This document shows, in pieces, positions 1-64,000 of a DNA stretch of 64,000 bases; positions within the stretch are counted from its first letter, which is position 1; each line of letters opens with the position of its first letter. A model generated the notes under the pieces. That model saw only the letters and a program-made list of their open reading frames with translations. It ran no database searches and was not told where the DNA came from. Position numbers and translations under genes: made by a program. Source of the DNA: an uncultured Blautia sp. (lineage in GTDB: Bacteria; Bacillota; Clostridia; Lachnospirales; Lachnospiraceae); contig URVB01000011.1 of NCBI GenBank assembly GCA_900551075.1, positions 34,752 through 98,751 on the forward strand, in the 5' to 3' direction.

Positions 1-369
1 GAAAATGTGCTGACCTTCCTTCGCTTGACCGGAAAGCCGGAAGAAACACTGCTGGCAGTTTGCAGCTTTTCCGAAACATCTCATGAAGGGTATCAGGTAG
101 GAGTTCCGTTTTACGGAAAATACAAGGAAATCTTCAACAGTGACCAGAAGAAATACGGCGGTGCAGGCAAGGTGAATCCAAGAGCCAAAACCAGCAGGCG
201 GGAAGAATGCGATGAACGGGAGTATTCTTTGAAGTTAAGACTGCCGGCTTTTGGCATCAGTGTATTTGCCTGTACGCCGGATAGGAAGCCTTTGAAAAAA
301 GCGGCAGAAAGGAAGCCTCAGGCCAAAAAGAACCGACAAAAAGAAGGCGCCGTTAAGAAAAAAAGTTAA
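1..369 (+). CDS. glgB: 1,4-alpha-glucan branching enzyme, C-terminal fragment (5' end off-window)
   Basis: The C-terminal block pattern (..YQVGVP..GKYKEIFNSD.KKYGG.G..N......E.DEREYSLKLRLPAFGISVF) matches the conserved GlgB C-terminus. The ORF is open to the window edge. GC is about 50 percent. Confidence 0.55.
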   Translation, partial: ENVLTFLRLTGKPEETLLAVCSFSETSHEGYQVGVPFYGKYKEIFNSDQKKYGGAGKVNPRAKTSRREECDEREYSLKLRLPAFGISVFACTPDRKPLKKAAERKPQAKKNRQKEGAVKKKS

Positions 370-397
370 GAAAAAAGAAAAATAAAAGAATTAAGGC

Positions 398-425
398 TTG
401 CATTTTTTTTAAAATGCGGTATAAT
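398..425 (+). promoter_or_regulatory. sigma-A-type promoter for tRNA-Thr (TTGCAT-16-TATAAT)
   Basis: TTGCAT at 398-403 and TATAAT at 420-425, about 20 nt upstream of the tRNA 5' end. Confidence 0.6.
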
Positions 426-445
426 ATCAGTTGTGTTCAGCACAA

Positions 446-518
446 GCTGGAATAGCTCAGTCGGTAGAGCACTTCACTCGTAATGAAGGGGTCGAGAGTT
501 CGAGTCTCTTTTCCAGCT
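446..518 (+). tRNA. tRNA-Thr (anticodon CGU)
   Basis: 73-nt cloverleaf. Acceptor stem GCTGGAA/TTCCAGC, D arm GCTC..GAGC, anticodon stem CTTCA/TGAAG with loop CTCGTAA (anticodon CGT), T arm GAGAG-TTCGAGT-CTCTT. No encoded CCA. Confidence 0.85.
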
Positions 519-529
519 TACGGCAGAGA

Positions 530-569
530 GCCGGGAATCCTTTATATAGGGATTCCCGGCTTGTTTTTG
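530..569 (+). terminator. rho-independent terminator after tRNA-Thr
   Basis: Perfect 11-bp stem GCCGGGAATCC/GGATTCCCGGC with a 9-nt loop, followed by TTGTTTTTGTTG. Confidence 0.8.
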
Positions 570-593
570 TTGCTTAAAGAAACCTGTTAAAGT

Positions 594-941
594 TTATTTA
601 CACTTAAACTTTGTTGGTTCTTCAATCAGGGATGCAACCTGGAATTCATGTTTGTGGCCGTCTTCCATAGTAGTGAAGTCTTTTGCGAAATGCACATGCT
701 TGCCGCCGCCCACATCAATAGCACCGGAAGATTTTCCGAAGAATTCATGAAAATGGCCATCGGCAAAGTCTGTGCGGAATTTTATCTCATGAAAATGATC
801 GTCTTTGCCCGGGATAGGCTTAGCTTCTCCGGATACCGTACAAAATCTATGGTTATGGCAGTCATTGCATTCCTGGAATACCCGGGTGATACCGGTAATT
901 TCGTGGACATGTTTCTGCTCATTACAGTTATGGTTATGCAT
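594..941 (-). CDS. YmaF-like histidine-rich small protein (putative metal-binding)
   Basis: 115-aa ORF with repeated HxH and H-F-H-E motifs (HNHNCNEQKHVHE, HFHEIKF, GHFHEFF, GHKHEF) reminiscent of the YmaF family. GC is mid-range, so this is a core gene. Confidence 0.4.
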   Translation of the reverse strand: MHNHNCNEQKHVHEITGITRVFQECNDCHNHRFCTVSGEAKPIPGKDDHFHEIKFRTDFADGHFHEFFGKSSGAIDVGGGKHVHFAKDFTTMEDGHKHEFQVASLIEEPTKFKCK

Positions 942-1101
942 GATAGAACTACTCCTTATTCTTTTTCTATATGGTATGCGGAAACAGAATAAAGGTTCAT
1001 TCAGGGAAAGGAGTTAGTCTCGCACAAAAAAGTACGCCGGGTTAAACGCACACCGAATAATTCAGTGGAAATCGGTGCACCCTATCCATGAGGTGATGAG
1101 C

Positions 1102-1248
1102 ATGGACAAGAGAAAATCAGAAAAGCAGCAGCGGAAGAAATCAAATGAAGAATTTAACAGTATCACGCAGAAAGTAAAGGTGGAAAACCAAAACCAGACA
1201 CATAATGTCCGGAAAGAAGGAATTGCTCCAATCAACCAGAAACGATGA
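1102..1248 (+). CDS. small hydrophilic basic protein (48 aa), minor-SASP-like
   Basis: Not in the ORF track because it is under 60 aa. ATG at 1102 is preceded by GAGGTG 6 nt upstream. Product MDKRKSEKQQRKKSNEEFNSITQKVKVENQNQTHNVRKEGIAPINQKR. Stop is followed by a perfect 7-bp hairpin GGCGGCC-TATTT-GGCCGCC (1249-1267). Confidence 0.3.
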   Translation: MDKRKSEKQQRKKSNEEFNSITQKVKVENQNQTHNVRKEGIAPINQKR

Positions 1249-1375
1249 GGCGGCCTATTTGGCCGCCTTTACCAGTGGAGGGAAAAGTATGGACAACAAG
1301 TGCAGCCGGAGCCAAGACGCAGGCAAAAGCGGCGGGAGTTGGTACTCAGTCCTATCTTTGCTGCTTAAAAGGTTA

Positions 1376-2671
1376 CTATGGTATCATGATCTTTACAATA
1401 AAAAAATTATGCTGTTCATAAATATCAATATGTCCATTATATTTTTGAACAATGCTAAAAATTTGTTGCATACCATAGCCGTGTTGTGTCTTATCCAATT
1501 TATTGCTGAGAAGAGGGCGATTATTATCTAAGACTGACTGGCATATTTTATTTCTGATTTCGAATATTTTGTAACCTGATAAACTATAGATTTCTGTTAT
1601 TATGTATCGATTTTGAATCTTTTCATTTCGTGAAGATTCTATGGCATTATCAAAGATATTTCCCAGTAAAGAACATAGGTCAAAATCTTCCATTGGTAAA
1701 TCAGTTATATCTTCAATATTTCCTAGAAATTTGATGTTACTCTCTCTTGATTGAGCAGCCTTAAGGTTAATTATATAATTAAGCATATTGTTAGATATGT
1801 GTATTTCTTCAGAGAACACTATCTTGCTGTTGCATATATTCTTAATATATTCAATTGCATTGTTGTATGTATGATTTTCTATGCAGTAAAGTATATGCAG
1901 AAGATGATTGTTTATATCGTGTTGTAGCCGCATTAATTTGTCATAATATTGTTTGGTGTCGCTTAATAAATCGTAATCAGATTTTCTCTTTTGACGAAAT
2001 AGTTCCAGTTCTGTTTCAATTTTAGCCTTATGACTCAATCTAGTATACGTATAGAATGCAATAAGGTTATTTACACAGAGGAAAAACATTAGAAACACAA
2101 TTACAATGTTTAGTTTTAGTGGTGGCTTATCAATTAATAGGTTCATACACATGCATATTGCGAATGTACTCATAAGACCAATTAATACCACCCACTTTAT
2201 ATTACTGGTATAGTTTTTGTTTTCATAGTGATCAGCTATATAAATATAAATTGTTATAAGCATAACTAAAGTTATTTTGGATAATATACACATGGCCATA
2301 TATTCCGGAGTGAATTCTTGAAGCAATTCAGGAATGTGCTTTTTTTTAACCAGATAAAATAAATTATATATCAATATATGATTTAGCATGAGAGTCTCGT
2401 AATATAATATACATGAAAAAAAACATCGTAATTTAGAAATTTTACAAAATCCCCAATATTGCATAATAATAAAAGATACGGCCATACATAATAAAATAGA
2501 AAATAATTTAAACCTCTTATTAATAAATAACGTTATACAAGTTAAAAAAATAGACAATAGGGTTAATCCCATTTTCTTTTCTGATACTCTGTAACCATTA
2601 AATTTTGCAAAAAATATTGAAGCAAGAATAGAATCATATAATGTTAAAAAGAAACGAAAAATACTGTACAT
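1376..2671 (-). CDS. AgrC/HPK10-type sensor histidine kinase (polytopic membrane N-domain plus GHKL ATPase)
   Basis: N-terminal 250 aa are hydrophobic with multiple TM helices. H-box RLQHDINNHL, N-box GNIFDNAIESS, G-box GYGMQQ. About 430 aa as in AgrC-like kinases. GC is very low. Confidence 0.75.
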   Translation of the reverse strand: MYSIFRFFLTLYDSILASIFFAKFNGYRVSEKKMGLTLLSIFLTCITLFINKRFKLFSILLCMAVSFIIMQYWGFCKISKLRCFFSCILYYETLMLNHILIYNLFYLVKKKHIPELLQEFTPEYMAMCILSKITLVMLITIYIYIADHYENKNYTSNIKWVVLIGLMSTFAICMCMNLLIDKPPLKLNIVIVFLMFFLCVNNLIAFYTYTRLSHKAKIETELELFRQKRKSDYDLLSDTKQYYDKLMRLQHDINNHLLHILYCIENHTYNNAIEYIKNICNSKIVFSEEIHISNNMLNYIINLKAAQSRESNIKFLGNIEDITDLPMEDFDLCSLLGNIFDNAIESSRNEKIQNRYIITEIYSLSGYKIFEIRNKICQSVLDNNRPLLSNKLDKTQHGYGMQQIFSIVQKYNGHIDIYEQHNFFIVKIMIP

Positions 2672-2724
2672 TGCAAATTACCCCTATCTGTATTTTTAAA
2701 TACTGTAATAATTAAGTGTTTTAT

Positions 2725-3438
2725 TTAATGTAAAGATATTTTATATTCGTCAACCAAACTTTTAATTTTATTCCGGCTAACGGGCAAATAAATTTGAGTA
2801 TTATTATACATAACCTTTACCTCAAGTTTTTTGGTGTCAATTTTGTATATATATCTTATGCTTAATAAAATACCACTATGTATTCGAAAAAAACCTTTAC
2901 ATGATAAATCTTTTTCAACAGATTTTAATGTCGCTCTGAAAGTGTTTTCGCCATGTATTGTAACAACTCTGATATTATTATGCTGAGATTCAAAATATAC
3001 GATGTCGCTCACCTTTATGCTGTAAGTAAGTTGTGAGCCGGCATTGATAACATATTTTTCCTTATTGTTTTCTATTTTTTTTATAGCACTTGTTAAGGCT
3101 TCATCTAATTCGTCAATATGTGATTTACGAATAAATCTAAATGGATGATGCTTAAACGACTCGTAAACATACATATCAATGTTGGTTATAAAAATGACGA
3201 TAATTTTATTATTATGTTTAATAAGGTTGTCTACAAAATTAAAACCATTTATTTCCGGCATTTTTATATCGATTACAAGTATATCGACTTCAGTAGTGAC
3301 ACAATAGTCCATCAGCTTATTTGAAGAACTGGTGCTAAAACATTTGAATTTTATTCTTTGATGCAAAAAGTCTTTAACTTTAGTCACAATGAACTGTAAA
3401 ATGACTGGATCATCATCGCAAATTGCAATGTTTATCAT
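2725..3438 (-). CDS. LytTR/AgrA-family response regulator
   Basis: N-terminal receiver (MINIAICDDD, DIKMP). C-terminal LytTR DNA-binding domain (FESQHNNIRVVTIHGENTFRATLKSVEKDL, FFRIHSGILLSIRYI). Confidence 0.8.
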   Translation of the reverse strand: MINIAICDDDPVILQFIVTKVKDFLHQRIKFKCFSTSSSNKLMDYCVTTEVDILVIDIKMPEINGFNFVDNLIKHNNKIIVIFITNIDMYVYESFKHHPFRFIRKSHIDELDEALTSAIKKIENNKEKYVINAGSQLTYSIKVSDIVYFESQHNNIRVVTIHGENTFRATLKSVEKDLSCKGFFRIHSGILLSIRYIYKIDTKKLEVKVMYNNTQIYLPVSRNKIKSLVDEYKISLH

Positions 3439-3529
3439 TTTTTTTCACCCCATTTCAATTGCCTAATCTCTTAGGATTATGAGTCTTTAATTTACGAGAA
3501 GTTTAGAATTTCTTGTTAATAAAAGTCTT

Positions 3530-3895
3530 TCATTTTTTGGAATAAAACTTTCCTTGGTTTTCTAATCTAAAATAGTAATCCAGGTTTAATTTAACTGCTG
3601 CTTTATGCTCATCGCTAAGGCTTCTATATTTTAAAATAATAGAATCATAATCATGGATATCTTTAATAATAAAATTTTCTTTTTGATTTGGTGTTAAATC
3701 ATTAGAAGTTTTGTCTAAAAGATAGTCCATACTTACGCAAAAGAGTTTTGACATATCTTGTAGAAGAAAAGGAGATATTTCACATTTATTGTTTTCAATT
3801 CTGCTAATACAAGCTTGTGAGGTATGTAATAATACTGCTAAATCTTTTTGACTTAGGTTTCTGCTTTTACGCAAATTTCTTATGACTTGACTCAT
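3530..3895 (-). CDS. XRE-family helix-turn-helix transcriptional regulator
   Basis: N-terminal HTH LSQKDLAVLLHTSQACISRIENNK. Heads the XRE-RR-HK operon on the minus strand. Confidence 0.7.
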   Translation of the reverse strand: MSQVIRNLRKSRNLSQKDLAVLLHTSQACISRIENNKCEISPFLLQDMSKLFCVSMDYLLDKTSNDLTPNQKENFIIKDIHDYDSIILKYRSLSDEHKAAVKLNLDYYFRLENQGKFYSKK

Positions 3896-3976
3896 TAGGT
3901 TCTCCTTTCAATTTTAGTGGAGATAACATAATAATTTTACCCTAATAAATAAAGAGGGCTTATGCAGTATTGAATA

Positions 3977-3988
3977 TTCGTATACGAA
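3977..3988. promoter_or_regulatory. perfect 12-bp palindrome TTCGTATACGAA, candidate operator of the XRE regulator
   Basis: Located about 80 bp upstream of the minus-strand XRE start, in the divergent intergenic region. A second AATATTCG half-site lies about 43 bp away (4016-4023). Confidence 0.3.
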
Positions 3989-4377
3989 AGTGAATAATAG
4001 CCTCTGATTTGATGTAATATTCGAAAGAATAGCTTTATGTGCTGAAAAATAAGCATTGGAAATCGTCCAAGTCAGTCATTTACTTGGAGTCCCTATTGTC
4101 TGCTTTCCTGCATTTGATAGATTTTGTATTTTGAGGACATGTAAAACATATATTGATACGGGCTTCAGGATAATTTCCTTTAGGTAGTGAGGTTCTTACT
4201 TTTTCCAATACACTTATTTTGGAGTTCGGTTGCCGCCAGGCATTTTTTTGATTTAGGGTGTTGGTGTTTATCTCTGGTTCGGTTTCTCTGACAGGTTAAA
4301 CCGGTCGCTGCAGGTATATCTGAGGCAATACCCTCATTTTGTTTTGGTATGAAGCATTTATATATTGAATTCGTGCA

Positions 4378-4425
4378 ATTATCCCATAAAACTGCATATT
4401 ATCCCCAAAAACTGCATATTATCCC
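4378..4425 (+). repeat. three phased direct repeats (ATTATCCC core, 20-bp period), candidate LytTR-regulator binding box
   Basis: The 18-mer AAAACTGCATATTATCCC is identical at 4388-4405 and 4408-4425. A partial third copy TGCAATTATCCC sits at 4374-4385. The box ends 7 bp before a TTGACA hexamer. The layout mirrors AgrA/LytTR boxes, which are direct repeats at about 21-bp phasing abutting the -35. Confidence 0.55.
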
Positions 4426-4432
4426 ATAATTA

Positions 4433-4460
4433 TTGACATGAATTTCTCCATGATTATTAT
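4433..4460 (+). promoter_or_regulatory. promoter of the biosynthetic operon (TTGACA-16-TATTAT)
   Basis: TTGACA at 4433-4438 and TATTAT at 4455-4460, immediately downstream of the direct-repeat box and about 110-195 bp upstream of the first plus-strand gene. Confidence 0.5.
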
Positions 4461-4568
4461 CTTAGTAAGAATACCTATTGAATCAGGAATAGAAGGCTAT
4501 TGTAGAAATGTTTAAAATCCATAGTTTGTACAAATGTTTCAGATAATGGTCATAAAAGTGCAGATTTA

Positions 4569-5399
4569 GTGAACATCAAGTCTATAACGGTTCTAACGAA
4601 AGATACGCAGGGGATTTATGTCCTGTCGGTGCCTTTGGCAGAAAGGGATAAAGATATGTATTACATAGCAATTTGTGATGACGATTTGAATTTTATAGCA
4701 TATATAAAAAAAATGATTATTAAAACAGGAATTGCAAAAGTTAAAGTAAAATTTTACGAGTATTCTTCCGGTGAAGAATTGGTTGCTAACCTGGAGCATA
4801 TGCTACGCTGCGATTTATTATTATTAGATATGAAGATGAAGCAGTTAGATGGGAATGAAACAGCGAAGCAGTTTCGTCGTATTTATCCAACTGCGATTTT
4901 GGTATTTTGTTCTGGTTATTATCTCCCTACAATACGGTGCTTTGAGGTACGACCTTTCCGTTATCTTCTCAAAAATTTTACAAATAAACAGCTATTGATT
5001 GAGATGAAAACAATTGTTAAGGAAATGATTGCACATGTATCAGAGCCTTTTATTATTGGCAGTTACTATCATAATATTATAAGACTTAAGCCTTCTGATA
5101 TACTATATATAGAAATAGCAAAAAGAGGAAGCCGAATACATATATACCCGGATATGTTAGAACATGATTTTGAACAAAAAATTATAGCAAAAGAAAAAGT
5201 TGCTGATTTATACGAACAGTTAAAAGCATTTGGTTTTGCTTATGCTCATAACAGTTATATAGTAAATTTGAAATATATTGTGAAATTAACGCCTACTGAA
5301 TTGCAGTTACAGGATGGTACGGTTTTATCCGTTTCCCGATCCAAGACAAAAAGATTAAAACAAGAATTTATAGAAGCATTGGATAAGAAATATAAATAG
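4569..5399 (+). CDS. LytTR-family response regulator (second copy, heads the biosynthetic operon)
   Basis: Receiver domain (YYIAICDDD, LLLLDMKM) plus LytTR domain (FIIGSYYHNIIRLKPSDILYIEIAKRGSRIHIY, AYAHNSYIVNLKYI). The ORF-track start is GTG at 4569. ATG at 4656 (MYYIAICDDD, preceded by AGGGA) is the more likely start. Confidence 0.7.
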   Translation: MNIKSITVLTKDTQGIYVLSVPLAERDKDMYYIAICDDDLNFIAYIKKMIIKTGIAKVKVKFYEYSSGEELVANLEHMLRCDLLLLDMKMKQLDGNETAKQFRRIYPTAILVFCSGYYLPTIRCFEVRPFRYLLKNFTNKQLLIEMKTIVKEMIAHVSEPFIIGSYYHNIIRLKPSDILYIEIAKRGSRIHIYPDMLEHDFEQKIIAKEKVADLYEQLKAFGFAYAHNSYIVNLKYIVKLTPTELQLQDGTVLSVSRSKTKRLKQEFIEALDKKYK

Positions 5400-5585
5400 G
5401 GAAAAGCATGAATATATCAAGATTAATAAAATATTACTGCAACAAAGGATTGTTATAAAACAGAAAAATAAAGAATTAAAATATACTGCAAAAACGTCTC
5501 AAAAAAATACAGAATTTTCCCAATATATTGCATGTTAAAATAAATGGTAATAAGATGAGTTAAAAATAAATGGAGGTGTCTAGTT

Positions 5586-5855
5586 TTGAAAAAAACAGAG
5601 GTTATTGAAAAATTAAAAAAAATCATAGCAAAAAGTATGGAATTGGAAAGTGACGGCAACGAGATAGAGGGAAGTGATCTTATATTAGAATTAGGAATAA
5701 ACTCTGTAGATGCACTTGAAATACTCATATGGGTAGAAAATGAATTTGGTATCCAGATAGAGGATGAAGACTTAAACGCAGATCTTATTACTTCGCTTGA
5801 TAATCTTTCGAATTATGTTCTTTCAAAAATGGAAGATATGAAGAAAAGTAATTGA
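5586..5855 (+). CDS. acyl/peptidyl carrier protein
   Basis: 89 aa, acidic, with phosphopantetheine-attachment motif LGINSVDALEIL. TTG start with GGAGGTG 8 nt upstream. Confidence 0.7.
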   Translation: MKKTEVIEKLKKIIAKSMELESDGNEIEGSDLILELGINSVDALEILIWVENEFGIQIEDEDLNADLITSLDNLSNYVLSKMEDMKKSN

Positions 5856-5864
5856 GGTGCGGAT

Positions 5865-6785
5865 GTGAATGTGAGTCTGATCATACCTACTTATAATAAA
5901 AAGACCCGCCTGGCAATTATGCTGCAGTCGATTCGCAGGTTGAAATATGATAAGGACCTGGAAATAATTATAGTAAATGATGGCTCAAATGATGGTACGC
6001 AAAAGCTTGTGGAGGATTTTTGCCAGAATGTAAAATTAGGAGATGGAATGCATATAAAGTTGATTAGCACATCTAATCAGGGCAGATCGAAGGCAAGAAA
6101 TGTAGGAATAAAAGTGGCTGGTGGAGAATTGCTCATATTTACGGATGATGATCTTATCTTGAGCGACACTTTTGTTATAAATCATGTAAAAGAACATTTG
6201 GCATTGGACACTGCAGTTGTACATGGTCAAATATTAAGCCTTCCACAACTCAAATTTTTGGAGAATCCTGCCACAGGCCAGCAGTATGACGGAACATTGG
6301 CAAGTGAAAGAATGAGGCAATATTGTATTACACCGGATATGTTTGGTGAAGGGAGTATTCATCATTATCTTCAACATAATTCCAGAATCGGTAAATTTGA
6401 GAAGGATATAAGAGCGCTGTTTGAGCATACATCTGTTCATGATTCTTATATCCGTTGGATCGGGTTTACGGGGGGAAATGTATCCATAAGGAAGAAAAAT
6501 ATACCCATGGGTAATCTGTTCGATCCCGCGATGGGGAAAATTTGGGGATGTGAGGATTTGGAAGCTGGGTACCGTTTATTTCTAAATGGTATGAAATTTC
6601 TGTATGCACCTGCAGCCTGTAATTACCATATGAATCATTTCAGGGAGACATCTGTCAGTGAACATCGAGCTTCATTTAAATATTTTTATGACAAGCATAG
6701 AAACAAGGCAATAAAACAACTGGAAAAATATTTTGACAAAGATATTTCCACTTTGCTGGAATGGAAAAAGAGTTTAAATGAATGA
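5865..6785 (+). CDS. family-2 glycosyltransferase
   Basis: N-terminal GT-A signature LIIPTYNK...LEIIIVNDGSNDGT and a DXD-type motif (TDDDLI). Confidence 0.75.
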   Translation: MNVSLIIPTYNKKTRLAIMLQSIRRLKYDKDLEIIIVNDGSNDGTQKLVEDFCQNVKLGDGMHIKLISTSNQGRSKARNVGIKVAGGELLIFTDDDLILSDTFVINHVKEHLALDTAVVHGQILSLPQLKFLENPATGQQYDGTLASERMRQYCITPDMFGEGSIHHYLQHNSRIGKFEKDIRALFEHTSVHDSYIRWIGFTGGNVSIRKKNIPMGNLFDPAMGKIWGCEDLEAGYRLFLNGMKFLYAPAACNYHMNHFRETSVSEHRASFKYFYDKHRNKAIKQLEKYFDKDISTLLEWKKSLNE

Positions 6786-7593
6786 AAATATAATCATACA
6801 AAAGACAAGCGTTGAAGAAATACCTATCTTGTTTGTAAGACAAGATAATGCCGAAAGGAAAGAGGCTATTTTTGTACTTCATAAATTGTTATGTGATAAG
6901 ACCAGCGAATTGCCTTTGGCCTATGAATTGGCAAAAGAGGGCTATTTCGTAATTATTATGGATATCATGGGACATGGAGAAAGGAATACGCTTAAAGAGC
7001 ATAAGTACGATTTTCAAAATATGTTTTATGATGTGCGAAAGACAGTTGAAGATATAGGGAAAGTACTTCAGTATATACGGGATTCTGGTGAGAAGAAAAT
7101 TTCTTTAAACCATACAGGCGTAGTTGGTACATCTTTTGGTGCTTCAATTGCATTAATCGCAGGATATATGCTGAAGGAAATAAGTTATGTAGCCTGCCTT
7201 ATTGGTACATGTAATTTAAGGTACATCATAGAAAATAGAACTTTATGTGTATTCCGTCCGTTTTCACTTTCAAAAAATGTAATTGATTATGATAAAGTCA
7301 TTGATGAAATGGAAGAATTGGACTGCTTAAAAAATTACAATTCCGATAATCTAAAGCCGATGCTATTTCTGGACGGGAAGATAGATATGACAATTCCATA
7401 TAAGGAAAAAACTGAGTTTTACAGGGAACTTGAATCTATATTTTTGAAAGCTGGCAGAAAGGAGGATATCACATATCAATTTTATTCCAATACGGGACAT
7501 AAATTAAATGATGATATGATACATACCTTATTAGTATGGCTTAGGCATTTAAAACGGAATGTATCGGCAGAAAGGAAGTTTGAGAAGGATTGA
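6778..7593 (+). CDS. alpha/beta-hydrolase fold protein (possible thioesterase/esterase)
   Basis: GxSxG nucleophile elbow GTSFGAS, 271 aa, start overlaps the preceding gene. Confidence 0.6.
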   Translation: MNENIIIQKTSVEEIPILFVRQDNAERKEAIFVLHKLLCDKTSELPLAYELAKEGYFVIIMDIMGHGERNTLKEHKYDFQNMFYDVRKTVEDIGKVLQYIRDSGEKKISLNHTGVVGTSFGASIALIAGYMLKEISYVACLIGTCNLRYIIENRTLCVFRPFSLSKNVIDYDKVIDEMEELDCLKNYNSDNLKPMLFLDGKIDMTIPYKEKTEFYRELESIFLKAGRKEDITYQFYSNTGHKLNDDMIHTLLVWLRHLKRNVSAERKFEKD

Positions 7594-8579
7594 ATGAATC
7601 AACAAAGCTATTGACATTAATAAATGGATATAAAATATCAAATGCTTTCTTCTTGGCGGTTGAACATGGTTTGTTTGATTTTATAGATGGAAAAACGGAT
7701 CTATATGAAATTGCCGACCTCACAGAAACAGATGCAAGAGCACTGGAAATTATGTTGAGATTATTCGCTACCCTAGACCTGATTGAAGAGAAGCAGCCAT
7801 ACCGTTATAGTTTGAAAGAAGAGTATAAGAAGTTCCTGAAAAGTGATTCTATAAACAGTTATGTACCGTTGATCAAGTTGGAAAATTATTTATCTGAATT
7901 CCATACAAGTAAAAAAGCAATGGAACATTCCTTAGTTACAGGTACCGGGGAAGACTTATTTAATGAAAACAGCAAAGAAAATAAAGTTGGCATCTATGGA
8001 CAGGCCATGGACAATGGAGGAAGGTTTTCCTCTATGTGTATAGCGAGAGAGTTCCTTGGCTTAAAAGGCGGAAGGATATTGGATGTCGGGGGCGGTGTGG
8101 GAACCAACGTTATTCAGTTATGTAAGATGAATAAAACAGTTGATGTAGTCATCCTAGAGAAAAAAGAGATGGAGGATGCGTGTGTAAGTAATATCCATAA
8201 AAATAATCTGAATAACCGCATTCAGTTTAGAGAAGCTGATTTGAGAACTGTTACTATAGAAGGCCAGTATAAGGGAATTATTGTATCAAATATTCTGCAC
8301 CTGTTTAATGAAACTACCAATAAGCAATTATTAATGAAATTGGCATCCTGTTTGGAGAAGGATGGAATAATCGTATTTCATGACTTTTTTGTTGGGGGTG
8401 GTTTTTCACAGAAATTCATAGCTTCGATTTACTCGTTAGATTGGCTGATGCATGGTTCATATTTCTGCCTTCGTCCAGATGAATTGAAGTTATTGGTAGA
8501 ATCATACGGATTGAAAGTTGTAAAAAACAGGTATTATGAGAACATTCCAACTTCAATCATTGTAGCAAAAAAACCGTAG
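7590..8579 (+). CDS. class I SAM-dependent O-methyltransferase with N-terminal dimerisation domain
   Basis: Motif I ILDVGGGVGTN. N-terminal winged-helix-like dimerisation region typical of small-molecule O-MTs. ATGA start/stop overlap with the upstream gene. Confidence 0.7.
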   Translation: MNESTKLLTLINGYKISNAFFLAVEHGLFDFIDGKTDLYEIADLTETDARALEIMLRLFATLDLIEEKQPYRYSLKEEYKKFLKSDSINSYVPLIKLENYLSEFHTSKKAMEHSLVTGTGEDLFNENSKENKVGIYGQAMDNGGRFSSMCIAREFLGLKGGRILDVGGGVGTNVIQLCKMNKTVDVVILEKKEMEDACVSNIHKNNLNNRIQFREADLRTVTIEGQYKGIIVSNILHLFNETTNKQLLMKLASCLEKDGIIVFHDFFVGGGFSQKFIASIYSLDWLMHGSYFCLRPDELKLLVESYGLKVVKNRYYENIPTSIIVAKKP

Positions 8580-8604
8580 CATAATAGATAATGGATGGAA
8601 CAAT

Positions 8605-10155
8605 ATGAAAATGTTTATTATGGGATTGGATGGGGCTTCTTATCCACTAATATGTAAGTTTGTGAATGAAAATAAACTCCCCAATTTTAAAAAGCTATTA
8701 AAGGATAATAAGTTAAAAAAACTTATTTCCACTATTCCTCCGCATACGGCACCAGGATGGGTATCAGCATTTACCGGGGTACAGCCGGGGAAACATGGAA
8801 TATATCAGTTTTGGGATACACAGGCGGAAAGTTATTTAGGAAAGTTTATGGGGAGTAATGACTATGGTGTTGTTCCAGTATGGGAAATACTAAACCGCTT
8901 TGGCGTAAAGACCGGCCTTATTAACATACCGATGACTCATCCCCCGGAGAAGATTAATGGTTTTATGATGACCTGGCCTTTGTCTAATACATTGCGGTAT
9001 TCATATCCGGACCATTTATTACTGGATATAGCAGAGCATAACGGTCACTATGCATCGGATTTGAATCTTATGTATACGGGGGATGATAGTTATATTGAAA
9101 AATCGTTGGAAGTAACTAGGAAAAGGTTGCAGGCTGCAAAATATCTGATAAAGGAAAAAGAGTGGGAGCTGCTCGTCTGCGTTTTTACTGAAATTGACCG
9201 GATTTCACATTATTATTGGCACGACATGGAGCAGAGTCCTTCCAAATCAGAGGATGCCAAATCATTGTTAAGGAGCCATGCGATTGAAAAAATATATAGA
9301 GAGACAGATAAAGCGCTTGGAGAGATTCTCGAAATACTTACGGAAGACACATTGTTTTTGGTTATGTCTGATCACGGGTTTAGAAGAGGCGAATTCGATT
9401 TTTATATTCAGTCATTTCTGATGGAACATTCTATGTTGTATTTAAAACCGGCCGGACTTATTGCGGAGGAGGAAAGGCGATGCCTGAAAAACTCATGGTT
9501 TGCATGTATGGATAAAGGACAAGAATATTATGTGGACTGGTCGAAGACTATTGCATATATGGCATGTCCGGGATCTTACGGGGTAAATATCAACCTTCAG
9601 GGTCGTCAAAAGAAAGGGATTGTTAAAGCAGAAGAATACGAACGGGTAAGAAGTCAGGTTATTGCATGCATCAGTTCCGCAACGTTACCCGGAACGAATA
9701 TTCCCATGTTTGAACAGGTGGTCAGAAGAGAAGAGATTTATCACGGAGGAAGGATTAAAGATGCACCCGATATTCTTATGATTCCCAGTAGCTACGGTAT
9801 TATGGTGCACCATAAGATCGTGCCGGGAACTCTGTACGGAAGACCGGAACAGAACGGACTTCATGACAGAGCAGGGATTTTGGGATTATATGGAAAATCT
9901 ATAAATTATAAAATAATGAAAGAAGATATATACCTGGAAGATATTGCCCCAACTATATTAAATTATTTTGGTCTTGCCAAAGGTGATTATATGGATGGAG
10001 CATCAATATGTAATTTTAACCGGGGTGCACTTATTCCTTGGGAATATCCTTTAGAGGGATTAGAACGTTATAGCCAGGAAGACAGTATTTCCGGGTATAC
10101 GGAACAAGAGAAACTGGAAGCAGAAGAAAAGCTTAAGGCTTTAGGTTATTTATAA
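8605..10155 (+). CDS. alkaline-phosphatase-superfamily protein, type I phosphodiesterase/nucleotide pyrophosphatase-like (paralogue 1)
   Basis: N-terminus FIMGLDGASYPL followed by TIPPHTAPGWVSAFTG, matching the NPP/PF01663-type metal-site and Thr-nucleophile blocks. No TM segments. Confidence 0.55.
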   Translation: MKMFIMGLDGASYPLICKFVNENKLPNFKKLLKDNKLKKLISTIPPHTAPGWVSAFTGVQPGKHGIYQFWDTQAESYLGKFMGSNDYGVVPVWEILNRFGVKTGLINIPMTHPPEKINGFMMTWPLSNTLRYSYPDHLLLDIAEHNGHYASDLNLMYTGDDSYIEKSLEVTRKRLQAAKYLIKEKEWELLVCVFTEIDRISHYYWHDMEQSPSKSEDAKSLLRSHAIEKIYRETDKALGEILEILTEDTLFLVMSDHGFRRGEFDFYIQSFLMEHSMLYLKPAGLIAEEERRCLKNSWFACMDKGQEYYVDWSKTIAYMACPGSYGVNINLQGRQKKGIVKAEEYERVRSQVIACISSATLPGTNIPMFEQVVRREEIYHGGRIKDAPDILMIPSSYGIMVHHKIVPGTLYGRPEQNGLHDRAGILGLYGKSINYKIMKEDIYLEDIAPTILNYFGLAKGDYMDGASICNFNRGALIPWEYPLEGLERYSQEDSISGYTEQEKLEAEEKLKALGYL

Positions 10156-10165
10156 AAGGAGATTT

Positions 10166-10801
10166 ATGTTTAGCCCATATACAGGAAAGATATATTCAAA
10201 TCAGGAAGTATTGGAGGCAGCCGGGAAGTATCACGGTCAAATTCAAGTAATAAAACATGTAAATAAATATAAAAATGCTGCTAAGTCGATTGCTGAAGGA
10301 AAAATTATCGGTTGGTTCCAAGGCAGGTCCGAGGTTGGGCCAAGGTCACTGGGGAATCGGAGCCTGTTGGCAGATCCGAGAAATCCACAAATGAAAGATA
10401 TTATAAACTACAGAGTAAAATTTAGAGAGGCTTTTCGTCCATTTGCGCCATCTGTACTGTATGAATATCAACAAGAATATTTTGATCTGGATATTCCATC
10501 TCCTTATATGCTGATGGTGGCAGATATCTGGCCTGAGAAACGGGAACAGATTCCTTCTGTAACCCATATAGATGGAACCGGGAGATTGCAGACGGTCGTA
10601 AAGGGTATGAATCCTGTTTACTACGAACTCATTCATCATTTCTATAAATTAACGGGTGTTCCGGTTTTATTAAATACTTCGTTTAATGTGAATGGAGAAC
10701 CGATTGTGGAAACGCCAGATGACGCAATCAAATGTTTCCTGCATTCGGATTTTGATGAACTTTATGTAGAAGACGTATTGGTAACAAAAATAAAGAATTA
10801 G
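10166..10801 (+). CDS. carbamoyltransferase C-terminal (YrdC-like, carbamoyl-adenylate-forming) domain as a stand-alone ORF
   Basis: Contains GRSEVGPRSLGNRSLLADPR, FRPFAPSV, THIDGTGRLQTV and LNTSFNVNGEPIVETPDDAI, the conserved blocks of the NodU/CmcH/TobZ C-domain. Confidence 0.7.
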   Translation: MFSPYTGKIYSNQEVLEAAGKYHGQIQVIKHVNKYKNAAKSIAEGKIIGWFQGRSEVGPRSLGNRSLLADPRNPQMKDIINYRVKFREAFRPFAPSVLYEYQQEYFDLDIPSPYMLMVADIWPEKREQIPSVTHIDGTGRLQTVVKGMNPVYYELIHHFYKLTGVPVLLNTSFNVNGEPIVETPDDAIKCFLHSDFDELYVEDVLVTKIKN

Positions 10802-10817
10802 CAGAAGAGGAAAATAT

Positions 10818-11819
10818 ATGTATATTCTTGGATTAGGCGGATCGAATCATGATTTTTCAAGTTGTCTTATAAAAGATGGAGAGATACTGTCCATCATTGA
10901 AGAAGAAAGAATCACAAGAAAAAAGCATGGAATAGGTCTTGGTGTCAGCTTGGCGAAAGGATTATCTGTAAAGTATTGCTGTGAAGCAGCGGGAATAGAA
11001 TTTGGTGATATTGATCTTGTGATAGGAAATGAAATTTTAAATAAAGTTATGTACAGGAGAATGCAGCAAGAGGTGATACTAATTAATCACCATCTTGCAC
11101 ATGCTGCCAGTTGCTTTTATCCTTCACCGTTTCAGGATGCTGCAATATTAGTGGCGGATTCTGTAGGAAGCAAAAAATTAGATAGAGGAGAATGTCTGTA
11201 CGAGTCTGTATCTTTTGCAGTAGGGAATGGGAATGAAATTCATATTAAAGAGAATATTTCGGGCAGAAATATGAAAGAGACGGATCTCATTGAGAATTCC
11301 CTTGGGATTTTTTATTCGGTTATAACGCAGATCATTGGCTTTGGAGAACACCAGGAAGGAAAGACAATGGGACTGGCGCCTTATGGAACAAATAAATATT
11401 ATCATTTGATGAAACAGCACATCAGATGTATCGGAGATGGAAGAATAGAAATGAAAGAGGAAGACATAAGACAGTTGTTCACTTACAAAGATATCATAGA
11501 TACTGCAAGCGAAAATAAAAAGGCGGAAATAAAAGCAGACTTTGCATATGCGGCACAGCAGGTTTTGGAAGAATGTATGCTGTATTTATGTAGACATCTG
11601 AAGAAGCTGACAAACAAGAAAACATTGTGTCTGGCCGGTGGAATTGCCCTGAATAGTGTGGCTAATTATAGAATTTATAAAGAAAAGATATTTGAACAAA
11701 TATTTATACAGCCAGCCTGCGGGGACAATGGGACATCGATCGGAAGTGCGCTTTATGGACATTACGCAGTTATGGGACAAAAGCGTAATGTTGGAAGGAG
11801 AGACAGAGGTGAATTATGA
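10818..11819 (+). CDS. carbamoyltransferase N-terminal (Kae1/ASKHA-like) domain as a stand-alone ORF
   Basis: MYILGLGGSNHDFSSCLIKDGEILSIIEEERITRKKHG, HHLAHAASCFYPSPF, ILVADSVGS and QPACGDNGTSIGSALY match the NodU/CmcH N-domain. Confidence 0.7.
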   Translation: MYILGLGGSNHDFSSCLIKDGEILSIIEEERITRKKHGIGLGVSLAKGLSVKYCCEAAGIEFGDIDLVIGNEILNKVMYRRMQQEVILINHHLAHAASCFYPSPFQDAAILVADSVGSKKLDRGECLYESVSFAVGNGNEIHIKENISGRNMKETDLIENSLGIFYSVITQIIGFGEHQEGKTMGLAPYGTNKYYHLMKQHIRCIGDGRIEMKEEDIRQLFTYKDIIDTASENKKAEIKADFAYAAQQVLEECMLYLCRHLKKLTNKKTLCLAGGIALNSVANYRIYKEKIFEQIFIQPACGDNGTSIGSALYGHYAVMGQKRNVGRRDRGEL

Positions 11820-13099
11820 AAAAATTGTTTGTCATATCTTTTGAAGGGTTGAATTATAAACTGTTAACAGAATTTATGGAGATGGGAAATTTACCTAATT
11901 TTAAAAGAGTATCTATTGAAGGCGGTCTTGAAGAGATAAATTGCAGCAGAATTCCATATGAAGCGTCCGGCTTGGTGAGTGCCCTCTCAGGTAAGGAGGA
12001 TTCTGAACACGGAGTGTTTTCTTATTGGCGTACCCGAAACCGTGATTACCGTCCGGAGGTATATCAGTCAGAGGATGTTAAGCATCATATGTTCTGGAAC
12101 CAGAGATTCTGTAAGGGATATAGGGTTGGAATAGTCAACGTTTTTGGAACTCATCCGGTTTATAAAGTAGACGGAGTACTGATAAGTTATGCTATGAATC
12201 GCACATTGAGGTATGCTTTTCCGCCGGATTTAATGAGAAGGCTTACAAAAAGCGGATTTGGTTATGTGCAGGATATGGGGGCATTTTATAAAAATGACGG
12301 AAAGGAATCTTTGCTCAAGCAAGTCATCAAGGTGGAAAAGATGAGGCACGCAATATGTCAGGAACTCTACAAGGATGATTTGGATGTATATGTCATAAAT
12401 TATACCTGCATTGACCGTGTCTGCCATTTCTTCATGGATGAGCTAAAAGATGATGCAATGCCACTGGAGGAAAAAGCCGTCTATAGAATGTATCAGCTCA
12501 GCGATGAGATACTGGGAGACATACTTCAATATGTTGATGCACATGGCAGTGAACTCATTCTCTTTTCATCTGTAGGTTTTGGAGAACTGGAGAAATTTGT
12601 GGAGATTAATCCTTATTTGGAAAAAGAGGGATTCTTAAAAAGAGTGTCGGAGCGTGGCATTGATTTTGATCATACGCTGGCATTTGAGGCACCTCAGGGA
12701 GTTCATGGCATTAATATTAATACAGAAGATTTTTATGCCAGAGGAATTGTAAAAGCTGATAATTACAATATTGTTTTAAGTGAAGTTGCAGATGCTCTTA
12801 GACAGATGATAAATCCTTATAATAAAAAACCAATGTTCGCACAAGTAGCTAAAGGGAAAGAATTTTATCAGGGAAACAAGGAAGCTCCCGATTTGATACT
12901 GGAGCCTTATGACTGGAATTATCTTCCCTATGGAGATAATTACTGGGCTGATATCGTAGGGCGGCATAATCAAACTGGATGGCATAGGAATAAAAGTGTT
13001 TGGGGAAGGATGGGATACCATATGAATCAGGAAGCCTTTCAACAAGTGAGCTGTTTAAAAGATATTTACCGGGAAATAGAAAGAACAATTCTTATTTAA
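11816..13099 (+). CDS. alkaline-phosphatase-superfamily / NPP-like protein (paralogue 2, divergent active-site positions)
   Basis: N-terminus LFVISFEGLNYKLL..LPNFKR parallels paralogue 1. By-eye alignment puts Glu/Ala where paralogue 1 has the Thr nucleophile. Confidence 0.5.
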   Translation: MKKLFVISFEGLNYKLLTEFMEMGNLPNFKRVSIEGGLEEINCSRIPYEASGLVSALSGKEDSEHGVFSYWRTRNRDYRPEVYQSEDVKHHMFWNQRFCKGYRVGIVNVFGTHPVYKVDGVLISYAMNRTLRYAFPPDLMRRLTKSGFGYVQDMGAFYKNDGKESLLKQVIKVEKMRHAICQELYKDDLDVYVINYTCIDRVCHFFMDELKDDAMPLEEKAVYRMYQLSDEILGDILQYVDAHGSELILFSSVGFGELEKFVEINPYLEKEGFLKRVSERGIDFDHTLAFEAPQGVHGININTEDFYARGIVKADNYNIVLSEVADALRQMINPYNKKPMFAQVAKGKEFYQGNKEAPDLILEPYDWNYLPYGDNYWADIVGRHNQTGWHRNKSVWGRMGYHMNQEAFQQVSCLKDIYREIERTILI

Positions 13100-13106
13100 G
13101 TTTAAT

Positions 13107-13871
13107 ATGAAGGAGATATTTATGAGTAATACAGAATCTCATAAAAGGGTGGCGTTTGTATCAGGCAGTACGGCCGGAATTGGGTTAGCTGTAGTAAAAG
13201 CGCTGTTGGAAGAAGGGTATACGGTAATCGGAAATTCAAGAAAGCGAAAAGAAGAATTAAATCATGAGTTTGGACAATTGCTCGACCAATCACCCAATTT
13301 ACAGTACATTGAGGGAGATGTAACGAGAGAGGATGACACAGTTTCCATATTTACGAAGATAAAGAAGTATTTTGGGCGTATTGATATTTTGGTTAATAAC
13401 GTAGGAGCAACACAGAAGAAACCGCTGCTAAGAATATCCGGGAAGGAATTTGAAGAGAGTCTCAGACAAAATTTAATGGGAGCATTTTATTGTACGAAAC
13501 AAGCAATCGGTATCATGATGATACATAAATACGGGCGAATTATTAATATTAGTTCTATGGCTGGCGTTCATGGACTTGCGTTTGAAGCCGGTTATTCTGC
13601 ATCTAAAGCGGGACTAATCGGATTTACGAAGGCAGTTGCAAAAGAGTATGGTAATAAGGGAATTACATGTAATACGATTGCTCCCGGGATTATTCATAAA
13701 ACAGATAGCCATGAGAAAGAGGTTGTTCGGTCGGGTGCGCTTTCAGCAATTATTGTAAAACGAACGGGACGAGCTGATGAAGTGGCACATTCTGTAATAT
13801 ATCTTGCGTCGGAGCGGGCCGGTTACATTACAGGCGAAACAATAGAAATTAATGGTGGTTTATTTATATAA
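13107..13871 (+). CDS. short-chain dehydrogenase/reductase (FabG-like ketoreductase)
   Basis: Cofactor motif GSTAGIGLA and catalytic S...YSASK. Confidence 0.75.
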   Translation: MKEIFMSNTESHKRVAFVSGSTAGIGLAVVKALLEEGYTVIGNSRKRKEELNHEFGQLLDQSPNLQYIEGDVTREDDTVSIFTKIKKYFGRIDILVNNVGATQKKPLLRISGKEFEESLRQNLMGAFYCTKQAIGIMMIHKYGRIINISSMAGVHGLAFEAGYSASKAGLIGFTKAVAKEYGNKGITCNTIAPGIIHKTDSHEKEVVRSGALSAIIVKRTGRADEVAHSVIYLASERAGYITGETIEINGGLFI

Positions 13872-13891
13872 TAAAAGAGAGGTAAATACTT

Positions 13892-14989
13892 ATGAACAAA
13901 GAAAAGAAAAAAGTATTGTTTACAAACTTGATGATTAAAGAGGACACTTGTGATTCTTTTTGTAAATACTGCTATCATCGTGACGAAACAAAATCAACAG
14001 ATACATATGCTTATGACTGCAAATTGAAGATCAATATTGATAAAGCAGTAAAGTTTGCAACGACATATTTTAATAGCCCTATTATTAAGATATGTGGGGG
14101 TGAAATCTTTCTGATGTCTAATCTTGAGGAGTTTGTTGTGGAACTGTTAAAACATTTCTCCTATGTATTGATTCAGACGAACGGCCGACATCTGAATGAT
14201 CAGAATTTAAAATGGATTATTGCGTTGAAAAGGGTGATGCTTCAGGTTTCGTTAGACGGGCATGATTTGGAGATGAATGCCTATCGCTTTGAAAAAGCGG
14301 AAATTATGGAGAATATTCTATATGCAATAGAAAAATTAAAAGCAAATGATGTGTATATCGAGCTTACCTGCGTCTTAAATAATAAAAATACAAAGCGATT
14401 TGATGAATACGTGAAATATATGAGGGAACTACCGGGAGGCAGGGCGAGAAATACATTAAAAATCACACCAATTCTTATTATTGATAAAGAGAATTTGTTT
14501 AAACCTTGCAAGGAAGATCTGAAAGCAATTGATGGCATTATTAAGGATTATGAGAAATATGCTGATGTTTTGCCTCCTAAAAAATATATGGAGATGCTGA
14601 ATAAAGTAATGCATGGGGAGACAATTAAATACCAATGTTTTAATCCGATTGTAAGTCTTAACATGGTGAATGATGGAAGAGTTAAAAGTTGCACGAATGT
14701 GTTGCCGGAAAATGTTCTGAATATCGGAAATATGTTTGAAGACGATCCGGAGGTAATTTTGAAAAGATATGGAGACACTAAATTTCAGAAATTATTACTC
14801 TATACAAAACAATGGGTGCCAATTTGTAAGAATTGTTTCAACTTCTGCAGTATTTATAATCTATATCTAAACGATACAATTTCATTGGATGAGCTCTGTA
14901 ATAATAATTATATGTTTAATATACCAGAAGTCAGACAACGGCTACTGGAATTGCACGATATGATTGATGAAGCCAAAATCAGAGTTTAA
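13892..14989 (+). CDS. radical SAM enzyme with C-terminal SPASM/twitch-like cysteine cluster
   Basis: CDSFCKYC (Cx3Cx2C), GGE motif ICGGEIFL, C-terminal CKNCFNFCS and other Cys pairs. Confidence 0.7.
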   Translation: MNKEKKKVLFTNLMIKEDTCDSFCKYCYHRDETKSTDTYAYDCKLKINIDKAVKFATTYFNSPIIKICGGEIFLMSNLEEFVVELLKHFSYVLIQTNGRHLNDQNLKWIIALKRVMLQVSLDGHDLEMNAYRFEKAEIMENILYAIEKLKANDVYIELTCVLNNKNTKRFDEYVKYMRELPGGRARNTLKITPILIIDKENLFKPCKEDLKAIDGIIKDYEKYADVLPPKKYMEMLNKVMHGETIKYQCFNPIVSLNMVNDGRVKSCTNVLPENVLNIGNMFEDDPEVILKRYGDTKFQKLLLYTKQWVPICKNCFNFCSIYNLYLNDTISLDELCNNNYMFNIPEVRQRLLELHDMIDEAKIRV

Positions 14990-15154
14990 TCATCATTATT
15001 AAAAATTACATAGTACTATCTCGGGATTCGGAATGCCATTAGTCGAACATATAAAAGTGCTAATAAATCGGTAACTTTTATCAGAAAAAAACTGCTTATA
15101 AACAATAGATGAAAAATTTCCAGAGATTATATATACAGTAAGGGGGAGAAAAAT

Positions 15155-15955
15155 ATGGATCACATGAAGCTATTAGAGAATGAGAGCCTTTACATTATAC
15201 GAGAAGCGTTCAGCCGCTGCAGGAATTCCGGGATGTTATGGTCCATTGGAAAAGATTCAACAACACTTCTGTGGTTGATCAGAAAAGCGTTTTATGGAAA
15301 AATTCCTTTTCCCATTATCCATATAGACACTGGGTTTAAATTTAAAGAGATTTATGAATTCAGAGATTATTATGCAAAAAAGTGGAATTTAGATCTCATA
15401 GTATATAAAAATATGGATGCAATAGAGCGGGGGATGCATCCGGATTATGGCAAGTTGGAATGTTGCACACAACTGAAAACAAATGCGTTGAAGCAGGTAA
15501 TAGAACAAAAAGGATTAGATGCAGTTTTCTTAGGAATTCGCAGAGATGAACATGGAATAAGAGCAAAGGAGCGTGTATTTTCTTTGCGGGATGAAGAATT
15601 CGAATGGAATTACAAGGCACAATCTCCAGAGTTTTGGAGCCAGTATAAGACAAGGGCTGGAAGCAAAGAGCACTTGAGGGTTCATCCGATACTGGGCTGG
15701 ACGGAACTGGATATCTGGAGTTATATAGAGAAAGAAAAAATTCCATTTGTGGACTTATATCTTGCCAGGGATAATCAAAGATACCGGAGTATTGGATGTG
15801 AAACCTGCTGCAATCCAGTTGTTTCTACAGCAGATTCTGTGGAAAAGATTATTTGTGAATTGCAGAACACCAATATATCGGAGAGGAGTGGAAGGGCTCA
15901 GGATAAAGAATCCGATTATATGATGCAAAAATTGAGATCACTTGGATATATGTGA
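15155..15955 (+). CDS. cysD: sulfate adenylyltransferase subunit 2
   Basis: LENESLYIIREAF...MLWSIGKDSTTLLWLIRKAFYGKIPFPIIHIDTGFKFKEIYEFRD closely parallels the CysD/NodP N-terminal PAPS-reductase-fold blocks. Confidence 0.8.
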   Translation: MDHMKLLENESLYIIREAFSRCRNSGMLWSIGKDSTTLLWLIRKAFYGKIPFPIIHIDTGFKFKEIYEFRDYYAKKWNLDLIVYKNMDAIERGMHPDYGKLECCTQLKTNALKQVIEQKGLDAVFLGIRRDEHGIRAKERVFSLRDEEFEWNYKAQSPEFWSQYKTRAGSKEHLRVHPILGWTELDIWSYIEKEKIPFVDLYLARDNQRYRSIGCETCCNPVVSTADSVEKIICELQNTNISERSGRAQDKESDYMMQKLRSLGYM

Positions 15956-15971
15956 AGAAGAGAGGATATAG

Positions 15972-17210
15972 ATGGAAAAAGAAAAACTAAAAATCGTGAT
16001 AGTAGGTCATATTGATCACGGTAAGTCAACTTTGATTGGAAGATTATTATTTGATACAAATTCTATTACCAGGGATAAGATTGAGGAAGTAAAGAAAATA
16101 TCTGAACAGGCAGGTCAAAAATTTAATTTTGCATATTTACTGGATTATTTGCAGGAAGAACGGAATCAGGGGATTACGATTGATACGACACAGATGTGTT
16201 TTAGTTCTGAGAAAAAGGATTACGTAATCATTGACGCTCCGGGACATGTTGAATTTATCAAAAATATGGTAACAGGAGCTTCCCAGGCGGAATTGGCTAT
16301 TCTGATTGTAGATGCGCTGGAAGGTTGCAAAGAGCAGACAAAAACACATGCATACATTCTATCCATGCTCGGGATAAAAAATATTATCGTAGCTGTGAAT
16401 AAAATGGATCTTGTTTCATATGAAGAAGAAGCGTTCTTAAGAATAAAAAGAGAACTGGATGAGTTCCTATCCACGCTGAATCTGACAGTGAATTGCTATG
16501 TTCCCGTATCTGCACTGGAAAAGGATAATGTGGTAGTTAAATCGGAGCAGATGGATTGGTATGGTGGGAATACGCTGCTTCAGTGTCTGGATACTTTTAC
16601 AAAACCAATAGCAGAGTTAAATAAAACAGTTCTGTTCCCCATACAGGATGTCTATCGCATTGAAGAAAAGCGTATCATGGTTGGAAGATTAGAGTCTGGA
16701 ACCTTAACAACAAATGATGAAGTCACGATTCTTCCATCCAATGTTAAGACCCGGATAAAAACGATTGAAAAATTCATGGAGAAGACTGCCAAAGGTCTTA
16801 CTGGTGAATGTATTGGCATAACGACAAAGGACTCTGTGTTTATGGAACGGGGCCACATTGTATGTACGGATGAGAGTAATTTAGCAGTTACGGATTCCTT
16901 TCAAGCAAAATTATTCTGGATTTCATCGGAAAAGCTTCGCATAGGAGAAACGGCTAAAGTGCAGTGTGCAACGCAGGAGTCGTCTATGGAAATAAAAGAA
17001 ATAACCAGTAAGATAGACGCTTCTACTTTACAAAGTGTTGAAGGTGACGCAGATATTATAAAACCACTTGAAGTATGTCAGGTTGTTATACATACTAAAA
17101 ATCCACTTGTTGTAAGTGATATAAATGAGCTGATTGCAATAAAAAGAATCGTTATTCTGAAGAACGATACAATATGTGGTGGCGGGATTATTACGAATGT
17201 GAGCGTGTGA
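15972..17210 (+). CDS. cysN: sulfate adenylyltransferase subunit 1 (GTPase, no fused APS-kinase domain)
   Basis: GHIDHGKSTLIGRLL P-loop, DAPGH and NKMD GTPase motifs. 412 aa, so the CysC domain is absent. Confidence 0.8.
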   Translation: MEKEKLKIVIVGHIDHGKSTLIGRLLFDTNSITRDKIEEVKKISEQAGQKFNFAYLLDYLQEERNQGITIDTTQMCFSSEKKDYVIIDAPGHVEFIKNMVTGASQAELAILIVDALEGCKEQTKTHAYILSMLGIKNIIVAVNKMDLVSYEEEAFLRIKRELDEFLSTLNLTVNCYVPVSALEKDNVVVKSEQMDWYGGNTLLQCLDTFTKPIAELNKTVLFPIQDVYRIEEKRIMVGRLESGTLTTNDEVTILPSNVKTRIKTIEKFMEKTAKGLTGECIGITTKDSVFMERGHIVCTDESNLAVTDSFQAKLFWISSEKLRIGETAKVQCATQESSMEIKEITSKIDASTLQSVEGDADIIKPLEVCQVVIHTKNPLVVSDINELIAIKRIVILKNDTICGGGIITNVSV

Positions 17211-17211
17211 T

Positions 17212-18489
17212 ATGGGAAGAAAGCAATTCTTATTAGGCATTGACGGTTTGCCCTATAATCTTATCCAAAAGTTTATAGGGGATTATGGAATGTATAATCT
17301 AAAGGAACTGTTAAACAGAGGGAGTTGTAAAGCGATTAATTCTGTTTATCCCGTGATTTCATCGGTTGCATGGACAAGCTACGCAACAGGTCAAAACCCT
17401 GCATATCATAATATCTTTGGCTTTATCGATAGACAGCCCCGGCCATTTTCTATTGAGATACCGACTGCAAGACAGCGCCGGGGAAAAACGATTTGGCAGA
17501 AGCTTTCGGAAGCAGGAAAAAAGGTAATCGTAATGAATGTGCCTTTGACTTATCCACCCCAGAAAATAAACGGTATTATGGTATCTTGTTTTTTGAGTCC
17601 TAATTTAGACAAAGCATCTTATCCTCAAGAAATCAGTCAGTATCTGAAAGACCGGCATTATATTTTGGATGTAGATGCGAATTTGGCAAGAAAAGATAAG
17701 ATGCAGTTTATCATAGAGCTGATTCGCATTATGAAAACACGTTTTCAGGTCTGCTTTGAACTTATTGAGAACGAAGAGTGGGATTTCACACAATTACATA
17801 TTATGGAAACAGACAGATTGTTTCATTTCTTATGGGATGAGCTGAATGATGTCAGTAAAAACAAATATTCTCCACTTATAAAAGAGTTTTTTGCAGTCCT
17901 GGATCAGAATATTGGGGAAATGTGCAGGAGACTGAATAATTGTTCAGGAATCACATTCCTGTCGGACCATGGGTTCTGTGGAATCAAGTATGAAGTTCAG
18001 ATGAATCTCTGGCTGGAGGAGTTGGGTCTGTTGAAATTTAATGAGGGAGGACAGAAAGGGTTTAGGAGTTTGCATGAGGAGTCAATATGTTATTCACTAT
18101 TGCCAGGCAGATTTTATATCAATTTGGAAGGCCGGGAAGAAAAAGGGGTGGTAAAAGAAGAAGATTACATGGATACATGTAGGATGATAAAAGAAAAGCT
18201 TTTGTCTATGAGAGATCAGGATGGTAATAATGTGATTGATCGAGTTTATTTCAAAGACGAAATTTATAGTGGTCCTTATCTGAAAGATGCTGCAGATATC
18301 ATTGCTCATCCTGTAGACGGTTATGACTTGAAAAGCGGGTTTGGTGAGCCGTATGTGTTTAGCAGAGGACATCTCAACGGAATGCATACATATGAAAATG
18401 CAACAGTATTTTCAACCGATTTAAATTTGAATGATGTTTATGCCATTACAGATATTTCTGCACGGTTAATGGAGGTAATGGACGGATGA
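17212..18489 (+). CDS. alkaline-phosphatase-superfamily / NPP-like protein (paralogue 3)
   Basis: LLGIDGLPYNLIQKF...VYPVISSVAWTSYATG resembles paralogues 1 and 2. Start overlaps the cysN stop. Confidence 0.5.
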   Translation: MGRKQFLLGIDGLPYNLIQKFIGDYGMYNLKELLNRGSCKAINSVYPVISSVAWTSYATGQNPAYHNIFGFIDRQPRPFSIEIPTARQRRGKTIWQKLSEAGKKVIVMNVPLTYPPQKINGIMVSCFLSPNLDKASYPQEISQYLKDRHYILDVDANLARKDKMQFIIELIRIMKTRFQVCFELIENEEWDFTQLHIMETDRLFHFLWDELNDVSKNKYSPLIKEFFAVLDQNIGEMCRRLNNCSGITFLSDHGFCGIKYEVQMNLWLEELGLLKFNEGGQKGFRSLHEESICYSLLPGRFYINLEGREEKGVVKEEDYMDTCRMIKEKLLSMRDQDGNNVIDRVYFKDEIYSGPYLKDAADIIAHPVDGYDLKSGFGEPYVFSRGHLNGMHTYENATVFSTDLNLNDVYAITDISARLMEVMDG

Positions 18490-27141: not shown

Positions 27142-28735
27142 AATTGCATTGATTGTAGTATTGGGAGGAGATTTGGTCCGTTCTGCGGAACACGTTGGAA
27201 TTGGATATATAGCATCCTATTTACGGAAGTATAATTTTGAAGTAGATATCTATGAAGTAACGGACATATTTGATCAAGAACAGTACAGTGGACTATTAGA
27301 CAAGGGATATGGTTTAGTTGGGTTTACGACGACCTGTATTACTTTAAAACCAATACTTGAAATGGCAAAAATATTAAAGACATATGATCCCCGGATAAAT
27401 ATTGTATTTGGTGGACATATGGCTACATTTACCGGGACGGAAATCCTGGAAAAGTATATGCAGGTTGACTACATTATATACGGTGAAGGAGAAATCACAT
27501 TTCTTGAGTTAGCTAAGAAATTGGAGAACGGGGATGGGATGGAAGCAGTAAAAGGGGTGGCATACCGGGATGGAGAAGGCATTGTGAGAAAAAATGCTGA
27601 TCGTCAGCTAATCTGTGATTTGGACATGCTTCCTTATCCTGCAAGAGACCAATTTGAAACGAATCAAAAAAATACGCAATATATAAGAATTTCCACAAGC
27701 AGGGGTTGTTATGGAAGCTGCGCATTCTGTAGCTCCTTTGCAGGCAGGAAACAACCTGGGGCACGATGGAGGGGGAGAAGTCCGGCGAATGTTGTTGATG
27801 AAATCAAATATTTGACCGAAAAATATGATTTTCATACATTTGATTTTGTAGACTCCACGTTTGAAGACCCCGGACCGATTGGAAAGCGCAGGATTCAGGA
27901 AATCGCAGAACGATTGATCGAGAGTGGCGTTCATATCTATTATAATTGTTGTTTCCGAGCTGAGAATTGGAAAGAGGAGGATCGTGAACTTCTGAAACTT
28001 TTGGTAGAGTCGGGGCTGGAAAAAGTAAATATCGGGTTTGAAGCCGGAAACGATAGAGGGCTTAAAATTCTTCATAAAAGAGCCAGGATGAAAGACAACT
28101 GGCGGGCAATTAAGGTATTGAAAGAATTTCCGGAAATTTATTTAACGTTTGGCTTTATTATGCTACATCCTTATTCGTGTAACCAGGATTTATACGATAA
28201 TGCTCAATTTTTGCATAGAACCGGAATCGGGCAGGTAATACGGCACTATTTCTGGCAGTTGGAGGTTTATCCGGGGACATTGATGGAAGAGAAGCTGATT
28301 AAGGATGGATTACTTGCAAAGGATTATGATATTGCAGATGGCATGTACAAATATGTATTTGTGCATGAAGAAATGAATTTTTTTGCAAATGCTTTTAAGA
28401 GTCTGCTTGAACTAAAATCTGTATGGGATTTTGAGATTTTTGATATTGTTATCCATACATTTATTACCAGGCTTAGGAGAAAATACAGGAATACAGAAAT
28501 CTATTGTGATATTGAAAACTTTCGGATGTATGTAGAGAATGTCAGGAAAGAGATTGCTGACTATAACTTTGAATTTTTCATAAAGCTTTGGGAGCACAAA
28601 CAAGGATATCATCTTGAAGCCGAAAAGTGTGAACTGGATTGTTTTATCAGGGAAAAGATAAAAATAATAAAGAAACATCAATACCAATTAGGGCACTTGA
28701 TATTGAGAACAGGCAGAAACCTAATCAATAGATAG
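27128..28735 (+). CDS. B12-binding-domain radical SAM enzyme (class B rSAM, methyltransferase-like)
   Basis: N-terminal cobalamin-binding-like Rossmann domain, then RGCYGSCAFCSS (Cx3Cx2C). Confidence 0.65.
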   Translation: MDTIKIALIVVLGGDLVRSAEHVGIGYIASYLRKYNFEVDIYEVTDIFDQEQYSGLLDKGYGLVGFTTTCITLKPILEMAKILKTYDPRINIVFGGHMATFTGTEILEKYMQVDYIIYGEGEITFLELAKKLENGDGMEAVKGVAYRDGEGIVRKNADRQLICDLDMLPYPARDQFETNQKNTQYIRISTSRGCYGSCAFCSSFAGRKQPGARWRGRSPANVVDEIKYLTEKYDFHTFDFVDSTFEDPGPIGKRRIQEIAERLIESGVHIYYNCCFRAENWKEEDRELLKLLVESGLEKVNIGFEAGNDRGLKILHKRARMKDNWRAIKVLKEFPEIYLTFGFIMLHPYSCNQDLYDNAQFLHRTGIGQVIRHYFWQLEVYPGTLMEEKLIKDGLLAKDYDIADGMYKYVFVHEEMNFFANAFKSLLELKSVWDFEIFDIVIHTFITRLRRKYRNTEIYCDIENFRMYVENVRKEIADYNFEFFIKLWEHKQGYHLEAEKCELDCFIREKIKIIKKHQYQLGHLILRTGRNLINR

Positions 28736-30591
28736 TGATTTCATATAATTATGTATTGGAGGATACTATGGCGGAAAATAAAAATAATTCTGTTTTAAAT
28801 ATGTTTTATGAAAACGTTATGGAAAATCCTGAAGGCACTGCAATCATCTGTGGGAACAGGAGTTTTACATACAAAGAATTCAACAACCTGTCAAATCAGT
28901 TTGCTCATTATATATTAAAAGAGGACAAAGAGAAGAATGTGGTTGCTGTATTGCTTGAGCGTTCGGCTGAAATGATGATTGCAATTTATGGGATCCTGAA
29001 ATCGGGGCATGCTTATCTGCCATTAAGTACGGAAGATCCACCAAAGAGAATTCAGTTCATACTTCAGGACAGCGGCGTTCAGTTGCTAATTACATCAAAA
29101 AAGTTCAGAAACGCTTTTTCGTTTAAAGGAAAAATTCTCTATATTGACGAAATGGAATGGGAGAATGAAAAAACTGATAATTTACCTGTAATTCAGGATC
29201 AAAATGATTTAGCCTATATTATCTATACATCAGGTACAACCGGGGAACCCAAAGGAGTAATGATTGAACATCAGGCCCTTTATAACCGGCTTAGATGGAT
29301 GATGCAAAAATATCCATTGACACCTTTTGACCGGGTGCTACAGAAAACCCCTTATACATTCGACGTATCTGTATGGGAAATATTCCTGTGGGCAATGGTG
29401 GGCTGTAGTGTATTGGTTATGGAACCTGGCGGGCATAAGAATGTTTTATCAATCATTGAACAGATAGCAAAGAATCGTATATCTGTTATACATTTTGTGC
29501 CTTCTATGTTTAATGTATTTTTAGAGTATATAAAAGAGAATAGGAATCATACGCTGGAAGACATTTCGTCATTAAAGTATATTTTCTGCAGCGGGGAGGT
29601 ACTGCATGGTTATCAGGTTGCAATGTTTCAGGAGATTATCTTTCCGGTAAGCCAAACAAGATTAATTAACCTGTATGGTCCCACAGAAGCTACTATTGAT
29701 GTTACCTTTTTTGAATGTACAAATTTGGAGGAGACAAATGTTATCCCAATCGGAAAGCCAATTGATAACATTCATATATATATTCTGGATGAACATGATA
29801 GGATATGCCGGCTGGGAGAGAAAGGAGAGATATGTATTACCGGTATTGGTTTAGCCAGAGGATATCTGAACAGGAAAGAGTTAAACGCTGAGAAATTTGG
29901 ATATCTTCCGAATAATCATACCATAAGGATGTATCGGACAGGAGATTTGGGTGAATGGCTGCCGGATGGAAATATCAAGTATCTCGGCAGAATTGATCAT
30001 CAAGTTAAAATTAATGGCAACCGTGTGGAAGTGAGTGAGGTTGAATCACAATTATATAACAGCAGAGGTGTGAAGGATACAGTTGTCATGGCGGCGGACG
30101 GAAAAAACGGTAGCCAGTATTTATGTGCGTTTGTTGTGCCAGATGAATCATTCAGCAGTACAGGGGATATTATAAAAACTCTGAAGCAGAATCTGCCAGG
30201 GTACATGGTACCAACGCATATTAAATTATTGGAGGAAATTCCTACTTCCGGTAATGGTAAAGCAGATGTCAATAAATTAAAATCATTTCTTAATAACAGC
30301 ATAGATAAAGTTGAGAATGCAGAAGACGCTGATCTGGTGATTTTAAGAAATATTCTTAATGAGGTGGTAGACCTTAAAGTACCGGTAAATGAAATTACTT
30401 ATAGTCATTCATTGGATGATTTAGGTGTTGAGTCTCTTTCATTCCTGCGTATGTTAATTAAGATTGAAAAAAGTTTCCAGATTGAGTTTAACATTGATGA
30501 TTTAGACGGTGTTTCATTACATACAATAGAACTTATTCTTAATTATATTCATAAAAGAAAAGGTAATTCAAATCTACCGTCTGATTTATAG
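28735..30591 (+). CDS. NRPS adenylation-thiolation didomain (no condensation domain)
   Basis: A3 LAYIIYTSGTTGEPKGV, A5 NLYGPTEAT, A7 YRTGDL, A8 GRIDHQVKINGNRVEVSEVE, A10 GNGKAD. C-terminal carrier LDDLGVESLSFL. Likely true start is ATG 28768 after GGAGG. Confidence 0.8.
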   Translation: MISYNYVLEDTMAENKNNSVLNMFYENVMENPEGTAIICGNRSFTYKEFNNLSNQFAHYILKEDKEKNVVAVLLERSAEMMIAIYGILKSGHAYLPLSTEDPPKRIQFILQDSGVQLLITSKKFRNAFSFKGKILYIDEMEWENEKTDNLPVIQDQNDLAYIIYTSGTTGEPKGVMIEHQALYNRLRWMMQKYPLTPFDRVLQKTPYTFDVSVWEIFLWAMVGCSVLVMEPGGHKNVLSIIEQIAKNRISVIHFVPSMFNVFLEYIKENRNHTLEDISSLKYIFCSGEVLHGYQVAMFQEIIFPVSQTRLINLYGPTEATIDVTFFECTNLEETNVIPIGKPIDNIHIYILDEHDRICRLGEKGEICITGIGLARGYLNRKELNAEKFGYLPNNHTIRMYRTGDLGEWLPDGNIKYLGRIDHQVKINGNRVEVSEVESQLYNSRGVKDTVVMAADGKNGSQYLCAFVVPDESFSSTGDIIKTLKQNLPGYMVPTHIKLLEEIPTSGNGKADVNKLKSFLNNSIDKVENAEDADLVILRNILNEVVDLKVPVNEITYSHSLDDLGVESLSFLRMLIKIEKSFQIEFNIDDLDGVSLHTIELILNYIHKRKGNSNLPSDL

Positions 30592-30652
30592 CTGTTAAGA
30601 ATGTGAAATAGATAAATAAAGAAGAAGTAAATTTAAATTAGAAGGAGACACA

Positions 30653-31633
30653 ATGCTCAATTTATCTTATGTAAATTATTATATACCGGAAATGTATGTT
30701 TCCCTTAAAAAAGTATTAGAGGAAAGCACAAATTTCTCTTTACCACCTTCTTACGCTACTTATACGGATTATAGTAATGCACTGAAAAAAGAAACACATT
30801 TGGATAAGATCTCTGTTATGGAAAAAGAGAAGTTGCTTGAAGAGTCTGTAAAACTAGTGGAACAATTTCTTTATGAAACAGGAATTAATCCTGATTATAT
30901 TGCCGGTGTGGTTCATACAGATCCAGTTCCATTTAATGCTATTGTAAATAATAATATCAGCATTCTGCATTATATTATAGAAAAATTTAAATTAAAAAAT
31001 GCAGCAGCATGTATACTGCAGCAACAATGTACTGGATTTATTATGTCCTTTGCCCTGGCGGAAGGTATGCTTAGAGAAGGCGAATATCTTCTCATACTTT
31101 CGTCAAGTTGTATTGATTCACTTAGGTTTCGTAATTTGGGTTTTACCTGCATGGGTGATGGACTAGGATTGGCTGCGGTCTCTAAAAAACCTTCAAAATG
31201 GAAGATTGTCGATATGATTGCTAAAACATCGGGGAAAAACACATACAGAGTTGGCAATGGCAAGGATGCTATAGTTTCAAAGGATCGCATGGAGATTATA
31301 AAGCAAGGTGTACATGTAATAGAAGAATTATTAAAAGGAAATCAGGTTGATGCAAAGGAACTCTATAAATTTGTGCCACAAAATATTAATTATACGTTAT
31401 ATCAGTTTATATATGCGAGAATGCTCGGAATTAAAGAAGAGGCTATGTATGTGCAAAATATTCCGAATGGCGGACATGTTGGAGATGTTGATTTGATTAG
31501 AAATTTGACAACGTTAGAGAAGGAAGATAACATTCCGAATAATTCCTATGTTCTAATATATGGACTTGGCTCAAATGGTCTTGACATGTCCTATGCAGCC
31601 GCTCTGCTAAAATATAATATTTCGGAGCAATGA
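30653..31633 (+). CDS. KAS III (FabH)-like thiolase-fold protein
   Basis: NAAACILQQQCTGF corresponds to the FabH active-site Cys block. C-terminal NIPNGGHVGDVD and IYGLGSNG correspond to the FabH His/Asn and GFGGG regions. Confidence 0.5.
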   Translation: MLNLSYVNYYIPEMYVSLKKVLEESTNFSLPPSYATYTDYSNALKKETHLDKISVMEKEKLLEESVKLVEQFLYETGINPDYIAGVVHTDPVPFNAIVNNNISILHYIIEKFKLKNAAACILQQQCTGFIMSFALAEGMLREGEYLLILSSSCIDSLRFRNLGFTCMGDGLGLAAVSKKPSKWKIVDMIAKTSGKNTYRVGNGKDAIVSKDRMEIIKQGVHVIEELLKGNQVDAKELYKFVPQNINYTLYQFIYARMLGIKEEAMYVQNIPNGGHVGDVDLIRNLTTLEKEDNIPNNSYVLIYGLGSNGLDMSYAAALLKYNISEQ

Positions 31634-31689
31634 AAAAAATAATGGGATTTGAGAAATCTATACCAATGGCATGCACAGAAGTCTGACTG

Positions 31690-32379
31690 ATGACAATAAG
31701 CTTAGTGGGCCGGCTGATAAGTGATATTAATAGGAGGGGGTTTATGCAGAATCTTTCAGAACCGTTTTTACAGCAAATATGTAATATGGATAATGCTTTA
31801 TACAACAGCGAAAAGATATGTGTTGGTACTTTGGGGCCGGATGGAACCAGCAGTGAAATTGCTGTCCAATATTTGATTCGGACATTTGAGAAGACTAATC
31901 CTAAATGCAGGTATCTCATTAAATTATACAATACATTTGATGAGGTATACGAAGCAATGCGTAACTATAAAATAGACTATGCATTAATTCCCGCAGCATA
32001 TGAGAAAATATCAGAATTTTTTTGGTGTCCGGAGTTTCGTCCTGTACTGTCTTTTATTTATGATACACCCAAATATGGCATAGTAAGAAAAAAAAACAGA
32101 TCGTATAAACATAAAAAGTGCATAAAACTTGCTACGTGTCCGGCGGCGCACATGGTGTTTGATTACCTGATGAAAGATATAAAGCAGGAGTGTGAGATTC
32201 ATGTAATCACTACGAATTCCACAGTGGAGTCAGCAGCACTTGTAATGGACTCAAAAGCAGATTTTGGGGTCACAAATGAAAGTTCCTATAAGAAATACGG
32301 GGACGGTGAAATGGAGTTTATTACAAATACATATAGTTCAAGGATGATTTGGACATTGTTTAAACAGATAAACGATTGA
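31690..32379 (+). CDS. prephenate dehydratase-like (PDT-domain) protein, possibly BacA-type prephenate decarboxylase-like
   Basis: ICVGTLGPDGTSSEIAVQYL, then FDEVYEAM and a DYALIP block, parallel the PDT-domain N-terminal lobe. Confidence 0.35.
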   Translation: MTISLVGRLISDINRRGFMQNLSEPFLQQICNMDNALYNSEKICVGTLGPDGTSSEIAVQYLIRTFEKTNPKCRYLIKLYNTFDEVYEAMRNYKIDYALIPAAYEKISEFFWCPEFRPVLSFIYDTPKYGIVRKKNRSYKHKKCIKLATCPAAHMVFDYLMKDIKQECEIHVITTNSTVESAALVMDSKADFGVTNESSYKKYGDGEMEFITNTYSSRMIWTLFKQIND

Positions 32380-33572
32380 AAGGAAAAAGGAGCAGAAGTC
32401 GTATGTATATTTTTAATGAAGAACAGAAATTACTTAGGTCAGCAGTACGGAATGTTGTAAAAAAAATGATTGAACCAGGGGCGGAAATGCGGGATCGGGA
32501 ACAGATTTATCCTTCTGGTCTTATAGAGGATTTAAAAAAATTAGGATACTATTCGCTAACAATTCCAGAGATATGGTCTGGTGCCGGATTGGATACTGTA
32601 TCAGCCATGATTATAATTAATGAAATTGCACGTGCCGATGCATCTATTGCGCAATCAGTTGCCGCCCATAATTTCGCATTTCTTTATCCCTTGGTTTCAA
32701 TGGCAACGGAAAAGCAAATAGAAACATTTGTAATGCCATGTATTAATGGTGGTAAGATTGGCGCACTTGCAGTGAATGAGGCAGATGGGACTTCCGGTGC
32801 ATTAGCGACAACCGCATTTGAAGACGGAGAATATTACATCATAAACGGGAGTAAGAAGATGATTACAAACTTAGGAGCTTCCGATTATGCACTGGTGTAT
32901 GCTCAGACGGCGCCAAATGCGGCCGGTTTGCTGGGAAACAGTGTTTTTCTGGTGGATTTGCACAAAACACCAGGAATTGTACTTACAAAGGCAGAAGATA
33001 AGATGGGTTTGCATGGGCTAAGTCTGGATGGAATGATATTGGATCATGCAAGGGTACATAAATCCTGTTTAATAGGGGAAAAGGATCAAGGATTCATTTT
33101 TATCGGTAAAACACTGGAGCTTATGTCAATATCTAATGCAGCCGTTGCATTAGGAATAGCAGAACGGGCGTATATAGAAGCGGTAAACTATACGAAGGAA
33201 AGAAAGGTAAATGGCAGTCCTATGTGCGAACTGGAATCCGTAAAACTAGAATTGGCGGAGATAAAAATGAAGCTTACGTGGCTGAAGCTTCTCGTTTTTC
33301 AGACAGCATATCTTCAGGATATACAGGATCAAAACATAGGTAATTATTTCCTCGTGACAAAGTATACTGTGACAGAGACCGCAAAAGAAATATGTGATAG
33401 GGCGTTGCAGCTTTTTGGAGGATATGGCTATATGAAAGGATTTATTATTGAACGGTTGTATCGGGACATTCGGGCTTATACCATTATTGGGTGTTCCAGT
33501 GAAGTACACAGAAGTTATATTAGTCAAGGTATATTTACGGCTACAGAGTCAGTCAATGCTCTCTGGGAATAG
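32376..33572 (+). CDS. acyl-CoA/acyl-ACP dehydrogenase (ACAD family)
   Basis: N-terminal ACAD helices and C-terminal YTIIGCSSEVHRSYISQGI, corresponding to the ACAD IYEGTSEI block. Confidence 0.7.
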   Translation: MKGKRSRSRMYIFNEEQKLLRSAVRNVVKKMIEPGAEMRDREQIYPSGLIEDLKKLGYYSLTIPEIWSGAGLDTVSAMIIINEIARADASIAQSVAAHNFAFLYPLVSMATEKQIETFVMPCINGGKIGALAVNEADGTSGALATTAFEDGEYYIINGSKKMITNLGASDYALVYAQTAPNAAGLLGNSVFLVDLHKTPGIVLTKAEDKMGLHGLSLDGMILDHARVHKSCLIGEKDQGFIFIGKTLELMSISNAAVALGIAERAYIEAVNYTKERKVNGSPMCELESVKLELAEIKMKLTWLKLLVFQTAYLQDIQDQNIGNYFLVTKYTVTETAKEICDRALQLFGGYGYMKGFIIERLYRDIRAYTIIGCSSEVHRSYISQGIFTATESVNALWE

Positions 33573-33586
33573 GAAAAAGGTTTTAT

Positions 33587-34369
33587 ATGAATATCATTGT
33601 ATGTATAAAACAAATTCCTTCTTCTCTGAATAACCTGGATTTGGTTAAAAATACATTAAACAGAGAGTCTGGTACTGGAGAAACCAATCCTTATGATTTG
33701 CATGCACTAGAAACGGGACTACGCATAAAAGAACAGGATGAGAATGGAACAGTCATAGCGGTCAGTATGGGGGTTAAATCAGTACAGACTCTTTTAAAGG
33801 AAGCGGTTGCTCTGGGAGCAGATCGAGGAATCCTGCTTCATGACAAATGTTTTGCAGGTTCTGATACACTGGCAACAGCATATACTCTCTCCTGTCTGGT
33901 AAAGAAAATTGGAGAATATGATCTTATTATATGCGGAAAGCAATCTTTGGATGGGGCGACTGCACAGGTAGGACCGGAGCTGGCAGAGATGCTGAATATT
34001 CCACATATAACAAATGTGGCGAGTATAGAGGATATAAAAGAGAATTATCTGGTTTGTAAAAAGGTAATTCAGGACGGCCTGGAAACTGTAAAAACAAAGC
34101 TGCCCGTATTAATTACTGTGGGAAAAGAGATAAATATACCGCGGGTAGCCAGTCTGAAAGATATCATGAGAGCAGCCCAAACACCAATAGAGGTTTATGG
34201 AGCGGATGATATCGAAGCGGATAAAAAAAGGTGTGGTATGAGGGGCTCCCCGACAAAGGTGACAAAAATACATAGACCTATATACGACACAAATTGTAGA
34301 ATGATACAAGGGACATTACAGGAGCAGATAGCTGCATTAACGGATATACTTATAAAATCTACGGATTAG
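33587..34369 (+). CDS. etfB: electron transfer flavoprotein beta subunit
   Basis: MNIIVCIKQIPSS...NPYDLHALE is the typical EtfB N-terminus. Confidence 0.75.
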   Translation: MNIIVCIKQIPSSLNNLDLVKNTLNRESGTGETNPYDLHALETGLRIKEQDENGTVIAVSMGVKSVQTLLKEAVALGADRGILLHDKCFAGSDTLATAYTLSCLVKKIGEYDLIICGKQSLDGATAQVGPELAEMLNIPHITNVASIEDIKENYLVCKKVIQDGLETVKTKLPVLITVGKEINIPRVASLKDIMRAAQTPIEVYGADDIEADKKRCGMRGSPTKVTKIHRPIYDTNCRMIQGTLQEQIAALTDILIKSTD

Positions 34370-34388
34370 AAGGGCAATAGAAAGATAT

Positions 34389-35423
34389 ATGAAAAAAGAT
34401 GGAGGAGTTTGGATATACGGTGAATGTAAGAATGATCAAGTGGAGAGTGTCGTCTTTGAGTTACTCGGTAAAGGGCGAGAGATAGCGGATGAATTGAGCA
34501 AAAAGCTTTCGGTAGTTTTAATTACCGATTATCCTTATCGTTTCACCGAGGAATTCGAATGCTATGGTGTGGATCAGATTTATATCGTGCCGGTAGAAAC
34601 ATATAAGCAGTCAGACGAATTAGCCTGCACACATATTCTGTCAGAATTGATTTTGAAATATCAACCGGAGATTATGCTTTTAGGGGCGACACTGCACGGA
34701 CAATCTGTGGGGCCGCGTTTAGCTGCACGTTTGAATACGGGGCTTACAGCAGACTGTACCAGGCTTGAAATAGATAAAGACAGGGAACTGCTCCTGCAGA
34801 CCAGACCAGCATTTGGAGGCATGCTTCTGGCTACTATTATTTGTCAAAACAGCAGGCCCCAGATGGCCACTGTCAGACCTGGCATATTGCGTATGCCTAA
34901 GCTTAAAGAGCATAAAAAAACTACTGTAATTTGTTGCGATTTTATCAGAGAATTTACGACTCAGATAGAATCGCTAAAAAAAGAGAATAGGTTACATTCA
35001 TTCAATAATCTGGAAAAGGCAGATATTATCATAGGGGTCGGGAGAGGTATCGGCTCCAAGGAAAATCTTAAAATTGTTGAGAAGATTGCAAAATGTCTGG
35101 ATGCTGCAATTGGCGCTACACGAGAAGTTGTAGAGGCAGGATGGCTTAGCTATGAGCATCAGATTGGTCAAACGGGAAAAGTCGTATCTCCTAAAATTTA
35201 TATAGCCTGTGGTATCTCAGGCTCTGTGCAGCATGTCGCAGGAATCCGTACTGCAGATTGTATTATTGCAATTAATAAAGATAAAAAAGCTCCAATTTTA
35301 GAAGCGGCGAATTGGGCTGTTGTAAATGATTTGAATCTTGTGCTTCCCCTGTTTTTGCAGGAACTGAACAAAGTGTATAGATTCGAATTAAGCGAGAACG
35401 AGGTAACTGGTAATTTTGATTAG
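34389..35423 (+). CDS. etfA: electron transfer flavoprotein alpha subunit
   Basis: C-terminal FAD-binding block IYIACGISGSVQHVAGIRTADCIIAINKDKKAPI. Confidence 0.75.
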   Translation: MKKDGGVWIYGECKNDQVESVVFELLGKGREIADELSKKLSVVLITDYPYRFTEEFECYGVDQIYIVPVETYKQSDELACTHILSELILKYQPEIMLLGATLHGQSVGPRLAARLNTGLTADCTRLEIDKDRELLLQTRPAFGGMLLATIICQNSRPQMATVRPGILRMPKLKEHKKTTVICCDFIREFTTQIESLKKENRLHSFNNLEKADIIIGVGRGIGSKENLKIVEKIAKCLDAAIGATREVVEAGWLSYEHQIGQTGKVVSPKIYIACGISGSVQHVAGIRTADCIIAINKDKKAPILEAANWAVVNDLNLVLPLFLQELNKVYRFELSENEVTGNFD

Positions 35424-35582
35424 ATATAAGTCGTTTGTTGTACTTAGAACGCACTCATTTTAAACTACGTTAGAGTAATGACCAATATGGTATATATAGC
35501 AATTTGAGGAGGCTCTCAGAAGAAAGGAGATACTGTTTGGAAGCAATATTTTATTTTGCTTAATATATAGCAGGAAACAATT

Positions 35583-36434
35583 ATGAAACATAATTTAAAA
35601 AAAGTGCTGAAAACAGATAGAGAAAAACACTCAATAATCAAAATTGGGGAATTGGAAATTGGCAAAGATTTTACATTAATTGCCGGACCATGTGCAGTAG
35701 AATCGGAAGACCAAATAGTGGAAATTGCAAAATTTGCTAAGGCATACGGAGCCAATATCCTTCGTGGAGGAATTTATAAGCCTAGAACCTATCCTTATTC
35801 GTTTCAGGGAGTAAAAGAAAAAGGCTTCCGATATCTTGCCACAGCAAAAAAGGAAACGGGACTTCCTGTTGTTTCCGAGATTGTAGACATAAATGATTTA
35901 GAAAAGATGTATCCATATTGTGACATGTTTCAGATAGGGACAAGAAACGCACAAAACTATGCGTTATTAAAGGAGGTAGGCAGAACAGAGAAGCCTGTGC
36001 TGCTAAAGAGAGGATTTGCTTCCACTATATATGAGTGGCTGGGATGTGCAGAGTATATATTAATGGAAGGAAACCAAAATCTGGTTCTATGTGAGAGAGG
36101 AATCAGAACATTTGAAAATTACACAAGGAATACTATGGATCTCAGTGCGATTTCTGCCTTAAAAACCCTGTCACATGTTCCTGTAATTGCAGATCCTTCC
36201 CACGGAACGGGAAGAAGTGAGCTGGTATATCCAATGAGTATGAGTTCTATTATGGCCGGCTGTGACGGATTGATGTTGGAAATACACTTGGTACCAGAAC
36301 GTTCGGTATGCGATGCCAATCAAACAATATCACTAGAAGCATTTCGAAAGCTGGCGGGTGATGCGGTAAAGCTCTGGAAGTTTAAGCAAAACGAGTTAAA
36401 GGACTTAAATACAGAAGCAATAACAGAATTGTGA
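35583..36434 (+). CDS. class I-beta 3-deoxy-7-phosphoheptulonate (DAHP) synthase (RifH-function candidate)
   Basis: IAGPCAVESEDQIVEIAKFAKAYGANILRGGIYKPRT and later ADPSHGTG match short AroA(I-beta)/KDO8PS-fold DAHP synthases. Confidence 0.7.
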   Translation: MKHNLKKVLKTDREKHSIIKIGELEIGKDFTLIAGPCAVESEDQIVEIAKFAKAYGANILRGGIYKPRTYPYSFQGVKEKGFRYLATAKKETGLPVVSEIVDINDLEKMYPYCDMFQIGTRNAQNYALLKEVGRTEKPVLLKRGFASTIYEWLGCAEYILMEGNQNLVLCERGIRTFENYTRNTMDLSAISALKTLSHVPVIADPSHGTGRSELVYPMSMSSIMAGCDGLMLEIHLVPERSVCDANQTISLEAFRKLAGDAVKLWKFKQNELKDLNTEAITEL

Positions 36435-36534
36435 AATTACGGTACGAGGATTTTGAAACCTGAATCTCTCATCAAAAAAATATTAAATGAAAGGTTGGTG
36501 AAAAGTTGAGGCAAAGTCTGCTCGACGAATCGAA

Positions 36535-37659
36535 ATGAAATATATAAAAGATTTTAAAGTCAGTACGGGTAAAATCTGTCTTATATCTGCTATAACCGAT
36601 ATCTTAAATTATTATAAATATAATTTAAAAGAGGAAGATTTGTTTGGATTATGTGAGGGACAGCTATTTTACTTTGGAGGGCTCGATGAAAAGTCAGAGG
36701 ACGAACTGAAAGATGTTCATTTATTACGAGAATTGAAAATGGGCGGAATGAAATATGATATTATGAAAATGTTTGAATTAATCCAAAATATTTTGAATGT
36801 AGAAATTGTAGGATATGAGTATCAGAACAGTAACCATCTTCAATCGATTATTAAAGAATACGTTGACAAAAATATTCCGCTTATTGCATTTGCTTCCAGA
36901 TATTATTTGGAGTATTTTGATAATTGTTCAAAAGATAAATTTTCACATACCATTGCAGTATATGGTTATGATTTTGAGAAAGATCAGGTTTACGTTACTG
37001 ATACATATGTGGCAACTAAGCCTGTTTCAACTTATAAGGGACCACTTTCTTTAAATAATTTTATTAAAGCTCTTGATCTAAGTGAAGTGGTTTTTGAAAT
37101 GCCTACTAAAAAAAGCCTAATTGCTGTTTATCCAAAAGATAAGAATATTATGACCGATTTGCCATTTCAAATTCGTATTAATTCATTAGTCAATATTGCT
37201 AAAAATAATTTAAGTGGAAGTGTTATACAACACAAAATTTATACAGGAATAGATGGTATGAGGAAATTTGTGCAGGAATTTAAAACATGGAAACATCAAT
37301 ATAGTGTTAACTTGTTAAAACAACTTTTAAAAACAGTTCATAATCTTATAACTAATTATGGGGGACCTTATGTAACAAACGGACTTTTAGCAGGTTTTAT
37401 TGAAGAACTTTATAATGTCAACAGGCAACCATTTTATTTAGAGTTACAAGGCAGGTTTATCAATATACAAAAACAATGGCTGATAATAGCTAATTTGTGT
37501 TTTAAAGCTTCTTTGGGTGATATTTTTGATAGTTATGACAGAATTTCTAATTACATTGAACGGCTAATTGATGAACAAGAGTTACTTTACTTTAAGTTAT
37601 TGGCATTAGATAAAGGTGAAATTGAAAGGAAGAAGGAGTATGGTAAAAGTAAAATTTGA
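36535..37659 (+). CDS. BtrH_N / peptidase-C39-like papain-fold protein (candidate carrier-protein-dependent amide-forming transferase)
   Basis: Conserved N-terminal Cys (GKICLISAI) and a downstream His (HTIAVYGYD), in the order of a papain-like Cys-His dyad. About 370 aa. Confidence 0.35.
   Translation: MKYIKDFKVSTGKICLISAITDILNYYKYNLKEEDLFGLCEGQLFYFGGLDEKSEDELKDVHLLRELKMGGMKYDIMKMFELIQNILNVEIVGYEYQNSNHLQSIIKEYVDKNIPLIAFASRYYLEYFDNCSKDKFSHTIAVYGYDFEKDQVYVTDTYVATKPVSTYKGPLSLNNFIKALDLSEVVFEMPTKKSLIAVYPKDKNIMTDLPFQIRINSLVNIAKNNLSGSVIQHKIYTGIDGMRKFVQEFKTWKHQYSVNLLKQLLKTVHNLITNYGGPYVTNGLLAGFIEELYNVNRQPFYLELQGRFINIQKQWLIIANLCFKASLGDIFDSYDRISNYIERLIDEQELLYFKLLALDKGEIERKKEYGKSKI

Positions 37660-64000: not shown

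Follow-up and report, generated by a model that had tools for sequence, protein, structure and literature searches.

Two LytTR regulators from different agr-type lineages, both without agrB and agrD, and their predicted sites at a biosynthetic island

Receiver-type agr modules and their relatives

The plantaricin locus plnABCD of Lactobacillus plantarum combines one HPK10 kinase, two LytTR regulators and direct repeats; the regulators, PlnC and PlnD, are paralogues that share an operon and recognise the same repeats. In Clostridioides difficile, RgaS-RgaR consists of an orphan AgrC-like kinase and a VirR-like regulator acting with direct repeats; G-51/G-72 repeats have been described for RgaR, whose targets include agrB1D1 (PMC10602386). 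AIP control of antibiotic clusters is known from the Pp-AIPs of Paenibacillus polymyxa and from the genome-wide co-occurrence of agrD and BGCs (PMC12180512).

The window, by which we mean the whole 64-kb stretch of DNA analysed, contains an AgrC-type kinase (HK) with its regulator RR1, and a second LytTR regulator, RR2, ahead of a biosynthetic island (table 1). Its likeness to plnABCD lies in two LytTR regulators tied to one peptide-sensing kinase that controls antimicrobial production; however, RR1 and RR2 are only 25% identical, belong to different agr lineages and box classes, and are divergently transcribed. In arrangement, the window also resembles VirS-VirR of C. perfringens and RgaS-RgaR: a kinase and a LytTR regulator without adjacent agrBD, a direct-repeat pair about 21 bp apart at few target promoters, and a signal source unlinked or unknown. 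What sets it apart from these two systems is that an xre gene leads the neighbouring kinase and regulator genes, and that the predicted targets are another, heterologous LytTR regulator and a large biosynthetic island.

With Staphylococcus aureus agr, the window shares an AgrC-type polytopic GHKL kinase, LytTR response regulators, and paired or tandem direct repeats just upstream of a −35 in a divergent promoter region. AgrB is likewise encoded in relatives of both window families, along with a short AgrD in which a Cys precedes a QP(E/K)xP tail. The window differs by the lack of agrB and agrD, by its box sequences and by a type I spacing of 20 bp. Furthermore, no boxes are demonstrated ahead of the kinase operon, so that no autoinduction loop is visible. 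A PDB search at a threshold of E 1e-3 brought up S. aureus AgrA chains for neither regulator; the sole PDB match of RR1 was ComE (4CBV, E 5e-6). A search of the window for an RNAIII-like structured RNA found none. As in P. polymyxa, an agr-type system is coupled to a BGC physically and, inferentially, functionally, and relatives of both window families adjoin NRPS or PKS genes. P. polymyxa keeps agrBD and makes its own AIP, whereas the window modules would be receivers only, in series.

Table 1. Regulatory and biosynthetic features of the window
Feature	Position	Strand	Basis
AgrC-type sensor histidine kinase (HK), 431 aa	1376..2671	-	Pfam HATPase_c_5, E 6e-20
RR1, LytTR response regulator, operon partner of HK	2725..3438	-	Pfam Response_reg + LytTR
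XRE-family HTH protein, first gene of xre-RR1-HK operon	3530..3895	-	Pfam HTH_3, E 4e-11
Predicted type I (RR1-family) LytTR boxes R1, R2, R3	4374..4426	+	phased repeats, matrix score
R1 TGCAATTATCCCAT	4374-4387	+	
R2 TGCATATTATCCCC	4393-4406	+	
R3 TGCATATTATCCCA	4413-4426	+	
Promoter P1 (TTGACA 4433-4438, 16 nt, TATTAT 4455-4460)	4433..4460	+	sigma-70-like match
RR2, LytTR response regulator	4656..5399	+	Pfam Response_reg + LytTR
Promoter P2 with predicted type II boxes, upstream of ACP gene	5487..5556	+	two-box matrix
P2 boxes TGCAAAAACGTCTC and TACAGAATTTTCCC, period 21	5487-5500, 5508-5521	+	
P2 after boxes: 6 nt, TTGCAT, 17 nt, TAAGAT	5528-5533, 5551-5556	+	
Low-GC biosynthetic island, ACP gene to PPTase gene, ~44 kb	5586..49826	+	Pfam, GC profile
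ACP gene	5586-5855	+	
Glyoxalase-family gene inside island	42993-43454	-	
Promoter P3 with predicted type II boxes, upstream of 43948-49826 sub-operon	43775..43844	+	two-box matrix
P3 boxes TGCAAAAACAGCTC and AGCCAAAATTCTAC, period 21	43775-43788, 43796-43809	+	
P3 after boxes: 6 nt, TTGTTT, 17 nt, TAAGAT	43816-43821, 43839-43844	+	

Two regulator sets without signal-making genes

The minus-strand xre-RR1-HK operon diverges from RR2 and the biosynthetic island of about 44–45 kb, whose aminotransferase is closest to AHBA synthase 1B9H. The genes, repeats and promoter that the initial annotation had described here are all present and correct to the base. Besides a polytopic N-terminal sensor (about six hydrophobic, TM-like segments in residues 1–207), HK has a GHKL ATPase domain, and its H-box, HDINNHL, is intact; no member of the HK family alignment (A3) departs from the His and N/G boxes. 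This is a rare family: about 10 full-length relatives share 35–51% identity with HK, and AgrB and AgrD follow those of 36–40% identity. RR1 shares 57% identity with the regulator of L087, 54% with that of L092 and 42–43% with those of L090, L091 and L093. Conservation of xre ahead of the regulator extends to L087-89 (63% identity), L092 (49%) and L093-95 (52%). Related loci have the order xre-RR-HK-AgrB-AgrD next to a PPTase gene and PKS genes (L093-95), or RR-HK-AgrB-AgrD or HK-AgrB-AgrD next to NRPS or PKS genes (L090, L096).

RR2 belongs elsewhere: its orthologue is the AgrA of an agrA-agrC-agrD-agrB family widespread in clostridia. The RR2 ORF spans 4569–5399, and 246-aa homologues align from the ATG at 4656; among 622 relatives, the best (246 aa) are 50–61% identical. 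An AgrC-like kinase gene lies directly downstream in most of 80 RR2-family genome loci, and agrD and agrB are found within 6 kb in about half of them. Here, RR2 has no adjacent kinase, and the AgrC, AgrD and AgrB of the family are all missing. With the AgrC partners of the RR2 family, HK shares only 22% identity, which makes cross-phosphorylation of RR2 by HK speculative. A precedent comes from Listeria, where AgrC is reported to cross-phosphorylate a non-cognate regulator (PMC10891604).

The initial annotation had found no agrB or agrD near the kinase module, and further searches extend this to the entire 64-kb window, from which both genes are absent. A profile search with PF04647 gave no match among all window ORFs of at least 90 aa. 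The best tblastn matches of the 64 kb with five AgrB and four AgrD proteins from both related families were scattered and reached only E 0.2. None of the 50 intergenic small ORFs in the window was an AgrD-like candidate, and a six-frame motif scan of the window detected nothing AgrD-like.

Two classes of LytTR boxes

The ATTATCCC cores of the three type I boxes (4378–4385, 4398–4405, and 4418–4425) follow each other at an exact 20-bp spacing. The 18-mer AAAACTGCATATTATCCC is present twice, at 4388 and 4408; allowing at most three mismatches, it has three matches for 0.22 expected, a number reached by none of 100 shuffles. Seven bases separate the last ATTATCCC unit from the TTGACA of P1, the best sigma-70-like match (11/12) within 900–5900. 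The repeats had been described as abutting the biosynthetic promoter. They do abut a promoter, but it is that of RR2, into which it reads via a leader of about 190 nt, and not a dedicated biosynthetic one; further promoters, P2 and P3, lie downstream. P1 and P2 recur with 100% identity in seven further assemblies (L002, L176-L181). As its −35 and −10 are near consensus, P1 may be substantially constitutive. In characterised LytTR sites the spacing is usually 21–22 bp; the 20-bp type I spacing departs from this, a point against the cascade proposed below.

Over 1.72 Mb of fetched loci, ATTATCCC-N12-ATTATCCC was found only in HK/RR1-family loci, always 6–7 nt before a TTGAC-like −35. These period-20 pairs lie upstream of agrB in three kinase relatives (L093, L096, and L106), where they precede agrB-agrD in the agr-promoter-like placement first proposed for the window repeats. 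Others lie upstream of PKS-type genes (L093 at 12216, L091 at 5674) and of a divergent operon in L087-89. The 80 RR2-family loci are essentially free of them, and the repeat had no match in plasmid or phage collections. This confinement identifies the boxes as probable RR1-family sites and not as a generic repeat, the outcome that would have undermined the initial reading. L091 has boxes without an xre gene; the boxes therefore track the regulator/kinase pair and not XRE. With a type I matrix built solely from related, non-window loci (training median 16.6), R2 and R3 score 17.2 and 18.9 and are the two best 14-mers in the whole window. They score −0.7 and −2.0 with the type II matrix (training minimum 5.1), and the single-box matrices split the two classes cleanly. 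On this comparative evidence, drawn from a limited set of independent loci (about 6–8 lineages for type I), the boxes at 4374–4426 are assigned to RR1 as its putative sites. The initial annotation had treated either LytTR protein as a candidate for them, but the two regulators are divergent and of different agr lineages, and are not equivalent candidates.

A second class had been overlooked. The type II box of the RR2 family, TGCAAAAAnnGCC[C/A], has a period of 21, and the agrD promoters of RR2-family loci read TGCAAAAAnnGCCC-N7-TGCAAAAAnnGCCA-N6-TTG. A two-box matrix derived from 19 of these agrD promoters gave its top score in the window to P2 (29.0, 5484–5533) and its second to P3 (26.1, 43772–43821); the third-best window score is 10.8, and 100 shuffles reached at most 19.4. 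At a score of at least 22, it matched 58 of 82 RR2-family loci, and gave no match in 216 kb of HK-family loci or in 547 kb of other GHKL-kinase loci. Taken singly, the P2 boxes score 15.0 and 10.6 as type II versus −9.1 and 2.9 as type I; the proximal box of P3 is weak by itself (−0.7, single-box matrix). P2 and P3 have one layout and are about 70–75% identical from the boxes through the −10, as counted on the alignment. Similarly, in Lachnotalea glycerini a type II box precedes a biosynthetic operon whose last gene is agrB.

A two-tier model and its alternatives

We tend to favour, with some reservation, a two-tier LytTR cascade put together from agr-type quorum-sensing modules of two separate lineages that have both lost agrB and agrD. 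In the first tier, HK would be activated by an extracellular signal; the likeliest is a cyclic peptide whose gene lies elsewhere in the genome or which other bacteria produce. Phosphorylated RR1 would then activate P1 through the three ATTATCCC boxes, and RR2 would accumulate. In the second tier, RR2, an orphaned AgrA, would activate P2 and P3, which together cover the cluster of about 44 kb. Activation is here the presumed direction of control, and the phosphate of RR2 might derive from cross-talk with HK, from a different AgrC or from acetyl phosphate. As the plus strand shows no predicted terminator-like site between RR2 and the ACP gene (5399–5586), some read-through transcription is probable.

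This missing terminator also fits a single-tier scheme: HK and RR1 would switch on P1, from which a single long read-through transcript would express RR2 together with the cluster. That scheme is unlikely, and its corollary, that the type II boxes are inert leftovers of an agrD promoter and RR2 a passenger, is equally so. In its favour, RR2 has no cognate kinase and P2 sits where, from the gene order of the family, a clean agrC deletion would leave the agrD promoter. However, a second copy of the P2 layout heads a sub-operon 38 kb away, which fits a deletion scar poorly and argues for use of these promoters, not for relics. Moreover, RR2 keeps an intact reading frame and every invariant receiver residue (D8, D9, D58, S86, and K106), and the minus-strand gene between the sub-operons means that read-through from P1 cannot easily serve 43948–49826.

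We give little credence to the view that the repeats at 4374–4426 are the own sites of RR2, in an AgrA-like positive feedback, and likewise to xre-RR1-HK being an unrelated neighbour or a mere supplier of phosphorylation. R1–R3 do start with TGCA and end with CC[C/A] like RR2-family boxes, and the last one ends 6 nt before the −35, as in agrD promoters. Against this stand the opposite scores of R2 and R3 on the two family matrices, and the two-box RR2-family matrix misses 4374–4426. In addition, an almost identical box, TACATATTATCCCC, occurs in L087-89, where the contig encodes a homologue of RR1 but none of RR2.

That both agr modules are debris, truncated during the assembly of the island and now controlling nothing, seems improbable as well, despite the absence of agrBD from both and of a kinase next to RR2. 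The GC boundary of the island coincides with the end of HK. HK is called as split ORFs in some assemblies, and transposase-like genes follow the kinase in the two closest relatives (L092; L087/L097); decay of the first tier is thus possible. The related locus L090 has lost both the box region and the N-terminus of AgrB. Conversely, none of the four regulatory ORFs of the window is truncated, their catalytic or phospho-acceptor motifs are intact, and the triad without agrBD is intact in three lineages at kinase identities down to 44–51%. Three tandem high-scoring boxes stand precisely before the strong promoter P1, and two type II promoters exactly at operon heads.

Finally, product autoinduction, an alternative raised by the initial annotation in which HK would sense a pathway product or intermediate, has a slim chance: 64 kb without agrBD and their absence, on the sequence available, from the closest HK relatives L087 and L097 would suit it, but the whole sensor is homologous (30–33% identity over residues 1–200) to kinases preceding AgrB and AgrD, the triad and box of L087-89 adjoin unrelated genes (Fpg-like, 2-hydroxyacyl-CoA dehydratase) and not this cluster, and unlinked agrBD is an established clostridial pattern (PMC10602386).

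Under the two-tier cascade, two regulator sets appear wired in series to turn on an antibiotic-like cluster of about 45 kb in an uncultured gut-type anaerobe. As both agr sets are without signal-making genes, the cluster probably answers to a peptide made elsewhere.

Regulatory genes of the island

The regulatory genes form two divergent arms (see table). One comprises an XRE-type gene, the LytTR regulator RR1 and a kinase, and the RR1-kinase gap of 54 nt places the regulator next to the kinase, as in agr systems. The kinase combines a polytopic N-terminus, with about six hydrophobic TM-like segments within its first 207 residues, with an HPK10/GHKL catalytic domain and an intact H-box (HDINNHL), as expected for the AgrC type; its N and G boxes are conserved in the family alignment. 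The second LytTR regulator, RR2, is transcribed divergently from RR1 and the kinase and shares 25% identity with RR1. The ORFs and the catalytic or acceptor residues of all regulatory genes are intact. Gene calls split the kinase into two ORFs of 95 and 349 aa in 14 contigs from elsewhere (P0258 and P0259, other samples), and several regulatory genes are in fragments in the long-read assemblies L178-L180. These could be natural receptor-null variants, which are common for agrC, or assembly errors.

Features of the regulatory region and of the biosynthetic island
Feature	Position	Strand	Remarks
tRNA-Thr	445-519		
AgrC-type kinase, 431 aa	1376-2671	-	GHKL HATPase_c_5, E 6e-20
RR1, LytTR response regulator	2725-3438	-	Response_reg and LytTR domains
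XRE-type HTH gene	3530-3895	-	
Box-like ACTGCATAAGCCC	3971-3957	-	upstream of xre; weak resemblance
Palindrome TTCGTATACGAA	3977-3988		upstream of xre
Terminator-like hairpin TGAGGCAATACCCTCA and T-run	4321-4336	+	just upstream of box R1
Type I boxes R1-R3	4374-4426		ATTATCCC at 4378, 4398 and 4418
P1	4433-4460		TTGACA 4433-4438; TATTAT 4455-4460
Direct repeat TTGTAGAAATGTTTAAAAT / TTGTACAAATGTTTCAGAT	4500-4518, 4526-4544		RR2 leader
Box-like CATAAAAGTGCAGATT	4551-4566		RR2 leader
RR2, second LytTR regulator	from 4569	+	246-aa homologues align from ATG 4656
P2, type II boxes	5487-5533		upstream of ACP gene; matrix outlier 5484-5533, score 29.0
ACP gene	from 5586	+	follows RR2
Carbam_trans_C ORF	10166-10801		
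Carbam_trans_N ORF	10818-11819		
Aminoshikimate (AHBA) set	20778-24563, 25381-27141, 35583-36434, 48016-49098		rifG/H/J/K/L/M/N-like
Listed alongside this set	5586-6785, 10166-11819, 24633-25367		
P3, type II boxes	43775-43821		upstream of sub-operon 43948-49826; matrix outlier 43772-43821, score 26.1

A search of 5.8 billion proteins turned up about ten relatives of the kinase over its full length, at 35-51% identity, and a metagenome scan added few. According to these comparisons, the kinase, RR1 and XRE belong to a rare agr lineage, different from that of RR2. Among the homologous loci fetched, L087-89 and L097 (kinase 51% identical) and L092 (44%) carry the same xre-RR-kinase triad, with agrB and agrD not found on the sequence available; in L097, both are absent from the 6 kb downstream of the kinase. 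Signal genes are present in xre-RR-HK-AgrB-AgrD loci adjoining a PPTase gene and PKS genes (L093-95, 39%), in an RR-HK-AgrB-AgrD locus adjoining an NRPS (L090, 38%) and in an HK-AgrB-AgrD locus adjoining PKS genes (L096, 37%). L091 (38%) has RR-HK ahead of NusG, ACC and PKS genes. In this family, AgrDs contain ...PSIWGCYQPKEPKEL... (e.g., L093). The regulator homologues come overwhelmingly from Lachnospiraceae and other Clostridia. On the 3' side of the kinase, three different junctions, that of the window being the island boundary, are found where distant relatives carry agrB-agrD. The two closest triad relatives have transposase-like sequence after the kinase (L092, 3990-4237; L087, 5655-6098, or L097, 2266-2968).

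RR2 shares 50-61% identity over 100% of its length with more than 100 proteins and has hundreds of full-length relatives. It keeps all invariant columns of this clostridial agrA-agrC-agrD-agrB family. In most of 80 RR2-family genome loci, an AgrC-like kinase lies directly downstream of the regulator; about half have genes for a short AgrD and AgrB no more than 6 kb away, most often arranged as agrA-agrC-agrD-agrB, and several adjoin NRPS or PKS genes. In the window, RR2 has no adjoining kinase, AgrD or AgrB, and the kinase of the other arm is only 22% identical to RR2-family kinases. The 186-nt spacer after RR2 runs directly into the ACP gene. There, tblastn for agrC gave E values of 0.39 and 0.73 at 5437-5529, and a 62-sequence AgrC profile gave E 0.7, its top non-kinase piece of the window; the stretch is A-rich and overlaps the type II boxes of P2, and we make no claim of an agrC remnant. 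The family comparison points to RR2 as an orphaned AgrA of a widespread clostridial agr family. For other orphan regulators of this family (L029, L038, and L075), the ORF lists suggested no comparable cluster adjoining.

The initial annotation had found neither AgrB nor AgrD near the module, and the search of the 64 kb bears this out. No ORF of at least 90 aa matched AgrB (PF04647), and tblastn with five AgrB from related loci stayed at E 0.2 or worse in the window. With four AgrD from both families, tblastn returned nothing in the window; none of 50 intergenic small ORFs was a plausible AgrD, nor did a six-frame scan of the 64 kb yield a plausible match to the [CS]x3-7[QEH]PxxP motif. Remnants of agrB or agrD were found neither in the 670-bp divergent spacer nor after the kinase. 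A 196-aa ORF after P3 was rejected as an AgrB substitute; its product is acidic and soluble and has no domain match beyond a weak one to Cupin_2.

Two classes of promoter boxes

Three ATTATCCC cores with exact 20-bp phasing (type I boxes) lie between the two divergent arms. Seven bases separate the last core from the −35 hexamer of P1, which is followed by a 16-nt spacer and TATTAT; P1 is the top sigma-70-type match of the 5-kb region. Repeats, phasing, promoter, and gene layout are all present as initially annotated. With up to three mismatches, the 18-mer of the repeat has three matches for 0.22 expected, a number reached in none of 100 shuffles. In loci of the kinase family, ATTATCCC pairs with a 20-bp period stand 6-7 nt ahead of a TTGAC-like −35, upstream of agrB (L093, L096, and L106) and of PKS-type genes (L093 at 12216 and L091 at 5674). 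The divergent operon beside xre in L087-89 is preceded by TACATTTGTCCC... TACATATTATCCCC, then TTGACC-17-TAAAAT. Within 1.72 Mb of fetched sequence, the pair pattern belongs to the kinase/RR1 family and the window only; the three matches in the 80 RR2-family loci are weak and without promoter. The boxes go with the regulator/kinase pair rather than with XRE, since L091 lacks xre and nevertheless carries them. Occurrence at many unrelated loci, which would have made the repeat a generic element, was not observed in the fetched sequence: the 18-mer and ATTATCCC-N12-ATTATCCC are found solely at promoters of one regulator family. The region 1376-5600 has no match in plasmid or phage collections. 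Compared with L093 (9330-9470), L090 (9284-9375) carries a deletion of the type I box region and of the AgrB N-terminus, an example of autoinducer-promoter decay within the kinase/RR1 family.

The agrD promoters of RR2-family loci read TGCAAAAAnnGCCC, 7 nt, TGCAAAAAnnGCCA, 6 nt, TTG, defining type II boxes with a period of 21. The same pair, TGCAAAAAnnGCC[C/A], with period 21 and 6 nt before the −35, was found in the window at two promoters overlooked in the initial annotation, P2 (5487-5556) and P3 (43775-43844). A two-box position weight matrix built from 19 agrD-promoter sites and scanned over the window singled out these two positions; the next best score was 10.8 and the maximum of 100 block shuffles 19.4. 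At both, the boxes are followed by the −35, a 17-nt spacer and TAAGAT, and the two promoters are about 70-75% identical from the boxes through the −10, as counted from the alignment. At a score of at least 22, the matrix matches 58 of 82 RR2-family loci and has no match in 763 kb comprising other-kinase-family loci (216 kb) and unrelated GHKL-kinase loci (547 kb). In Lachnotalea glycerini DSM 28816 (L005, 2321-2370), a type II pair stands before an operon whose genes encode an epimerase, a glycosyltransferase, an enoyl-CoA hydratase, an HMG-CoA synthase and AgrB. Thus, in a cultured species, an RR2-family box heads biosynthetic genes plus agrB.

Putative regulator boxes, direct repeats just before the −35 as in agr systems, stand at P1 (three, type I) and at P2 and P3 (two each, type II); they are statistically exceptional and family-specific. 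On a single-box type I matrix built from non-window sites only, R2 (17.2) and R3 (18.9) are the two top 14-mers of the window; their type II scores are about −1 to −2. Conversely, the distal boxes of P2 and P3 score 15.0 on the type II matrix and −9.1 on the type I matrix. On these single-box scores, hybrid boxes serving both regulators were rejected. Based on the scores and on the confinement of type I repeats to the kinase/RR1 family, we assign the repeats at 4374-4426 to RR1 as predicted sites.

The boxes stand before RR2 and the cluster and not before the kinase operon, where an autoinduction loop would place them; ACTGCATAAGCCC, upstream of xre, resembles a box only weakly. The perfect palindrome nearby could be an XRE operator; it has an A-to-G variant in L002-L004. 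The spacer at 3990-4370 (~400 bp) is about 40% GC, with no gene or RNA recognisable. The ~190-nt RR2 leader contains a 19-nt direct repeat with a 26-nt period, marginally above chance by a rough estimate and fitting neither box class. Structured RNA, RNAIII-like or otherwise, was rejected for 4000-4350 and for the leader: Rfam finds tRNA only and folding z-scores are −0.5, −0.1, and −0.8.

The biosynthetic island

Between about 1376 and about 49830, the DNA has 26-42% GC. The flanks, at 43-50%, hold housekeeping genes, with glgB and ymaF beside the tRNA-Thr gene before the island and nadB, nadC, and nadA after it. Both boundaries are sharp; the left one corresponds to the 3' end of the kinase gene, and the tRNA gene is some 850 bp to its left. 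At least seven other assemblies have this locus with identical promoters, one of them on a 2.78-Mb contig (GCA_018263635.1, contig VZQY01000040.1); ENA ERZ1948695-97 carry it too. Samples with the locus include SRR28352055-57 and ERR5031928/33.

The low-GC stretch contains about 40 genes, encoding ACPs, adenylating enzymes, a PPTase, radical-SAM enzymes, methyltransferases, a glycosyltransferase, a PIG-L deacetylase, a split carbamoyltransferase, CysD/CysN, and BtrH-like proteins. The best PDB match of its DegT-family aminotransferase is the AHBA synthase 1B9H (E 4e-93). The set resembling the aminoshikimate genes comprises a GFO/IDH/MocA oxidoreductase, a ROK kinase, a type II dehydroquinase, this aminotransferase, a HAD domain, a DAHP synthase, and a DHQ synthase. 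Together with the ACP, glycosyltransferase, PIG-L deacetylase, and carbamoyltransferase genes, it recalls the early steps of the mitomycin pathway. To our knowledge, an AHBA-derived product would be unusual in an anaerobe. The carbamoyltransferase is encoded by two permuted ORFs, the C-terminal domain preceding the N-terminal one, and is called in the same way in L002. A minus-strand glyoxalase gene was rejected as a homologue of the mitomycin-resistance protein MRD, as the PDB search gave only two uncharacterised glyoxalase-family entries.

A predicted two-tier cascade

RR1-type boxes stand ahead of RR2, RR2-type boxes ahead of both cluster halves, and each box class is restricted to the family of one regulator or the other. 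This layout suggests a two-tier cascade from kinase/RR1 through P1 and RR2 to P2 and P3, which we consider probable. A ligand would act on the AgrC-type sensor; phospho-RR1 would form and activate P1, raising the level of RR2, which would in turn activate P2 and P3. P1 transcription may also continue toward the ACP gene, and such read-through is likely since no terminator is predicted between RR2 and this gene. The sensor of the kinase is homologous over its full length to those of agrBD-linked relatives (30-33% identity over residues 1-200), which points to a cyclic peptide, from an unlinked locus or from other bacteria, as the most likely ligand. That the kinase senses the pathway product instead seems improbable; only the nature of the signal is at issue here, and the cascade could hold either way.

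Single-tier control, with the type II boxes as inert relics, is an unlikely alternative given that the promoter is duplicated at the distal sub-operon. We give still less credit to decayed regulatory debris: assemblies in which the kinase ORF is split, and relatives in which transposase-like genes follow the kinase, would fit it, but the ORFs are intact across three diverged agrBD-less lineages and the boxes are precisely placed. Equally doubtful is autoregulation of RR2 via R1-R3, against which the box matrices and L087-89 speak.

The core of the initial interpretation, an agr-like module with phased repeats before the promoter and no AgrB or AgrD nearby, stands; it was incomplete as to the type II promoters P2 and P3 and the separate lineage of RR2. 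The locus shares with a complete agr system the kinase, the adjoining LytTR regulator and the −35-proximal repeats, but not AgrB and AgrD. It resembles agr at the receiver end and lies outside the complete system, because agrB and agrD were sought and not found in the 64 kb, and an autoinduction loop is not apparent. Functionally, the closest analogues are orphan AgrC/AgrA-like systems of clostridia, VirSR of Clostridium perfringens and RgaS-RgaR of Clostridium difficile, where a kinase and a LytTR regulator likewise occur without neighbouring agrBD. RgaS-RgaR works through paired direct repeats, and its ligand is unidentified (PMC10602386). In plnABCD-type modules, both regulators are co-transcribed with the kinase and recognise the same repeats, whereas RR2 is divergent and there are two box classes.

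Control of antibiotic clusters by AIPs is established, and at the genome level, agrD genes and biosynthetic clusters are found together, with co-occurrence rates exceeding 50% in several AgrD families and most strongly in Bacillaceae and Paenibacillaceae (PMC12180512). In a limited full-text literature search, we found no description of two agr receivers of different ancestry coupled in series, both without signal synthesis, nor of the two box consensus sequences. A bolder and rather unlikely reading is an eavesdropping weapon switch: the strain would make no autoinducer for either module, and the kinase would detect a foreign or unlinked thiolactone peptide and drive, through RR1 and RR2, production of an AHBA-derived, possibly mitomycin-like metabolite by an anaerobic gut bacterium, the serial receivers acting as a feed-forward or persistence filter undescribed for agr.

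If the two-tier cascade holds, it gives a concrete regulatory logic to a large silent gene cluster of an uncultured anaerobe. Three short promoters, two regulators and one kinase could be rebuilt in a heterologous host, and the cluster could be switched on by over-expressed RR2 or phosphomimetic RR1. The two DNA-box classes of two clostridial LytTR families may help to predict, throughout gut metagenomes, agr regulons and the clusters under their control. The locus would add a case of signal-synthesis-free agr receivers in series and bears on the recycling of quorum-sensing parts in island assembly.

Follow-up and report, generated by a model that had tools for sequence, protein, structure and literature searches.

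A possible AlkP-fold sulfation module beside CysD and CysN in a gene cluster of gut Clostridia

Three AlkP-fold proteins in an antibiotic-type gene cluster

The whole stretch of DNA analysed, hereafter the window, spans 64 kb and contains three ORFs coding for PF01663-like proteins, designated P1, P2 and P3 (Table 1). An earlier note on this DNA had described the products of the ORFs starting at 8605, 11816 and 17212 as cytoplasmic PF01663-like proteins, and this was confirmed for all three: the ORFs were found at these coordinates and their Pfam matches (133.6 bits for P1, 76.3 for P2 and 124.1 for P3) lie far over the cut-off of 23 bits. Pairwise identity among the proteins is 23–27%, and an N-terminal signal peptide is impossible, as the first strand of the core, which holds the Asp that binds metal, begins at residues 4–11. 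The surrounding cluster has a GC content of 0.30–0.41, compared with 0.46–0.50 in the flanking DNA from 50 kb onwards, and Pfam assigned its genes to GT2, PIG-L, radical SAM, B12-radical SAM, DegT, Gfo/Idh/MocA, ROK, DAHP synthase, DHQ synthase, DHQase II, A-T didomains, ACPs, BtrH-like proteins, SAM synthetase and PPTase. Assemblies of gut Clostridia carry the same cluster family, and the host locus is an antibiotic-type gene cluster of gut Clostridia, served by the putative sulfation module discussed below. The split arrangement of the carbamoyltransferase is also found in the related locus L008.

Table 1. Features in and around the putative sulfation module.
Feature	Position (nt)	Strand	Description
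Low-GC biosynthetic gene cluster around the module	5865–49826	+	Pfam content, GC
P1	8605–10155	+	516 aa, PF01663 (E 1.6e-38)
P1 C-terminal tail	10078–10152	+	about residues 492–516, ends YTEQEKLEAEEKLKALGYL
Split, permuted carbamoyltransferase	10166–11819	+	PF16861 (E 2.5e-72), PF02543 (E 6.1e-41)
Carbamoyltransferase C-domain ORF	10166–10801	+	between P1 and P2, precedes N-domain ORF
Carbamoyltransferase N-domain ORF	10818–11819	+	between P1 and P2
P2	11816–13099	+	427 aa, PF01663 (E 4.3e-21)
CysD	15155–15955	+	sulfate adenylyltransferase small subunit, 266 aa, NF003587
CysD native C-terminal tail	15875–15952		YMMQKLRSLGYM
CysN	15972–17210	+	GTPase subunit, 412 aa, PF00009 and C-terminal domains
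P3	17212–18489	+	425 aa, PF01663 (E 1.2e-35)

The six ligands of a two-metal site (Asp; Asp-x3-His; Asp-His; His) and a Thr/Ser nucleophile are present in P1 and P3 and not in P2. In P1 the site consists of D9, T48, D198, H202, D256, H257 and H420, all invariant in 28 orthologues, with the nucleophile Thr48 lying in the segment PPHTAPGW. The AF2 model of P1 (pLDDT 89.6) is closest to the solved folds of PhnA, NPP and PafA at 10–15% identity, and a phmmer search of P1 against the PDB gave no match; a PF00884 match was sub-threshold (18.5 bits, cut-off 25) and covered the DHG segment only. P1 looks like a candidate acceptor-specific sulfotransferase and the putative catalyst of the module.

P3 (AF2 model pLDDT 88.3) has the full metal site D11, S50, D201, H205, D252, H253 and H392 and, in addition, the invariant residues R74, R202, R300, R308 and K374. 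Its conservation exceeds that of P1 and P2, and it belongs to a subfamily of more than 1,800 homologues with about 50% identity and about 75 invariant positions, which spans Clostridia, Omnitrophota, Calderihabitans and WOR-3 and is annotated only as COG3379-like 'AlkP superfamily phosphohydrolase/phosphomutase'. The window P3 matches every residue of the subfamily signature (D11, S50-S51, W54, H66, F71, R74, N109, T113, Y114, H196, E199, D201, R202, H205, D252, H253, C256, R300, R308, D362, D372, K374, H392 and T393) and is linked in an operon to cysN, which makes it a P3-type protein. It had been claimed that P3 starts at the stop codon of cysN; the adjacency holds and the exact position does not, as the TGA lies at 17208–17210 and the ATG at 17212, and P3 therefore begins one base past the stop. 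P3 is translationally coupled to cysN.

The metal Asp of P2 is replaced by E10, the nucleophile by E49 and the Asp-His pair by S252-V253, while the other metal site (D200, H204, H390) is kept. P2 shares 65% identity with its L008 orthologue at a dN of 0.25, similar to P1 and P3 and with dS saturated, and the first bases of its ORF overlap the stop codon that ends the carbamoyltransferase N-domain ORF. From these substitutions and rates, P2 is predicted to be a catalytically degenerate pseudoenzyme under purifying selection. That only P1 keeps the nucleophilic Thr, as the earlier note had it, is literally correct (Thr48, with Glu49 in P2), but the implication drawn for P3 has to be corrected, since Ser50-Ser51 (segment ISSVAW) is invariant in the P3 family. 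Likewise, the proposed divergent, auxiliary role of paralogues 2 and 3 fits the degenerate P2, which is under selection, and not P3 with its conservation, complete metal site and Ser nucleophile; the hub or donor-side component, if any of the three, is P3 rather than a divergent paralogue.

Sulfate activation, shared tails and genomic context

CysD scored 347 bits against NF003587 (cut-off 195) and contains the PP-loop SIGKDS. CysN was borderline for TIGR02034 (335.8 bits, cut-off 336.1), with EF-1alpha models scoring equally, and contains the G motifs GHIDHGKST, DAPGH and NKMD; it has neither an APS-kinase domain nor a tail. The two genes are adjacent, and judged by their sequences CysD and CysN are intact subunits of a heterodimeric ATP sulfurylase, for which sulfate is the predicted substrate. 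Neither Pfam, run on 58 ORFs, nor phmmer, run on the six-frame stop-to-stop ORFs, detected APS kinase, Sat, CysQ or Sulfotransfer_1/3 in the 64-kb window, which bears out the earlier claim that APS kinase and a canonical PAPS sulfotransferase are missing from it. The Pfam scan covered nearly every non-overlapping ORF of about 110 aa or more, leaving out those at 7..369 and 1205..1531 on the plus strand and those nested in or opposite larger genes. CysC (PF01583), free-standing or fused to CysN, was absent from the window ORFs and the six-frame translations (the APS kinase query sequence was checked against E. coli K-12), PF00685 and PF13469 had no match among the window ORFs scanned, and phmmer with three confirmed sulfotransferases gave no match in the window; a motif search for sulfotransferases (5'-PSB PKxGTT-like and 3'-PB) was confined to related loci. 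Pfam also found no APS reductase or sulfite reductase in the window, and CysDN therefore cannot serve assimilation here. These results support an encoded pathway that ends at APS, with the search covering the window and cysC possibly located elsewhere in the source genome.

The tail of P1 (...KLKALGYL) consists of a flexible linker and a short helix resembling the CysD C-terminus, and L510, G514 and Y515 within this tail do not vary among P1 orthologues. In the model it forms a detached low-confidence helix: the pLDDT block means fall from 78 for residues 471–480 to 51, 49, 66 and 50 from residue 481, residues 489–496 and 514–516 are below 50, and an isolated helix spans residues 500–512. The native tail of the window CysD is homologous to that of E. 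coli CysD (...MELKKRQGYF), to which the tail is likewise native, and it is absent from E. coli CysC. In related loci the tail consensus ...RL[KR]xLGY[LIM] was found on CysD (34/34), CysC (33/37), long AlkPs (29/35), sulfatase-like proteins (12/18) and DUF2061 proteins (7/7), on only 6 of 2809 other ORFs, and not on P3 (0/89), Sat (0/10), CysN (0/31) or sulfotransferases (0/10). The archaeal Halopiger loci carry it too, and P2 has no LGY tail. We infer that the P1 tail is a CysD-like docking tail common to other APS-handling enzymes.

The comparison set comprised about 100 related loci, and the context of P3 was taken from about 90 sampled loci. CysD-CysN lies directly upstream of P3 in 35 loci, mostly with gaps of 0–50 nt, and an APS-kinase-like ORF in 38, 12 of which also have Sat; no sampled locus has both CysD-CysN and APS kinase upstream. 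Good scores were obtained for 29 of the 38 kinase-like ORFs, the others being weak or truncated forms of 153–163 aa, and Pfam checks covered four (three full-length ones and the truncated form in L074). Altogether, CysDN or CysC accompanies P3 in about 73 of about 80 informative loci, and this holds across phyla and types of cluster. The CysDN-type P3 loci have no canonical sulfotransferase within 10 kb, and in L035 and some others no other candidate APS consumer was found. At least eight loci have canonical sulfotransferases (ST) beside P3, among them L050 (ST-ST-ST-P3) and L059 (ST-CysC-P3), and L007 contains a natural AlkP-TPR-sulfotransferase fusion. No bacterial P3 locus has a CysQ or PPase gene, and many kinase-type P3 loci, as well as L050, have no sulfurylase nearby. 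Residue 117 of P3, which adjoins the invariant NVPxTYPP loop, is Glu in 36 of 36 CysDN-linked proteins (Gln, Q117, in the window's own P3) and Arg or Lys in 38 of 39 kinase-linked ones, a correlation that may partly stem from shared ancestry. The association of NPP-like proteins with sulfate activation noted previously is thus real far outside the window: at the level of sequence and gene order, the link between PF01663 and sulfate activation is conserved across bacteria and archaea. As the P3-containing family is tied to sulfate activation over about 100 loci, a novel type of enzyme that transfers sulfate is probably among its members.

A candidate sulfation module and alternative explanations

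We propose, with a probability of roughly one half, that the locus encodes a self-contained sulfation module of AlkP-fold enzymes, which would replace APS kinase and a PAPS-dependent sulfotransferase. CysDN would make APS, and P1, docked on the activation machinery via its tail, would transfer the sulfuryl group of APS, by means of its Thr48/two-metal centre, to a hydroxyl on a product derived from a sugar or an aminocyclitol; the reaction would probably pass through a sulfo-enzyme intermediate in which the group is covalently bound. P3, with Ser50, would have the donor, the nucleotide adenosine phosphosulfate, as its substrate and would act either as a second, substrate-universal sulfotransferase or in a sulfuryl-relay step. 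Residue 117 of P3 would sense the 3' position of this nucleotide, Glu/Gln selecting APS and Arg/Lys PAPS. P2 would be without catalytic activity and would partner another protein, perhaps P1 or the split carbamoyltransferase encoded next to it, and the product would be both sulfated and carbamoylated.

We infer sulfuryl transfer by P1 and P3, and several points count against it. NPP-type chemistry normally attacks phosphorus and with APS would merely release sulfate, the extreme conservation of P3 is unusual for an acceptor-specific transferase, and clusters of Cytobacillus kochii and Pseudomonas contain P1-type orthologues that have neither CysDN nor P3 within 10 kb, the Pseudomonas cluster also encoding a weak sulfotransferase-like protein. 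P3 might instead be an accessory hydrolase that clears PAP/PAPS, as a CysQ-like 3'-phosphatase, or PPi, the sulfotransferase being P1 or encoded elsewhere. The very high conservation of P3, from which its substrate is probably universal, would suit this role, as would its Ser nucleophile with five invariant Arg/Lys, its location beside canonical sulfotransferases (L050, L059), its status in haloarchaea as a core gene next to inorganic pyrophosphatase, the lack of CysQ and PPase genes in bacterial P3 loci and the PPi-degrading function guessed for a Pyrococcus PF01663 gene (PMC8268124). However, CysDN-type loci, the window's cluster included, make no PAPS and therefore no PAP from sulfation, many kinase-type loci and L050 lack a nearby sulfurylase as a source of PPi, the Pyrococcus cluster has a proven pApase adjoining the PF01663 gene (PMC8268124), and a switch of residue 117 from Glu to Arg/Lys is unexpected for a PPi-specific enzyme. 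We consider an accessory hydrolase rather unlikely.

It is more improbable still that P1–P3 are phosphohydrolases or phosphomutases of the ordinary sort, with the pathway's phosphorylated sugar intermediates as substrates and CysDN incidental or there for sulfur supply. A ROK kinase and a HAD domain in the pathway, the annotation of the proteins as no more than 'AlkP superfamily phosphohydrolase/phosphomutase', the standard two-metal site of P1 and P3 and the P1-type proteins of Bacillus and Pseudomonas clusters that lack CysDN speak for it, but it leaves unexplained the linkage of P3 to CysDN or CysC, the CysD-like tail that P1 has in common with APS kinases and the non-assimilatory CysDN of the window. 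There is very little chance that P3 replaces APS kinase by phosphorylating the 3'-OH of APS via phospho-Ser50, from the PPi that CysD releases or another phospho-donor, and so makes PAPS. P3 does take the usual gene position of cysC or a CysN-CysC fusion, coupled to cysN; AlkP-fold enzymes (alkaline phosphatase, cofactor-independent phosphoglycerate mutase, phosphopentomutase) transphosphorylate via phospho-Ser; and removal of both products would pull the unfavourable sulfurylase step. Such an activity would nevertheless be redundant in the 38 loci in which P3 directly follows a CysC-like ORF (29 of them full-length), and the window has no canonical PAPS-dependent sulfotransferase to use the PAPS. 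It is just as improbable that the AlkP-fold proteins act in the cytoplasm as sulfatases, taking off a transient sulfate, in pro-drug activation or as a leaving group, that an unrecognised enzyme had installed: the superfamily includes sulfatases and P1 orthologues match PF00884 weakly, but the formylglycine motif is missing, no other window enzyme could install the sulfate, and there would be little sense in a CysD-like tail that holds a sulfatase at the activating enzyme.

Beyond the sulfation module itself, a second, so far unrecognised sulfation system may exist in bacteria and archaea, in which AlkP-fold sulfotransferases act on APS or PAPS within a tail-built metabolon with P3 as its hub; we put this forward tentatively, as a possibility on the doubtful side. 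If true, long PF01663 proteins (P1-like) and sulfatase-like proteins would be sulfotransferases that take the sulfuryl group straight from APS in CysDN-type modules and from PAPS in Sat/CysC-type modules, the portable CysD-derived peptide (the tail consensus with its terminal COOH) would assemble makers and users of APS into a metabolon, and the strictly conserved, tail-less P3 would be the partner shared by all, in a catalytic or an organising capacity, with residue 117 setting specificity for APS or PAPS.

Comparison with known systems

Xanthomonas NPP/ENPP1 and PhnA, the best structural matches, have the fold, the six metal ligands and the Thr/Ser nucleophile in common with P1 and P3, at an identity of only 10–16% and a TM-score of about 0.5–0.65. 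The housekeeping-hydrolase likeness and the cysC gene with a canonical sulfotransferase in the island, either of which the earlier note had listed as counter-evidence, were not found. Asn111 of Xac NPP, which hydrogen-bonds the phosphoryl group, corresponds by motif spacing judged by eye to an invariant Phe in P3 (F71) and P1 (F69) and to Y70 in P2. P1–P3 further differ from NPP in being cytoplasmic and having large cap insertions, and their context is sulfate activation rather than the nucleotide or phosphonate catabolism of NPP and PhnA. Assignment of P1–P3 to the secreted or ecto NPPs was rejected on the missing signal peptide and the low identity of the folds, and assignment of P1 and P3 to the formylglycine sulfatases on the absence of the C/S-x-P-x-R motif and the Thr or Ser nucleophile.

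The cluster presumably resembles those of the pactamycin type in its GT, PIG-L deacetylase, radical SAM, B12-radical SAM methyltransferase, DegT aminotransferase, Gfo/Idh/MocA, carbamoyltransferase, AMP-ligase, KASIII-like protein, ACP and shikimate-branch genes; to our knowledge, pactamycin is not sulfated and its cluster contains no CysDN or AlkP genes. A tailoring parallel with NodU/NodPQ is plausible by analogy: in rhizobia, NodP/NodQ with NodH (and NodU) represent a dedicated extra CysD/CysN copy, placed within a biosynthetic locus, that feeds the sulfation of a GlcNAc-derived molecule, as would be the case here, and a NodU-type carbamoyltransferase accompanies both systems. DUF2061 occurs with nodH/nodPQ in Mesorhizobium and with the CysDN-P3 cassette in L001 and L002. 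NodQ includes an APS-kinase domain and NodH belongs to the canonical PAPS sulfotransferases, whereas the window lacks both and has AlkP-fold proteins instead.

Among AlkP-superfamily proteins, Agl30 and Agl31 of Halobacterium salinarum (VNG1056C and VNG1057C) confer glycan sulfation, as shown by deletion and heterologous expression (PMC11980604). They belong to the PF00884 sulfatase branch whereas P1–P3 belong to PF01663; the likeness is at the level of superfamily and co-occurrence: sulfatase-like proteins of the Agl30/Agl31 kind co-occur with P3-type genes and bear the LGY tail in Halopiger and bacterial loci. In Pyrococcus yayanosii and Thermococcus onnurineus, a sat-pApase-PF01663-cysC cluster has been described, of which only the DHH pApase is characterised and in which the PPi-degrading role of the PF01663 gene is the authors' guess (PMC8268124). 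The placement of this archaeal PF01663 gene between ATP sulfurylase and APS kinase recalls the Sat-(AlkP)-CysC-P3 loci, a likeness of family and position.

The AlkP-fold proteins and their cluster

The three open reading frames proposed in the earlier note as PF01663 proteins exist, every one scoring far beyond the PF01663 threshold, and P1, P2 and P3 share pairwise identities of only 23–27%. Because all three start directly with the first core strand, right at the N-terminus, they are predicted from sequence to be cytoplasmic, as had been proposed. The interval between P2 and P3 codes for an SDR, a radical-SAM protein, CysD and CysN; P3, said to start at the cysN stop, is indeed adjacent to it but does not coincide with it, beginning one base past the stop codon. 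The window was covered by a Pfam scan of 58 ORFs (nearly every non-overlapping ORF from about 110 aa upwards) and by phmmer on six-frame translations, using verified queries for APS kinase, Sat and sulfotransferase and unverified ones for CysQ and pyrophosphatase (PPase); the PPase query recovered known haloarchaeal genes, and the CysC query was checked separately. Within these 64 kb the absence of an APS kinase and of a canonical sulfotransferase was borne out, and neither a Sat nor, with the unverified query, a CysQ was found. A promoter and terminator scan returned fewer matches than in shuffles and no informative site. The CysN of the window scores 341.7 bits with archaeal EF-1alpha models, on par with CysN models, and falls 0.3 bits under the TIGR02034 cut-off, while its CysD is 36 residues shorter than that of E. 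coli; P3-linked CysDN pairs are of a uniform compact type (266/410 aa).

Features of the window discussed in the text
Feature	Position	Strand	Details
tRNA upstream of the cluster	446-518		
Biosynthetic cluster	5865-49826	+	
P1	8605-10155	+	516 aa; PF01663 E 1.6e-38
P1 C-terminal tail	10078-10152		
Carbamoyltransferase, C-terminal domain	10166-10801		
Carbamoyltransferase, second half of N-domain	10818-11819		
P2	11816-13099	+	427 aa; PF01663 E 4.3e-21
CysD	15155-15955	+	NCBIfam NF003587 347 bits (cut-off 195)
CysD C-terminal tail	15875-15952		
CysN	15972-17210	+	412 aa; GTPase core, no APS-kinase domain
P3	17212-18489	+	425 aa; PF01663 E 1.2e-35
P3 residue 117	17560-17562		
Protein with faint methyltransferase or 'Dimerisation' signal only	19885-20775		296 aa
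HAD phosphatase–radical-SAM fusion	25381-27141		586 aa

The surrounding cluster is long and densely packed, with a GC content below that of its flank (0.30–0.41 vs 0.46–0.50 in the downstream core genes at 50000–64000, which comprise nadB/nadC/nadA, an ABC transporter and a PEP-utilising enzyme). The region upstream (1–5400) holds the tRNA and LytTR-type regulators with a GHKL kinase, which, taken with the GC contrast, is suggestive of an island that was acquired and is under quorum-type control. The cluster codes for a GT2 glycosyltransferase, PIG-L, radical-SAM, B12-radical-SAM, DegT and Gfo/Idh/MocA proteins, a carbamoyltransferase, an AMP-ligase, a KASIII-like protein, ACPs, DAHP synthase, DHQ synthase and DHQase II, as well as its own SAM synthetase, an ETF pair, a PPTase and two BtrH_N-like proteins, and appears to resemble the pactamycin-type aminocyclopentitol pathway. 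Gut-metagenome assemblies often contain clusters of this family, and its CysN occurs on 82 contigs. The carbamoyltransferase is split and permuted, the ORF for its C-terminal domain coming first; this layout recurs in L008, a relative of the cluster, and a second relative (L009) has a full-length carbamoyltransferase plus extra separate N and C pieces. The HAD phosphatase–radical-SAM fusion is kept in three relatives (L011, L018, L022), and the 296-aa protein follows P3, with an optional AMP-ligase in between, in five related natural-product clusters (L008, L009, L011, L018, L022).

Catalytic residues were placed by alignment with orthologues and with phosphonoacetate hydrolase. P1 retains D9, T48, D198, H202, D256, H257 and H420, and P3 retains D11, S50, D201, H205, D252, H253 and H392, with Ser50–Ser51 invariant across its family. 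P2 keeps D200, H204 and H390 and has E10, E49 and S252–V253, and has thereby lost the nucleophile and one metal site. The earlier statement that P2 and P3 are substituted is thus literally correct, but degeneracy is confined to P2, and of the three it is P3 that shows the best conservation. P2 does not appear to be decaying: its orthologue in L008 is of equal length and 65% identical, and its dN of 0.25 against this orthologue is like that of P1 and P3 (dS was saturated, so dN alone was compared). The AlphaFold models of P3 and P1 are confident, with pLDDT values of 88 and 90, respectively. Among solved structures, PhnA, NPPs and PafA come closest to them, at only 10–16% identity, and P1 and P3 are therefore not ordinary NPPs. 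A sequence search of the PDB with P1 gave no match, and a P3-family profile search of structures gave PhnA alone, covering the N-terminal 100 residues.

Genomic company of P3

Homologues of P3 number more than 1,800, share about 50% identity and come from Clostridia, Omnitrophota, Calderihabitans, WOR-3 and other groups. All contexts inspected first contain a CysD (266 aa)–CysN (about 410 aa)–P3 cassette: Calderihabitans and an Omnitrophota MAG have it in polysaccharide loci, and Dorea, Clostridiaceae and gut metagenomes have it in relatives of the window cluster. One or two longer AlkP proteins are usually encoded with it, and in no case does a kinase or sulfotransferase lie beside it. A P3 search of genome contigs gave four distant loci only, and 80 metagenome loci centred on P3 orthologues were added for the classification of neighbours. 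CysD–CysN lies immediately upstream of P3 in 35 loci, and an APS-kinase-like ORF in 38, of which 29 score well and the others are weak or truncated (four of the 38 were checked by Pfam, one truncated form among them). The homo-oligomeric ATP sulfurylase Sat adjoins the kinase in 12 kinase-type loci, and CysDN and CysC occur together in no classified P3 locus. Of the kinase-type and unclassified loci, at least eight contain canonical sulfotransferases; none of the CysDN-type loci does, and one of these (L035) has no other recognisable candidate consumer of APS. A TauE-type permease is often encoded between cysN and P3, with a PiT-type transporter in the equivalent position on a Halopiger megaplasmid. 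The first 91 loci contain no CysQ/IMPase-like or DHH-like ORF, and their bacterial members no family-I pyrophosphatase, which is compatible with P3 filling such a role, without proving so.

Twelve loci were first scored as having no activation gene; most proved to hold a truncated APS-kinase-like ORF. This ORF (153–163 aa in L051, L060, L074, L083, L086 and L088) matches only the first 68 positions of PF01583, has the P-loop GLFGKGKT, keeps the C-terminal LGY tail described below and is flanked by a 460-aa AlkP protein and P3 in loci that also have two canonical sulfotransferases; it may be a non-kinase adaptor. In a Saprospiraceae MAG (L007, 5925–8567), a single 880-aa protein joins an N-terminal PF01663 AlkP domain and TPR repeats to a C-terminal canonical sulfotransferase, which connects the two types of enzyme in the Rosetta-stone sense. 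In haloarchaea, a single P3-type gene is widely conserved on chromosomes and a megaplasmid (L092, L094, L095), its products being 33–36% identical to the P3 of the window and 64–80% among themselves; in Natrinema and Natronomonas it adjoins an inorganic pyrophosphatase outside any sulfation locus, and only on Halopiger pHALXA01 does it occur with CysD-like, PiT, sulfatase-like and GT4 genes.

The context of P3 is mirrored at residue 117, which comes after the invariant N109-V-P-x-T-Y-P-P loop. CysDN-linked P3 proteins have Glu there (36/36, counting Gln in the window's own), and 38 of the 39 kinase-linked ones have Arg or Lys, including a kinase-linked P3 with the CysDN-type His366. Positions 89, 263, 327 and 366 also co-vary with context; H366 was dropped as a marker of CysDN-linked P3 since it has exceptions (e.g. 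L078), which leaves residue 117 as the better correlate. With an acidic or amide side chain in modules limited to APS and a basic one in those that make PAPS, the pattern would suit a residue 117 that faces the 3'-OH or 3'-phosphate of the nucleotide, and part of the correlation may stem from shared ancestry.

A CysD-like C-terminal tail

P1 ends in ...YTEQEKLEAEEKLKALGYL and CysD in ...YMMQKLRSLGYM. L510, G514 and Y515 are invariant in the P1 family, and the last 45 or so residues of the P1 model form a low-confidence linker and a detached helix. The consensus, ...(E-rich)...RL[KR]xLGY[LIM]-COOH, was drawn from L001–L091, L093, L097 and L098, and occurrences of the C-terminal motif [LMW]GY[hydrophobic, or Ser/Ala] were counted among the 3,099 ORFs of the first 91 loci.

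Occurrence of the C-terminal tail by protein family
Family	ORFs with tail
CysD	34/34
APS kinase (CysC)	33/37
Non-P3 AlkP proteins of at least 485 aa	29/35
PF00884 sulfatase-like proteins	12/18
DUF2061 proteins	7/7
77-aa protein	3/3
P3-type proteins	0/89
Sat	0/10
CysN	0/31
Canonical sulfotransferases	0/10
All other ORFs	6/2809 (five are fragments of the families above)

This distribution suggests that the tail marks proteins that make or take APS. E. coli CysD ends in ...MELKKRQGYF, which indicates that the tail is native to CysD; as E. coli CysC is without it, the kinases, long AlkP proteins and sulfatase-like proteins of these loci have acquired it. The archaeon Halopiger likewise has the tail on its long AlkP, sulfatase-like and CysD-like proteins and none on P3. 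The case for placing P1, and not P3 alone, in the sulfate pathway draws its strongest evidence from this tail. Candidates for its putative receptor are another tail (tail–tail association), CysN and P3; the tail itself resembles the acidic-hydrophobic tails of the ribosomal stalk, which bind EF-1alpha-like GTPases.

Related clusters of Cytobacillus kochii and Pseudomonas sp. CCOS 191 likewise have P1-type proteins (35–64% identity) at their head; these retain the tail, and CysDN and P3 are absent within 10 kb, showing that P1 does not strictly require an adjacent P3. Both organisms presumably make APS via housekeeping enzymes. This fits a view in which gut Clostridia have to bring CysD–CysN–P3 along with the cluster as a cassette supplying the donor, P1 being the tailoring enzyme.

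Proposed sulfuryl transfer and its alternatives

In textbook sulfation, ATP sulfurylase and APS kinase act in sequence to supply a PAPS-dependent sulfotransferase. The genes present, their conservation and linkage, the patterns at key residues and the tail lead us to infer a different chemistry for the window: CysDN would produce APS, the cluster offering no apparent route to PAPS; P1 would dock by its CysD-like tail, and its Thr48 and two-metal centre would move the sulfuryl group onto a sugar- or aminocyclitol-derived product. P3 would act on the donor nucleotide, in our preferred reading by a universal sulfuryl-transfer or relay step, and P2 would be a non-catalytic paralogue in the sub-operon P1–split carbamoyltransferase–P2. 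We give this core reading a probability of about 0.5.

P3 could instead be an accessory hydrolase, that is, a PAP or PAPS phosphatase or a pyrophosphatase, in line with its high conservation, its presence alongside canonical sulfotransferases and, in haloarchaea, its place among the core genes next to ppa. Such a role sits poorly, however, with CysDN-type modules that are without PAPS, with the many kinase-type loci that are without a sulfurylase and with the separate pApase of Pyrococcus. A single function of P3 in sulfuryl transfer or relay is preferred because it is compatible with CysDN-only, Sat/CysC and sulfotransferase-containing contexts as well as with the switch at residue 117. We consider it less likely that these proteins are phosphotransferases replacing the kinase, plain phosphohydrolases acting on sugar phosphates, or sulfatases.

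A literature search found no PF01663 or COG3379 protein described as a sulfotransferase, PAP phosphatase or APS-dependent enzyme, and no function assigned to the PF01663 subfamily of P3. The sulfatase-like AlkP-superfamily proteins Agl30 and Agl31 of Halobacterium are required for glycan sulfation and, transferred to Haloferax, sufficient for it (PMC11980604). A sat–pApase(DHH)–PF01663–cysC cluster occurs in Pyrococcus yayanosii and other archaea; its pApase has been characterised, and its PF01663 gene was guessed to remove PPi (PMC8268124). In Mesorhizobium, DUF2061 is found with nodH, nodP and nodQ, and in Haloferax volcanii Agl7 (HVO_2046) is needed for sulfation of dolichol-phosphate-hexose. 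We suspect Agl7 to be a PF01663 protein; it is not named among the best 120 haloarchaeal matches and was not used as evidence.

If the proposed reading is true, a family of more than 1,800 sequence clusters that is widespread, reaching from gut Clostridia to Omnitrophota and haloarchaea, uses a different fold to carry out or assist sulfation and needs no APS kinase in half of the loci, which would account for sulfated glycans and natural products in organisms without recognisable sulfotransferases. The CysDN–P3 or CysC–P3 cassette together with the LGY tail would then serve as a genome-mining marker for sulfated products, PAPS-independent biocatalysts could be drawn from the family, and DUF2061 and the large 'alkaline phosphatase family protein' annotation class would gain a first functional context. 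The cluster in the window would be predicted to make a sulfated and carbamoylated aminocyclitol-type metabolite. The finding points to an uncharacterised AlkP-fold component of sulfation that spans domains, together with APS-only modules and a portable docking tail derived from CysD. Dedicated sulfate-activation and transfer modules are a known kind of system, and we rate the present one as a variant of it.

Follow-up and report, generated by a model that had tools for sequence, protein, structure and literature searches.

Characterised class III O-carbamoyltransferases carry both of their domains on one polypeptide, with a Kae1-like domain at the N-terminus and a YrdC-like domain at the C-terminus (PMC9633730, PMC6022934). 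In these enzymes (CTases) a channel of ~20 Å joins the two active sites (PMC6022934), and in GdmN the roles of the general-base His and of the metal ligands have been assigned (PMC9633730). HypF also proceeds through carbamoyl-AMP with internal channelling, and its domains are in the order YrdC-like then Kae1-like (PMC6022934).

The 64-kb stretch of DNA analysed here (the window) departs from the one-polypeptide rule of the class III enzymes: the domains are encoded by two ORFs, and the YrdC-like (C) domain is encoded before the Kae1-like (N) domain. The features of the pair are as follows:

10166–10801, + strand: ORF A, YrdC-like half, 211 aa; ATG start, AAAGGAG ribosome-binding site, TAG stop
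10802–10817, + strand: intergenic spacer, 16 nt, carrying the GAAGAGG ribosome-binding site for ORF B
10818–11819, + strand: ORF B, Kae1-like half, 333 aa; ATG start, GAAGAGG ribosome-binding site

The ORFs lie in different reading frames, the 16-nt gap is too short for a terminator, and the stop of ORF B and the ATG of the following gene (11816) overlap. An earlier note on this DNA had described separate genes 16 bp apart with the C-domain encoded first; its coordinates proved exact.

Each ORF is a complete stand-alone domain. In Pfam, ORF A matched Carbam_trans_C (PF16861, E=2.5e-72) over the entire profile (positions 1–170/170), and ORF B matched Carbam_trans_N (PF02543, E=6.1e-41). Sequence comparison with PDB entries aligned ORF A with TobZ 397–572 and with VtdB 387–596, and ORF B with residues 8–353 of the TobZ chain. 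These matches are far beyond chance, and the alignment to TobZ that the earlier note had proposed as a check on the domain boundaries came out clean, with the upstream ORF corresponding to the C-terminal region and the downstream ORF to the N-terminal one. From their sequences, ORF A is a predicted carbamoyl-AMP synthase and ORF B a predicted carbamoyl transferase.

The catalytic residues are retained in both halves. ORF A has the KxR and SxN motifs for carbamoyl phosphate and ATP (K85-F-R87 and S172-F-N174, the latter within T171-S172-F-N174), and its other key residues are M115, H134, D136 and R140. Its K85, M115 and S172 correspond to TobZ K443, M473 and S530, which PDB entries 3vez, 3vf2 and 3vf4 carry in mutated form. 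ORF B has both the N-terminal general-base His (H11, equivalent to TobZ H14 and GdmN H27) and the HxxxH...D...D metal site, in which H91, H95, D114 and D303 match the GdmN ligands H133, H137, D156 and D333. Of the alignment columns with a conservation of 93% or more across fused enzymes, ORF A keeps 43 of 45 (n=110) and ORF B keeps 31 of 31, which bears out the earlier observation that both halves preserve their conserved blocks. The AF2 model of ORF A (pLDDT 88.9) superposed on VtdB with a TM score of 0.91 and an rmsd of 1.9 Å, and that of ORF B (pLDDT 89.8) gave TM scores of 0.79 with GdmN, 0.78 with VtdB and 0.74–0.76 with TobZ. Both proteins are homologous to NodU, yet they are not NodU orthologues: against the NCBIfam equivalog NF041651, with a cut-off of 1000 bits, ORF A scored 123.5 bits and ORF B 32.4 bits.

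In NJ trees, ORF A and ORF B each fall inside pure stand-alone clades, and the fused proteins nearest to them in either domain tree are ~540-aa enzymes of Bacillales (for example Paenibacillus xylanexedens P0205 and Oceanobacillus profundus L013). Residues 1–325 of ORF B align to P0205 1–337 with 47% identity, residues 1–208 of ORF A align gap-free to P0205 341–548 with 56% identity, and the linker between these two regions of P0205 is only about 3 residues. ORF B and ORF A together tile the fused protein end to end, almost residue by residue, and the fission is clean. A single fission event is the point estimate from the trees, with weak bootstrap support (56/100 for C, 38/100 for N).

The same split recurs in more than 100 clusters of homologues in Bacillota, as the survey suggested by the earlier note showed. 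Stand-alone C proteins of ~210 aa form at least 118 clusters, and the best 120 matches to ORF A were all stand-alone proteins of about 210 aa with 58–76% identity. For the other half, stand-alone N proteins of ~325 aa make up about 100 clusters, and ORF B is 49–71% identical to about 77 of the stand-alone N clusters. These Bacillota pairs carry only database names, 'carbamoyltransferase C-terminal domain-containing protein' and its N-terminal counterpart. A scan of JGI metagenome contigs added about 4 new split loci (L085, L086, L088, L089); L087 repeats L009, and the others were ordinary fused genes. In a library of representatives at 50% identity the best 150 matches were almost all fused, and this library is little informative on other stand-alone families. 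A literature search on split or discrete carbamoyltransferases, weak in that subscription journals were thinly covered, returned nothing relevant.

N and C genes share one cluster in every locus with enough flank, and their order varies. The order C-N is found in the window and in L005, L011, L165 and L166, the order N-C in L088 and L168, and N-C-N in L001/L007, L006/L085 and L009. In other loci (L086, L010, and L169 together with L167/L003) the N gene is upstream of the C gene, at distances of 1.6, 6 or about 12 kb. In most loci the two genes are direct neighbours with a spacer length of -4 to 27 nt. Over the homologous loci this length varies between -4 and about 73 nt and the frame relation is not conserved, which speaks against a fused product made by recoding or read-through. 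The window has no second N, second C or fused copy in its 64 kb. An origin of its C-N order in an N-C-N locus that lost its first N gene (N1) was considered and rejected, because in the N tree N1 and N2 of the N-C-N loci are sister paralogues in a clade apart from ORF B. What is conserved is the split, not the order; since the domains are separate polypeptides, gene order is structurally meaningless.

The pair is part of a co-directional biosynthetic gene cluster, described here from Pfam scans:

4569–49826, + strand: whole cluster, ~45 kb
5865–6785, + strand: GT2 glycosyltransferase (MitB-like; mitomycin-like gene)
7590–8579, + strand: O-methyltransferase (mitomycin-like gene group)
13107–13871, + strand: SDR (mitomycin-like gene group)
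13892–14989, + strand: radical SAM protein (mitomycin-like gene group)
18486–19892, + strand: MitE-like AMP-ligase (mitomycin-like gene)
20778–21926, + strand: GFO/IDH/MocA oxidoreductase (AHBA cassette)
21910–22878, + strand: ROK kinase (AHBA cassette)
22859–23329, + strand: DHQase II (AHBA cassette)
23355–24563, + strand: AHBA-synthase-like aminotransferase (AHBA cassette); best PDB match AHBA synthase 1b9h, 4e-93
24633–25367, + strand: PIG-L deacetylase (MitC-like; mitomycin-like gene)
25381–27141, + strand: HAD phosphatase fused to a radical SAM domain (AHBA cassette)
35583–36434, + strand: DAHP synthase (AHBA cassette)
48016–49098, + strand: DHQ synthase (AHBA cassette)

Other genes of the cluster encode CysD/CysN, three AlkP-family proteins, adenylation-thiolation (A-T) proteins, BtrH_N proteins and a PPTase, and the same neighbourhood occurs in L165, L166, L167, L168 and L169. 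The roles of the Mit gene types in the mitomycin pathway are described (PMC9570651). The genes listed above as mitomycin-like would belong to early and tailoring steps. Matched by domain type, all gene types of a mitomycin-type cluster are present: AHBA cassette, AMP-ligase, ACP, glycosyltransferase, deacetylase and carbamoyltransferase. With a full AHBA cassette and MitE-, MitB- and MitC-like genes the cluster looks mitomycin-like, and it is the likely supplier of the acceptor substrate of the carbamoyltransferase. NCBIfam returned only generic families for the cluster genes and no specific names; the literature on mitomycin-like or AHBA clusters in Clostridia or gut bacteria gave nothing relevant in a weak search that covered subscription journals thinly. 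The window also holds Ble/MRD-like glyoxalase genes, and the Dorea version of the cluster has an AlkZ-related gene; both are hints toward a mitomycin-like, possibly DNA-alkylating metabolite.

Our reading of the pair, to which we give a probability of roughly three in four, is that a class III (NodU/CmcH/TobZ-type) O-carbamoyltransferase is naturally split here, with ORF A and ORF B as its two subunits. ORF A would bind carbamoyl phosphate and ATP and form the carbamoyl-adenylate; ORF B would hold the carbamoyl-AMP at its His2Asp2 metal site, with His11 as the general base, and would pass the carbamoyl group on to a hydroxyl on one of the intermediates of the pathway. Judged from gene context, this acceptor is probably a mitomycin-like compound of AHBA/aminosugar origin, and the carbamoylation would be a tailoring step like that of MmcS. 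The two genes would be co-transcribed and are probably translationally coupled, and coupling is not universally tight in the family, since N and C are 6–12 kb apart in some clusters. We infer that the halves act in trans as a complex, most likely a TobZ-like heterodimer in which the labile adenylate would pass between the active sites; as a fallback, carbamoyl-AMP might diffuse freely, as TC-AMP does between TsaC and TsaD. The split may lower efficiency, because the fused enzymes move labile carbamoyl-AMP through an internal channel. It would have arisen in a fused ~540-aa Bacillota enzyme, by a break at the linker between the domains, after which the two genes would have been shuffled freely within clusters, with duplication of the N gene in some. 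The C-first order in the window would then be incidental, because of this shuffling.

A tentative further proposal is that the YrdC-like protein is a free-standing generator of carbamoyl-AMP for one or more interchangeable Kae1-like transferases acting in trans, in parallel to TsaC and TsaD. In the window the system would put the carbamate on a metabolite that is mitomycin-like, possibly DNA-alkylating, and made by gut-associated anaerobic Firmicutes. The N-C-N loci would then combine one donor module with two acceptor-specific modules.

It is rather unlikely that both proteins are functional and yet do not make up one enzyme. ORF A would be a synthase of free carbamoyl-AMP (or of another acyl-adenylate), perhaps for several acceptor enzymes, and ORF B would act independently on any adenylate that it captures, in a relay by a diffusible intermediate with no stable heterodimer. 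In t6A synthesis TC-AMP diffuses in this way between separate YrdC-type and Kae1-type proteins. The wide separation of N and C in some clusters (1.6–12 kb) is consistent with such a relay, as are the N-C-N loci, where one C gene accompanies two diverged N paralogues, which suggests a shared donor-generating module. The lability of carbamoyl-AMP speaks against it, since fused CTases and HypF channel this intermediate internally (PMC6022934), and so does the close adjacency seen in most loci, which is typical of complex partners. The relay and the heterodimer differ in quaternary structure, while the chemistry is the same.

The earlier note had proposed that the pair looks like a functional two-subunit, permuted enzyme. 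An intact enzyme made of two proteins is much likelier than a pseudogene or an assembly error, so that this part of the proposal stands; the permutation does not, given the several gene orders of related loci and the absence of C-before-N in all 157 fused relatives. It is very improbable that the pair is a true circular permutation, that is, the remnant of an N-C-N-C tandem duplication on its way to a C-N fused, HypF-like enzyme. HypF does have the YrdC-like domain before the Kae1-like one on a single chain (PMC6022934), and the N-C-N loci resemble the intermediate that a permutation-by-duplication model predicts. Against this, spacer length and frame relation between C and N are not conserved, the N1 and N2 genes are each other's sisters and stand apart from the window's N clade, and close relatives of ORF B in the N tree also occur in N-C order (L088).

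The reading as a sequencing or assembly artefact, or as a recent pseudogenising rearrangement of a fused gene, could draw on the order being opposite to that of every fused relative examined and on one Paenibacillus pinihumi assembly (L002) whose N genes are broken by frameshifts, so that such errors do arise in draft genomes, but it is effectively refuted: two independent metagenome assemblies (L170, L171) have a junction identical to that of the window and only 4 differing positions in 3 kb, each ORF has its own ribosome-binding site and start codon, stand-alone homologues of each half form more than 100 clusters, the conserved catalytic columns are kept, and the two-gene layout is also found in isolate genomes (Anaerosporobacter mobilis L011 and P. 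pinihumi L007). Both genes are under purifying selection, with dN/dS = 0.11 for each between L005 and L011; in comparisons with the window, pS was saturated and pN was 0.15–0.27.

A conserved natural split contrasts with the secondary-metabolite O-carbamoyltransferases characterised to date, all described as single two-domain chains that channel the labile carbamoyl-adenylate internally. The split enzyme, if real, would show that adenylation and transfer can be shared out between two separate proteins. Nature would provide, in the N-C-N loci, a test of whether several transferases can draw on one donor module, and the split pair would offer ready-made modular parts for carbamoylation engineering. 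The surrounding genes point to a widespread, apparently undescribed family of AHBA-based, mitomycin-like clusters in anaerobic Firmicutes, human-gut taxa included, and its product may outweigh the split itself in importance.

Several known systems share part of this arrangement. In t6A synthesis, TsaC (YrdC/Sua5) and TsaD (Kae1/YgjD) are separate proteins, a YrdC-fold adenylate-forming one and a Kae1-fold transferase, like ORF A and ORF B. Their folds are related to those of the pair (TM about 0.5 for ORF A, about 0.65 for ORF B), but sequence similarity is only remote, ORF B scoring 24 bits against a cut-off of 296 for the TsaD/Kae1 equivalog TIGR03723. The t6A system uses threonylcarbamoyl-AMP and tRNA, whereas carbamoyl-AMP and a small molecule are predicted for ORF A and ORF B; it also needs extra partners (TsaB/E or KEOPS), and the context of ORF B is a secondary-metabolite cluster and not tRNA modification.

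HypF, the [NiFe]-hydrogenase maturation S-carbamoyltransferase, has its domains in the order in which ORF A and ORF B are encoded. It differs in that its one chain also includes acylphosphatase and Zn-finger domains, and in using a HypE cysteine as acceptor. Neither of these domains is present in ORF A or ORF B, no hyp genes are nearby, and ORF B reached 26.6 bits against the cut-off of 466 of the HypF model TIGR00143.

MmcS of the mitomycin pathway is a fused actinomycete enzyme. It is comparable to the pair in its gene context, as a tailoring carbamoyltransferase amid AHBA and MitE/MitB/MitC-type genes; the present cluster differs in coming from low-GC anaerobic Firmicutes and in adding CysDN, AlkP-family and several radical SAM genes.

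The structurally characterised class III enzymes TobZ, VtdB, GdmN and NovN have the same folds as the pair (TM 0.88–0.91 for ORF A and 0.74–0.79 for ORF B), with the metal ligands, the general-base His and the KxR and SxN motifs conserved, and their chemistry via carbamoyl-AMP is presumably shared. Each is one chain of 570–700 aa, whereas ORF A and ORF B are two polypeptides that lack a GdmN-type dimerisation domain. Many fused enzymes have an insert of roughly 25–50 residues after position ~70 that is missing from ORF B. The fused Bacillales enzymes have, like ORF B, an N domain without the insert, and they differ from the pair in being single polypeptides with the order N-C.

The two genes are a YrdC-like Carbam_trans_C gene (ORF A, C) followed by a Kae1-like Carbam_trans_N gene (ORF B, N), each coding for a stand-alone protein:

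10166..10801, forward strand: ORF A, 211 aa, Carbam_trans_C (PF16861, Pfam E = 2.5e-72, whole profile)
10818..11819, forward strand: ORF B, 333 aa, Carbam_trans_N (PF02543, Pfam E = 6.1e-41)

The spacer between them is 16 nt and the two frames differ. Each is preceded by a Shine-Dalgarno sequence, and the following gene begins with an ATG at 11816 that overlaps the ORF B stop. Comparison with solved structures matched ORF B to residues 8–353 of the TobZ chain, and ORF A to TobZ 397–572 and VtdB 387–596. The ORF read-out, Pfam, and the TobZ/VtdB alignment agreed with an earlier note on the coordinates, the domain assignments, the 16-bp gap, and the C-first order. The AlphaFold models were confident (pLDDT 88.9 for ORF A and 89.8 for ORF B) and superposed on the matching domains of the fused class III O-carbamoyltransferases VtdB, TobZ, GdmN, and NovN with TM values of 0.88–0.91 (ORF A) and 0.74–0.79 (ORF B); HypF, Sua5/TsaC, and TsaD/Kae1 were remoter structural matches.

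The earlier note had also stated that the conserved blocks are intact and that the pair does not look like a pseudogene, and both statements were borne out. An ENA and a Logan metagenome assembly, independent of each other, carried the identical junction and differed from the window at only 4 positions in 3 kb. ORF B 1–325 aligned to 1–337 of P0205, a fused 552-aa carbamoyltransferase of Paenibacillus xylanexedens, with 47% identity, and ORF A 1–208 aligned without gaps to 341–548 with 56% identity. The two proteins tile P0205 end to end, so the break falls exactly in the interdomain linker and the domain boundaries are clean. At alignment positions at least 93% conserved among 110 fused enzymes, ORF A kept 43 of 45 residues (the exceptions are A61S and I67L) and ORF B all 31. 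Four TobZ residues have been probed by mutation in crystal structures, according to the PDB titles; H14 corresponds to ORF B H11, and K443, M473, and S530 to ORF A K85, M115, and S172. GdmN has a His2Asp2 set of iron ligands (PMC9633730), which corresponds to H91, H95, D114, and D303 of ORF B. For either gene, dN/dS was 0.11 between the homologous loci L005 and L011, an unsaturated pair; in comparisons with the window the synonymous sites were saturated (pS 0.70–0.83) and pN was just 0.15–0.27. The identical junction, the linker-exact tiling, the kept residues, and the low dN/dS effectively rule out an artefact or a pseudogene.

A survey of homologous clusters showed that the split recurs in Bacillota. 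The best 120 database matches to ORF A were all stand-alone C-domain proteins with 58–76% identity (118 of them of 195–235 aa), some labelled by NCBI as "carbamoyltransferase C-terminal domain-containing protein". ORF B matched ~77 stand-alone clusters (316–369 aa, 49–71% identity) and a second set at 42–46%; fused proteins of ~540 aa appeared among its matches only at 43–49% identity, in Paenibacillus, Brevibacillus, Fictibacillus, and Ruminiclostridium. A domain-HMM scan of 84 loci (L001–L084; two first look-ups plus 80 species-representative genome loci) revealed the split in the closest loci only, all of them Bacillota; the other ~70, from many phyla, had ordinary fused N-C genes. Gene order was tallied over the scanned loci plus metagenome and contig look-ups.

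Order of the stand-alone genes in homologous loci
C-N: the window, L005, L011 (Anaerosporobacter mobilis), L165, L166
N-C: L088, L168
N-C-N: L001/L007 (Paenibacillus pinihumi), L006/L085, L009
N upstream of C at a distance: 1.6 kb in L086, 6 kb in L010
N ~12 kb upstream of C: deduced from the overlap between L169 and the collinear L167/L003 (78–83% nucleotide identity shared)

Spacers of adjacent genes ran from −4 to ~73 nt, the frame relation varied among loci, and a C-before-N order was found in none of 157 fused relatives (0/157). Since orders, spacers, and frames vary and no C-first fusion was found, the conserved trait is the split, and the order is free. The description of the pair as a functional two-subunit, permuted enzyme therefore stands only in part: a functional two-subunit enzyme is likely from the sequences, but the C-first order in the window is not an enzyme-level permutation. 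The N genes of P. pinihumi are unbroken in the DSM 23905 assembly (L001), but a second draft assembly (L002, GCA_001312305.1) has them in fragments of 311 aa and 175+143 aa. The breaks are probably an assembly error and show that database "split" calls can at times be artefacts.

In NJ trees, 125 of 125 stand-alone C sequences formed one pure clade, as did 111 of 111 stand-alone N sequences, and the closest fused relatives in both trees were the ~540-aa Bacillales enzymes. These topologies agree with one fission in an ancestral Firmicute and later shuffling of the genes. Bootstrap values for the stand-alone clades were weak (56/100 for C, 38/100 for N), so several fissions, or a re-fusion, may have occurred rather than one fission. 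That the order in the window is a decayed N-C-N is rejected, because ORF B lies within a large single-N group with both C-N and N-C members, whereas the N pairs of N-C-N loci, sister paralogues, form a group apart from it. The N genes of the N-C-N loci are diverged, with ~350 aa upstream and ~333 aa downstream of C, which suggests one carbamoyl-AMP-forming subunit common to two transferases, or double carbamoylation.

By homology with TobZ and GdmN (PMC6022934; PMC9633730), ORF A would convert carbamoyl phosphate and ATP into carbamoyl-AMP, the metal site of ORF B would take up the adenylate, and the acceptor hydroxyl, deprotonated by ORF B His11, would then attack the carbamoyl carbon. Because a cavity of ~20 Å joins the two sites in fused enzymes (PMC6022934), ORF A and ORF B would be expected to form a TobZ-like heterodimer, in keeping with the close operon linkage of the two genes in most loci. 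A TsaC/TsaD-like relay via released adenylate is possible in its place; it better suits the loci with N and C genes far apart, and the N-C-N loci, where a single C gene stands beside two diverged N genes.

The pair lies within a co-directional cluster of ~45 kb (4569–49826, forward strand). The GC content is 30–41% in the cluster versus 46–50% in the 50–64 kb flank, and this step near ~50000 suggests that the cluster was acquired as an island by horizontal transfer. Its AHBA cassette is complete (DAHP synthase, DHQ synthase, type II DHQase, aminotransferase, GFO/IDH/MocA oxidoreductase, ROK kinase, and HAD phosphatase), and the best solved relative of the aminotransferase is the AHBA synthase 1b9h (E = 4e-93, 65 bits over the next match). 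Further genes code for an aryl-AMP ligase, carrier proteins, a GT2 glycosyltransferase, a PIG-L deacetylase, an SDR, radical SAM enzymes, and an O-methyltransferase. Also present in the cluster or directly upstream are:

1376–2671, reverse strand: GHKL histidine kinase
2725–3438, reverse strand: LytTR-type response regulator
4569–5399, forward strand: LytTR-type response regulator
8605–10155, 11816–13099, and 17212–18489: three paralogous alkaline-phosphatase-superfamily ("Phosphodiest", AlkP) proteins
15155–15955: CysD, sulfate activation, adjoining AlkP-family genes
15972–17210: CysN, sulfate activation, adjoining AlkP-family genes
25381–27141: 586-aa HAD phosphatase (RifM-like) fused to a radical SAM domain
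28735–30591 and 41048–42865: two stand-alone adenylation-thiolation proteins
36535–37659 and 39903–40937: two BtrH_N-type proteins, paired with the adenylation-thiolation proteins
42993–43454, reverse strand, and 47581–47991, forward strand: two glyoxalase/bleomycin-resistance-fold proteins

Two of the three AlkP paralogues flank the carbamoyltransferase pair, and the AlkP-C-N-AlkP synteny is kept in L165 and L166. These proteins may add or remove sulfate; one possible role would be to supply a leaving group (sulfate) when an aziridine is formed, as in azinomycin (PMC9570651). The HAD protein is encoded by its own gene (~220 aa) in L003 and L167, so that, compared with related clusters, this one has undergone a gene fusion as well as a gene fission. 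The mitomycin-binding resistance protein MRD has the glyoxalase/bleomycin-resistance fold, and the AlkZ-related family, with a gene in the Dorea version of the cluster (L167 1052–1750), is tied to self-resistance against DNA crosslinkers; together they hint at a DNA-damaging product. Both LytTR-type regulators and the GHKL kinase lie directly upstream (1376–5399), and the pathway could be under quorum-sensing-type (agr-like) control. BtrH_N-type proteins are ACP-dependent acyl/aminoacyl transferases of butirosin biosynthesis, and their pairing with adenylation-thiolation proteins points to the transfer of acyl or aminoacyl groups from carrier proteins onto the product.

The carbamate of mitomycin is installed by MmcS. 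Matched by type, the aryl-AMP ligase and the proteins listed with it are like those of mitomycin assembly (MitE, MmcB, MitB, MitC, MitF, MitD, and an O-methyltransferase; PMC9570651). From the AHBA cassette and the mitomycin-type genes we propose, with modest confidence, that an AHBA-aminosugar-derived intermediate is O-carbamoylated in an MmcS-like step. The cluster looks mitomycin-like, though it comes from a low-GC anaerobic Firmicute, and it has relatives in Dorea, Hydrogeniiclostridium, Lachnospiraceae, Anaerosporobacter, and Paenibacillus (L001–L011, L165–L169). No paper on this cluster family was found in the literature searched, and the host cluster is maybe a weightier lead than the split pair.

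Family-model scores indicated that neither ORF is a NodU, TsaD, or HypF orthologue, and the database names for the halves are domain labels only. No description of a split secondary-metabolite carbamoyltransferase was found in the searchable literature; the pair is an experimentally tractable curiosity of some use in enzyme engineering and in understanding adenylate channelling. YrdC-type and Kae1-type proteins are encoded apart in t6A synthesis. HypF has the YrdC-then-Kae1 order (PMC6022934). For the superfamily, then, separate genes and a YrdC-first order both have precedents and are no new concept. Compared with the class III O-carbamoyltransferases, ORF A and ORF B have the sequence and structural characters of both domains, but they depart from the one-chain N-to-C architecture.
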